A DNA stretch of 61,168 bases, counting the filler, from Basidiobolus ranarum (taxonomy: Eukaryota): the NCBI GenBank assembly GCA_040143965.1. It is 16 parts of 16 records of this genome, joined end to end, with 100 filler letters (N's around TTAATTAATTAA, not from the genome) between each part and the next. Parts side by side here need not be neighbours in the genome. Positions count along the whole stretch, not along the records: positions 26,860 to 30,588 come from JASJQH010009188.1; 15 more parts are not named here. One strand, 5' to 3'. The notes under the pieces are model-generated. The model worked only from the letters and a program-made list of their open reading frames with translations. It made no database searches and had not been told where the DNA came from. Positions 1 to 61,168 of the stretch are shown piece by piece (position 1 is the first letter of the stretch; every line of letters starts with the position of its first letter). The translations under genes were made by a program, and so were the position numbers.

Positions 1-2475
1 AGAAACTACTGATGGTCTGTCGTTCATTAGTAGATAATTCTTTAGTATACTTGCAGTTGATTGTCTATATTGATACCCCAGCGAGTATTTATAAGCTATT
101 TTAATGATCGAGGATGACCGAAGACTTCAAGACCTTAAGTCCTTTGTTCTAATGGACTTTTGTTTGAAATATTTGCTTTCTTCAGCCTTTCGGTCGAAAG
201 ACTTACCTTTGTTTATGAGCGGCGAGCGAATCATGAAAGTACATTTGCAAGAAATAAAGACTTTTGATCGGCATTATCTTCCAGAGTAGGTATATTGCTG
301 ATAGAATACAAAGGGTATAACTAGCTATATCGCACAGGGTTTTTGAGTACAAGTTGTTGATGCTACACCAATAGAGATTGTTTCTGTATGATACTAAAAG
401 CCTTTGTATTTTGGTTCAAGACAAGTTTCATAATCCCACTCGCAGTGAAATTTTAGGGTGGCTATTTCATATGTATCAAGGTCATCGAAATCTTCGTAGC
501 AAAAGGTGGAGGCTATAGAATTGTTCCAGTTAGTTATGGAACCGCATCGATATCGAGGTTTATTCAAAATAAGTGAGAATTAATATTACTAACGCTAAGC
601 CTAGCCTAGATTGACGATTCCAAGATCTTCGTCATGCTTGGTCTAGGCGATACCGATATTGGCGTCACGCATATTCACAGATGAGCAAGAACATGCTAGC
701 CCGAAGATATTCCATATCTTGCCAACTCACTTGTGGAATACTCATGATATAGTTAACGCTACCGCTCAACTCCTTTTCTTCGATAACAATCACTCCCAGC
801 ATTAAATTAAGATTTCCTTATATGGAAGGAGAATTTTCGGATTACCACCTGGCTGATCTAAACATTCGTGGTAAAACCTGCTCTGTGCCATTCTGAGAAT
901 GTTGGAATTTTGAACGGTAAGGTAAAATGAGTGAAGGTAATCACCCAAATGAAATATTGAGGGTTGATGACACGGTTTTATTGATCGTTAAATAGGATCA
1001 ATCTGGTAACTTTGGAGTTGACATTATAGGCTGCAAGTAGCAACTGCATGGTAAGTAGTGCTTACACTATTTATTTCGGATGTGAAAATGACGAAAGCCG
1101 CTTCGGTATTCTCAACACAGCTCCACAAGCAGTTTACCAGGATGATTTTGAGCTCTGTGATGTCTTGAAAATGAAATTTGATATTACCAAGAGCAAACTA
1201 CATTTCATTTCTCTACCAAAGTCACTTAACTCATACTTATAGTGACTGCTTGACTAGGTAACTAATCCCCTCCTCATTAATAATGTAAAGTCGGGGCTGG
1301 TGTCTTCTGATGTTTATTTTCAGGCAAGCAGATAGCAAACAGACCAACTTCTAACCTTGTCTCGTGCCACTGATTCTAACTGCAGTATTTCTAACACAAG
1401 CTTATCAATGGAGGCACCATTTGTAATGCTATATACAACCATATGATGACCTTTTCCACCATACGCTAGTAATTCCTAAGTGATAGGAGTTCTTATCCCA
1501 TTGGATGTTTCAAATAATCCCGTATAAAAAGAAATCACACAGATACGTCTCAGATTATATGGGCCGTGTCTCACACTGATCCCCTGGATCAACGATAGCA
1601 ACTCCAGGCATCACCATAGTTTTTGCCCAACCTTTTGGCAGGCAGTCATATCACTAGCTGCGATGTAGGTGCAATCGCATTCTATGGGGTGCATCCTGAT
1701 TGTAGGCAGATGAAAAATGGCATGAAGATCATTGGTATTACCAAACTAATCCAGAGAATTCCCTAGATTGGTTGGATTGTTTGACTTGTTCAAGTGCAAC
1801 AGAGGCCAATTAGATTCTCCCTACAGGTACTCTCGAATTATCAAACATATTACTAATTAAACAAATACTGTAACTATCGAGTTATTTAAGCCCAACGCTG
1901 TCTATTCAGTTCAAACGGTCAAGGATATTCTCACGCTTCCAGTGGCTTACTAGTGTTATATAGTTCACATATATATGAACTTGATAATTCTCTAGATCAA
2001 TAATCCCGTGTACGCTAGCTTCAATTTGTACAGCAGGATATGCACTTCAATGCGACAAATAGTTACGCCTTCCAGCATGCTGCTTTCTTAATCAAATAGT
2101 GTTGACGTTAGAGCGCTCCGTGATCTCATTAATGAATATTAGAAATCGTGACATGAATAGATGTGCAATAACTGTAGGAAAAGATTGGAAATTGATTTAC
2201 TGAACAAATTTCAAAATCAAAGCGGTGTCTCATTTGTATATCCAAACCCTATCTGGTATTCCTTTAAAAAGAAATTTTCGTGAATTTGAAAGTAATTTTT
2301 ACACGTTAGGAAGAAGTAAAAAAGAAAACTGGATTTTTAAATAATAGAAACTCGTTAAAGCTAGTAATGGTATACGATACGATATAAAGGAAATTCAAAT
2401 AAATAATACTCTTCCATAGGAAGTCTTTCCTCATTGCATGCCTTGTAACATTGATGTGAATATCTCATTTTTTTC

Positions 2476-3546
2476 TCATGCCGAAAAAAACATCAGATGC
2501 TCAAAATACCCATGAGTTTGTCGTAAATGCCTCCGTAAGGTGTCTGTTCTTGAGAACGCTAGAATACAATGTGTACATTGAAATGGCTTCTCGCCAGTGT
2601 GTAGTCTTTCATGGCGTTGTAGATCGTGTTTACGTTTGAAGGGACGCTCACAAAACTTACATATATTCACTTCAGCCTCAGCCTCTTCTTTTTTCGCCTC
2701 TGCTTTCCTTTCCTTTTGTGATTTCTTATGTTCAGCACGAAAACTGATAACTCCACCCCCCGTCGACTCTGTCCGACGACGAAAGCGTCGACTAGGCTTT
2801 GTTGGTCGGAAAAAAGATGTGTTACAAGCATCGGATGGGCTCAATGGTGGGGTAGTACTAGCATTCATGCTTACTTGATCCATAGGGATAAATGTATCCA
2901 GCTCAGAACCACTGGGTGCTAAATTATGTAGTGGAATCTGTTCAACGTATGAGGTAGTACTCAAACCAGAATGATAGCTCTGGTTCTTCAACATAGCTTG
3001 CCCCAATTCAGTGGTTTCACTGCATAATTGGGTCGGATCTCCGATACGCCCCAGACCTGAAGATATATGCACATTGTGACTACAACGTCGAGACGGGATC
3101 ATGGGAATGCCTTCCATGTTAAATATCAAATTACTACTCACAGCTGAAGTGGTGTCGGATGAAATATCTGCATATCCTCTAGTGTTCTCAGGTAAGCATC
3201 CAAGGATCAACTCGTTCCCGGTCAATTCATCGAAATTAAATAATGAGTGAGACCATGATTTCAACTCCGTAGAATTGTGGAATAAGTGAGGTGGTTGCTC
3301 CATAAATTCAAGCGATTGATCTTAATTCAACATACACAATGGTTAGTGAACGTTACTAGGAAATAGCGATTGTGTACGAGATAAGATACCTATGCTGTGG
3401 TATATACTGTCAATAAAATCCGTATGTTGATTTGAGTAGAGGGGATTTACCAGGTCTTGATTCATAGAATACAAAGTGGAGATCGAGGATACTGTGGTCG
3501 GGGAGCTAAAGGCAGAAGCACCATAAGTAGAAAATTTATTTTCCAT
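2476..3546 (-). CDS. C2H2 zinc-finger transcription factor; two exons (3546-3390, 3320-2476), about 333 aa
   Basis: C-terminal CKFCERPFKRKHDLQRHERLH-TGEKPF-QCTHC...HLRQTH is a two-finger C2H2 with the canonical linker. A 69-nt GTATCT...CTAAC...AAG intron (3389-3321) joins the two track ORFs in frame (157+845=1002 nt). Confidence 0.85.
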
Positions 3547-3741
3547 GACTTCGGTATCTCTGATATGAACAGGCCCAAAGACGAGTTAATGCAGCTTGTT
3601 CTAATCAACCCAACAAGACAACAGAATAGCCGATCAAGATTATCTATCCGTCTACTGAAATAAGGCTTACACAGTTATAATAGAGGCTGCTCCAACAAGA
3701 AAGCAATTCAATCCACACCAATATTCATGTAACCAGGTGTT

Positions 3742-3841
3742 NNNNNNNNNNNNNNNNNNNNNNNNNNNNNNNNNNNNNNNNNNNNTTAATTAATTAANNN
3801 NNNNNNNNNNNNNNNNNNNNNNNNNNNNNNNNNNNNNNNNN
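3742..3841. other. Artificial contig spacer (N44-TTAATTAATTAA-N44). Others at 7582-7681, 11421-11520, 15259-15358, 19094-19193, 22928-23027, 26760-26859, 30589-30688, 34417-34516, 38244-38343, 42071-42170, 45897-45996, 49719-49818, 53540-53639, 57356-57455
   Basis: Identical 100-bp linker with stops in all frames; the flanking contig lengths never increase along the window (3741 to 3713 bp). Confidence 0.99.
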
Positions 3842-4016
3842 CGAAGATATCAACAACGAAAGAATTCATGATAGACATGGCTTTGTTGGAGATACCAGTG
3901 TCGGGGTGGACTTGTTTCAATACCTTGTAAATATATGAGGCGTAGGATTCCTTACGGGAAGCCTTCTTGTGCTTGGTTTCCTTCTTCTCAGCGGATGGTG
4001 CGTCTTTAGGAGCCAT
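3842..4016 (-). CDS. HTB: Histone H2B, 3'-truncated by the contig end
   Basis: [38 protein letters not shown] is the conserved H2B histone-fold start. Confidence 0.95.
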
Positions 4017-4070
4017 GATGATTCAAAAGTGTGCAGTTGGATAATTTTGGGGGGATGGGGGGCTTACCCC

Positions 4071-4112
4071 TTATATAGCTATCAGAGCTACGCGTCTATA
4101 ATTGAAACGCGT
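4071..4112 (-). promoter_or_regulatory. H2B promoter: TATA-like box plus two MCB (ACGCGT) cell-cycle boxes
   Basis: ACGCGT at 4090-4095 and 4107-4112; CTATATAA on the minus strand at 4071-4078, upstream of the H2B ATG. Confidence 0.6.
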
Positions 4113-4424
4113 CCAGCCTTGTGATCACGTAATTTTGATTTCTAACAATAGTTGTTGCCAGTGATTAGATTATTCAGGTCAGTAAGATTTGGATTACGTG
4201 AATGATTGATATCGATTTCACCATTTGAGCTGAGCATATACTGTGATCATTACAAGTGATCTGAGATCCTATGACAACAATCGATCCTACCTGAAGTGAC
4301 ACATACATTCCATAAATTCAAATTGATTTAGGTGGAAAAAAAAATTCCCTTAGCATTCATTCATCAATATTACCACGGAACCACAATAATATAGAGTATT
4401 TCGTGTTTGAAGAATCCAAGTATT

Positions 4425-6633
4425 ATGAGTACTAATACTTCGCAGCAACTTGAACAATGCTTAGAATTAATAAAGCCACATACAACTGATGAATCAAAGT
4501 TTGCTGGATTATTGCTTATACCTCGTATTTTGCAACCTGACGACATACCAGCAATAGAAGCTGTCTTTGAAGCAATCGACTTCAAATTCTTAGAACGTCT
4601 ATTGAGAACAAGTAGGAAATCAATTTTCATTCTATGTTTAAAGACGATCCTAGTTAATTAACTGGTATATTACAACAATAGCAAAGCAAGTTCCTGAGGA
4701 GACTGACGCTATGAATTCAATCGCTGTAAACATTTTGGCTAGCTTCTCCATAAGTGTGAACTTGATAAACAGAGAGGAATTCATTGCACGCATCCCAACC
4801 CTAATGAAGACCCTTATATCAAGGTACTGCTTCTTTTCCGAGCCATTTTATTCTCTAAAATCCATTTTCATATCAAGTATTGAGCCAACATTCTTCTTTT
4901 CAGTCAAAATCTTGAAACTAGAAAGGAGATCGCAAGAATACTATTTAAACTTTCCGAAGGATCCGAGGGACTTGAGTTGATACTAAACAAATACAATTTC
5001 GATTACATTCTCCGTCTTTACGAAAGGCCAGAAGGCGAAGAGAATGGTAAATATAACCCAGCTTAAATACCCTTATACATTTAGTCCGTCTGACCGATAC
5101 ATCCACTTTAATCATTACAGAGGAAATTCAAACACTGGGACTGCAATTGATCAGTTTCAGTATTGATCAATGGAACGACTTTGTATATACCCAGAAGGTT
5201 GCCAATGACATACAACTGAAGAATACGCTTATAGAAACACTACCATTCATCCTTGAGACGCTGGGAGCTCAGTATCATCAACGTCATGACAAAGTGAAAT
5301 TCGAAATAATGAGCACTCTTATTCGATTGCTCGAGGAAATACCTCAAGAGGTAAGCAATGTTGATATATCGAGCGGTATACGCTTAGGTACATTAGGGTT
5401 TCTATAGCAATAACCAACCCCTGCTTTTCGTTGTTAGTTCACAAAGGCTATTGGTAGAAGTACTACTAGTTTCTACTCTTGGACTGGCTCCATTTCTTCC
5501 GGAACAAAAGACGTCCTTAGTCATAAACATGGTTCGTTTGAATGGATATTTATGCATTACACGCTACTACTCCCAAATACTAACCAGGCGTATCATAAAA
5601 ACACATAGCGTCGAAGCCTAAAGAGGATGGTCTCAAGTTGGTTGCATTAATGCTGCATCATTTCGGATGGGACTGGCTATTCTCTGTATCAGAGCATGAT
5701 AAAATTAAAAAAGAGGAAAAGGAGAAATTCGCAGCTTTAGTGGTGGAGTTGGCTTGTATTGAAATTAATGTTCGCCTAGACGAACTTTCGCAGGAATCCG
5801 TCTCTTTGGAGGATCTGGAGAGCAAACAAAGTGCCACTATTATCGACTCTTATGAGATTTTAGAAAAAGTCATTTCATTTTTATCCACGTATATGCAGGA
5901 CCAAGAAGATGAAGGAACCAGTAATCGAACCCCCATATTTTCAAATGAATCTTTGTTAAAGCTACATAATTCGTTGAAATCCACTTTTTCAGTTATTCTT
6001 GAGTTCATTCTTTTGAAACAGGTAAGCTTTCATTGCACTCTTCGACTTGCAAGCCCATCTGTCCAACTTTGTACTAACGTAAATCTCAGGCTGATTTTCC
6101 CTCAGTAAAATTTTTGGAAAACCATTTTCTATTGGCAACCATCCGTGTTCTCGCTTCGTGGTTAGCTGAAGACGATTCACTTCATAAGGATGCACTAGAA
6201 ATACTGGGATTGCTCATTGATGTTGCACGTTCAAGGTTAGTTTGTCAATTATACTCGTGATTTAGTAGACATTTCTGATGCTTTTCCATTCCGTATTTTA
6301 TGTAATCACAGCGATAACAACCAAGATGTGACGCCATTATTGTTTCTTTGTCCGGCATTTCTATATATGACAGAGTCACCAGAGATGCACGACAAGTTCT
6401 CCTCGTTAGGAGGACCCCGCATGCTGGTAGAAAATTTGATAAGCACTTTCGATCGACAAAAGAGCTATGTCTCGAAGAATCACTTGGCAAACTTACTTTA
6501 TCCATATGTACAACTACTATATAATATTGAATCACCAAAAAAATTCCCCCTCCATAGTGAAACGGAGAAAGAGACATTCTCGCGTATCATGGAGTTTATT
6601 AGAGAGAAGTTTGGGGGAGATTCGTTCAATTAG
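4425..6633 (+). CDS. Neurochondrin-like (ARM-repeat) protein, multi-exon
   Basis: N-terminus LEQCLELIKPHTTDESKFAGLLLIPRIL...FEAIDFKFLERLLRT matches the neurochondrin N-terminus. Later exons carry FGWDWLF, LACIEINVRLDE and IRVLASWLAEDD-like motifs. Short GT-AG introns; exact 3' end uncertain. Confidence 0.7.
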
Positions 6634-6859
6634 ATCTATTCCATGGATGAATAAAAGCAGTGTTATTAACTATCAGTACTTAGGTATCTTGATAGCGGAT
6701 TGGTTGATAAATAATCACAGACTAATTGATGTGAACTAAACTTTCCAATCATTAGCATAGGATGTTTGTAAATATTCGATAAATAATCCATTAAATTGTT
6801 GACTAATTTAAGGTTTTGAATTATATTTATGATATAAACCTTTGGACATACCAACTAAA

Positions 6860-7581
6860 TTACATGCTGTTTATGATTTCACTTAACCATAGATTTTCAC
6901 TGACTCTTGCTTGATATTGCTGTTTCAATCGATCCACTTCCTCTTTGATTTCATTGGCAGTCTTATTTTTAAGTTGGGTGATTTGTCCGAACTCTTTCAT
7001 TATCTCCTCAATCAATTTGGATCCTTGCTGAATATCTTCTTTACGATGCTTTGTTTTGGGTTGCTCTTTGCTGTCTTCCTCCTCAAAATCTTCCAACTCC
7101 ATTGCCTTACGTTTGGCGAGCTATAAAGTTGACATAAAGGAGTAATGTTAAGGTGAATTCAGAAGAAGAATGATGAGTCCAAATGGGTGGGTTATTTTAC
7201 TTACGTTGACTACAGTATTAGGGAAATTGGCCAATTCCGCTACGTGAATACCAAAACTCTGATCGCATACACCAGGGTTAACTTTGTACAGTAGTGTAAT
7301 TTCCCGTGATCCATTGATCTTTCCTAAATGTGCAGTGACATGTAAATTTTTGACACTATCAATTTGATTGGAAAGTGCAGTAAGTTCGTGGAAATGGGTT
7401 GCGAACAAACAAAAGCATCCGATTTCAGTGGCTATAAATCTAACAAGAATGGTGACATTAGTTAACCTAATTCAAATGAACCAGTTGACTAGTTTTATAT
7501 GCTTACTCCGAAATTGCCCAAGCAAGACCAAAGCCATCATAAGTACTGGTACCACGTCCAAGTTCATCCACAATAATCAGT
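6860..7581 (-). CDS. MSH2: DNA mismatch repair protein MSH2, C-terminal part (5'-truncated, two introns)
   Basis: [81 protein letters not shown]. Confidence 0.93.
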
Positions 7582-7684
7582 NNNNNNNNNNNNNNNNNNN
7601 NNNNNNNNNNNNNNNNNNNNNNNNNTTAATTAATTAANNNNNNNNNNNNNNNNNNNNNNNNNNNNNNNNNNNNNNNNNNNNAGA

Positions 7685-8399
7685 TTAGATCTCAGCAACG
7701 GTGAGGGAAGGAGGAAGGGATTGCTTAAGCTTCTCAGCCTTTTCAAGATCGGCAACAACGAGAGTGTAAAGATATTTGGAGCATCTGATCTTGATCTTGA
7801 CTTCAGCACCGTTCTTCTTGATACGAGCGGACTTAGCGTCCTTACGGCGAGCGATTTCAAGGAAGTTCTTGATGTCTTGGACTTGCTTAGGCTAAGAAAA
7901 CAAAATAAACCATATTAGCACTGATGTCGCATTTGCTATCTAAGTGGTCATCTATATCCATCCATCTCATTGTGTGAGAGAAATCAAGTCGAGTTGGATA
8001 GATTCACAGTAAGACATAGTCGATAGGAAATTTTAGGAAAGGCGCTAACCATATTAAAGAACGGCCAAGTAGGTCGATATGTCGAAAGAGAGAGTTTCTA
8101 CTGCCTTTGTTATCAACTTTTATTGCTCCCCAAACCCTTTTCCATGATTCGTTCAACTTGTGAAGTTTACCTGTGATACCAACCAATCATATCGCTCTCA
8201 TCAAATCTCCTTTTTTTATCGTGAAGTTGAAAATAATCGAGGAATACGGATTGGGTGGGTTGTTATTACAAAACCTGTCACTTCTGGATATATTTAGTGC
8301 ACCTAAAAAACATCGTCCTGACGATTCCTCAAGAGTTGAAATGGTCTCTAGTAAGATGGTGCCAAGCCGTTAGTTACTATGACCAGTGCTACTTACCAT
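7685..8399 (-). CDS. RPL38: 60S ribosomal protein L38 (eL38); ATG-only exon 1 (8399-8397), 505-nt intron, exon 2 (7891-7685)
   Basis: Manual translation of exon 2: [68 protein letters not shown]. It is preceded by a TTTTCTTAG acceptor, with ATG|GTAAGT at 8399-8391. The exon 1 assignment is inferred. Confidence 0.9.
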
Positions 8400-8808
8400 G
8401 CGTAATTCGACTGAAAAGCAATACGCATTCAACGTACATGGGACATAAATGCTTGCAGGCTGCTATATTTTCTCCAATTTGACATACATCTTTACTACTA
8501 ATAGGCAGTGTCAGACCTTGCGATAGGGAACAGGCACTTTGAATTAACCATCCCAATGTATATATGCTCATCGTCTCATACATTGCTACTGGCCTATTGT
8601 GCCTAACGTGGTGTTGAGCTTATGTATTTAATGATTGGCTTATTTAATATTAGAGTTTGCGGCTCAGGGGGTCACGTATATGATCGTAATCAGCAATTGT
8701 TTAGTTGTGACACAATTGGCAACCCTCATCTATAGCTTATAACCTTAATAGCAGTCCTTGAAAGAGGTTACGTTCTCTTAAGACTGCACTAAGCGTATTT
8801 TACTTTCA

Positions 8809-10769
8809 ATGAACGACGTATTCCCAGTCTCTCTAGTCTCCAACGCCCATCTCGACGAACTTACTACTAATGTTCGTCAAAAACAGATCTCTTGGGAGGT
8901 ATCTAAAGTTCTCCAGCTTCTCTTTTGTTTATACAGGTCTTAACTTACTGCATTGTGAAGGATTTCCGAAATTCCGAATTCATTACTGAAGAAGAATATA
9001 AAGTATTAAAGGAGTACTACACCTCTACTGAAGAGACACGGGCCCCGTTCCCGGTAACTCATCATTATTAGTATGAAAGTGTTTTACCACCTACTCAAAA
9101 TGCGAATTTATAGGAGATTGGTGCTATTTTAGGAGATGCGATTGTTGCTCTCATCGATAAAATTTCGAAGGTTGAGGCCCTGCAACAGCTTCTGGTCCTT
9201 GCTGACGATGTACTTGAAGGTACCTTCTTAACATATACTTTTGAAACAGCACCTATACTTCAACTTGTTTCATTTGTGCTTAGCCCAGGAAAATAACGCA
9301 ATTTATTTTCATCAAACTTGCGCTGGAAATCCCAAATATCCATTCTCTCCACTATTGAAGTTAGTTATATAAGAGTAGCTCTAATGTATGCAATTTTTAA
9401 CCACATTCCCTTTTTACAGGTGTCTTTCCAAGGATGATGAATTTCTTGCCTTGAAATCAAGCAAAATTCTCACCACTTTGCTATGGTACCACTATTCATT
9501 AATCATGTACACTTGATGTTATTAGCTAATACATATATCCATGGTATTCCAGTACCGCTAGTAATGATGATGGAGTGGATCTCAGAGATTTTTTCCAATG
9601 GATTGCCGCCCAACTTCAAAGCAAGAATATCAGTGTGTCTGACATAGCGGTTCAAAATTTGGAGTCTCTACTTAAGGTATCCGGTTTCAGGCGAAGGTTC
9701 TATGAAACTCGCAATGGAGTCTCCTCGTGAGTGTTGCCTATAGAATGGTCGTTACTCGAGTTTGTTAATTTATCGTTTTCCTTACAGACTTTTGGATCTT
9801 TTGAAGAGAAACAGTGGTAACCCTCAAATGCAGTATCAGGTGATCTTTTGCATCTGGCTTTTATCTTTCGAAAAGTCAATCGCTGCTGAAGTTAGCTCGT
9901 ATGATAACCAACACTCTGCATCTCATGGAAGTAACATATGTATTGACACTGCTCTCTATTCTCAGCAAATACGATATTATTCCGATTTTCATCGATGTCG
10001 CCAAGGCTTCTGTCAAAGAGAAAGTAATACGAGTGATCATCTCTACGTTTAAGGTACCGTTCACTAATCATAACCAACATATGAATCCATATGGAGATCA
10101 GCATTTAGTAACTTTGCTCTATAGAATCTAATCGAGAAAGCTCCAGAAGAGAACATGGCTTCAATGCTTGTTCATAAGCTATTAAGCTTTAGCGAAAACC
10201 TCGCCAACCGCAAGTGGTCAGATCCGGATATAGTGGAGGATATTGAATTCTTGAAAACGCAACTTGACGAAAACTTTCAGAGCTTAACGTAATCATGGTC
10301 TTGCTTTATCTATAATTAAGTTGGACTTGAATTTAACTTCCTCCCTTATAACTTCCAGCACTTGGGATGAGTATGTCAGCGAACTAGACTCCGGAAAACT
10401 TTCCTGGTCTCCTCCACATCAATCCCAGCAATTCTGGGTCCAAAATAGTACCCGCTTCAACGACAATGATTATGAACTTCTCAGGTAGTAATTCATTGTA
10501 TAGTGCAATCAATTTATGAGTAATTGACCTGTTTGTATTTTATTAGACGTTTAGGGAGATTACTTTCAACTTCTACTGACCCCGTTGTTCTTGCTGTTGC
10601 ATCACATGATATTGGACAGTATGTCAAGCACTACGTGAATGGTAAGAAAGTAGTCCAAGAGATTGGTGCTAAGCATCGTATCATGGAACTCATGGCACAT
10701 GAGAATCCAGACGTTAGATATCAAGCCTTACTTGCTGTACAAAAGCTAATGGTCAACGCTTGGGAATGA
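8809..10769 (+). CDS. VMA13: V-type proton ATPase V1 subunit H, multi-exon
   Basis: MNDVFPVSLVSNAHLDELTTNVRQKQISWE start; QMQYQVIFCIWLLSF; VKEKVIRVIISTF; EYVSELDSGKLSWSPPHQSQQFW; VLAVASHDIGQYVKHYVNGKK...DVRYQALLAVQKLM. Confidence 0.92.
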
Positions 10770-11056
10770 AATCCACTCACACTTTCTACAAATTGTTACC
10801 GATATGTAATACCATACCTATTGATTGAAAATCTCCTGTGTTCTATGGTGAGATCAGATACTTTTGTCGTAATATCCGCACCTTTCATTGTGAATAAAGT
10901 ATCATATGCTTTCTTCTTAATCACACCTAACTCATATTCTATTGATTGTTCTGTTCAGGGATATGGTGATAAGTAACTTAAAAAAGAATAATTAAGCTCA
11001 AACTTAAAGCCTTTTAGTCAAGGCAAGGTAAACACTAACAGAGTTCATCTGGTATC

Positions 11057-11309
11057 TGTTGTAATTAGCATTGCTTAAACACCTATATAGTCATATATAG
11101 CGTAGTGCTTAGTTATCTTATATTGAACTAAGATATTACCAATTATTCTCATGAGGAATTTAATAAGAATATTGACACCAACTTAGAAGTTCTCAGATAT
11201 GTAGAGTTTTCAAACCTGTACTAGAAGGCCCAAACTTTGCACACATGTTTCTGGGACTTTTCTTAACACATTCTATATGCTATTTTACCTACATCTTGAC
11301 AAAACTATA
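11057..11309 (+). mobile_element. Copia LTR family A (about 348 bp), partial, interrupted by an LTR-B insertion
   Basis: Starts TGTTGTAATTAGCATTGC...CACCTATATAGTCATAT; colinear with copies at 22063 and 58019 and the reverse copies. Confidence 0.85.
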
Positions 11310-11420
11310 TGTTGGAGGATCTTGACATAATGGGGGTAGACTTTGAGTATTAGAAGCAACTTATGATAGTGTGTTTTAGTTAGTTTATTCTTGAGAGTAT
11401 ATGGTGACTTATATAGTAGA
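11310..11420 (-). mobile_element. Copia LTR family B, partial (contig end)
   Basis: TGTTGGAGGATCTTGACATAATGGGGGTAGAC is shared with 49329-49569 and about 60478-60758. Confidence 0.85.
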
Positions 11421-11520
11421 NNNNNNNNNNNNNNNNNNNNNNNNNNNNNNNNNNNNNNNNNNNNTTAATTAATTAANNNNNNNNNNNNNNNNNNNNNNNN
11501 NNNNNNNNNNNNNNNNNNNN

Positions 11521-14207
11521 AAACCATTTGGTGCGAAAGAGCTTGTTGCACGAGTACACACTCATCTGGAACTCGGAAAGCTAAGAATCGAGTTGGAGAA
11601 GATGGTGAAGGAGCGAACAAAAGAGTTGATTACCAGTGAAATGAGATACAAGTCATTAACAAAACTGAGTCCGGTGGGCATTTTCAGATTGGATTTGGAT
11701 GTAAGTTCAATTTGATGACTTGAGAAATGATATGATATGTTTGAAGGGTGAATAGTAAATCAGTTTACTGATGATTGATTTTTCACGCACAGGGGAGAGT
11801 AACCTATACGAATGAAAAATGGTGGAAGATCTCGGGGCACAACCGTGAACTAGATCCCACAGCTTCTGACTTTTTGTCTAGTGTACATCCGGAAGATCGT
11901 GAATCATCTAACCTGCTATGGCAACATGCTATCAGAGAAAAGCTTGACTGTATTGTTGAATTCAGATGGAGGTGGCCTAATGGAGAATCACGCTGGTGTC
12001 TTAGTGAGTACACTTTGTGTGAAGTGGTTTCCAATGGTATTGATTAACTCATAAAACGACTCTTTGCTATTCAGATGAGATGATTGTTCAATATGACGAG
12101 GATAAGAAGCCATGTGGGTTTGTGGGTGCTATTTCGGATCTCACCGAGCGCAAGATTCTCGAGAAAGAACGACTCTCTGCGGTTAGACTTGCTGAGCAGC
12201 AGCAACGCCACCGTGCCGAAGAAGCAGAGGAGGTGAAACGACAACAAGAGATTTATATTGATATGACATGTCACGAGTTGCGCAATCCGCTCAATGGCAT
12301 TTATCACAGTGCAGACTTGCTGCACGAGTCATTGGAGAAAGTGCAGAAAGAAGTACGCAAAGAAAGTATCAAGAAAGTGGCGAACTGGTTAGAGAACGAG
12401 ATCACTAGTGACCTGGATGTCATTGATACGATAACTCTATGCGCTCAACACCAAAAGGTAAGCCTATGCTTTTCGTGTATATTTGTTACTAGTAACATGG
12501 TGAATCGAATGACCAAGATTTGTACACTGATTGTCATCTTGTGTTTGAATGGATTGGAAACTTACATAAGTTCGTTTTACAAATAGAAAATTGCAGATGA
12601 TGTGCTTCACATGTCGAAGATCAACATGAACCTTCTTGTTCTCTCGAAAACCAACATGAGACCAGTTAGTGTGGTTTCAAACGTGATTCGCATGTTCGAA
12701 ACGGAAGTCAGACTGAAGGAGATTGATCTAGAGTTCACAGTAGCCGAAGGTTACTCACAGCTTGATGTGGACTGGGTGAAGGGAGATCCGACACGATTCA
12801 CACAAATATTGTAAGTTCAGTTTGTAGGGGAGAGTGTGCGAAATCTGTTTATGATGGGTACTAATATATTCTTATTGTCAGAATCAACTTCCTCACGAAT
12901 GCCATTCGCTTTACTGAACGAGCACCTTTCAGACGGATTACTGTTACCCTTGATGCGTTAGATCAACCCCCTCAATCTACAGTCAACGAGATAGTTGAAA
13001 TCAACGAACAACAGTTGTGTATAAGAAATGGTGGAGATGGAGAGCATAGCTCCGTATTGATTTCTTCAAATCCTCAGTCAGAAACTCAAACAGAATTCGG
13101 CTCACCAGTAATAGGTTCAGATGTGACAAGTGATATTTCGGATAATATGGGAGGGGAGCCATCAGAAGGGCCCACCACCGCTTTGTTAGATGCGGTTTAT
13201 ATTGCCATCTCCATTAAGGATAGTGGTGTAGGAATGACCATAGAGGAACAATCGAACCTGTTTCAACGATTTGCCCAGGCCAACCCCCGCACTTATGCAG
13301 AATTTGGAGGGAGTGGACTTGGTTTATTCATTAGCAAACGACTTGTTGAACTTCATGATGGTAAGATCACAGTCGAGTCAAAGAAAGGAGATGGAACCAC
13401 ATTCTCATTCTATATCAAATGTGAGAGAATCGACAACAGTATGAGCCCAGAACAACTGGGTTTGGATATTGATACCGGTGTTATGGAATATACTTATACA
13501 GAACCTCACAAACCGCCAATTGATAGACTGAGTACTAAAGGCTCGCCCATTACCAAAGAAGCACATAAGAGAAAGAGTTCGTCAGTTAAGCAGAAAGGAA
13601 AACTCAAGAAGCAAATCGGAAACAAATGCAAACTTCCCAAAGAAAAAGAGGATTCTGTGGTATGGACTAAATCGTGTGAAATTGAGCACACAGCAGAGTT
13701 GATTCTAGATGCTGATGGTACTACCCCTCATACTATGGAGTGCTCATTAGGACCAGATACAGATGTTCTTGTGGTTGAAGACAATCTAATCAACCAACGT
13801 GTACTTAAGCGTCAACTAGAATCAGCAGGGTTCTCAGTTGGCGTGGCAAAACACGGTGTGGAAGCTTTGGATGTTATAACAGAATCAAACTACCACTTGA
13901 TTTTGATGGTTCGTACACTTTGACTAGTTTGTAAGTTCTATTCTATCTTCACATTTATTGACACGGTTATTTAACTTAGGATCTCGAGATGCCAATCATG
14001 GGTGGGTTGGAGTGCACACGTCGCATAAGAGAAATCGAGCAAGAGAATGGGGGACGCTATATTCCTATTATTGGGGTATCGGGTAATGCAAGAGAGGAGT
14101 ACAGGCGACTAGCGATTGAATCTGGAATGACGGACTATATTATTAAACCATATGATAAGCAAGAGCTTATGGATCTTGTGCTGGGATACATACAAAAATT
14201 TAACTGA
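11521..14207 (+). CDS. Hybrid sensor histidine kinase (end of REC, PAS, HisKA, HATPase, REC); 5'-truncated, multi-exon
   Basis: Opens with KPFGAKELVARVHTHLEL (receiver C-terminus). PAS: LSPVGIF, YTNEKWWKISG, VHPEDR, EFRW. H-box DMTCHELRNPLNGI; GDPTRFTQILINFLTNA; DSGVGM, GGSGLGLFIS; receiver VLVVEDNLINQ...LILMDLEMPIMGG...KPYD. Confidence 0.93.
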
Positions 14208-15096
14208 GCATTAAATGACCATTTAGTTGTACCATATTTCTTTAGAGCATGAACAAATCCTTGATCCTCCACATATAAATAAACTCAATCGATAATATCA
14301 TTTCTAAATAATCATTATTGTGACCTGATGTGTTTGTGAATCTCGATATCCCATAGGCCATTATGTAAGCGTATTTTCTGCTTAATTGAAGCAAATTGGA
14401 GATTAGGATAATTCAAATTAATGGATTTAGACAAAAAAGGAGATTATCATGATATATCTTGACTAGTCGAAGAGATATGTATCAAACTGAGGAAGCACAC
14501 AAGTCGCAGTTTAATCGCCTGAATCAAGAATATCTAAATATACATAGATCACTGCCATGCTATTTTCCGTTTAGTTTCTGTATCTGAATCATATTGTCAC
14601 ACCATCTAGGGTTAGGTATATCTTTCGCCGAATGAATCGCCCAATTTATCCGATTGGCTAGAATTTCACTGCTTTATTAAGACGACGAATCATGTTATTT
14701 CATTTAGTGTTTCAGCTCATCGAGCGTGGCCTTCAAATCTGCGATCTTTCCAACCATTCTGGCTATATCAAATTGTCAGTCCGTGATTACAGGTTGATAT
14801 AGGGTCGATAAAATTTTTATTCAACAAATCGATCAGACAGAGTATGCTGTAATTGTGATCTGAAGATCTAAGATTTATCTAGAGTTATACTTACCTCCTC
14901 GTTTGCTATTATTGAACAGCTTAATTTCTCCAGTTTCCTCATTAGTATTGCAAAGTTACTTCTTTCTTCGTTTTTTCTATCGCTTCACTCTTACACTGAC
15001 TAGTAAAAATACTAGAAGTTCTACTACAATATACTATCTGACTTATCAATACTATCAATAACTCAAAAATAGTTCCTCTTTGGAGCTTCGTTCATA

Positions 15097-15258
15097 ATGA
15101 TTAGTTCGGACATTAATGACGAAAGTCCAACACTTCATATATCGAAGCCTATCATGTTGGAGTCGTATTTGGAATGTTTAAATCAACCTGCACTAATTCT
15201 ATCATATTCTTCTCTTCACCTATCAAACTCACCTACTCCTTCGACCCTTCTATTCGCC
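15097..15258 (+). CDS. 5' start of an unidentified gene, possibly a PAS-like N-terminus, cut by the contig end
   Basis: Open frame from the ATG to the gap; YLECLNQPALIL...LLFA loosely resembles fungal kinase PAS starts. Confidence 0.3.
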
Positions 15259-15358
15259 NNNNNNNNNNNNNNNNNNNNNNNNNNNNNNNNNNNNNNNNNN
15301 NNTTAATTAATTAANNNNNNNNNNNNNNNNNNNNNNNNNNNNNNNNNNNNNNNNNNNN

Positions 15359-15382
15359 TAGGGTTAGGGTCAGGGTTAGGGG
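15359..15382 (+). repeat. Telomere-like (TTAGGG/TCAGGG)n repeats at the contig start; degenerate second tract at about 15491-15510
   Basis: TAGGGTTAGGGTCAGGGTTAGGG read directly; second tract TAAGGGTCAGGGTTTAGG. Confidence 0.8.
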
Positions 15383-17954
15383 GATGAAAAGCACCATATG
15401 GTGTGAACTTTATTTAGCTTAAATCCTAATATATACAAAGTGACAATCAAGGCATTAATCTTTTAAGATATTAGGGTATAGATGTTCTGGTAAGGGTCAG
15501 GGTTTAGGTTTTTAGTAGCTTTATTGAGCATCACCTATATATGGTGCGCTTTATGATAATCAAAGAAGGTCAAACATAACATAAAATGAAGAAAATTGAA
15601 ATTCCTGTAGAGCTTACTAGGAAAGGAAGGTATAAAGAATAGGTTTTGCAATATATATAGGGCCAAAGCTAGTGAATCAAAGAGTCCATCAACTTGAGTA
15701 GACTGGGAGTAGGTCAGGCCTAATGGCAGAGATCAAAGCACTCAATCTTTGCTTCAAAGCCTTCTGTTTTTGAAACTGAAAGAGAGCATCTGTATCTTTA
15801 AACCCAAAGCATTTTTCAGGATGAGTGTAATAGAAGAGATGATGGCATATTGGATATTTAGAGCCCAGACAGAAAGTATTCATTCTTCATCTGATGGCTT
15901 GAATGGCCAAGTAGCTATCTTTGATGTAGAGTGATACATCAGCACCACTGTGTGTATGATGGCTTTCCTCTTTAATATGAGCTATTCTATCTCTCTTAGT
16001 CTTAGTTTTGGATAGATTTCTTACTTTTCTCTGAAGCATAGCCAAAGACAGTGTTAACTTGTTGTCTGGAGAGTTACCACTGTTGGTGGCAACATATTGG
16101 ATGTAACCTGCTGGCTTGTGGATCTTCTTCTTGATAAGAGAAAGAGCAGTAGCAGCAACTTCTTCATAGTATATGGAATTTGCCATTGCCCTGATTGGAT
16201 TGGAAGAGAGTGATTTGGCATAGTGTAATCCAAATCTAATTCCTAGAGTCTCAAATCTGTCTGGTACTGACTCAATACCTGTGCAACTATGAACTAGTCT
16301 GTGATATTGTTTGGAGTGAAAGGCTGAAGCATTGACAACCCATCCAAGGGCATTTCATTGAAGAGCCTCAATTTTCCTAATTGAGTCCTGAGGTGAAGCT
16401 AGTAGCATCATGGAGCAGCATATTCCCACTGAGACCTGACAAAGGATCTGCAAAGGTGCAGCCTAACCAGTGGAGGCCATCTGCTACCTTTCAGCTGGAG
16501 ATAGCCCAATGTGTGGGAAGCCTTTTCTACACATTTTGATATATGACCATCCCTATCAATACCAAGCTGAGGGATTGGGAGACCAAGGTAGGGATAAGAA
16601 GTAGGAGATGGTAGAGAAATTCCTTCAAGCTGAAGGCTCCAATCCATATTAGGATCCACACAGGCAGATTTTGAAGGGTTAGGAACCATCCCATTATGCA
16701 AGCAACAGAGACTAATCATATCCAGCATTTCCTGAGCATGTGATTGATTTTTGGGAAGGAGCTGAATATCATCAGCAAAGAGCAATGCAGATGGGACAAT
16801 AGATGAAGTATCTGTAGCATTATGAGAAGCAGCTAGATCAACAATATAGATATTGAATAGGAAAGAGGAGAGAAGTGAGCCTTGAAAAAGGCCTCTGTGT
16901 CTAGGAAAGGGATCTGATATGACTCTATTGATACTAATAGTGGAGTAGCACTTGGAGAAAAGGGAATGAACTATTCTCAGTAGCTGATCTGAGGCCTTCA
17001 AGTTCTTGAACTTTTTCAGAAGCAATGGAATGACAACTCTATCATAAGCCTGCTTGAGGTCAACAAATTCTCTATCAGCTCTAAGATCAGGGCCAGAGAG
17101 AGTGAAAGCATCATGGGAGATTATTGAGTGACTTATTGCTGAGTATCCATTTCTGAATCCTGCTTGAGCAGGATGAAAGCTAGAGAAGGTGGATTTGTTC
17201 AAAAACTTCAGCAAACATGCCTCAAAGATTCTTCTTGGCATTGGGGTTAGGGCTATAGGCCTAAAGTTGTTGATGGGAGTGGCACCAAGCTTCTTAGGGA
17301 TTACATGAATATGTGAGATATTCCACTGTGAAGGTGTGCATCCAAGCTTGAGACAGTAATGGAAGAATTTCTGAAGATCACCAGGATCTCCACTCCTTGA
17401 GCTAAAACTTTCAAAATACTGATGTGAAGTTGGTCAAGGCCAGCAGACTTAGAAGAAGGGTTCTTTCTGATAACCTGGCAAATGGTCTTTTGACTAAACC
17501 ACTGTGAGCCACTCAGAGTGTCCTCAATTTGCCCACCATACTGTGGAATTAGCCCATTGGGAAGGCATTCTTGTGAAGGATGGGAAAACACTTCCTGGAA
17601 ATATTGGCAATAATCTTTTACTACAGAGATGATTGGATCTCCAGAGTTGATTATGGCATCAGCCTGGGAATACTTTTGCGCCAGCTTAAACAAAGAAGCA
17701 GACTTTTGAGCAGCAGTAGTTGAATTCAGCTTTTGCAAGATGAGTCTTTCTGAGTTGTTTGGTTTAGATCTTACATCATGAACAGAGTAAGATCCCAAAT
17801 GAGTCTCACAGACTGCTAAGGTTAGGGAGTAAAACACTGCATATGCAGCATCAATTGCCCTAGAAATATGGCCAAATGGAGAACTACTAGTAAATGTATC
17901 TAATAGAGTCCAAACTTTCTCCAAGGAAGTACCAAGAAAGGAAGTGGTGTTGTT
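15359..17954 (-). mobile_element. Non-LTR retrotransposon (LINE), 5'-truncated and degenerate: pre-RT linker, RT, C-terminal Cys/His finger remnant, 3' UTR
   Basis: KSAGLDQLHISILK (RT0), NFRPIALT, HPAQAGFR, VDLKQAYDRV, GLFQGSLLS.FLFNIY, LFADD, YPYLG; C-terminal KYPICHHLFYYTHPEKC ending at 15689; stops and frameshifts present. Confidence 0.88.
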
Positions 17955-18369
17955 ACTAACTATGACAACTTGAGGAGAGGGAGAAACAACAAGGGCAGGA
18001 GGCAAAAATGCAGTCAGAGCAAAGTGAACCAAATGATTTGTACCAAATTGCATTTTAAATCTATCTTTTGTCAAAGTGCAAGTGGGAATAGCCATGATTC
18101 CTGCATTGTTAATAAGGAAATCAACTGTGCAAGAACTTCTTGAGAGAAATCATATATGGAGGCTAAATCAGAGAGATCAAGTTTTCCAACTTTAAATCTC
18201 CTTCAGGTACTTGCTTGCAAAGTTGAGTAAGAGCTTTGTTGGCTTTGCTAGGTTTGTAGCAAGCAAGCCATACTCTAGCACTGACATGACCAAATTTGCA
18301 TGCAGTGTAGAATCCAAGACCACTGTCAGCGCCTGTAATAATTACAGTTTTTTCTTTAAGATTGGCCAT
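17955..18369 (-). pseudogene. Short-chain dehydrogenase/reductase (retinol-dehydrogenase-like) N-terminal half, fused to the 5' end of the LINE
   Basis: TVIITGADSGLG, VWLAC, VDFLINNAGIMA, T.DRFKMQFGTNHLVHFALT, QVVIVS; frameshifted, and the catalytic YxxxK half is absent. Confidence 0.85.
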
Positions 18370-18554
18370 TTTGGTAGGAGTCTACTTCAACATTTTTGGT
18401 AAAAACACTAAAGATGTGATAGATTGGAAATGAAAGATCAAAGTAAGAATGTGTTTGTTTGCTTGATTTTTGGACAAAATGCATATTTAAGCACCAATAT
18501 CATATCTAAAGTTTGAACACTTAGCCAAATGTAGGATTGTGGCTTTTGAAAATT

Positions 18555-18874
18555 GTGTTGAAAGTGGTTTAGAGTACTAGAAGAATTGGTGGTTTTCACC
18601 CATTGATTTATTGCATAGAAAGTTGAAATTTATAGTTTTGTCAAGATGTAAACAAATTAACATCTAGAATGTGTTAAGGCAGGTCCTAGAAACATGTGTG
18701 CAAAGTGTGAGGCTTCTTTGAAAAGTTAATATATCTTAGAGCTTCTAACTTGGTAAAAATATTCTGTGTAAATTTCTCTTGAGAATAATGGGTAATATTT
18801 TAGTTCAATATAGGACAACTAAATACTAAGCTATATATGACTATATAGGTGTTTAGGCAATGCCAATTTCAACA
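18555..18874 (-). mobile_element. Copia LTR family A, reverse, decayed
   Basis: Ends ...AGGCAATGCCAATTTCAACA, the reverse complement of the LTR-A start; left boundary approximate. Confidence 0.8.
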
Positions 18875-19193
18875 ATATTACCACCTAATCTTTTGCTGAG
18901 CAGGGATGTTTTGCCAAGCTTAAGTAAACTTAGACCATTGATATTGCCTGGGGAAGCACTCAATTCAACATTACTTCAAAACTTGTTTCTTCAAATATAG
19001 GAGTCATATTCTATGTGAAAGTATCTATTGGCCATCAGATTGCAGATGCTTGCATATTCTTACTTCTCAACAGTCAGTGTCCTCTACCATTTCNNNNNNN
19101 NNNNNNNNNNNNNNNNNNNNNNNNNNNNNNNNNNNNNTTAATTAATTAANNNNNNNNNNNNNNNNNNNNNNNNNNNNNNNNNNNNNNNNNNNN

Positions 19194-20744
19194 ACCTTCT
19201 ATGGTTGCTTTGTAAGATCCAGTAGCTATGGAGTAGTATGCCTTTTTCACTTCTAATCTTAGCTGCTCAGGTGTAAAGGATTTGTCTAAATTCTGAGAAA
19301 TGTGATATTACTTTCGACAATGCACCAAGTTGTTGTTAACTTCTTTCTTAACAGGCTTGAAGAGTGCTAGCAGAGTTTGCCGCAGATGTTCCACTGCTGA
19401 AAATATCTTTTGGTTGGTGATTTGAGGAAATGGTGACTTTCAGAACTTATCAATGACCTATTGTGCAGTGGCAGAGTCAGCAACATACATCTGATACTTT
19501 CCCTTTCTCTTAGTATCAGGTGGTGTATCATTTGATAATGGTACTATTACCTCAACTTCTGTCTTTGTTTCAGGTTTGAAATTCTTGTTTGGTTTCCAAT
19601 CCTGACTGTTGGCTTTTCTTTTCTCTATAAAAGAGTTAACTTCCTTTGCTTCTTCAGGTTCCATCAGATACTCATGAACCTCACCACTAGGTTCAGTAAG
19701 TGTACCAATGAATCTTTCTCTGGCTGGAACTGTGGGAATAGAGTCTACCTTGACATAGTTGCTGCTCTTATATTTATTAATGGTACTGGATTTACCTCTG
19801 ATGAAAGCCATTATACCACCATGCCCCTTGCTTAGGCTTAATTGATTTCCTTGACTATCCCAGATCTTGCCATACTTGTTAATGGAAGCTCTGTTCTGGT
19901 CAATGTCTGTGTTGAGTTCCTGGCAACTTGATCTATAGTGTTCTTCAGATTCACAATAGATACAATACTTTGGTTTAAAAGTATTTTCTTTCCCTGAGGA
20001 TGAGTTACTGTTGGCAGTTAGCTGTGTTGAACTTGTTGCTTTCATTGCATCCATGTTTACTTTCAGCTCCAGTGTCATTTTTCCCAGTGCATCTATGAGT
20101 TCCTCTACTTTGTCCCTAGTTGCAGCAGGTTTATTTGATATCTGAGGCTGAGAAGGGCTGAGTACTGTAGTAGGTATCTTCATCTGCTGTGAAATGGAGT
20201 CCATAATAGAGTGACCTGTGTTGAGCTTCAATACCCAATCTTTAACTTCTTCCTAGGTACTAGTTGCTGTAAGTTTCTGGCTGATGGAATCTCTCATTTC
20301 CTTGGGCCAATTGGGGATGAAGTAGTTTCTATTATAATGCTTAGGTATTCCTATCTTGCTGTCAATGTTGTTGGCTACTACTTCATAGTTTCTGATATAA
20401 TGAGCTAAATAAATGCTAAGGTAGTAAGCAATCACCAAATCATTAAGTGTAGGTAGGTCTTCAACTTGCTGAAATTCTTCTAAGATAGCTTTTTCTGCAT
20501 CTGTCCACAATGGTGTTGCAAGAGACTTTATCTTGAAGCAGTTGAGTGTTCTTAGCTGCTTTGATATTTGGGTTTCTGATATGATGAGAAATAATTGAAT
20601 TTTTCTCTTGTGAGTGATATCTAGAATTTCACAAACTTGATTAACTTCTGACAAGTATTGAACTACATCAAAACCAGTGAATCTATTGGGCGTCAATTGC
20701 TGAAAGCAAGAAATGGTTTCAGTTGTTGCTTGTTCAGGCATCAT
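19194..20744 (-). mobile_element. Ty3/gypsy-type gag remnant with zinc knuckle
   Basis: Two broken ORFs (20744-20253, 20231-19458): RFTGFDVVQYL..VNQVCE capsid-like start and CIYCESEEHYRSSC (CX2CX4HX4C). Confidence 0.7.
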
Positions 20745-20806
20745 GTAATAGGGAGAGAGATAGAAAGTGTTTAACAGAGTTAGAATAAGAAAGAAGTTTT
20801 AAGCTA

Positions 20807-20885
20807 CCCAGGTCCTCCACTAAACTTATAGTGTGGGATAGGGATGTTAACTTAAATGTTCAGTTAAATGCTTAATCCCACTACA
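20807..20885 (-). mobile_element. Putative very short 5' LTR (20885-20827) and tRNA-Ala-type PBS (20822-20807) of the gypsy element
   Basis: Minus strand TGTAGTGGGA...TCCCACACTATA inverted termini, 4 nt, then TAGTGGAGGACCTGGG (like TGGTGGAG, complementary to the tRNA-Ala 3' end), about 60 nt before gag. Confidence 0.5.
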
Positions 20886-21489
20886 AATCTCCAACAAAGC
20901 TGATTTTTTATACTGGAAGCTTAAAAATATTGATAGGAGATATATTCTTCACTCTATCCTTAAAGGGTAAAGAAACACTTTAGTGTATCAATAGCTTGAA
21001 GACTTTATGAGAAAAGGTTATTTCTGATAAATGCTATGAGTGGGTGGCTTAGCATTGAAATGACAATAAGATCACTAATATAGCAGCTGTGGCTCTGAAA
21101 CTTTGAACATATCAGCATCAAGTACTGTTGCAGCTCTGTGCAACATTTGAAGAGAATCCATTAGCTGGTTCAAGAGTCAGCACCAATCATGTAAGCATCC
21201 TGTGTTCTAAGTATATGCTAGTGGTGACTTTTGTGTTGAAAATTTGAAATGGTTGTAGCTCCACCAATCATTGATCAAATCTAATGATTCTTTCATGGTT
21301 AAAAAGCTCTAATTCAGGAATTTCTAATTGCAGCTTGAGATTTTTGTAATGAGTTAAGTATTGATGTGACTATGAGCAATCAAATATTCTTGTTCTTTTT
21401 CATCATCTGCAAAAATATTAAAAGATAGCCATAGATAAAAAGCCTCCTACTTATTATGTGCAAGATTTTGTTGGAATATTTCCAACACT

Positions 21490-22062
21490 ACAGTGTGTTC
21501 TCAAAGAAACCTTGACTTTTCAAATTCTTGTAGTAATATCCATCCAGCAAATTGGTAATACCATCAGCTTTGTGATGAGTACTTTGGTATTGGATCAATG
21601 ATCTATATTTGGGTCATTTCATCAAAACTTTAAGACAGGGAATCAACAGTATGTAAGCCAAATATGAGCAATATTTACCTGATTCAGTGATTGCCAATTG
21701 TTTGTAAATAGTACATGACTTCAGGTTTTTCAGATCATTGGTGAAAGGCAAGCAACCATTTGGACATGAAGGTAGTTTAATTGCTGAAGGTGTATAGGTC
21801 ATATGATTGACAAGTGTTTTACACTGGTACCAGGTCTGTGACAAGCAATAGTTGCCAAGCAACTGTGCTAAAAATGTAAGAAAACCAAGAAACACCTGGG
21901 TGCTAAGTTTGGATTGAACTCGCCACTCCTCAATAATCAAGCTTCTTCCTTTAGAGTAAGTGTTATGAGTGGGCTAATGTTTGCCAATAACAAAGAGTCC
22001 ATGACAAAGCCATTGTCTTCTTCCTCAACTTCTGATGTATTACCATCAGTACTGGAATAAAC
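21490..22062 (-). mobile_element. CACTA/EnSpm transposase 5' remnant
   Basis: EEWRVQSKLS...KLPSCPNGC...LKSCTIY...YLAYI.LIPCLK, homologous to 33616-34074 and 30689-31308. Confidence 0.8.
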
Positions 22063-22587
22063 TTTTGAAATTAGCATTGCCGAAACACCTATATAGTCAT
22101 ATAGAGCTTAGTACCTAGTTATCTTGTAATTCACTAAGATACTATCAATTATTCTCAATTGGAATTTACTTGGAATATTTTTACTAACATAGAGGTTCTC
22201 AGATATTTATATTTTTCAACTTGTGCTAGAAACCCCAAACTATGCACACATGTTCCTGGGACCTCCCTAACACATTCTACATGTTAGTTTGTTTATATCT
22301 TGACAAAACTATAAATGGCAACTTTCTACTCAATAAATCAATAAGTGAAAACCACCAATTTCTCTAATTCTCCAAACCACTTCCAATAGGCTCCTAAATA
22401 CTTTAACAGGTTATGAGCCCCAAGCTTGCACTCTCTATAATGTCTAATTCTCAAATTTATGGAACTTTACCTTCTTCTGAAAAATTGGATGGAACCAATT
22501 ATCAAGTTTGGAAAATTAAAATGAAAATGCTACTGCAAGAAAAAGGACTTTGGGACTATTGTACACCAACATACAAAGTTGCTTAAC
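22063..22587 (+). mobile_element. Copia family A 5' end: LTR 22063-22408, PBS 22409-22420, gag start 22440
   Basis: LTR ends AAATACTTTAACA, then GGTTATGAGCCC, then MSNSQIYGTLPSSEKLDGTNYQVWKIKMKMLLQEKGLWDYC (Copia gag N-terminus). Confidence 0.9.
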
Positions 22588-22619
22588 TTATGCTATATCT
22601 ATACAACTTGCATGAATAT

Positions 22620-22927
22620 CTGTTTAGTTTATAATTATTGCTAATTAGTCACCTGACTTTATCCAGTGACTTTATCATGTGACCAATCACCTGACTAACT
22701 ATCTATTTGCTTATCCCTTCTATCAGATCATTTGACCAATCACATGATCATTATCCAATCAGTACTAACCTCTGAGTCATCTGTCTAGACACAAGTCAAT
22801 ATGAGTCACAAGATTAATAACCAATGATCTTTCACTGCCAAGACTTCAGCTGATGCATGACTCACTTATCTATCTATCTATCTATCCAATCACATTTTCT
22901 TCTATCAGAATTAGTCATCTAATATCT
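22620..22927. repeat. Low-complexity region with repeated TCAC(C/A)TGA(C/T) and CCAATCA motifs and a (TATC)n microsatellite
   Basis: TCACCTGACT, TCATGTGACCAATCACCTGACT, GACCAATCACATGATC; TTATCTATCTATCTATCTATCC near 22866-22887. Confidence 0.5.
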
Positions 22928-23027
22928 NNNNNNNNNNNNNNNNNNNNNNNNNNNNNNNNNNNNNNNNNNNNTTAATTAATTAANNNNNNNNNNNNNNNNN
23001 NNNNNNNNNNNNNNNNNNNNNNNNNNN

Positions 23028-23355
23028 TATCTGGTTGGGTTACAGTCATAGCATAGATCAAACTACCTACCATAGATTGATAAGGGAACTCAGGGCTTTC
23101 AAATGACATATTTTGAGCCATATTTGGCCAATTTTCATTATTTTGGATGGGATTTTTGACTAGTTTCACACCTGGATCCATGGGAGTTGCTACTAGCTTG
23201 CAATTCTCCATCCTGTAACGTCTGAGAATGTCTGAGATATATTTAGATTGATTCAGAGTGATAGACTTACTCAGTATATCTGTATGGATCTGCAGACCTA
23301 AAAAATATGTAAGTTCACCTAAATCGGTCATCTTGATTTGGCCTGATAGATACTC
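23028..23355 (-). mobile_element. Inverted Copia RT fragment, paralogous to about 25490-25820
   Basis: MTDLGELTYFLGLQI...PYQSMVGSLIYAMTVTQPD, near-identical to the plus-strand RT segment in the same contig. Confidence 0.88.
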
Positions 23356-26059
23356 AAAACTGACATAAACAAGAGGGTTTATATGGGAGATGACCGGCCA
23401 CTTGATGCTCTGGGAGTGGGAGGAATTGAAGTTGATCTTGGGGACATCTCTGGGGACATGTGTTTGACACTGAAAAATGTGCTATATGTGCCTGGGATAG
23501 CAAAAAACTTGTTATCATTGAGTAAAGCTACATCTGAGGGATATAGCTTTAATTTTGATCAAAATGGCTGTCAAATCAGGGATCAAAAAGGGAATTACAT
23601 AGCTTCTGGAGCCAAGGCAAAAAACATGTAGAAACTTCATTACTTTAGGCCAATATATGAATAAGTTAAAACTGCCACAGCTGAAGTGATAGACTGAAAA
23701 TCTGGCATAGGAGATTGGGTCATCTAGGAGCTGAAAATATGAGAAATTTAATCAAAAGCAAGATGGATTTGGGACTAAATTTTGTAATTCCACCGGATCA
23801 GGGGCTATTTGAAGGTTGCCTATATGGTAGGCAACACAAACAGCCATTTGTGGGCTCTGGAATGAGCAAAATTGATCATCAATTGGGCCTGATACACTCA
23901 GATCTGTTTGGCCCAAAGAAGGCAAAATCCTTAAGTGGAAAAAGGTATTTCATGACCTTTATTGATGATAAGACAAAGTATACTTGGGTGTACTTTCTGG
24001 CCAGTAAGGATGAAGCCTTTGATATCTTCAAGAAGTTCAAAGCAATGGTGGAGACTGAAACAGGTCTAAAGATTAAGATTATCCATACTGATAATAGAGG
24101 GGATTATACATCAAAACTCTTATCTAACTTCTGCTCAACACATGGGATAAAACAGCAGACTACAGTGCCATATTCTCCACAGCAAAATGGAGTAGCAGCA
24201 CATGCAAACAGATTAATAATGGAAATGGCAAGATCAATGCTGCATGATCAAGATTTACCAAAACAGTTCTGGGCTGAATTGGTTGCAACTGCAGTATATA
24301 TTAGGAATAGATGTCCTCCTCTATCTCTATTGGCTATGGAACCTTATCAAGCTTGGTTTGGAAGTAAACCTGAAACGGCTAATCTCAGAGATTTTGGAAG
24401 TACTACATGTGCAATGAATCCAGACCAGAAATGATCAAAATTAGACCTAAAAAGCCAGAAATGTCTTTTTTTGGGATATTGTGATGGGGCATAAGGGTAC
24501 AGGCTATATCACACTTAAAATAAGAAGCTAATCCAGTCAAGGGATGTGGAATTTGCTGAAGAAGAAAAATTTTCAATGAAAACAATCCAGGTTCAAGAAA
24601 AACTATCATAAATGGATGAAAATTCTTCTTTTTCTCACCAGATCCTGATCAGTGAGAAAAACATTGAAAATCTCTCACCTGCAGTGTCCTCAACCAAGCA
24701 TGAGGTGGCTTCATTTCCTAAATTGGTACCAGAAATTGCAGTACCAATTTCCCATCTTAGGAGATCCAATCAGATGAGATCTCTGCCTGATTACTACTCT
24801 CACACTAGCCAAAAGGATCTAGTGCTAATTTAGCCTTTTCTCATGAACCCAAATAAGTACAGGAGTCTATGGAGAGTCCTAACACAAAGTTATGGAGTAC
24901 TGCAATGGCAGAGGAGTATCAGTCACTCATAGATAGCCAAACTTGGACTTTGGTTAAGTTACCTGATGACCAAAAATCAATTGGATACAAAGGGGTGCTA
25001 AAAGTTAAGCAGCAAGCTGATGGATCTGTAGAGAGATATAAAGCCAGACTTATGGCTAAAGGATACTCTCAAATGGAAGGGGTGGCCTACAATTAAACTT
25101 TTGCTCCTGTAGCAAAGTTTAATTCCATCAGAACTGTACTAGCAGTAGCTGCAAAACACAGCTTAATAATCCATCAAATGGATGTTAAAAATGCTTTTTT
25201 GAATGGTGTCTAGGGAGAGGTTATATTCATGGATCAACCAGATGGTTTTGTGAGTTCTGAGCACCCTGAGGATGTGTGTAAGCTACAAAAATCACTGTAT
25301 GGACTTAAACAATCACTCAGGGCCTGGTACACTAAGATAGATACATACTTGGAATCACTTGATTTCCAAAAGAGTACAGCAGATTTTGGGATCTACTTTA
25401 AGACAGATAAGGACAGTAAGGTGATACTTGCCTTATATGTAGATGATCTGATTATAGCTACCAATAATGATGAAGCTCTCAGGAACACCAACAGAGATCT
25501 ATCAGTCTAATTCAAGATGACCAATTTAGGTGAACTTATGTATTTTTTAGGTTTGCAGAACCATACAGATATATTAAGTAAATCTACCACTCTGAATCCA
25601 TCTAAATACATCTCAGATATTTTCAGATGTTACAGGATGGAGAATTGTAAGCCAGTAGCAATTCCCATGGATCCAGGTGTGAAACTAGTCAAAAATCCCA
25701 TCCAAAATGATGCAAATTGGCCAAATATGGCTCAAAATATGTCATTTGAAAGCCCTGAGCTCCCTTATCAATCTATGGCAGGTAGTTTAATCTATGCTAT
25801 GACTGGAACACAACCAGGTATCTCTTTTGCAGTGGGAGTAGTCAGCCAACATGTGCAAAACCCAGGACCGGAGCTTTATGCAGCATTTAAGCAGATTTTC
25901 AGATACTCAAAGGGGACAGTTGATCTGGGATTAAGATACATATATTGTTATGAGAATAAGGATCCAATTGTGTTTAGTGAAGCAGATTGGGGATGTGATA
26001 TTGAGGACAGAAGATTTATCACTGGATATACCTTTCTCAATAGTGAAGCAGCCATATCT
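23356..26059 (+). mobile_element. Ty1/copia pol, degenerate: protease remnant, GAG-pre-integrase, integrase, RT, start of RNase H
   Basis: [100 protein letters not shown]. Integrase-before-RT order; many stops. Confidence 0.95.
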
Positions 26060-26759
26060 TTAACAATAAGGAACTGGACAAGGACTGGAAACAACAACAA
26101 GAAGCTAGAAGGCAGGAGAGTACTTGGGTGAAGACCACAAGACAAGACAAGACGGGACAAGGTATATACTTGTTGGCAAGAATCTTTATTCATAACTGGT
26201 GTTGATCAGACTGAGGTCTGATCAAGGAATACATGGGGCTTATATAGGTATTGCAAGGTGAAACATAGTATACTTAATAGGGAATATACTGTGGCAAGTT
26301 CAAGAGTTGGGGTGTTGGGGGCTACAAAGACCAATACAAAGAGGGATGATGTAACAATGATGCAAAGGTGATGTAAGGATGATCAGGTGACCTTCCATGG
26401 AAGGTCTTGGCTGAAACACACTATGTGTGGGATGACATGATTGGTTAGGCTTCATGGAATGTTCCAAAGAACATGACTTCCATATAAGGTAATCTGGACA
26501 AACTAACACAAGATTGCCAAGAAGAGATGGCACAGCAGATGTGCTGTCATAATCTAATAATGGAGGAGTTCTATTTGTAGTGGAACAGTATACTGAGATT
26601 AGAATCACAACAGTATCCCCTTCTTTTGTGATGGCTGCTAGACATTACAGGGCCAGGTTTTTCTGGGTAGGCTTCATGAAACTCCTGGCAAAGTTCCTTG
26701 GAATTGGAAAGATTTGTTGCTGGCTCCCATGATTGATCATTTGTTGAGTATCCTTTCCA
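26060..26759 (-). mobile_element. Ty3/gypsy chromovirus 3' end: chromodomain (26759-26650), PPT (26627-26617), 3' LTR (26612 to about 26060), inserted in the Copia RNase H
   Basis: Minus strand WKGYSTNDQSWEPATNLSNSKELCQEFHEAYPEKPGP; then AAAAGAAGGGG and TGTTGTGA; the LTR contains TATATAA and AATAAA. Confidence 0.85.
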
Positions 26760-26859
26760 NNNNNNNNNNNNNNNNNNNNNNNNNNNNNNNNNNNNNNNNN
26801 NNNTTAATTAATTAANNNNNNNNNNNNNNNNNNNNNNNNNNNNNNNNNNNNNNNNNNNN

Positions 26860-28340
26860 AAACTCAATCAATCATCAAATATTCCAAGAATCTTATGGAA
26901 TGTTCCGGAAGATTGTAGAATTTTCCAGAAAATAATAGGGCTAATGTGGGTTAATACTGATAAATCTGAAATAATAGGGGATAATACTAATTGTGCAATA
27001 TAATTGGCTAGAAAATATGGGTTAGTCAAATATAGATATTAACATAGAAGCTGTGCAATAGGAATGATATGAGCTTGGAGTGGATATAAGTCAATCTGCC
27101 AGTAGGTAGCAATGCTGCCCCACTACAAGTTAATACAATGGACTTGTTCTCTGTGATAGTGCCAGATTGTGCTATATAAATCATATTATATAAACTATTC
27201 TAAAATTTATGTGGCACAATTTGGCACTATCCATCACCCTCTGGCATGATCAAGTTCAATCACGTTCACTCTGATCTATTGATCCAAGGTTTGATAAATC
27301 TTGGCACAATGGAACAAGTCCAATGGTGGGCTTTGATGGAGATATTGATAAAAACCTGTGTTGGGCATGAGCTAAACCTTGGTTATGAAGGAGTCTTTAA
27401 AAATATTCAGGAGAATATATCAAAGAGACTAGGGACTTGTGACAAATTAGCATTCAAGTAGTAATTGTGTAAATTTGAGCTATCTTTTTTGCACATGTGT
27501 GGATCCATAGATCTCTGAGATTGCAGCCAATCATGTGCAACTATCTTGCAAGATCTTGAAATTTCACTCCTGAAACTGAAAAAATTGATTAAAATCAAAT
27601 CTAACTTAACAATTTTATGATGGTAAGTAAATGGACAATCCCAAATGGATAAAAATTGTGAAAGTTTTCCTGCAATAACAATCCTCAAATTTCTGTTAGG
27701 GCCTTACAACTATGCCATAGGAGGACACATTAGCTAGAATAATAATGATGTGGAATGTCAAATTGCCTTTTAGTACAAGAAGATGATTAGTGCTGAGCAG
27801 AGCTATTGAGTTCATTAAAAGGAGATGCTTGCCATTATCTATTGGTGCAAATTGATGAGATGATATTTAGAACAAGGTAAGACTAGTGAGCCAATAGATC
27901 ATGCCCTTATGAAATATGTTGGCACCCTAATGGTGCTATCAAGAAGAATAACACAATGGTGTGACTACCTGCAACAGTTGGACCTGTTTTTTGTCTATTG
28001 CCCTGGAGAAGTCAATATAGTAGCAACTGGTTTCATTCAAGTTTACAAGACCAAGGAAATCAATGACAATTCACAGTCAGATTGGCCTATGCTCTTACCA
28101 TAGGTTTTGGAGCACCAAACACTTGCAGAGCCAGTACAGGAGGAAGTACAAAGTAACTCTGCTAAGAAAGAGAGATGATTGTTGCACAGAATGAAGCTCT
28201 TTACCATATTGTTGATGACCTACCAATATCTTAACATCAAAATCCCAAACATTTGGACTTGTTCACATGCTACATGATGGCTGTGAACAACTATAAATTG
28301 AAGCCAGTGTATCAAAAATTAAGACTTGCTTTGACAACAC
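26860..28340 (+). mobile_element. Heavily decayed Ty3/gypsy remnant: LTR-like start, RNase H, integrase traces
   Basis: NYAIGG, IAF..KKMISAEQSY, KEMLAII, LSRRITQWCDYLQQLD, YCPGEVNIVA RNase H motifs at about 27705-28030. Confidence 0.65.
27500..27701 (-). mobile_element. CACTA terminal segment (end type 2) ending ...CCTCAAATTTCTGTTAGGG
   Basis: Reverse complement of the repeats at 57154-57355 and 60967-61168. Confidence 0.75.
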
Positions 28341-29849
28341 TGTTGGTTCACCACTAATTGCTGAAAGAACCTTTGGGCTGCCAAATAGTACCAGCAAGTA
28401 GAAGCTTGAACCTCTTGAGACAGTACCTTTCAAAGTTGTTGGTGAATACCCATTCTGGATAAATCATGTAATGGATCAGCAAGGAATCAAGGAAAACACT
28501 TAGCCAATTGGACAGACTCGAAGCTGCCAAACTAGGAGATTTTAGTCCCCCAATTACATTGTAAATTAATATATGAGCAAAGTTCAACAGAAGCATACTC
28601 AAGAACATCAACTTCCAAAATAGCAACTTTGCCAGCTATTGAACAACCCTTGATAGAAAATTTGAATAGATTTATTAAAACAAGAGTATTGAAGGCAGAA
28701 CACCATAACAATTTGTATGCAATCATATGTAAGAACTACAAAGGGGCTATGCTGGCCATCATAAGCCATAATGCCACAATATTGCAATAAATGCAGTATT
28801 CTGAAGCAGCAAGTAAACAGATATAGAGTCACTCAACAATGATACAAGAACTGCAGAATGCTGTGCTTGAGCTATAGCAACATGCTGCTCCCTCTGTCCA
28901 CACTTGTATGCAATTTCAATCAATCCCACACCACACATTTGAATTTCCCATGACAATCCAGCAGAGTTGAATATGTGTTGGACCATTAAGACCACACAAT
29001 AACCCAAAATTGCTTAGGCACAGGAAAGTAGCAATCTCATGGGAAAACTGGCAAACCAAAAGACTCTAAATGTTAGAACTGCCATCACTTGCTCTGATGA
29101 TGAGTGCTTTAACATTATGGAAACTGTGCAAAATCTTGCTTAAAATTACCTCAATTTGAGCAAATTGTCAAAAAAGCAGAAACCAGGCATTACTCAGAAG
29201 GTTCTGAACCTATTTCATGAGGCTTATTCTGGGTTTCTTCAAGCAAATGGCAGTTGGGCTAGTATAGGCTTATTCATGAAACAACTCAAAAATGTACGCA
29301 ATTAGTGACTTGGAAAACAAAGAAAAGCAATTAAAGAAGTCCTCTTGGAGCAGGAAGTTTGTATACACAAGTGAAAAGCAAAGCAGTCAATGAATTTAGG
29401 CTCTACTGTTCTACTTACCAAATTCTTCACATCATTACAAAGATCTGAATTTCTAGGCTCCAATATATTGGCAAAAAAGCTTAATATCACCATGCAGCCA
29501 GGTACACCAGATGGAAGAGTGCCAAATTTGGAAGTGTATCCAACACTTAGCATCTCTCAGCAAGCCAAAACACCAGCAAACAAAACTCATGGCTCTCTGA
29601 CCTCAATTAGTACTTTTGAAAGTGTTGAATTAGCCCCAAACTTAAAGGCAAGCAAAATGCCACACAAACACCACCAACACCCTCATTACTGTCACACTAT
29701 AAGGACATATAAAAATAAAAAAAGTGCTTGAGGAGCAATTTGAAAAGTATGAAGGGAATATGCAGTGGAAGTATGCAGAAAGTGGCTGCAGAAGAAGTAC
29801 ATTCAAATTAACATTTAGTTTGATATTGACCTTGCAGATACCTGGGATG

Positions 29850-30131
29850 TGTTGAAAGTCTGGTGACTTGTTGTACAAGCCATAACTCCCAAGGAGGAAA
29901 ATATTGAGTATGGTGACTACATCTGAACACAAAGTCTAAGGCCAATCAGTTACTTGTAAAGCTGAAATGCCAAAGTACCATACATTGACAGACTAGGTTA
30001 AGGTTCCCTAGCAATACAGGCATAGCATATAAGGACTGGTAGCTCAGTGATTAGAGCACCTTGCTAGAGTGAAGGAGGTTGCAGGTTTAAATCCTGGCCA
30101 GACCAATATTTCTCCCTGAATAATTTCAACA
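29850..30131 (+). mobile_element. Copia LTR family C, 5' LTR (282 bp)
   Basis: Perfect 8-bp inverted termini TGTTGAAA/TTTCAACA, followed directly by the PBS GGTTATGAGCCC (30132-30143) and gag; contains GGCCAATCAG and CATATAA. Confidence 0.8.
30033..30105 (+). tRNA. tRNA-like sequence (73 nt, probably a pseudo-tRNA) embedded in LTR-C
   Basis: GGACTGG TA GCTC AGTGATTA GAGC A CCTTG CTAGAGT GAAGG AGGTT GCAGG TTTAAAT CCTGG CCAGACC A. Canonical cloverleaf spacing with one mismatch each in the acceptor, anticodon and T stems; A-box and a decayed B-box present. Nominal anticodon AGA but no long variable arm. Confidence 0.8.
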
Positions 30132-30163
30132 GGTTATGAGCCCCATGTTTTAACCTTTACAGC

Positions 30164-30588
30164 ATGACAGAAACCACTACTACCACCTTTATTAACTCAA
30201 GTGTTGAAAAGCTTGATGGAGAAAATTACAATTTCTGGAAGTTCAAGATGCAAGTCATGCTGGAAGACAGGGAGCTTTGGGATGTAGTCTCTGGAGATAA
30301 AAAGGAACCTTCTGACCCTTCTTTATTGGAAGCTTACAAGAAAAGAGACAAGATGGCCTTTAATGTCATTTGTCAAAGTTTGAAGGATTCACAACTTGTG
30401 AATATTCAACATGCAAAGACTTCCCATCAAGCTGGGACTATATTGGAAGAGTATTATGAAGCAAAGAGTCTTGCTGATAGACTCTTTCTCAGACAAAATT
30501 TCTTCAATATAAAGATGGAACACTCTGAAAGCATGGTTACTCATATTGCAAATGTGAGATCTTTGGCAAAACAACTGGAAAATATTGG
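30164..30588 (+). CDS. Copia gag (Retrotran_gag_2/UBN2-like), open to the contig end
   Basis: VEKLDGENYNFWKFKMQVMLEDRELWDVVSG...RDKMAFNVICQSLKDSQL...LFLRQNFFNIKM. Confidence 0.9.
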
Positions 30589-30688
30589 NNNNNNNNNNNN
30601 NNNNNNNNNNNNNNNNNNNNNNNNNNNNNNNNTTAATTAATTAANNNNNNNNNNNNNNNNNNNNNNNNNNNNNNNNNNNNNNNNNNNN

Positions 30689-31992
30689 TCTCAAAGAAAC
30701 CTTGACTTTTCAGATTCTGGTAGTGATATCCATCAATTATATTGATAATACCATCAGCTTTATGGTGAGTACTTTGGTATTGGATCAATGATCTATATTC
30801 AGAAGATTTCATCAAAACTTTAAGACAGGGAATCAACCATATGTAAGCTAAATATGAACAATATTTACCTGATTGAGGGATTGCAAATTGTGTGCAAACA
30901 GTACATGACTTCAGGTTTTTCAGATCACTGGTGAAAGCCAAACAACTATTTGGACATGAGGTAGCTTAATTACTGAAGGATTATAAGCATACAATTGACA
31001 AGTGTTTTCCACTTGCACCAGGTCTGTGGCAAGCAACAGTTGCCAATCAACTGTGGTAAAAGTATAAGAAAACCAATAAAGACCTGGTCGCTAAGCTTGG
31101 ATTGAACTCTCCACTCCTCAATAATCAAAGCCGGTTCCTTTAGAGTAACTGTTATGAGTGGACTAACATTTGGTAATAACAAATAGTTAGTCTCAAAACC
31201 ATTGTCTTCTTCTTCAACTTCTGATATACTACCATTGGTACTGGAATAACCAAGGTCAACATCCAGCAGCAGGTCCTCAAAGTTGTCTGGACTTACAGGT
31301 TTGACCAAAGCTGCATTTTGACCTACATCATTCAGGTCATATAGCTATGGTAACTTCACAGTATCTTGACTTTCAGCAGTGTTACCAAAAACTTGAGGCC
31401 AACTACAGTCAGTGGAGTCAATGGGTAAAACTAAAGTCCATTTTGTGCACTTATTACTGTTGTTATACACCAGGCTTTGTGCATCTGGTGGCTTTGTACA
31501 GTGGCCATGCCGGTGATTATTTTTTCTATGAAGCCTTGGGCTTTAATAGCACAAGAATTTGTGACAGTAATAGCATGCATTGTTTCAACATTTGTGTTGT
31601 GACATGAGAAGGATATTGTAGATAAAAGAACACCTCTCATGTAAGGGTGGTATTTTAGTATAGCCCATTAATATCATCAGCTGATCCTGAGATGGTGTCA
31701 CAGATGAGTCATCTGGGGTTTTACAAGATATTTCCAGTAATGGATGGCAATTTTGGTTAATCATTAGCTGTTTCTGAGCAATTTTGTTACACCAAGTTCA
31801 CCATCTGAAAATTTCAATGCCATTCAAAAATGTTGTAAATCTAAATCAAAATTGGCTTCAAAGCCAAAGCCTGCTGGCAAGAAAGGAAAAAAACCACCAA
31901 GAACAGAGGACTTGATTGATGAGCAGTCTAGCAATCCACTATCTACTTTGGATGGCATTAACATGCCAGAAACTAACTCAAGTAATGATGAA
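30689..31992 (-). mobile_element. CACTA/EnSpm remnant: transposase 5' part and upstream region
   Basis: Homologous to 33590-34160: NVSPLITVTLKEPALIIEEWRVQSKLS, KSCTVCTQF, DGYHYQNLKSQGFFE. Confidence 0.8.
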
Positions 31993-34161
31993 CCCTGAGA
32001 AAAATAAAATTGATTTGCTCCAGATTGGATCCACACTCCAAAATAGCAAAACCATCAGAGAACCATAACACTATTGGTGCTTGCATTCTGCCAGGGATTT
32101 TGATGGTGTAACAATGGTTTCTTGATGGTACTTTGATGGTGTTCATTCATGTTAAAATATTGATCTTTGAATTTGGCTTGTGTTATTCACTATCCATCAA
32201 TTTTTGCAAAAAAATAATTTTCTAATGGCAAATTAGTGGGCTTACTGCAGTAGGAATTTGAGTTAATATGCATGCCTTTATTTAGATACTTTAGGCTTTG
32301 TATTTCAGCCATAATTATGATGAAAAAGATATATGAATCTTGTTGTGTTTAGTCTCTACATATGCACATACCTGATTGATTGGACATAACTCAACAGCAT
32401 CAATATGCTTTACCAGCAAACTAATGGTGAGCCATTGTTAATCAAATTAGCATATAGTAATACTGACAATTTGACAGAGAGCATCATTTCACCATAAGTG
32501 CACTCCATTAAGAACTCCCAGAATGTGTAGCAAGGCCCTATAATCTCTAAGCATTATGAGAGATGCAGCAGGGAAATGTATTGAATACTGGCATAAATTC
32601 AGTCTATCTTCTTTAAACCAGTAATAAAGTTTTTTGTATCCAATTACAATATCTTTGCACAGACTCTGTATCTGCCTGAGATCTGCCAATGTGAGTTGAT
32701 GCCATAAGAATATGTTAACAATATCCACAAATAACGCCTAATGTTGCCAATACTTATGAGGCAAAATTCTTTTCAAAATTCCACTTGAATATATACAAAT
32801 CCAATACTTCCAGTCTTTGCATTTGGATAAATGTCTAGATGAGTGTATATAGATGGGAGTCCTGGTAAGATATGAGGGTAGCTTGATTTTTTTCAAGAAT
32901 TTTCCCAATTGATTCAAACTTTGATTGTATCTTGAATTGTCATTCATATTGAATTTTCCACTATATAGCTGAGTAAGTAGTATCAGAATGTTGTTGAATA
33001 GTAAATGCATAGTGCCTAATGAGAAGCTCTGGCTCCCGCTGACCCCCTTAGCAATATAATCTTAGGCTTATGGCTAATACCAAGTTTAATTTTAGACTGA
33101 CTGTTTGGTGAATGGATATCAGTGAGCATATTGAAATCTGACCCAGCTCTTGACAGTAAAAGCATGAAGTTTGGTGTTGTATTTGGATAGTAGTAATGCT
33201 TATTCCTGTTAGAGTAAACTCCAATGATTTGACAAAATCTGCAGCAAGATAATGCATTGTGCCTGCAAAAACCTTGTAGTTTACTGATGGCAGGAGTGTC
33301 AACCATACATCCAACAATATTAGCTTTAATAAAATATTTACCCATCTGAACCCCATTAGATAACCATTCAAATTCCACAATCACAGGCTCCAAGAAGCTA
33401 TCTATAAGCACTGGTGATTTAAGTCCAGATATGATGGATAGTATCAAATTATCATGACTCTTATACCACTCATAAGGAGGAAGATTTAAATTGATTATAG
33501 TTATTGGCCAGCAAGCCTTTCTCATAGGATATTTGTTTAGTGAGAAACCATCCAGAGCCAATGCAAATATATGATCGTATGTGTTCTCAAAGTAACCTTG
33601 ACATTTCAGATTCTGTTAGTGATATCCATCAAGTATATTGGTAATACCATCAGCTTTATGGTAAGTACTTTGGTATTGGAGCAATGATCTATATATAGGC
33701 AATTTCATCAAAACTTCACAACAGGGAATCAACCATATGTAAGCCAAATATGCATAATATTTACCTGATTCAATGATTGCCAATTGTGTGCAAACAGTAC
33801 ATGACTTCAGGTTTTTCAGATCACTGGTGAAAGCTAAACAGCCATTTGAACATAAAGGTAGTTTAATTACTGAAGTACTATAAGTCATACCGTTGGCAAG
33901 TGTTTTCCACTTGTACCAGGTCTGTGGCAAGCAACAGTTGCCAATCAACTGTGGTAAAAGTGTAAGAAAACTAATAAACACCTGGTTGCTAAGATCAGAT
34001 TGGACTCTCCACTCCTCAAAAATCAAAGCTGGTTCCTTTAGAGTAAGTGTTATGAGTGGACTAATGTTTGCCAATCACAAAGGGTTTGTAACAAAACCAT
34101 TGTCATTGTCTTCAACTTCTGATATACTACCATCAGGTCTGGAATAACCAAGGTCAACATC
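31993..34161 (-). mobile_element. CACTA/EnSpm DNA transposon: Tnp2/Transposase_21-family transposase (degenerate) and terminus type 1 at 31993
   Basis: LALDGF, CWPITIINLNLPP, IISGLKSP..IDSFLEPVIVE, GCMVDTPAISKLQGF..HNALSCCRFC, MHLLFNNI, LPSYLTRTP, KDWKYW. Begins CCCTGAGAAAAATAAAATTGATTTG, like 36947. Confidence 0.88.
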
Positions 34162-34416
34162 TGTTAAAGTATTTGGGAGCTTGTTGGAAGTGGTTTGGAG
34201 AATTAGAGGAATTGGTGGTTTTCACTTATTGATTTATTGAGTTGAAAGTTGACATTTATAGTTTTGTCAAGATGTAAAGAAACTAACGTGTAGAATATGT
34301 TAAGAAAGGTCCCAGGAACATGTGTGCAAAGTTTGGGGCTTCTAGCACAAGTTTGAAAAAATCTATATATCTGAGAACTTCTAAGTTGGTAAAAATATTC
34401 TAAGTAAATTCCGATT
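34162..34416 (-). mobile_element. Copia LTR family A, reverse, partial
   Basis: TGTTAAAGTATTTGGGAGC... is the reverse complement of the LTR-A 3' end. Confidence 0.88.
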
Positions 34417-35034
34417 NNNNNNNNNNNNNNNNNNNNNNNNNNNNNNNNNNNNNNNNNNNNTTAATTAATTAANNNNNNNNNNNNNNNNNNNNNNNNNNNN
34501 NNNNNNNNNNNNNNNNTGAAGTTACAGTTGATTGCCATGATATAGTCAATGGAACCATTGTTGAAGATTTGCATTGCAACGCTGGCCAGTTTCCCATGAA
34601 TCCTGCCGCACATGTCAAATACTGGGATATCCATTTTGGTCCAGGGTGTGATTCTGAGCTTTATTTCCTTTAGAAGAGTCTACCGATTAGTCTTTTTCCT
34701 TATTTTCGGTAGGAAATTAGTATCGAACTAATTTACCCTATTTGGCAGCACTATACTTGAATAAATCCTTTATTAATAACTCACCCAGTTGGCTTTTATA
34801 ACCGAGTAGAGATCAGGGTTGGGATCCACTTGAGGACTTCGAATATTTCCATGAACAAAATATATATTTGAAAAATTTCAATAGTATGAAACCCATATAG
34901 ATGAAACCTCTGTTATTATGTTATTCGAAATAAAATATGTATTTTAAAACCTTTATTCTTCTATTTTGAATTGAAAAATATATTTATTTAGTTATTGGTC
35001 ATATTAACTTTGAAATCTCCATAATTACGACGAG

Positions 35035-35825
35035 CCTCCCCTATGGAAGAAGTTCTCTTCTACACACATATCATCCGAAGGTGCATCAAAAATCCTGCAC
35101 AAGAAGGAAGCCAAAATGATTTCGGTATCGGTGGTTGCCTTCTTATATTTCGAAGCCTTTCTTGTTTGAACGATTTGTTCAATAATCTTCTGGTACGCAT
35201 TGAATTCTGCTTTTTCATATCATTGATGTAGTTTTCCTCTTGATAACTTTCCCATTGGATTGTTAGTCAAGATATTTTTGGAGAGTGGTGATATTACGTG
35301 AGCTGCTTGAGAGCAAAACTGAATCATTTTTTGTTGAATTCTGTAATGAGTACGAAGAAGGGTTTCTTCATCGGATAGTGACAATGAGGGAAGGTAAAAA
35401 AGGACAACTAGTTCGGTTTGAGAGCCCTTTGGCCGGATTGGACAAACAGTGACAAATGAAGGAACAATCCCGTCTATATTTTGTAGTACATCTTCAAGTT
35501 CCTTGCTATAATAACTTACAACACGAAGAATAATATTATCCTTGATTCTTTCAACAGGTTCCAGGGCACCATTAACCAGATTGGCTGTATCCTCATTTCT
35601 AAACCATCCTTTCTTAGTGAACGCTTGTTCATTAGCCTCAGGACTGTTATAGTAACCGTTGAATAGCTGAGCGCACGATATTTACAGATTACCGCAAGGG
35701 CTACCTAGTAATATTTGATTGTCATCATCGACAATTCTCATTGAACTTCGCTTTTTTCAATGTATGTAGGAGTTGAATCCCTGGATCTACCAAATTGGCC
35801 TCACCGCCGGAGTTGATGCGCTTCA
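35035..35825 (-). pseudogene. Decayed paralog of the NRPS-like enzyme: A-domain C-terminal half and T-domain start
   Basis: Colinear with about 46890-45997: INSGGEANLV, RIVDDDNQ, GYYNSPEANEQAFTKKGWF, CPIRPKGSQTE, GKLSRGKL, EKAEFN...TDTEIILASFLCRIFD; stops, frameshifts and an internal deletion. Confidence 0.85.
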
Positions 35826-36946
35826 AACATCATCTAATATATACATATATGGTGAAGAATGTTGAATAATGGGGTTAGAGTTCGGGTTAATCCAAATCCA
35901 TACTTTCTAAGCCACTTTGGGTAGGCGAGTTATTAAATAGCAATTCTATTTGTTCTTAGCTTAACTTAGTTTATCAATCCATTTATTTCGAGATATCCCA
36001 AAAAATTCCTTATGAATTTCCTTATCCTTGATCCATTTGTTGTTTCTTTCAGAGCGAGCACAACAACTGTGACAAACATAACTTGTGGAATAACTGCAAA
36101 TGATAGCTGTCTGATGTATGAGTTATTTTGCATTCTGTTAAATAAGTTTATTACAGGGACTGGCGGCTAGAGGAAAATAATCACAAAATATTTCACATAG
36201 ACAGAGCCCACATCTTTAATTGTGTCCCCATAGGTCATTGGTACAGTGGAACTAGTTCTCTGTGTTTAATAGTTGCACTTCGAACAAGTCAAAATTGGGA
36301 AGGTATATTGGAGATCTGATTTTTGCCATACCTTGGTCTATGGAAGTGCTGCTATAGCGGTTACTAGTTTGCAACATGTCACCACTAAGAATGCAGAGTT
36401 ACATACGTGTTATGGTGTGCTTTAAGGTATTTTATGGTGTGTTATAGAGCGGGAGTAGATGCTGCTATGAGTGAGAGAGTCATATTTGTTTAGTAAAAAT
36501 ATATTCTGTCTACATTACATTAGAATTAAAGTAAATGCATATTCTAAGAACACATGTATATTTATTCATACTTGATATATTATTCCCCTGTTTGTAGTTG
36601 TCAATTCTGCTTCCTTTTCAATTTACCACTTTTGCAGTTATATAATATTGATGTGACAAAACCTATTAACATAGGGATAAGATCTATTGAACTATGCCAA
36701 GAGTAACTTCTTAAAGTTTTGCATTACTGTTAAACTGTGCACAGCATAAAATATAGCTACATCTCTCCAAATTTATCCATCACCTTTGAGTTGAGTAGAG
36801 CCCACATAAATGCTTGTTGTATCAAGCAACTCATTGCTCTAGTAATTAAAGTACCATTATGATGGTAGAATAGTGTTGTTTTTGCTTTATCAGTAACAAT
36901 ATATTTTAGTTAGCAATATAAGTCAGCAATTTCTTAGCTTGTGTAT

Positions 36947-37932
36947 CCCTAACAAAAATAAAATTGATTTGATCCAGAACAGATCCACCCTCTAGATTGC
37001 AAAAGCATCAGAGAACCATCACAATTCCAGTGGCTTGTATTCTGGCAGGTATTTTAACAATGAGATGGTGGACTCTTGACAGTGATTTGATGGTATTCAT
37101 ACATGGTAAAATATTGATCCTTGTATTTGGCATGCATTATTTAATTTCCAATAATTTTTGCATAAAACTATTTTTTGAAAGCAAATTACTGGGTTTACTG
37201 CTGTAAGAGTTCAAATTAATATGCATGGCTTTATTTAGATATTTTTGGCTTTGTATTCCATCCATAATAAGAATCAAAGAGTATATCATTCTCATTGTTT
37301 TAGTCTCTACATATTTACATACTTGACTGATCAGACAAAACTTGACAACATGAATATGCTTTACCAGCAAATTAACAATGGACAAATTGCTGAACACCAG
37401 AAATTTTGAATAGCACTGACACTTGGTAAATGGCTGACCCTTTTTTCTGTTCAGAATGAGAATAAGCACTTGGATTTTGGCTAGTTTTCACAAAGAACTC
37501 AGCCAAAATATCCCCAACTTACAGACAACAAGTACGCTGCCACAAGTAGATGTGTCATTGCTTGAATAGATTACCCTATGGTTAAAATGATAATACTGCA
37601 TATCTTGGTCTATCTCACCAAGAGGTCTGTCTTGCAGCTTTCCTAGAAATACCATCATACTATCATACAGACAAATTAGTCCAAATTTTAGAGATGCTTA
37701 CTCTGAGTTCATGGATTAGGTTCAGTTACTGCTATTGTGCTCAAAAAATGCAAAAACTCATGAGCATATTGAAAAGAGTCCTTTTGTTGGAAGGACAATA
37801 TACTCTTCAGTCTCCTTTACCCATTTCATACCATCCATCACCAATTTTGCTGATACATTGTTAATCAGATTAGCATACAGTGATACTGACAATTTCTCAT
37901 GAAGCATCAGTTCACTACAGGTGCACTCCATT
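36947..37932 (-). mobile_element. CACTA/EnSpm remnant: terminus type 1 and transposase 3' part
   Basis: Starts CCCTAACAAAAATAAAATTGATTTG; homologous to 31993-32520. Confidence 0.8.
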
Positions 37933-38055
37933 ACCAAACAGAAATTTGAGGATTGTTATTGTAGGAAAACCATCACATTTTAATCCATTTGGGATTGACT
38001 GTTTACTCATTGTCATAAAATTGTCAAATTAGATATAATTTTAATCAATTTTTAT
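37933..38055 (+). mobile_element. CACTA terminus type 2, partial, abutting the transposase remnant
   Basis: (A)CCAAACAGAAATTTGAGGATTGTTATTGTAGGAAAACCATCAC matches 57154. Confidence 0.75.
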
Positions 38056-38343
38056 GGTTACGGTTAGGTGCAGACAGTCACCAACAGGTGAGATCTTTGT
38101 TTCAAACAAAACAAAGAGGCCATAACTACTTCTGTAGTTTCTTAACTAATGTATGGAGATCAGGAGTATTTGTATGAATGTTGCAAAGCAGAAAAGTTAA
38201 GTCAGTAGAATCTAAGACACTGTTAAGTGGAGTGGGAGGGAGTNNNNNNNNNNNNNNNNNNNNNNNNNNNNNNNNNNNNNNNNNNNNTTAATTAATTAAN
38301 NNNNNNNNNNNNNNNNNNNNNNNNNNNNNNNNNNNNNNNNNNN

Positions 38344-38915
38344 CTAGAGCTTGCAACTGTGGTTGACAAAGTTGAGGAAATTTTGGATGACGAAGACGAA
38401 GTTGGTTTGGAAGTACTAGAGCTTTTAGTGCTGGACGAAGACGAAGTTGGTTTGGAGGCATTAGAGCTTTAAGTGCTGGACGCAGATGAAGTTGGTTTGG
38501 AAGTACTAGAACTTTTAGTGGTCTTTGTACCGCAAGTACCATACTTACTTTGACATTTTCCTGTACAATGATCTGATGAGTAGCCACAATAGCCCCATTC
38601 ACTGCAACACAAGCCTGCATCACAGGTACCATACTTTGAGCCGCACTGTTCATTGAGTTTCTTTAAACTACTATCACAGGTGCCATAATTTTTCTGGCAA
38701 CCGTCAGAGCAATGATCAGACGAGTAACCGCAGTACCCCCATTGGCTACAGCACAATCCTGATCCACAAGAGCCGTACTTGGAGCCACACTTTTCATTGA
38801 GTTTTCTCAAAGGAGTTGCTCTAGTGATTAGTCTTCCGTATCTATCATTAGCTGGAGCACCTTCAATGGATTTCGCAGCTAGTGTGATAGCGAGCAAAGT
38901 GAAGAAGAATTTCAT
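38344..38915 (-). CDS. Secreted chitin-binding protein: signal peptide, two hevein/CBM18 domains, Ser/Thr-rich repeats; in-frame TAA at 38471-38469
   Basis: MKFFFTLLAITLAA; CGSKYGSCGSGLCCSQWGYCGYSSDHCSDGCQKNYGTC and CGSKYGTCDAGLCCSEWGYCGYSSDHCTGKCQSKYGTC. Confidence 0.9.
38385..38519 (-). repeat. Three 45-nt coding tandem repeats (TKSSSTSKPTSSxSS)
   Basis: Units 38519-38475, 38474-38430 and 38429-38385. Confidence 0.85.
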
Positions 38916-40848
38916 CGTAGAGTTCTAGAAGTTCGAGAAATCTGAAAGAATGCTTAGGAAATGCCATGGCTTATAAGGAGAATAGGTTTTCATGGTATGA
39001 AAGAATTATCTAATTCAAAGCACTAGCTTACATATCTGAAATCAGTCGAGTACCCCAAATAGTTGAACGTTCAAGTGCTGCCAGTTAGTCTTCCGTTGTA
39101 CCTGATAGCGTTCCATGATTACAATTCTATTGGAGGATATACTTATGAGCAGTATGACAGTAATACAATGGCGCTTAGCAAATATATCTACACGAGACTA
39201 ACCAATTTGACGTACATCTGCAAGGAATAGGCTACTTCCAATAAAATATAAGTGTAACCAGTGTGCCACAGAATACCATAAATAGTTGGTCGAGGCAGGA
39301 AGATTGAAGTCACTTAGTATATTATTTTTATTAATTACTGGTATTTTACCGGTTTTTTTGGGTAAGTTGAAAGAACCATCTAAAACCATTTCGCATTAAA
39401 GCTAGTTTGTAACAAGGTAGATTCATCTAGGTGTGGTTACTATTTCCAATTACGATTAAACAATGAATATGTGCTAGTTACGTAAATAACAATCCGGTTA
39501 CAATATTATCACTCGACAATGTGCCAACTGTTATGCCAATTGATGATATCCAACACGATTGGCCCGGGCATCCATGGAACAATGTATGTTTCGAAGACGT
39601 TTATTAAGTACATAGAGGTAGGCTAGTAATAGCGGACAGTCTGGCTACAAGATATAGCTAAGAACCAATTCTTTTAGTCGAAAAGGACCCAGCCCATATC
39701 ATCAGATTGTTCCTTGGCCTCTTCCCTCTCCTCCTCAGCAGTTAATATATCACTATTGCTTTCACTGTCATAACTGATTTTGCAATAATTTCCACCATAT
39801 CTGGTTTCTTGATTTTCTCCATAATACATATATATAATGATAGTTAGTGATATACCCGTATGAGGCCGGAGCACAAAGAGGCATGATAATACTTGCCAGC
39901 ATATCTTTTCTCCACTCGTAGATAAGTTACCAGTAGTTAGCATCAGCAATGGGTTGAGCACTACCAGCTCAAACTTCGAGATCAGTAGCTCTAGGATATT
40001 CTCAATCTATATATGCTCCACTAAATCATATTGCTTAGCCATGGCTAGTAGATTAGTTATTAAGCAATCAGTGAGAATAACTATCCAAAAATAGGTCCAG
40101 TAGCATCTTCAGCAGTAAATGACCATCCTCCAAAACTAATGATTTCCATAATATTTTTGAGTTGGTAGAATTGATTCCACTGTTTTATCTTCGCAACATT
40201 GGGTATAGACTCTTTAATTACTCCAAGGACATACTACATGTGGGTATGCTGTTCGTTATCAATTCAAACTTTTAATTTTGCTCCACCCATAGGTGGACAA
40301 CCTCTGCCTATATTTCATTTCCTATAGCAGCCCAGTATTGGCTTTATATTACATTCCACAATTACTTTGCTTGCCTATTATACTTTAGCTATTAGTAGCT
40401 GATGGAATTATGATACAAAACTCAGCACCCATAATACAATGAAATAAGTTATCTTAATATCAAAGGATTTACATTTATCAAATGGACCATATTTCGCATC
40501 AATTATTTCCTATAAGTAGGAGACCTATAAACATCGTAATGAATCTTACAAACAGGTAAGAGTGAATCTGGATTATCTCTAATTGTTCTAATCTTAATTC
40601 GATAATTATCTCTATAAGACTCTCCTCTCACAACTTATATATATACTTATAGAGCCCTATATTACGCTGACAAAAATCTCTTGCAGCTGGCATCACTTCT
40701 TTATAATGGATTATATTATTATAGTCCATAGTAATATATTTGCTCAGCTAGCGGAGAGTAACAAAGAAGTGAGCCCTTTGCACCAAAATTGATAGTAATC
40801 TAGTAATCAGGAAACCCCCTCCCTATCCAAATGCATAATCTCATCTAG

Positions 40849-40960
40849 GGATCTTAAACTTGACAACATTCTTGTTACTCTGGATGTACATATCAAGATC
40901 GCCGATTGTGGTCTGTGGAAGATATCCGTTCTTTATAGGCGTCAACTAGGACTGACCTGG
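40849..40960 (+). pseudogene. Protein kinase C (AGC family) fragment
   Basis: [24 protein letters not shown] (compare PKC [25 protein letters not shown]), joined to a PFF.GVN..DL-like remnant. Confidence 0.65.
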
Positions 40961-41362
40961 TGCAAAACATGGGGGATTATGTAGACCAAGATGAGTTCTA
41001 CAAATTATTCTACAGACAAATTAAGCGGGCGAACCTTGATAGAACAATCGTTGAACATTATACCCATTTTTGTTACTCCACTCATCATCACTTTAGTTTA
41101 TATTCCAGCTTTTCATTGTTAATATATACATTAGGCTATCCTTGATTGTTGGTTTCTGGACACTTGAAGCATTAATATTATCAATGAAAGCAATCGTAAT
41201 CATATCCTCTTCTAAAGAGAATTCCGGATGCTTTTACTGTTTTATGGTCAAGATAGTTTATTAAGTTTAAATTTGAGAGGCGATTCGGATTAAATGAGAT
41301 ATTTATAATGACAACGTTAAATGGGTTTAATTCATCAGGCGATCTGATGATCTGGAATGCAA

Positions 41363-42070
41363 TTAATTGGTGCCTAAATCTTGTTGAATGACTAATGAGT
41401 AGTATTGTCCCTTAAGTGCCATCAGCTCATTGTGAGTGCCCTTTTCATTAACCACTCCATTCTTGAACACATAGATGACATCTGCCTTCTGGATGGTGGA
41501 TAGACGATGAGCGACTGCAATGGTAGTTCTACCCTTGGCTGCGTTATCAAGCGCTGTTTGAACTACTTTCTCGGATTCAGCATCTAGGGCGGAGGTGGCT
41601 TCATCCAGCAATAGAATCTTGGGATTTCTGATCAAAGCGCGAGCAATGGCAATACGTTGTTTTTGACCACCAGAAAGTTGAGAACCTTTGCTACCAAGTG
41701 AAGTGTCATATCCCTTGGGAAGTCCCGTGATGAAATCGTGAATGTTAGCATCGCGTGCCGCTTTTTCAATCTCTTGTTGCGAAGGAACACGATCGACCAA
41801 ACCAAAGCAGATATTTTCCCTGATGGTCATATCGTAGAGAGTTGGTTCTTGACCGACCAAGGCAATGTGTTTACGTAGGTCATTGATGTTCATTTGACGG
41901 ACATCCTTGCCATCAATCATTACATTTCCGGATAGCACATCATAGAAACGTTCGGTAAGTCCGATCACCGTGCTCTTACCACATCCAGATGGACCAACCA
42001 AGGCAGCATATTGTCCAGGTCGGATATCAAGGTTCAGTCCTCGAAGAACAGCTCCGGCTGGGCGTGTGGG
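41363..42070 (-). CDS. ABCB/MDR-type ABC transporter, C-terminal nucleotide-binding domain (5'-truncated)
   Basis: PTRP...VLRGLNL, Walker [11 protein letters not shown]-loop [41 protein letters not shown]. Confidence 0.95.
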
Positions 42071-42170
42071 NNNNNNNNNNNNNNNNNNNNNNNNNNNNNN
42101 NNNNNNNNNNNNNNTTAATTAATTAANNNNNNNNNNNNNNNNNNNNNNNNNNNNNNNNNNNNNNNNNNNN

Positions 42171-42534
42171 CTTTGCACACCTGCTTCTGGGACCTTCCTT
42201 AACACATTCTACATATTAGTTTGCTTACATCTTGACAAAATTATAAATGTCAACTGAATACTCAGTAAATCAATAAGTGCAAACCACCAATTTCTCTATT
42301 TTCTCCAAACCACTTCCAACAGGCTCTCAAAATACTTTAATAGTAGCTGTCAAGAAGTAGATAAACCAACATGTGGATTACAAAGTCTGGGGTCTTTTGG
42401 ACAAGTTTGAGAACTTCCAAGTTGGTCTCAATATTGAGCGTAAAATTCCTCATGAAGATATTGAATAACAACTGTGATATTTAGGTAGCTAGCTATATGA
42501 CTATGTAGATGCTTAAGCTATGTCATTTTCAACA
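42171..42534. mobile_element. Copia LTR-A fragments: plus-strand 3' half (42171-42342) and a reverse decayed piece (about 42400-42534)
   Basis: CTTTGCACAC...AAATACTTTAATA and GAGAACTTCCAAGTTGG...TTTTCAACA match family A. Confidence 0.75.
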
Positions 42535-43703
42535 GCAACCAGTAAATAAATATTTGCATTGACATGAATTGCCCAAGGGCTGAGATTAATGAATTCATCA
42601 ATCTTCAATATATTCCCAAAGAGAGGAAATATAAGAGCCAAGTGTTAAATCAGTCTACAAGCAATGCTAAGAAATTACAGACCCAACAGAGTAGGTTATT
42701 GAATAAAGAAATCAAAGAAATGTCTAGATATTGATAGTTTATTTTATCTGGTTGTAACGTTTGCTATATGTCCGAATTTAAACTTGACGGGTAAAGTTAA
42801 CCCCGACTGTAAGGTGGTTTGGGAAAAGCTCTATAGTTTCTCTCTCTCTAGATAGACAGGTCAACCTCAAAACCACTGTAATCTTTTTTGAGCTCATTCA
42901 TTAGCAAAATTGGTTTTGCTTCTTTGAGATCCGTAATAATCAGAGTAGAAGGAGCCTATAGAGCTCTGATCAACTCTTGTTTCAGAAGCAGGTGTTGTTT
43001 GGAATGGATTAAATTCTTGCTTTGTTCTAAGAGGCCATTTCATATCCTTATAGGGATTCCTGGGAACAGGGTGTTGTACTACGTTATTTCAAAAAGTAGT
43101 TTAGTGAATGTATAGTATAAACGATATGTACACTTAGTAATGGTTACTGTTGTAGCCGAGAGAGGAGCTCCAAGTCGCATTTTTAGAGGTTTTCTGTATT
43201 GGTTGAATGAGTTATGAATACTAAGCGCATATCTAGTAAATTGGAGTACCTTGCTTTCATCGAAGAATAGTTTGGATATCACTTGAGCTGCAGACTTATG
43301 AGCTTGAAGCTAGATACGGATAGAAGGTAAGGAAACCATTTGAAGAACAAGTTTGTGCGGGAGCGTACATTAGAGGTTACCAGTTGATCAGTATAGCGTC
43401 TCTATAAATAGTATACGGATGAGTTGAAATATGTTAGTGGCGAAATATATACCGCTAGAAATTATCGTATTACCTGGAGTGGGGGTTGGAAAAAGGAATT
43501 TCCATTCTGCTGGTCGAACAGTGAATAATTATGGTTGTCTTGTTGAAGTCGATTGACTAGAATTGCTATTAGTATTCGCTTAATCAAGTTTTGGTTAAGA
43601 ATATCTAAATACCTCCTCTTTGTGAGTAATGAGAAGACTCGTAGTTTAAGGAGTTCGCTCTAGATGGCGACATCCTCAATGGAACCTATCGAGAAGATAT
43701 TAA

Positions 43704-45896
43704 TTACATATTCGTTATATGAGACTTGGGTGATATCCATACATGATTGGCACTGAGAAAATTGTCTAATATCTGCTGAGCTCGGGGAATAAAAGAGGCT
43801 TCACGAGTTTCGTATTTAAATATGAACGAGTAGTACCCTTGCTCAATAACTTTAGTACGTATGGATGAAAATCCATTGAGATCATGAGAAGGAGCAATCA
43901 AAATAACGTTTAGCCCTTGCTTCATTTCCTTGACCAATTTCCTGAACTCTTCAGAGTTAATCGCCAAGTAAAGAGAAGCAGATGAGGGATAACGAACGTG
44001 GGTTTCATTCAAAGAAAGATCCTGCAGTCCATGAGTGATATAACTAGGTTCATATAGATTATAGTTGGAGTTTCTATTGTCTAGAGGCATTTTGGTAGTT
44101 GTTGATATTGGCTCAGTAGCCAAAGGCCCAGCAGAGAAATTTCCTGTAGATTCAGGCATCCATACTTGATCCTGAAGATTTGATGAGAAACATATCGACA
44201 TTTAATAATTATACAACGACTTACTTCTCTGTTTTCAACAAGATCTATAATTGTTTGCTTAAATTTCTCCAAGCTATTAGCGTTCTTGGCAGGTGTTCTG
44301 GCAACAACATTATCGCCTGAAGAGATACATACCCCTTGTGCAGCAAACTCTTCAGGAGTAGAGAATTTAACATAAACTCCAAACTGCTTCATAATTCTCT
44401 GAATGTTTTTGCCACCCACTCCGATGATACGTTTGTGATAACTTTCGGGAACATAAAAGGACATTTCGGCGGGAAGTTCTTCCTAATAAAGATTTTATAT
44501 GTTAGATGATAGGATGATCTGGAGAAGGTATTCAGAATTCAAACCAGTAAGAGCTTTAATCCCTCCAGAGTTTTACTGCATTCTGGACTGTAAATGTTGA
44601 TGAAAAAGTTGGTATCGTTGAAGTTTTCAAATCCAATTTTTACATTTGCTATCTTCATAATCTTGTTTATCTTTCCATTTTTCTTTCCGCTAATGAATTC
44701 CCGGTGTTCAATTGCAAGCTCTACTTGTAATTTTACCTCACGTTGGAAGAGCTGAGGAGACTTTGCTTTAGTCCTTAATTATGTTGATATTCAATGTATT
44801 AAGAAAGTACCTGAAACGAATATTCATTTCCAATTAATCGGAAAGCTGCTTTTAATTGATTGGCCTCACCAAAGACCTCGAAACTATGGGTCTTGTACAC
44901 CACTTCGGCTCCAGTTGATAGTGAAATTTGCGATAAAAGATTATCCATTTCTTCTTTAGTTGGGAGTTGAATTGGTTGACTACCAGGTATATTGCTTTCT
45001 AACCAGAGCCAGCCAGAAAACACATTGCTTGTCTTCAAAGTAAATACTTTAAGTTAAAAATATTCTGGATAATTTTTCAATTTACAAAAATATTATATTA
45101 ACCATTCTCATGATAGCCTTTGTAGTACGGGATACTTCGCTTTCGTTCTGACCATATATTATGACATATGAATGACCAGACTCTAGGTTAGGGAATATCA
45201 CTGATGTAGCTATTGGTTCATTGTTAAATTAGTGCGCCAACAGCTGTTATAAATTTCTAAAGAAGTACCATTGTTATGCATTGTCTCAACTAGGTCAGTA
45301 TTTCTTATCAAGGGTAGCCAGTCAAGCTTTCGAGGTTGTAAAGTGATATGTCTTTTAATCAAGGCCATGTTCTGAAGGAAAGATAATAAGAAATAGTTTA
45401 TAAAATCATGTAAACTGTTAAATTACCGTTTGGTTGATAGTAGCGCTAATGAGTTGAACCACTTTCTCGACTTGAGGCTTTTCTCCAGAAATTAGGATAC
45501 TCTTGGGTGGGGTCGCATCAGAGTGTTCCTCCAATAAATTCCCATATTGACAGGGAATGTCCAGCTTGACACACATGTCTACTTCCATAGCTTTAAAGAA
45601 GGAATTCTTGGGCCCAGAAATGATCTGGAGAATGTGGGCTTCCACTTTAAATATCTTTGTGTATGTCTTGTGCTATTCGGTTCAAAATATTCGTTAAAGA
45701 AACTTTGTGCTCAGATATCTACACCAACTTACACATAGATCTTCTTCTAAACGAACAATTTGTTGTCGAACTCTTTCGACACAAAATGAATTTCCTGTGA
45801 TTACCACCTGCATAGTCCGATCATCCTCCGTTTGAGATGGTTGGTCTATAAATTCAATAACTACATCTTCGCCACAGATAATACTGTCGATGTGAG
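43704..45896 (-). CDS. Multi-KH-domain RNA-binding protein (Mug60/YLL032C-like), multi-exon, 5'-truncated; may extend to about 42800
   Basis: ELAIEHREFISGKKNGKINKIMK; MSFYVPESYHKRIIGVGGKNIQRIMKQFGVYVKFS; DNVVARTPAKNA; GT-AG introns. Confidence 0.8.
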
Positions 45897-45996
45897 NNNN
45901 NNNNNNNNNNNNNNNNNNNNNNNNNNNNNNNNNNNNNNNNTTAATTAATTAANNNNNNNNNNNNNNNNNNNNNNNNNNNNNNNNNNNNNNNNNNNN

Positions 45997-47815
45997 CTAC
46001 GCACATCTCTTCAGAAGGTACATCGAAAATTCGTGACAAGAAGGAAGTCAAGATGAGTTCTGTGTCTGAAGTTGGCTTCTTATATTTTAAAGCCTTTCTT
46101 ACTTGGATAATTTTCTCGACGCTCTTCAAGCACTCGTTGAATTACCCTTTTTCATATCGTTGACGTAGTTTCCCTCTTGATAACTTGCCTAACGAATTTT
46201 TTGTCAGGATGCTTTTAGAGAGTGGTGATACTACATGAGGAGCTTGAGAGCAATATAGGATGATCTTTTGCTGGATACTGGAATGAGTTCGAAGAAGAGC
46301 TTCTTCATCAGATAAAGGAAATGAAGGTAGATAGAAAACGGCGATTTGTTCCGTTTGGGAGCCCTTTGGTCGGATGGGACAAACTGCGACAAATGTGGGG
46401 ACAATCCCATGTATGCTTTGTAGTGCAGCCTCGAGTTCGTTACTGTAATAATTTACTCCACGAAGAATAATGCTATCTTTAGTTCTCCCAACAAGCTCTA
46501 GTGCCCCATTGGTTATGTTGGCCGTATCTCCTGTTCTAAACCAACCATCCTTAGTGAAGGCTTGCTCATTTGCCTCGGGATTATTGTAGTATCCTTTGAA
46601 AAGCTGAGGACATGATATTTCTAAATTACCGCAAGATCCAGCTGGTAAGATTTGATCGTTTTCATCAACAATTCTTAAGTATATTTCATTAGAAGGGTGA
46701 CCCAATGTGCCAAACTCCTTTCCAGCATCATTAAATGGAAATTGTTTGTTATAGATACAGCCGGCACAAGTCTCTGTCATTCCAAATCCAGGTGCAATGA
46801 TTCCAGTAAACTCCGACCTTGCTTCTTCTAATGTGAGTAGGAGCTGATCCCCTAGCTCCACCAAATTGGCCTCTCCTCCAGAGTTTATACGTTTCAGTTT
46901 GGAGAGGTTATAAAGAGGTAAACGCGGGGAAGGAGTCTGAAGCTTGGTCCTTAGATCTTTCTCGATATTGGCTAACAGAAAGTTTGGAGCAAAGGTAAAG
47001 GCTACTTCGAATACTTCAGCAATCTCTAACAGTGCCAATGGCTCTAGCGTGATCACTGACGCCGCTACTTGAACTTGATTTGCGCCAGCTACAATTGGTG
47101 TGATGTGATTCTCAATTAGGCCAGCAACGTGATCGCATCCAACCCAGTTCAATACGGTGTCAGTAGATTCGAGCTGATAGTCGTCAACCTTAAATTTGGT
47201 CGCAATAAGAACATTTGCATGGGTATGCTCAACTGCTTTTGAGTTTCCTGTAGAGCCGGAGGTAAGTAGTAGGACGGCCACCTCATCTAAAGTATTTTGG
47301 TTGTTGAGGTCTAGTGAGAGCGAAGTTTCAAGTTCATTCAAGTCAATATTCGCCTCAAGGTTGTTTTGAGCATTGAAGTTGTCAATGGGCTGAATATGCA
47401 GATCGGGGTTGAAAGAGTTAAGTTCGGATTGATCTTTTTGTCGGCAAAGAAAAATAGGTTTGTCGAGCAAAGAGTGAAGATGAGAGAGCTCCATTTCCTT
47501 CTTCTCGTTATCACCTTTTAAAGTACCAAGAACACATGGTAAAAAGCCAGCAGCTAGAGCACCCCAAAAATGATCGATTGTGTCTTGATGATTGTCAAAA
47601 TACAATACAACTGTTTGACGAGTGGTATTTTGTGTGAGTCCATGCAACTCCTTGCCAATACTATATGCCCGGGTCAGAAGACTGGAATAACTGGAGAAAG
47701 ATGGGTTTGCAATATCCTCAAGATTGTTGATGTAGTATAAACCACGATTAGGATGATTCTTGGCTGTGTCAACGAGAACTTGAAGTAAATTCATACTGCT
47801 TCTTGATTGAGACAT
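45997..47815 (-). CDS. NRPS-like enzyme of the aryl-pyruvate-dimerising (quinone/furanone synthetase, A-T-TE) type; intronless; in-frame TAA at 46144-46142; 3'-truncated
   Basis: LLTSGSTGNSKAV (A3), LNWVGCDHVAGLIENH, FAPNF, INSGGEAN, PGFGMTETCAGCIYN, GWFRTGD, VGRTKD, KNSLGKLSR (A10). The frame resumes into a T-domain start (PTSDTELILTSFLSRIFDV). Confidence 0.88.
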
Positions 47816-49328
47816 GTATAATTAACTAACATTGTCAAGGTTAGCGGAATTTCAAAGTTGTCAGTATGCAAGAATGATATAGGTTCTTACCAATTTGGTA
47901 TGTGTTTGTTACTTCTAATTAATGTTGGCAGATGGCTAGGCGTGTCAAAGGGTAGCAGATGGTCTACATTGGTCACCACTACAGGACTTATATAGGTATT
48001 CTACATCCATTCACGCCTTTACCAGTGTCTTACTCATCTACTGTATTATCACACAACCATCCAGTCACTACAAGTGCATTGTTCTAATGAATTATTTTAC
48101 AACGAAGTCCAACGAGATCACTTTGAGTGTGAATCCTGTCTCATTTTCGCACGATGCCATTCTTTCTGTAGGGCGTTCTCAGGATTGCATGCACTATCGA
48201 TATTCATGCAAATATTGAGTAGTCCATTCCGAGATTTACACTCAGCTAATCAAATTGACCCAAGCACGATCGTTTGCTAATGAAGCTGATCCTAGGCCGA
48301 TCATTCACCAAGTCCCACGACTCAGATTCGGTTTAGTCTTACATGATTGGTCGGGTAGCTACCATGGTTATTAGGTCAAACCCAATAGTAAGGAATTTTC
48401 ACTAATGGCAGTAACAACAAAATAACGACAAAATAACACCTCACGCTTATCTTGATTATCGTGCGAAAGTGACCTATTTGTCACAATAGAATCGGAATCA
48501 AACTTCTTACCCAAGCTTTAATAAAGTCACATTGTCAAGCAACTAATTACTCATATAGCACCAGTCACTTTCTCAGTTGATCCCAGTAATTGGTAGTAAA
48601 GACATGTAGATTAAATATCCTATCTATTTAAAAAGTTTGTTTATAGTTCTCATGAATCATTTTACAACAACATCCAATGAGACCACTCTGAGTGTGAGTT
48701 CTGACTTACTTTCACACCACTTCAGTTTTTCTGCGAGATATTTGAGTATTCTTCATTGTAAATGTTGAGTAAAGCAAGGTTTCATAACTCCGCCAAGATT
48801 AACTAGAGGCTAGTGACAATACCAATATAACAAAGTCCATTTACTAAATGACAATGGATAAAATGCCAGGAGTTAAGGGTATGTTGTGCATGCTAATGGA
48901 TACAGAGTCTACAAAATGGCATAGCTTACTGGCAAATGACTAATGCTTGATGCTAAAATATAATCAATCTGGAGAATGCAAAGTGATAGATTTCCTGAAG
49001 AATGGCTAGAGGGTTATGCTAAGAAACAATGAGGATGTTTAGTACTTTAATCAACCCGGAATCTATGGAGTATGGGCACTTACTAACAATCAGTAAGTGA
49101 TAAAGTGCTAATAAACAATGGGTATATGTAGCACCTTAGTTCAATCATAATCTATGAAAACTACTGAAAATCACAAGGAGTATAGTGCCAATAAATAACT
49201 GGTATAAGCAATAGATCAACAAAGTGCCATAAAAAAAAGTACTGACATTCTAGTTGAGACAAAATTTAGAAAGTGAAAACACCTATTGGAAACCAACAAG
49301 TGATAAAATGGCAAGAAGCACTGCATGT

Positions 49329-49718
49329 TGTTGGAGGATCTTGACATAATGGGGGTAGACTTTGTGTATTAGAGGCAACTTATCATAGTGTGTTTTAGTT
49401 ACTTCATTATTAAGAGTATATGGTGACTTATATAGTAGAAAAGTAAATCAATTATTTGAGATATTCCTATTTAGAATATAGAGGCTATAGATATGTTGCT
49501 TTCTGTTTCTGATATATGTATCATAACTAAAGTTAACTAGTATGTTGAATAAAGATTAATTATCCAACACCTTCCCTTAATTTTTATTCAGCATTGTGCA
49601 TATATTGACTAATGCCTATTCCTGCTCTTAACTTCTCAAAGCTTGAAGTTTTGAGTGGTTTTGTTAGTATATCTGCAAGCATGTTTTCAGTATTACAATA
49701 AATAAAGTTCACTTCTTT
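49329..49718 (-). mobile_element. Copia family B 3' end: RNase H C-terminus, PPT (49578-49570), 3' LTR (49569-49329, 241 bp)
   Basis: Minus strand KEVNFIYCNTENMLADILTKPL; AAGGGAAGG; LTR bounded by TGTTGGA/TCCAACA. Confidence 0.9.
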
Positions 49719-49818
49719 NNNNNNNNNNNNNNNNNNNNNNNNNNNNNNNNNNNNNNNNNNNNTTAATTAATTAANNNNNNNNNNNNNNNNNNNNNNNNNN
49801 NNNNNNNNNNNNNNNNNN

Positions 49819-52800
49819 TGTACATTGTTGGTCTCCTCGTACGATCCCAAGACAAAGAAGATCACTCACACCTCCACTAACGCTTGTCTTGCTCCGCTCT
49901 GTGCTATGGATGGAAAGCATGTGATCACCATTGAAGGAATCGGAAACACCAAGAACCCACATCCCATTCAAGAGAGAATTGATCTCGCTCATGGTTCACA
50001 GTGTGGTTTCTGTACCCCAGGAATTGCGATGTCACTCTATGCTCTGTTGAGAAACAATCCGAATCCTACCGAGCATGATATCGAAGAGGCTTTCGACGGA
50101 AATCTCTGTCGTTGCACAGGCTACAGACCGATCTTGGATGCAGCCAAGACCTTTGCCACTCCAGCTGGTGGTTGTTGTGGAGGAGATAAGGCTGCAGGGG
50201 GTTGTTGTCAAGATCAGAAAGTGGAGGTGAAGGTGGAGAAACCTCAGATCAGAGGATGTGGAAAAGAAGGAGGTTGTTGTCAGGATAAGCAAGAGTATGA
50301 TGATAAGCTGAATTTCGCCGTCGATACCACCAAGTTTGAGAAAGTCAAAGTCAAAAAGTACGATCCTTCCCAGGAACTCATCTTCCCACCAGGTCTGATC
50401 AAGTATGCTCACAGTGAGAGGGAGAGCGTGGATGGAGGTAAGAGTGGATTGAAGCCATTGGCATTCTCCAACAACAGGTACAAATGGTATCGTCCACTTG
50501 AGCTTGAGGAACTTTTGCAGCTCAAGGCCGAATACCCAGATGCAAAGATCATTGCTGGCAACTCTGAGGTTGGAATTGAAATCAAATTCAAGCAGATCTA
50601 CTACCCAGTGATGATCTATGTTAGCGATATCGAGGAGCTCAAGAAGGTTGAGTACAGTGAGGAGGGAATCACGTTCGGAGCCAACATTACACTTTCGAAC
50701 TTTGAGCGGGTGCTGAAGGGGGCGGTAGAGAAGTATGAGCCAAGTAAAACTGAGAACTTCAAATCGTATCTCAGCAACCTTCGATGGTTTGCTGGACGTC
50801 AGATTCGAAATGTGGGTACTATTGGTGGTAACATTGTTACCGCATCGCCCATCTCAGATTTGAACCCAGTGTTTGTCTCCTCCCGTGCCATCATGATTGT
50901 TGGATCTAAGGAAGGTGGCTTACGTTCCATAAAAATGACCGAGTTCTTCCTCGGCTACCGCAAGACCGCACTTCGTCCCGGAGAGGTGGTCGTCTCATTG
51001 TTCGTACCTTTTACCAAGGAACATGAATACTCACAGTCATTCAAACAAGCCAAAAGAAAGGATGACGATATCGCCATCGCCAATGGAGGTCTTCGCGTCA
51101 AGTTCGAGAAGAGCGGAGAGAAGCTCCTTGTCAAAGATGTAGTACTTGCTTTCGGAGGTATGGGACCCACCACACTCCAAGCCAAATCAGCCATGGAGTT
51201 TCTTGTTGGGAAGGAGTGGGGTTATCGCGAGGACTTCTTGGAGGTTGTCAAGAGACTCGACTATGATCTTCCCATTCAGTTCTCATCACCCGGAGGCATG
51301 GCGGAGTATCGTAAAGCACTTGCAGCCAGTTTCTTCTACAAGTTCTGGTGCAACGTCTCCAACAGGCTCGGCCTTGACGTTGAGGAAGCCAAGTTTGCAG
51401 AAGAAGTGGAGGATATTGAGAGAGCTGTCTCTCAAGCCTCCCAGTCGATGCCAGTACGCCCCGAGAGTATTGTAGGCAAGGGCGTGGCACACCTGAGCGC
51501 CCTGAAACAAGTCACCGGTGAGGCGATCTACGTGGATGACATGCCATCATATGGTGGAGAACTCTACGGAGCCTTGGTGACTTCGAAGAGAGCACACGCT
51601 AAGATCTTGAGTGTTGATGCCACTGCAGCATTGGAGTCTGATGGGGCTGTGGCTTTCTATTCAGCCAAGGATGTCCCCGGATCGAACACCTGGGGTCCCG
51701 TGTTCCAAGATGAAGAGATCTTCGCTACCACCGAGGTATTCTTCTTGGGTCAGATTATTGGCATCGTAGTGGGCAAGACCCAAGACCAAGCCCAAGCGGC
51801 AGCCAGAATGGTGAATATCGAGTACGAAGAGCTTCCCCATATTCTCACCATTGAAGAGGCCATTGAGAAGGAGTCCTATGTTCCAGCACCACGTGAGATC
51901 ATCCGGGGTGATGTGGATGAAGCATTCAAGAACTGCGACTTTGTCTTCGAGGGTGAAACCAAGATCGGAGGTCAGGAACACTTTTACCTCGAAACCAACG
52001 CTTGTATTGTCGTTCCTAAGGAAGGAGATGAGATGGAGATCTTCAGTAGTACCCAGAATCCAACTGAGTCACAGCACGTGGTTGCCAAGGCACTCGGGTG
52101 CTCCGACAGCAGAGTGATCATTCGTACCAAGCGTCTTGGCGGTGGCTTCGGTGGTAAAGAGAGTAGAACGGTGATGCTTACGGCTCCTTTGGCTGTGGCA
52201 GCTCATCACCTTCGCAAGCCCATCCGAATCATGCTTGACCGTGACGAAGATATGCTGATTTCGGGCCAGAGACACCCGTTCCTTGGAAGATGGAAGGTAG
52301 GAGTGAATAAGGATGGTAAACTACAAGCTCTGGATGTTCGAGTGTACGCTAATGCCGGTTGGTCTGCTGACTTGACCATGGCAGTTGTGGAGCGTGCCAT
52401 GTCGCACAGTGACAATTGTTACTGGATACCGAATGTCCGTACAGTTGGCAAAGCTTGCATCACCAACATTCACTCGAATACAGCCTATCGTGGATTTGGT
52501 GGGCCACAGGGTATGATCATTTGCGAGAACTGGGTGCATGAGGTTGCTGATCATCTTAACATCCCAGTGGAGAAATTCCGCGAGATCAATATGTACAAGG
52601 AGGGTCAGATCACCCACTTCAACCAGAAGCTTACCGACTGGCATATCCCCATGATGTGGGATAAGATCAAGGAGAGTTCCAACTACGACACCAGACGTCG
52701 TGCGGTTGATGAGTTCAATCAGGCACACACATTCAAGAAGAGAGGACTTGCCATCATTCCGACCAAGTTCGGTATTTCGTTCACCGCCAAGCATCTCAAC

Positions 52801-53539
52801 CAAGCAGGTGCTCTGGTCCATGTCTACACCGATGGCTCTGTTCTTCTTACCCACGGAGGTATTGAGATGGGCCAAGGTATTCATACAAAGATGGCACAAA
52901 TCGCAGCTGAGACCTTGAATGTTCCACTCGATAGAGTGTATGTTAATGAGACGGCAACTAACACTGTTGCTAACAGTAGTCCCACAGCTGCATCTGCTGG
53001 CTCCGACTTGAATGGTCAAGCAGTGAAGGCTGCATGTGAACAAATTGCGGAGAGGTTAAAGCCTTACCGTGAGAGAATGCCCGAGGCCAACATCGCCGAA
53101 CTTGCCAAAGCAGCCTACTTTGACCGAGTCAATCTCTCGGCCAATGGGTACTACAAGACACCTGATATCGGGTATGTTTGGGGAAAGAACGAGGGCATGA
53201 TGTTCTTCTACTTTACCCTTGGTGTGGCTGTCTCTGAGGTAGAGATTGATGTGCTCACCGGTGATCACACCATCATTAGCACCGACATTCTCATGGATGT
53301 TGGTAAATCGCTTAACTACTCCATTGATCTTGGTCAAGTAGAGGGTGCTTGGTTACAAGGAGCCGGGTGGTCAACTATGGAGGAGACTCTCTTCTTCCCC
53401 AATGGTATGCTATTCACACGAGGCCCAGGTACGTACAAGATCCCAGGCTTCCGTGATATCCCCCAGAGCTTCCGAGTGGATTTGTTGGATGGGGTCGAGT
53501 ACAATCAGCTCAAGACCATTCATGGCAGTAAAGGCATCG
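49819..53539 (+). CDS. XDH: Xanthine dehydrogenase (2Fe-2S, FAD and molybdopterin domains), truncated at both ends, no intron in this span
   Basis: GSQCGFCTPG, GNLCRCTGYRPI, FAGRQIRNVGTIGGNI, GGQEHFYLET, RLGGGFGGKES, TAYRGFGGPQ, HGGIEMGQG, SPTAASAGSD, GQVEGA. Confidence 0.97.
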
Positions 53540-53639
53540 NNNNNNNNNNNNNNNNNNNNNNNNNNNNNNNNNNNNNNNNNNNNTTAATTAATTAANNNNN
53601 NNNNNNNNNNNNNNNNNNNNNNNNNNNNNNNNNNNNNNN

Positions 53640-54213
53640 GATTGGTATGGTGATTCATGCATCCCAGCAACTCTCGGGTATCAATGGTGTTAGTTTCTAT
53701 TCTACTTCTATCTTAACCGAGGCCACAGGTGCCGATACCGCATCCGGAATCACAGTGGGCATTTCCGCACTCAACTTCGTGATCAACTGTATCATCTCTT
53801 TCATTGTTGATCGTTTTGGTAGAAGACCGCTTTTGATGACTAGTTCAGCTGGTATGGGCTTATTTGCCTTGCTTCTTGTCATAGGAGATGCCACTCATGT
53901 GAATGCCCTCAAAGTGCTCTCGGTGATCTGCTTCGCGGCTTCATTCAATATTGGCTTAGGGTGTGTTCCATTTATGATTACCCCGGAGATGGTTCCGACC
54001 TGGGCTGCAGGTGTGGTCGTTTCAGCGGCGACTACTGTGAACTGGATCTGTAACTTCATCATTGGGTTTATTTTCCCCAGCTTAATTAACGCCATGGGTT
54101 CGAAAGTGTTTATCATCTTTACAGTACTGAACTTTGTGTTCCTGATCTTCGATTACTTCTTTGTTCCGGAGACCAAGGGAAGAAGTGTAGATGATATCGC
54201 GAAGAATTATTAA
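53640..54213 (+). CDS. MFS sugar porter (GLUT-like), C-terminal half (5'-truncated)
   Basis: QQLSGINGVSFYS, VDRFGRRPLL, GLGCVPF..TPE, NWICNFIIG, VPETKGRS. Confidence 0.92.
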
Positions 54214-57153
54214 AGGGTATTAGATCAGACCAGGTTCAACTCTCCCTCACGCCGTTCCATCGCTTCATCGGTTACTCGTGTGACACCAAATACGCAGTCT
54301 GCCTTTATCACTTGAAAAACTACTCGAATATTCCCAATTTTGGACTCCAATACATCATTTTTCCCATTTTAAATCTATCCCATGATGTCACTTATTATTA
54401 TAACTTACCCTCTCATTCACCCCTATCCCTACAAGCACAACCACTGCCATTGTTATGATTTATTCCACAAGGTTCTTCACTAAATGTTTATATGGTTCGT
54501 GAGATAGATGATCATAACTGATCCCCACCTGCTTTACTATCTCCCCAGACTCTATCCCTACTACCACAAGATTATCAACATCTTTGATGGGTCAGGGTTT
54601 ACGCCATTAACAAATATTCATCCAAATATATATCGGTATCATTCTAAAATTTCCCCGTCTCTCATGTGATTGTAATGTTGTCAATGAAGAGTAAAAATGA
54701 CATGATATTCAATGCTAGTGAGGATCGAACCTGATAACACTGAATGCAAATCTTTTCCCATTCCTTATAAGTTAAAATTTTGGAAAAGATTAATGCTATA
54801 GTAAATAAAGGATTGATTTCACCTGCGTAAATGGGATCCCACAATATCATGATAACATAGTTATGCAAATTCATGCCAATAAAATTAGGGAGTTATTACC
54901 AAGGAGCACTCTCTATCTGGATTCATTCCCCCTGATCATCTCCCGCAATGCTTAAGATGATGATGAAAATTTTTGGTCATCAGTATATTTACTTTAGATC
55001 ACCTTTTGCTTTCATTGAGAAAATTGCTTTTAAATAATCTTAAACAGTGCTGCATAAGTAACTACTAGTCCCTCTAAGAATATAATATATGAAACTGGAT
55101 CACCACTAGAGTTAGTTGATATTCTGAAATGATGAGTGATGTCCAGCCAAACTATTGGTTACCATATGAAGGAACAGAAGATGTACTAAAAAACTCAAGA
55201 TTCTGACTATATGAACCTTACTACATATGTTGTTTAGCATGTTTGATACTTACCAGCCAAATAGTTTACTGTGAACAAGTTGATAGCTTAGAGCTTGGCA
55301 TCCAAATTTTCATCTCATATATATCCACTGAACATTAAATGAGGCCAAATTGTGACCACTTTAGGCACATCTTCATAATGTGTTAGAGACTCTATATGGC
55401 TTCTGCAATACTGGGAGTAATATATAAATAGATATTGCTTAATACCAAATAAGTGATTCAAAGTACATATCCCTCACAAAGTTTTACTCTTGAAAATATT
55501 TTCAACTTTTGCAGGGGACTATTAAATATTACAAGATGCATTAATGACATCAAAGTAAAGTATATGTTAGTGGTATTGCTCTGGGCAGCATGAACTTCCA
55601 AGCTTCCCTTCCTTAATAAATTGGAAATATCTGCAATGTATACATATGCCACCATTTTGTACCAACAAATATTTGACCAACGACATCACACTAATATGAT
55701 ACCCTATATGAAGCAGCTATATATAAAGCATTGCAAAATAATGTAAAGTAATTACATAGTTGAATACCTAAGAAACATGTTGCACTGCTCATATACCTCA
55801 TCTCCATTACTTTTGTATATATGTAATTGAAACCAATAAGACCTCAAGCTAAATCAACACAAATACACAAAACCTGCTGTTTCAAGTTAGCAGCATATTC
55901 TCATACAGAATGAGATTGTGATTTTCATTGAGACATGTACTTAACTAAAAGGCTCTTTCTGCTTTACTTATACTTTCATAGCTAACAGAATAGTTGTTTC
56001 AAGAAATTAGATCAATATATGAATCCATTTTGGACCATAATTGGTATATGGGATTAATATTATTTTCAGTCATAGAACCAGTGATGTGATAGCATAGATG
56101 ATGTGTTTGAATCCAGATGACCAAGAACTTAAGTTCACTCATGATGAGAGAAGATTATAAAAATCACAGTACTATGACAGATATAAATAAACAGATACAT
56201 AGATCAGCTGTTAGTACATGTAAACCATTGATTATTCAATATGACAAAAAGTTGCAAGGCAGGATAACTAATAGGAGAATTGAGTATTCAATGACTCAAT
56301 AATGCAGTTCAATTACTCTTAAACCAATTAAGTATCTAGACAAGGTGCCAATACACAACAATAGTTAAGCAACATTATATGTTGATAGGTAGCAAAACAA
56401 AACTTGAAAAACAAGTTTTAGCCTTTATAGCATTACTACTTAAATTACAAGGAAGCAGTTATGTTTGATCTCATTGTTTTAGCCATTTTCTCTGGTGAGC
56501 ATTTGAACATGGTTAACTATTTTTGATCACACCATTGCAAATAATGATTGAAGTCTAGAAGCTACAAGCAAGTAGTATTAATCTAATCTGCTGTGTACTG
56601 CTTATATCTAATAGGGAGACTATTGCACAGTAAATATATATTGATGTCATTTTGTAAGAGAAAAAGTAACAATACTTTTCATAGTGATCTGACTGTTATA
56701 GGTTGTAAGAATAGCAGTGTTATGCTATATAATGGTAGTAAGTAGGTTTACTAGGCTGCTAGTGTTATTGTCTGTTGGTGCTAGTAGATACTATCCATGG
56801 GAATAAAAACTAGATTGAGAATGTGATAATCCTTAAAGCATGCTAGGCAGGTAGTGAGAAATAAGTATTCATTTGGAGATACCAAGATGTGTTGAGATCC
56901 TATATTTTTTGAGACATACACTAAGCCAAAACATTCAGATAGCTTGATTAAAATTTTCATAGCTATGAGAATTAGTCAGTTCCTGGATAATATATTTCTA
57001 ATTTTGATAAAAGAGATAAACAATTGGATAGATATTTAGATAAGTAAGTTATGCATTGGCTGAAGTTGTGTCAGTGAAAGATTATGGGGTAAGATTCTTA
57101 TGACTCATATTGACTTGTAAGTTGGCAGATGCCTCAGCATTCAATACTGATTG

Positions 57154-57355
57154 CCCTAACAGAAATTTGAGGATTGTTATTGTAGGAAAACCATCACAAT
57201 TTTAATCCATTTGGGGTTGACCATTTACTTACCATCATAAAATTTTCAAGTTAGATTTGATTTTAATCAATTTTTTCAGTTTCAGGAGTGAAATTTCAAG
57301 ATCTCGCAAAATAGTTGCAAATGATTGGCTAAAATCTCAGAGAACTATGGATCAA
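57154..57355 (+). mobile_element. CACTA terminus type 2, cut by the contig end
   Basis: CCCTAACAGAAATTTGAGG...ACTATGGATCAA; it ends at the same base as the copy at 60967-61168. Confidence 0.8.
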
Positions 57356-58018
57356 NNNNNNNNNNNNNNNNNNNNNNNNNNNNNNNNNNNNNNNNNNNNT
57401 TAATTAATTAANNNNNNNNNNNNNNNNNNNNNNNNNNNNNNNNNNNNNNNNNNNNTGTCCAGAAATAAAGCATTTAAACATTTTGATGGAAATATAGAAA
57501 ACTAACACTGGGATTGTGCTCAGAACATCTGTGGGAGTGAAATGAGCTATCTTTGGGGCAATTTGGATGAGCTTGAAATTTCTAATATGGAATTGCTAAT
57601 TCTCACATGATTCCCATATATATATAATATATGTACAATTTGCAGTTAAGTGACATTTGACTAAGTAATGTTAACTAACTTATATGTGATATATGAAATA
57701 GTTAGGTGTGTAAAGATAGAGATAACAAATATGATAAAGACAATAAACTTCAACATCTGTAACTCCATTTTATTCTGAACTATATGGAATAGTAAATTGT
57801 TGATGAATTCCCTTTTCTTGACAAAGGCTAGTCATGGCTACATTGCTAAGTTTAGTTCCATTATCACTGCATAGATATTTGAGTTTTCTTCTTATTTGGT
57901 TGTAACCATTGCTTCATATATCTTGAAATAATGCAATACTTCTCCTTTACTTGCAAAAAATATGAAATTATGAAGTGAGACTTATAATCAATATAGATGA
58001 GTAAATAACATTGCTTAC

Positions 58019-58366
58019 TGTTGAAATTAGCTTTGCCTAAACACCTATATAGTCTTATATAGCTTAGTACTTAGTTATCCTATAATTCACTAAGATATTA
58101 TCAATTATTCGCAATTGGAATTTACTTAGAATAATTTTACCAACTTAGAAGTTCTCAGATATATAGATTTTTCAAACTTGTGGTAGAGGTCCCAAACCTT
58201 GCACACAGGTTCCTGAGACCTTTCTTAACACACTCTACATGCTTATTTGCATACATCCTGACAAAACTATAAATGTCCACTTTCTACTCAATAAATCAAC
58301 AAGTGAAAATCACCAATTCTTCTAATTCTCCAAATCACTTAAAACAGGCTCCCAAATACTTTGATA
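58019..58366 (+). mobile_element. Solo LTR-A (348 bp) with a 5-bp TSD CTTAC
   Basis: CTTAC at 58014-58018 and 58367-58371; starts TGTTGAAATTAGC. Confidence 0.92.
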
Positions 58367-58666
58367 CTTACTTGGGGTCAGAGTTTGCATTAGGTCCCAT
58401 AAGTCTCTATGAATAAGATCAAATAAATGCGTGACTCTGCTAGCTCCTTCTTTTGGAAATTGTTTTCTGCTAAGTTTCCCTTGAATACAGCTTTCATATT
58501 TGGTAATACCTGAGGGCTCAAGATCCATTCCAGTACAGAGGCTATATTTTTATAATAGTTCCACACTATTATAGCTTAAATGACCCAAGCATTGATGCCA
58601 AGTCATCAAGTTTCCAGAAGAATTTTTTGCAAAGTTAGAAGCTGTCTCAATGGCCAGTGCAATATC

Positions 58667-59014
58667 TGTTAAAGTATTTGGGACTCTGTTGGAAGTGGTT
58701 TGAAGAATTTGAGAAATTGGTGGTTTTCACTTATTGATTTATTGAGTAGAAAGTAGACATTTATATTTTTGTCATGATGTAAACAAATTAATGTATAAAG
58801 TGTGTTAAATAGGGTCCCAGAAACATGTGTGCAAAGTTTGGGTCTTCTAGCACAAGCTTGAAAAATTGACATAACTGAGAACTTCAAAGTTGGTACAAAT
58901 ATTTAAAGTAAATACTGATTGAGCATAATGGATAATATCTTAGTGAATTATAAGATAACTGGGTACTAAGCTATATAAGACTATATAGGTGTTTAGGCAA
59001 TGCTAATTTCAATG
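58667..59014 (-). mobile_element. Solo LTR-A, reverse
   Basis: TGTTAAAGTATTTGG...AATTTCAATG; flanks ATATC/CCATC (degenerate TSD). Confidence 0.88.
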
Positions 59015-59452
59015 CCATCCAGGTGATATAGATTCCCAATTCTTGTTCAAGTTCCCACTATCAAGTCCTTTGATTTGAATATGGTTGCTTCTCTTTGGCC
59101 AAATTTGATATCATAATATTTCTTTTCAATTGAGCCAATTGAAAATAGGCTTGTTGTAGATGATGGAATATATAAGACATCTTCCATGATTATCATTACA
59201 CTTTTAGTTTACTTATTTGTAAGTCAAGTATCACCTTTCCCATTCCATGTGCAACTAGTATGTTTCTTCAGCAGAGTCATATCCTGACTTGGAGGTTTCC
59301 ATAAGTTCTTAGTGTTCATTTCCTCTTTTTGTGATATTATATACTTCCTTTTTCTTTAAACCATTTCTTCTTTGATCTGCAACAACATGCTATATACCCC
59401 TGTTTTCCACATTTGTAGCATTTCACAGTGCTCCTCTCTGGTTGGCTATTTT

Positions 59453-59800
59453 TGTTAAAGTGTTTGGGAGCCTGTTGGAAGTGGTTTGGAGAATTAGAGG
59501 AATTGGTGGTTTTCACTTATTGATTTATTTAGTAGAAAGTTGACATTTATAGTTTTATCAGGATATAAGCAAACTAATACGTAAAATGTCTTAAGAAAGG
59601 TCTCAGAAACATGTGTGCAAAGCTTGGGGCTTCTAGCACAAGTTAGAAAAATGTATATATCTGAGAACTTCTAAGTTGGTACAAATATTCTAAGCAAATT
59701 CCAATTAAGAACAATTAATAATATCTTAGTGAATTATAAGATAACTAAGTACTAAGCTATATATGACTATATAGGTGCTTAGGCAATGTTAATTTCTATA
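59453..59800 (-). mobile_element. Solo LTR-A, reverse
   Basis: TGTTAAAGTGTTTGG...AATTTCTATA; flanks ATTTT/TTTTT; it separates gag from its zinc knuckle. Confidence 0.88.
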
Positions 59801-60477
59801 TTTTTGAGAATAAAATGCTTGTGCAGCTTTTGTTTCATCTGCAAGCCAACTTTTGTCTTTTCTTTTAAATTCTTCTTGACATAGATAGGTGATCAGATAG
59901 TGCTCAGTAAGCTTATCTTCAATTGCATCCAAAGTAAGTGCTGGGGCTGAATCTGATTCAGGGAGACCATTGATTATGGTAAGAACTATAACCATTTCAG
60001 ATACTTGTTAATTCACTGATTCCAGCTATTGGGCAAGTTTCTTGACACCATTCACAAATGTCATAATATCTGAATCCTCAGACATACAAGAGTTTAAGAA
60101 TTTTCTTGGTAGCATCATCAAGTAAGCAAGCCCTTTTTGCCCATGGTGTTCCACTATGATTTCCCATAAATTCTTGGCACAGTCAGCATCTCTGACTAAC
60201 ATTAGATGTTATGATCCCAGTCTTAGACATATTTCCCCAAATTCCAATCTGACTTTTCCTTTGAATGTTTCCTTAGCTTCTTTACATATAGGCTTCTTTG
60301 TTTCAGTGTCAGAATCTGTACTTTCTTCTTCATCTGGTTGAACTACTTCCCAGGCATGTTTCCTTTCAAACACATGTTGCATCTTGAATTTTCATTCATG
60401 GAAATCTTTCTCAATTAACATTGGAATATTAGTAATTTCCTTTTGGGAAGAAGACTGTAATTCACTGGCTGCTACCA

Positions 60478-60758
60478 TATTTGAGGATCTTGACATAATG
60501 GGGGTAGACTTTGCATATTAGAGGCAACTTAGTAAAGTGCTTTGGTTACTTTATTCTTAAGAGAATATGGCAAGATTTTCAGGAGTTTGTGTAATAAGAT
60601 ATAATAAATAAGTGGGATAATAAGACATACTTGTTATATAGTCATAGAGATATTTCTATTTAGAATATAGGGGCTATAGATACATTGCTTTCTATTTCTG
60701 ATATATGTATCTGAACTAAAGTTTACTATGATGTAGAATAAACATAAATTTTCTAACA
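60478..60758 (-). mobile_element. Copia LTR family B, decayed
   Basis: GAGGATCTTGACATAATGGGGGTAGAC...TTCTAACA, colinear with 49329-49569. Confidence 0.8.
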
Positions 60759-60966
60759 TAAACATACAGAGTTGCATCACTAAAGAAGTCACAATCACAG
60801 TGTCCAACAGTTCATATAAAATACTTATATGAACTGCTATCACTAAGTTTTTGCTCTAACTAAAGACATGTTCCCTTATATACACTCTATCTAACAAGTC
60901 TTAAGACAAGGTGTTAGTTTGCTATATTACAGGGAGTTAACTTCAAATATTTGTTATTTGTATTGC

Positions 60967-61168
60967 CCCTAACAGAAATTTGAGGATTGTTATCATAGGA
61001 AAACCATCACAACTTTAATCCATTTGGGATTGACCGTTTACTTACCGTCATAAAATTGTCAAGTTAGATTTGATTTTAATCAATTTTTTCAGTTTCAGGA
61101 GTGAAATTTCAAGATCTTGCAAAATAGTTGCAAATGATTGGCTAAAATCTCAGAAAACTATGGATCAA
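60967..61168 (+). mobile_element. CACTA terminus type 2, cut by the window end
   Basis: CCCTAACAGAAATTTGAGG...; highly similar to 57154-57355. Confidence 0.8.

What the first reader, a model, noticed from the sequence alone, without database searches (positions are those of the whole stretch)
29850..30588. Gag-coding Copia retrotransposon with a whole tRNA-like gene inside its LTR
Seen: a 282-bp LTR (TGTTGAAA...TTTCAACA) holds a 73-nt cloverleaf (30033-30105) in the gag-sense orientation. It begins right after CATATAA and ends 26 nt before the LTR end. No T4 run occurs until 30148-30151, past the PBS, and an open gag follows at 30164. There is no SINE-like tail or evident TSD around the tRNA. 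The anticodon arm (nominal AGA, no Ser-type variable arm, G-G mismatch) is the least tRNA-like part, while A-box/B-box spacing is retained. Known: small-RNA-derived Pol III promoters in LTRs are described for non-autonomous TRIM-type elements (Cassandra with 5S; from recall, Helenus/Ajax with 5S/tRNA), and TFIIIC-bound tRNA genes act as chromatin barriers. Inference: a protein-coding Copia lineage captured a tRNA gene as an internal Pol III promoter, an anti-silencing insulator or an RNA-processing module. I am not aware of this being described for coding fungal Copia elements, but I cannot search to confirm.
Basis: partly seen in the sequence, partly recalled or inferred. Interest (0 to 1): 0.82.

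Follow-up and report, generated by a model that had tools for sequence, protein, structure and literature searches.

The report
tRNA-bearing LTR joined to Copia gag
A retrotransposon end in a Basidiobolus fungus carries a tRNA-shaped module inside its long terminal repeat, a design so far described only for tiny non-coding elements, yet here it runs straight into a protein-coding gag gene whose far end is lost at a contig break.

Summary
Positions 30033-30105 (+) match Rfam tRNA (45.1 bits). The match sits 26 nt before an LTR end (30131). That end is anchored by a primer-binding site, and an open Copia gag follows (30164-30588, PF14223). The tRNA is not a fresh capture. The LTR has the architecture of Helenus, the tRNA-bearing TRIMs of Kojima 2024, and a metagenomic relative (L018) shares the tRNA-like part, tail, PBS and leader. 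The host is a Basidiobolus species (Zoopagomycota), outside the fungal groups named in the paper's text and Table 1.

Two limits apply. The window is a chain of unlinked ~3.7-kb contigs. The element's contig ends inside gag, so the 3' LTR, pol and the target-site duplication are unseen.

A metagenome scan gave 27 Helenus-like loci. Thirteen are TRIMs and four have Copia coding sequence behind the tRNA-bearing LTR. In the two structures (three contigs) where the start of the 3' LTR is readable, it is a different, tRNA-less LTR.

So a native coding lineage (0.38), a TRIM x Copia hybrid (0.32) and an assembly chimera (0.17) all remain open. Across 31 copies the cloverleaf stems covary, which hints at selection on the RNA fold. 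Verdict: new variant of a known kind, moderate interest.

The parts
26860..30588 (.). The contig that holds the finding. The pieces on either side in the window are unlinked contigs.
   Evidence: N44-TTAATTAATTAA-N44 linkers recur about every 3.83 kb, and piece lengths fall monotonically
29850..30131 (+). Putative 5' LTR of 282 bp (TGTTGAAA...TTTCAACA), of the Helenus type
   Evidence: Sequence. The PBS follows directly. The same 8-nt start occurs in a second Copia LTR family validated by a TSD. Single copy in the window.
30026..30032 (+). TATA-like CATATAA directly before the tRNA-like part. Its TATAA core starts 103 nt before the LTR end.
   Evidence: The tRNA-less LTR-B family has TATAAA 98 nt before its LTR end. 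The promoter role is an inference.
30033..30105 (+). tRNA-like cloverleaf with nominal anticodon AGA and a short variable region. It has mismatches in three stems and no ARAGORN call.
   Evidence: Rfam RF00005 45.1 bits, E 2.1e-6; ARAGORN 0; minimum-energy fold is a cloverleaf
30040..30051 (+). A-box region TAGCTCAGTGAT. The GG that is nearly invariant in the 31-copy alignment reads GA here.
   Evidence: Alignment A2. Box A motif as given in PMC10886601 section 3.5.
30084..30094 (+). B-box region GGTTTAAATCC. It departs from the GGTTC that Kojima reports as conserved.
   Evidence: PMC10886601 section 3.5
30106..30131 (+). LTR tail after the tRNA-like part, with no T4 run. Relative to L018, a 14-nt insertion splits the T run.
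30132..30145 (+). Primer-binding site GGTTATGAGCCCCA. Its reverse complement carries CAT in a 7-nt loop context, which is the anticodon-loop type of tRNA-iMet priming.
   Evidence: Identical PBS at 22409-22422 and in the Helenus-like loci. Assignment to the tRNA-iMet anticodon loop follows PMC10886601 section 3.6.
30148..30151 (+). First T4 run, 17 nt after the LTR end. It is a possible weak Pol III stop.
   Evidence: The terminator role is an inference.
30164..30588 (+). Copia gag, first 141 codons, open to the contig end
   Evidence: PF14223 E 2.9e-25, DUF4219 E 1.7e-9. The nearest library proteins are only 40-49% identical.
30589..30688 (.). Artificial linker between contigs, not an in-place gap
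22063..22408 (+). Comparison: LTR-B, a tRNA-less Copia LTR in the same assembly. It has the same termini, PBS (22409-22422) and leader length, and is followed by a decayed gag from 22440.
   Evidence: Rfam finds no tRNA there.
58019..58366 (+). Comparison: solo LTR-B flanked by CTTAC on both sides (58014-58018 and 58367-58371)

Best explanation
This is the 5' end of a gag-bearing Copia-superfamily element whose own LTR is of the Helenus type. I read it as a large, coding or at least gag-retaining relative of the tRNA-bearing TRIMs, in a Basidiobolus genome.

Shown:
- The LTR order is U3 (183 bp), then a 73-nt tRNA-like cloverleaf, then a 26-nt tail. This is followed by a PBS of the tRNA-iMet anticodon-loop type, a 32-nt leader and gag.
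- The cloverleaf fills the slot between a TATA-like motif and the LTR end. That is the slot where an ordinary Copia LTR has R-U5.

Inferred mechanism:
- In the small TRIM relatives, the A and B boxes drive RNA polymerase III. The cloverleaf is the terminal repeat R, with the T run in the tail as the stop in the 3' LTR.
- In this copy the Pol III signals are weakened. The B box reads GGTTT, the conserved GG in the D loop reads GA, and a 14-nt insertion splits the T run.
- A T4 run lies just past the PBS, and the coding RNA is far too long for Pol III.
- So gag must be expressed from a Pol II transcript that starts downstream of the TATA-like motif, inside or just after the cloverleaf. The cloverleaf then serves mainly as structured R/U5 RNA.

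Whether the same LTR closes the 3' end is not visible.
For: - The tRNA-like hit, LTR termini, PBS and open gag are all present as described.
- Host: the xanthine dehydrogenase in contig 49819-53539 is 90% identical to Basidiobolus meristosporus and 83% to B. ranarum.
- The same LTR design occurs in 27 of 55 metagenomic loci.
- L018 aligns with the window from about 40 nt upstream of the tRNA-like part to 28 nt past the LTR end, including AACCTTTA in the leader. It diverges 4 nt before the gag ATG. So LTR, PBS and leader are inherited together.
- U3 is 183 bp. Its TATA-like motif sits at nearly the same distance from the LTR end (103 nt) as TATAAA in the tRNA-less LTR-B of the same assembly (98 nt). 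The leaders are 32 and 31 nt.
- The tail lacks the T4+ run that 14 of 19 listed Helenus-like tails have.
- gag is stop-free over 141 codons.
- Coding Copia bodies lie behind tRNA-bearing LTRs in 4 of the 27 loci. One is L042, with a 1005-aa ORF carrying gag, Pol_BBD, integrase and RVT_2.
Against: - No 3' LTR, pol, PPT or TSD can be seen. The contig ends at 30588, and no genome or read data were available.
- In both metagenomic structures where the start of the 3' LTR is readable (L003, and L036 with its near-twin L035), that LTR is unrelated and tRNA-less.
- The similarity of L003 and L042 to their TRIM relatives stops 12-14 nt into the PBS. That is the signature of a hybrid, not of a parent.
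- PMC10886601 reports that a rust Copia sharing its internal part with a Helenus has an unrelated LTR.
- No close gag relative exists in the protein collections, so the copy number and integrity of the family are unknown.
- TATA-like strings are common in DNA with 36% G+C.
Confidence: 0.38

Rival explanations
1. Hybrid element. A Helenus-type TRIM LTR (with PBS, perhaps leader) is joined to the body of an ordinary Copia whose 3' LTR is different.

Likely route (inferred): the TRIM and its Copia helper are packaged in one particle. The plus-strand strong-stop DNA of the TRIM anneals through the shared PBS to the minus strand of the Copia. The product has unlike LTRs and still integrates, because both LTR types carry the same termini. 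Ectopic recombination would give the same result. Such a copy is a dead end, not a lineage.
For: - L003: a 176-bp tRNA-bearing LTR, 98.9% identical to the LTR of TRIM L031. Similarity ends 12 nt into the PBS, and then a gag-pol body follows. After the PPT comes an unrelated LTR starting TGTTGATATTGAG.
- L036/L035: the same Copia family (90% identity over 1261 nt). The tRNA-bearing LTR is followed by 93 nt of TRIM internal sequence and then RT onward. In L036 the body ends in a ~500-bp tRNA-less LTR.
- L042 compared with TRIM L040: similarity ends 14 nt past the LTR, and that LTR is only about 120 bp.
- In the window, a tRNA-less Copia family has the same PBS, the same TGTTGAAA terminus and the same leader length. 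A compatible partner therefore exists in this genome.
- PMC10886601: a rust Helenus shares internal sequence, but not the LTR, with Copia-9_PGr.
Against: - Similarity between the window and L018 continues past the PBS through the leader, unlike the L003 and L042 cases.
- The candidate TSD of L036 does not match (ATCTG against ATAAG), so integration as one unit is not shown.
- The window LTR is long, with 183 bp of U3 and a TATA-like motif.
- No TRIM with this LTR was seen in the 61 kb available.
Confidence: 0.32
2. Assembly chimera. A short-read assembler threaded from a TRIM or solo LTR into a Copia gag through sequence the two share (PBS plus leader, perhaps the start of gag).
For: - The record is a chain of ~3.7-kb contigs, and the contig ends inside the element.
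- TRIMs can share the first ~200 bp of their partner's internal region (PMC10886601).
- The window and L018 share the leader.
Against: - The exact sequence shared by the two Copia families seen in the window is only about 18 nt around the PBS.
- Comparable junctions occur in independent metagenome assemblies (L003, L035, L036, L042).
- No reads could be examined.
Confidence: 0.17
3. One-off insertion of a tRNA gene or tRNA-derived SINE into the LTR of this single copy.
For: Only one copy is visible in the window.
Against: - There is no SINE body or tail, and no duplication around 30033-30105.
- The tRNA-like part, tail and LTR end form one homologous unit with L018.
- The same layout recurs in 27 loci.
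Confidence: 0.03
4. A 5'-truncated Copia lying by chance, or through tRNA-gene targeting, next to a host tRNA pseudogene.
For: Some LTR elements integrate near Pol III genes (recalled general knowledge, not tested here).
Against: - Only 26 nt lie between the tRNA-like part and the PBS, and they end in the LTR terminus TTTCAACA.
- The matching TGTTGAAA lies 183 nt upstream.
- The layout is conserved in other loci.
Confidence: 0.02

Closest known systems
Helenus (TRIMp3), tRNA-bearing TRIMs; Kojima 2024, PMC10886601 (abstract, sections 3, 4 and figure/table section read; supplements closed)
   Same: - A tRNA-derived sequence sits near the 3' end of the LTR.
- The anticodon does not fit the isotype.
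- The PBS is complementary to the tRNA-iMet anticodon loop, the dominant fungal type.
- The termini are of the Copia type.
   Different: - Helenus is defined as non-coding and 311-1263 bp long. Here gag starts 32 nt after the LTR.
- The host is Basidiobolus (Zoopagomycota). Among fungi, the paper's text and Table 1 name Pucciniales and three Agaricomycetes.
- The B box departs from GGTTC.
- The second LTR, PPT and TSD are not visible.
Copia-9_PGr / LTR-1_PTrit pair (PMC10886601, section 3.6 and Figure 4 legend)
   Same: A Copia and a tRNA-bearing TRIM share the PBS and the 5' internal sequence.
   Different: In that pair the LTRs are unrelated, and the Copia has no tRNA-like LTR. Here the tRNA-bearing LTR directly abuts the coding body.
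Cassandra, TRIMs with 5S rRNA in the LTR (as described in PMC10886601 introduction; the primary paper was not read)
   Same: A small-RNA gene with an internal Pol III promoter lies inside the LTR of an LTR retrotransposon.
   Different: - The module is 5S, not tRNA.
- Cassandra is from plants.
- It is non-coding.
- No 5S match was found here.
Ty5 and Drosophila copia priming (as cited in PMC10886601 section 3.6)
   Same: The PBS is complementary to the anticodon stem-loop of initiator tRNA-Met rather than to its 3' end.
   Different: As far as I recall, those elements have no tRNA-like sequence in their LTRs.
TR-GAG, non-autonomous LTR elements that keep only gag (named in PMC13570524, passage seen; details recalled)
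   Same: This would fit if the element keeps gag but no pol.
   Different: It cannot be tested, because the contig ends in gag. As far as I recall, TR-GAG elements are not known to carry tRNA-like LTRs.

Membership tests
Helenus / TRIMp3 | tRNA-derived sequence with A and B boxes inside the LTR | tested here: met
   Rfam tRNA 45.1 bits at 30033-30105. The A-box region is present. The B box reads GGTTT instead of the conserved GGTTC.
Helenus / TRIMp3 | Short non-coding element (TRIM, up to about 1.3 kb) with no protein-coding capacity | tested here: not met
   An open Copia gag of at least 141 codons starts 32 nt after the LTR.
Helenus / TRIMp3 | The same tRNA-bearing LTR at both ends | not testable with these tools
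   The contig ends at 30588. No genome or reads were available.
Helenus / TRIMp3 | PBS next to the 5' LTR; in fungi mostly complementary to the tRNA-iMet anticodon loop | tested here: met
   GGTTATGAGCCC sits directly after the LTR. The identical string is in the Helenus-like loci. The assignment to tRNA-iMet rests on PMC10886601, not on a tRNA gene from this genome.
Helenus / TRIMp3 | PPT and 5-bp TSD | not testable with these tools
   The 3' end is missing. The left flank is GGATG.
Ty1/Copia LTR retrotransposon | Copia-type gag | tested here: met
   PF14223 E 2.9e-25, PF13961 E 1.7e-9
Ty1/Copia LTR retrotransposon | pol in the order protease, integrase, RT, RNase H | not testable with these tools
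   The contig ends in gag.
Ty1/Copia LTR retrotransposon | LTR with TG...CA ends and short inverted termini | tested here: met
   TGTTGAAA...TTTCAACA. The same start occurs in LTR-B, whose solo copy has a 5-bp TSD.
Functional tRNA gene | Anticodon consistent with isotype features, intact conserved positions, terminator T run just downstream | tested here: not met
   - Anticodon AGA with a 5-nt variable region, and three stem mismatches.
- No ARAGORN call.
- The GG and GGTTC positions are changed.
- There is no T4 before 30148.
tRNA-derived SINE | tRNA head followed by a body and an A-rich or simple-repeat tail, flanked by a TSD | tested here: not met
   The LTR end lies 26 nt after the cloverleaf. 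There is no tail and no duplication.
Cassandra / Ajax | 5S rRNA-derived sequence in the LTR | tested here: not met
   No 5S match in the window, even at E up to 5

The most novel reading that the evidence does not exclude
A polymerase II-transcribed, protein-coding Copia lineage of an early-diverging fungus natively carries a tRNA-shaped module as its R-U5. That would make it the long-sought autonomous parent or partner type of the Helenus TRIMs. The module would be kept for its RNA fold (processing, packaging or strand transfer), not only as a Pol III promoter. This is suggested by compensatory changes in the acceptor, D and T stems across 31 copies, while the anticodon loop varies freely.
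Probability: 0.3. Interest if true: 0.75.

Novelty: new variant of a known kind. Interest (0 to 1): 0.52.

Why it matters
The one paper on tRNA-bearing LTRs treats them as a feature of tiny non-coding elements. It argues that their autonomous helpers should not share such LTRs, because polymerase III cannot make a full-length coding RNA.

A tRNA-bearing LTR physically joined to Copia coding sequence was seen here in Basidiobolus and in four metagenomic contigs. Either reading is informative:
- If the LTR is native, it identifies the parent type of these TRIMs.
- If the copies are hybrids, they are direct sequence evidence that TRIM and Copia RNAs meet in the same particle. That would be the first concrete trace of who mobilises Helenus.

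The finding also extends this LTR design to a fungal phylum that the paper's text and Table 1 do not list. In addition, the stem covariation raises the testable idea that the RNA fold, not only the promoter boxes, is under selection.

Tried and rejected
Routes that were closed or empty:
Copy number, the 3' LTR and the TSD in the source genome therefore could not be tested.
- Earlier findings: none for this genome or sequence. The word search returned only unrelated items.
- Protein searches with gag: none at 'longer' or 'near' lengths. The exhaustive search gave 3342 hits at E 0.001 or better, but the best identity was 40-49%. The names of ten top hits gave no host clue.
- Viral contigs: gag and the L042 polyprotein found nothing. 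The DNA pattern gave one phage chance hit, L001.
- Genome contigs: four bacterial chance hits, L057-L060, judged from record titles only.
- Of the 55 metagenome loci, 28 were set aside. Thirteen were scanned with Rfam and showed no tRNA-like LTR, or showed true tRNA genes. Fifteen were not scanned and were judged from the printed flanks as tRNA-gene neighbourhoods or phage.

Checks that gave nothing usable:
- L024 and L028 have no transposon ORFs downstream.
- Taxonomy of the metagenomic loci: the Atlas search and Pfam on L031 ORFs gave no answer.
- The finding's LTR and LTR-B share only their termini, so the tRNA-like part cannot be framed as an insertion into LTR-B.
- T-run avoidance in TRIM internal regions: 0 T4+ against 3 A4+ in 821 nt of 7 TRIMs. 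L026 and L007 were dropped because the script failed to find their next LTR. The sample is too small to carry weight.

Full report
**Setting**

The window is not one stretch of chromosome. Runs of 44 N flanking TTAATTAATTAA recur about every 3.83 kb, and the 16 pieces between them fall steadily in length from 3741 to about 3.7 kb. The record is therefore a chain of size-sorted contigs.
- The finding lies in the piece 26860-30588, and its gag is cut by the end of that contig.
- The neighbouring pieces say nothing about linkage.
- A 1240-aa intron-free xanthine dehydrogenase in another piece (49819-53538) is 90% identical to Basidiobolus meristosporus and 83% to B. ranarum. The next hits are at 58% or less. 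The assembly is therefore from a Basidiobolus species (Zoopagomycota), assuming the record is one genome.
- Repeat families shared between pieces support that assumption.

**Observation**

- The 282-bp stretch 29850-30131 runs TGTTGAAA...TTTCAACA.
- Rfam's tRNA model matches 30033-30105 (+) over its full length. The score is 45.1 bits against a gathering score of 29, with E 2.1e-6 for the window. It is the only such hit, even at E up to 5.
- CATATAA precedes the match directly, and 26 nt follow it to the LTR end.
- The first T4 run is at 30148-30151.
- The frame from the ATG at 30164 is open for 141 codons and matches Copia gag (PF14223 E 2.9e-25, DUF4219 E 1.7e-9).

The cloverleaf is imperfect.
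- ARAGORN does not call it.
- Three stems have a non-standard pair, and the anticodon AGA comes with a short variable region.
- The folding energy is ordinary (z -0.97), although the minimum-energy fold is the cloverleaf.

**LTR boundaries**

The LTR is inferred from a single copy.
- The 3' edge is well anchored. The next bases, GGTTATGAGCCCCA, are the same primer-binding site that follows a second Copia LTR in the window at 22409-22422.
- The 5' edge is supported by the inverted 8-mer.
- It is also supported by that second family ('LTR-B', 22063-22408), which starts with the same TGTTGAAA. LTR-B has a solo copy at 58019-58366 flanked by CTTAC on both sides.
- A weaker alternative start, TGTTGAATTAGCC, lies at 29625.
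- Either way the cloverleaf is inside the LTR.

**What is known**

Kojima 2024 (PMC10886601; I read the abstract, sections 3 and 4 and the figure/table section) defines Helenus.
- Helenus elements are TRIMs of 311-1263 bp with a tRNA-derived sequence in both LTRs.
- Among fungi they are reported in Pucciniales and three Agaricomycetes.
[quoted passage not shown] - It also reports that Copia-9_PGr shares internal sequence, but not the LTR, with a Helenus.

Full-text searches found no description of a coding element with a tRNA-bearing LTR, and none for Basidiobolus. The supplementary tables could not be opened.

**Relatives**

I scanned the metagenome contigs for a B-box motif followed within 12-42 nt by CA plus the PBS. 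This returned 55 loci.
- In 27 of them, Rfam or the printed flanks show the same layout as the window: tRNA-like part, short tail ending in AACA, then the PBS.
- The other 28 were set aside. Thirteen were scanned without a tRNA-like LTR or with true tRNA genes. Fifteen were not scanned and were judged from their flanks.

The 27 Helenus-like loci divide as follows:

| Class | Loci |
|---|---|
| TRIMs, with a second LTR within 400 nt | 13 |
| Copia coding sequence downstream on the same strand (L003, L035, L036, L042) | 4 |
| More than 800 nt downstream but neither of the above (L019, L024, L028; for L024 and L028) | 3 |
| Contig ends within 260 nt | 7 |

L018 is the closest to the window.
- BLAST gives 70% identity over 132 nt.
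- The alignment runs from about 40 nt upstream of the tRNA-like part through the tail, PBS and 28 nt of leader.
- It ends 4 nt before the window's gag ATG.

The module is therefore an inherited LTR component, not a one-off capture.

**The coding comparanda**

L042 is a whole 3789-bp contig.
- The tRNA-like part is at 25-97, the LTR ends at 113, and the PBS follows.
- A 1005-aa ORF then carries gag, Pol_BBD, gag_pre-integrase, integrase, SH3 and RVT_2.
- Its LTR is 97-99% identical to the ~120-bp LTRs of TRIM L040, but similarity stops 14 nt past the LTR.

L003 has a 176-bp tRNA-bearing LTR that is 98.9% identical to the LTR of TRIM L031.
- Similarity stops 12 nt into the PBS.
- A gag-pol body follows. 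After the PPT comes an unrelated LTR beginning TGTTGATATTGAG.

L036, with its near-twin L035, belongs to the same Copia family (90% identity over 1261 nt).
- It has lost gag to integrase and keeps 93 nt of TRIM internal sequence.
- L036 ends in a ~500-bp tRNA-less LTR with long inverted arms.
- Its flanks, ATCTG and ATAAG, do not match.

So in the two structures where the start of the 3' LTR is readable, the LTRs are unlike. A break in similarity at the PBS is what a plus-strand transfer between a co-packaged TRIM and Copia would give. That mechanism is my inference.

**Features of the module**

I aligned 31 tRNA-like copies (A2) and counted pairs on the cloverleaf.
- 90.0% of cells pair, against 77.2% in shuffles (0 of 500 shuffles reach it).
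- With slid partners, at most 51% pair.
- 15 of 21 pairs show changes on both sides.
- The acceptor, D and T stems pair at 93-99%. The anticodon stem pairs at 73%, and the anticodon itself varies.

There are caveats. The copies were picked with a tRNA model, they are related to each other, and some families could stem from separate tRNAs.

T runs were also counted.
- A T4-T6 run lies between the tRNA-like part and the LTR end in 14 of 19 listed loci.
- The window has none, because 14 nt split the run relative to L018.
- The internal regions of 7 TRIMs have 0 T4+ against 3 A4+ in 821 nt. Two TRIMs were dropped for a script failure.
- The coding bodies carry 6 (L042) and 7 (L003) T4+ runs.

**In-window comparison**

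LTR-B has no tRNA-like part.
- It has TATAAA 98 nt before its end, AATAAA after that, the same PBS, and a 31-nt leader before a decayed gag.
- The finding's LTR has its TATA-like motif 103 nt before the end and a 32-nt leader.
- Geometrically, the cloverleaf fills the R-U5 slot.
- The two LTRs share only their termini.

**Weighing the explanations**

Three explanations survive.
- Native gag-bearing element with this LTR at both ends (0.38). The long U3, the TATA geometry, the weakened Pol III signals and the leader shared with L018 favour it.
- TRIM x Copia hybrid (0.32). The comparanda favour it.
- Assembly chimera (0.17). It cannot be excluded without reads.

Two further explanations are nearly excluded by the conserved layout: a one-off tRNA or SINE insertion (0.03) and chance adjacency to a host tRNA gene (0.02).

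**Verdict**

The claim of a coding lineage is open. The finding is a new variant of a known kind, in a new host phylum. It also gives a useful lead on how Helenus elements relate to Copia.

Noticed in passing
window 1-61168: The window is a chain of 16 size-sorted contigs of ~3.7 kb, joined by N44-TTAATTAATTAA-N44 linkers. Any reading of 'neighbouring' features across a linker is void.
   Followed up: yes
window 22063-22589, 58014-58371, 11056-11420, 42200-42336: A second Copia family (LTR-B, ~346 bp, no tRNA-like part) has the same termini and PBS. One copy carries a decayed gag, and one is a solo LTR with a CTTAC target-site duplication.
   Followed up: yes
window 29625-29637: TGTTGAATTAGCC, almost the LTR-B start, lies 225 nt upstream of the finding's LTR. 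It may be the stub of an older LTR into which the element inserted.
   Followed up: partly
window 21494-22060, 30684-31263, 33016-34161: Three copies (83-88% identical) of a transposase-bearing repeat on the minus strand, with Pfam Transposase_21. They lie in three different contigs.
   Followed up: partly
window 49819-53538: Intron-free xanthine dehydrogenase ORF, 90% identical to Basidiobolus meristosporus. The best hit is 1360 aa, so both ends are cut by the contig.
   Followed up: partly
L003 (minus-oriented 3472-7872), L036 (minus-oriented 4213-6975), L035: These metagenomic Copia elements have a tRNA-bearing 5' LTR and an unrelated ~500-bp 3' LTR with ~200-bp inverted arms. The L003 contig folds back on itself at that LTR, probably an assembly artefact.
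   Followed up: partly
alignment A2, columns 1-9; window 30026-30032: The three LTR families found next to coding bodies (window, L042/L040, L003/L031) have a TATA-like string at or just before the 5' end of the cloverleaf (CATATAA, CTATATGG, CATATAG). The other families in A2 do not. This is a post hoc observation on a small sample.
   Followed up: no
window 30050-30051 and 30086: The window copy has GA where the other 30 copies in A2 have GG or AG in the D loop, and T where most have C in the T loop. By standard tRNA numbering (recalled), these two positions pair in the tRNA elbow, so the two changes could be compensatory. It is a single case, and both changes are transitions.
   Followed up: no
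window 27152-27239: A hairpin-like stretch hits plant microRNA models on both strands, far below their thresholds (33.7 against 90.8 bits). It is probably an inverted repeat of a small transposon.
   Followed up: no
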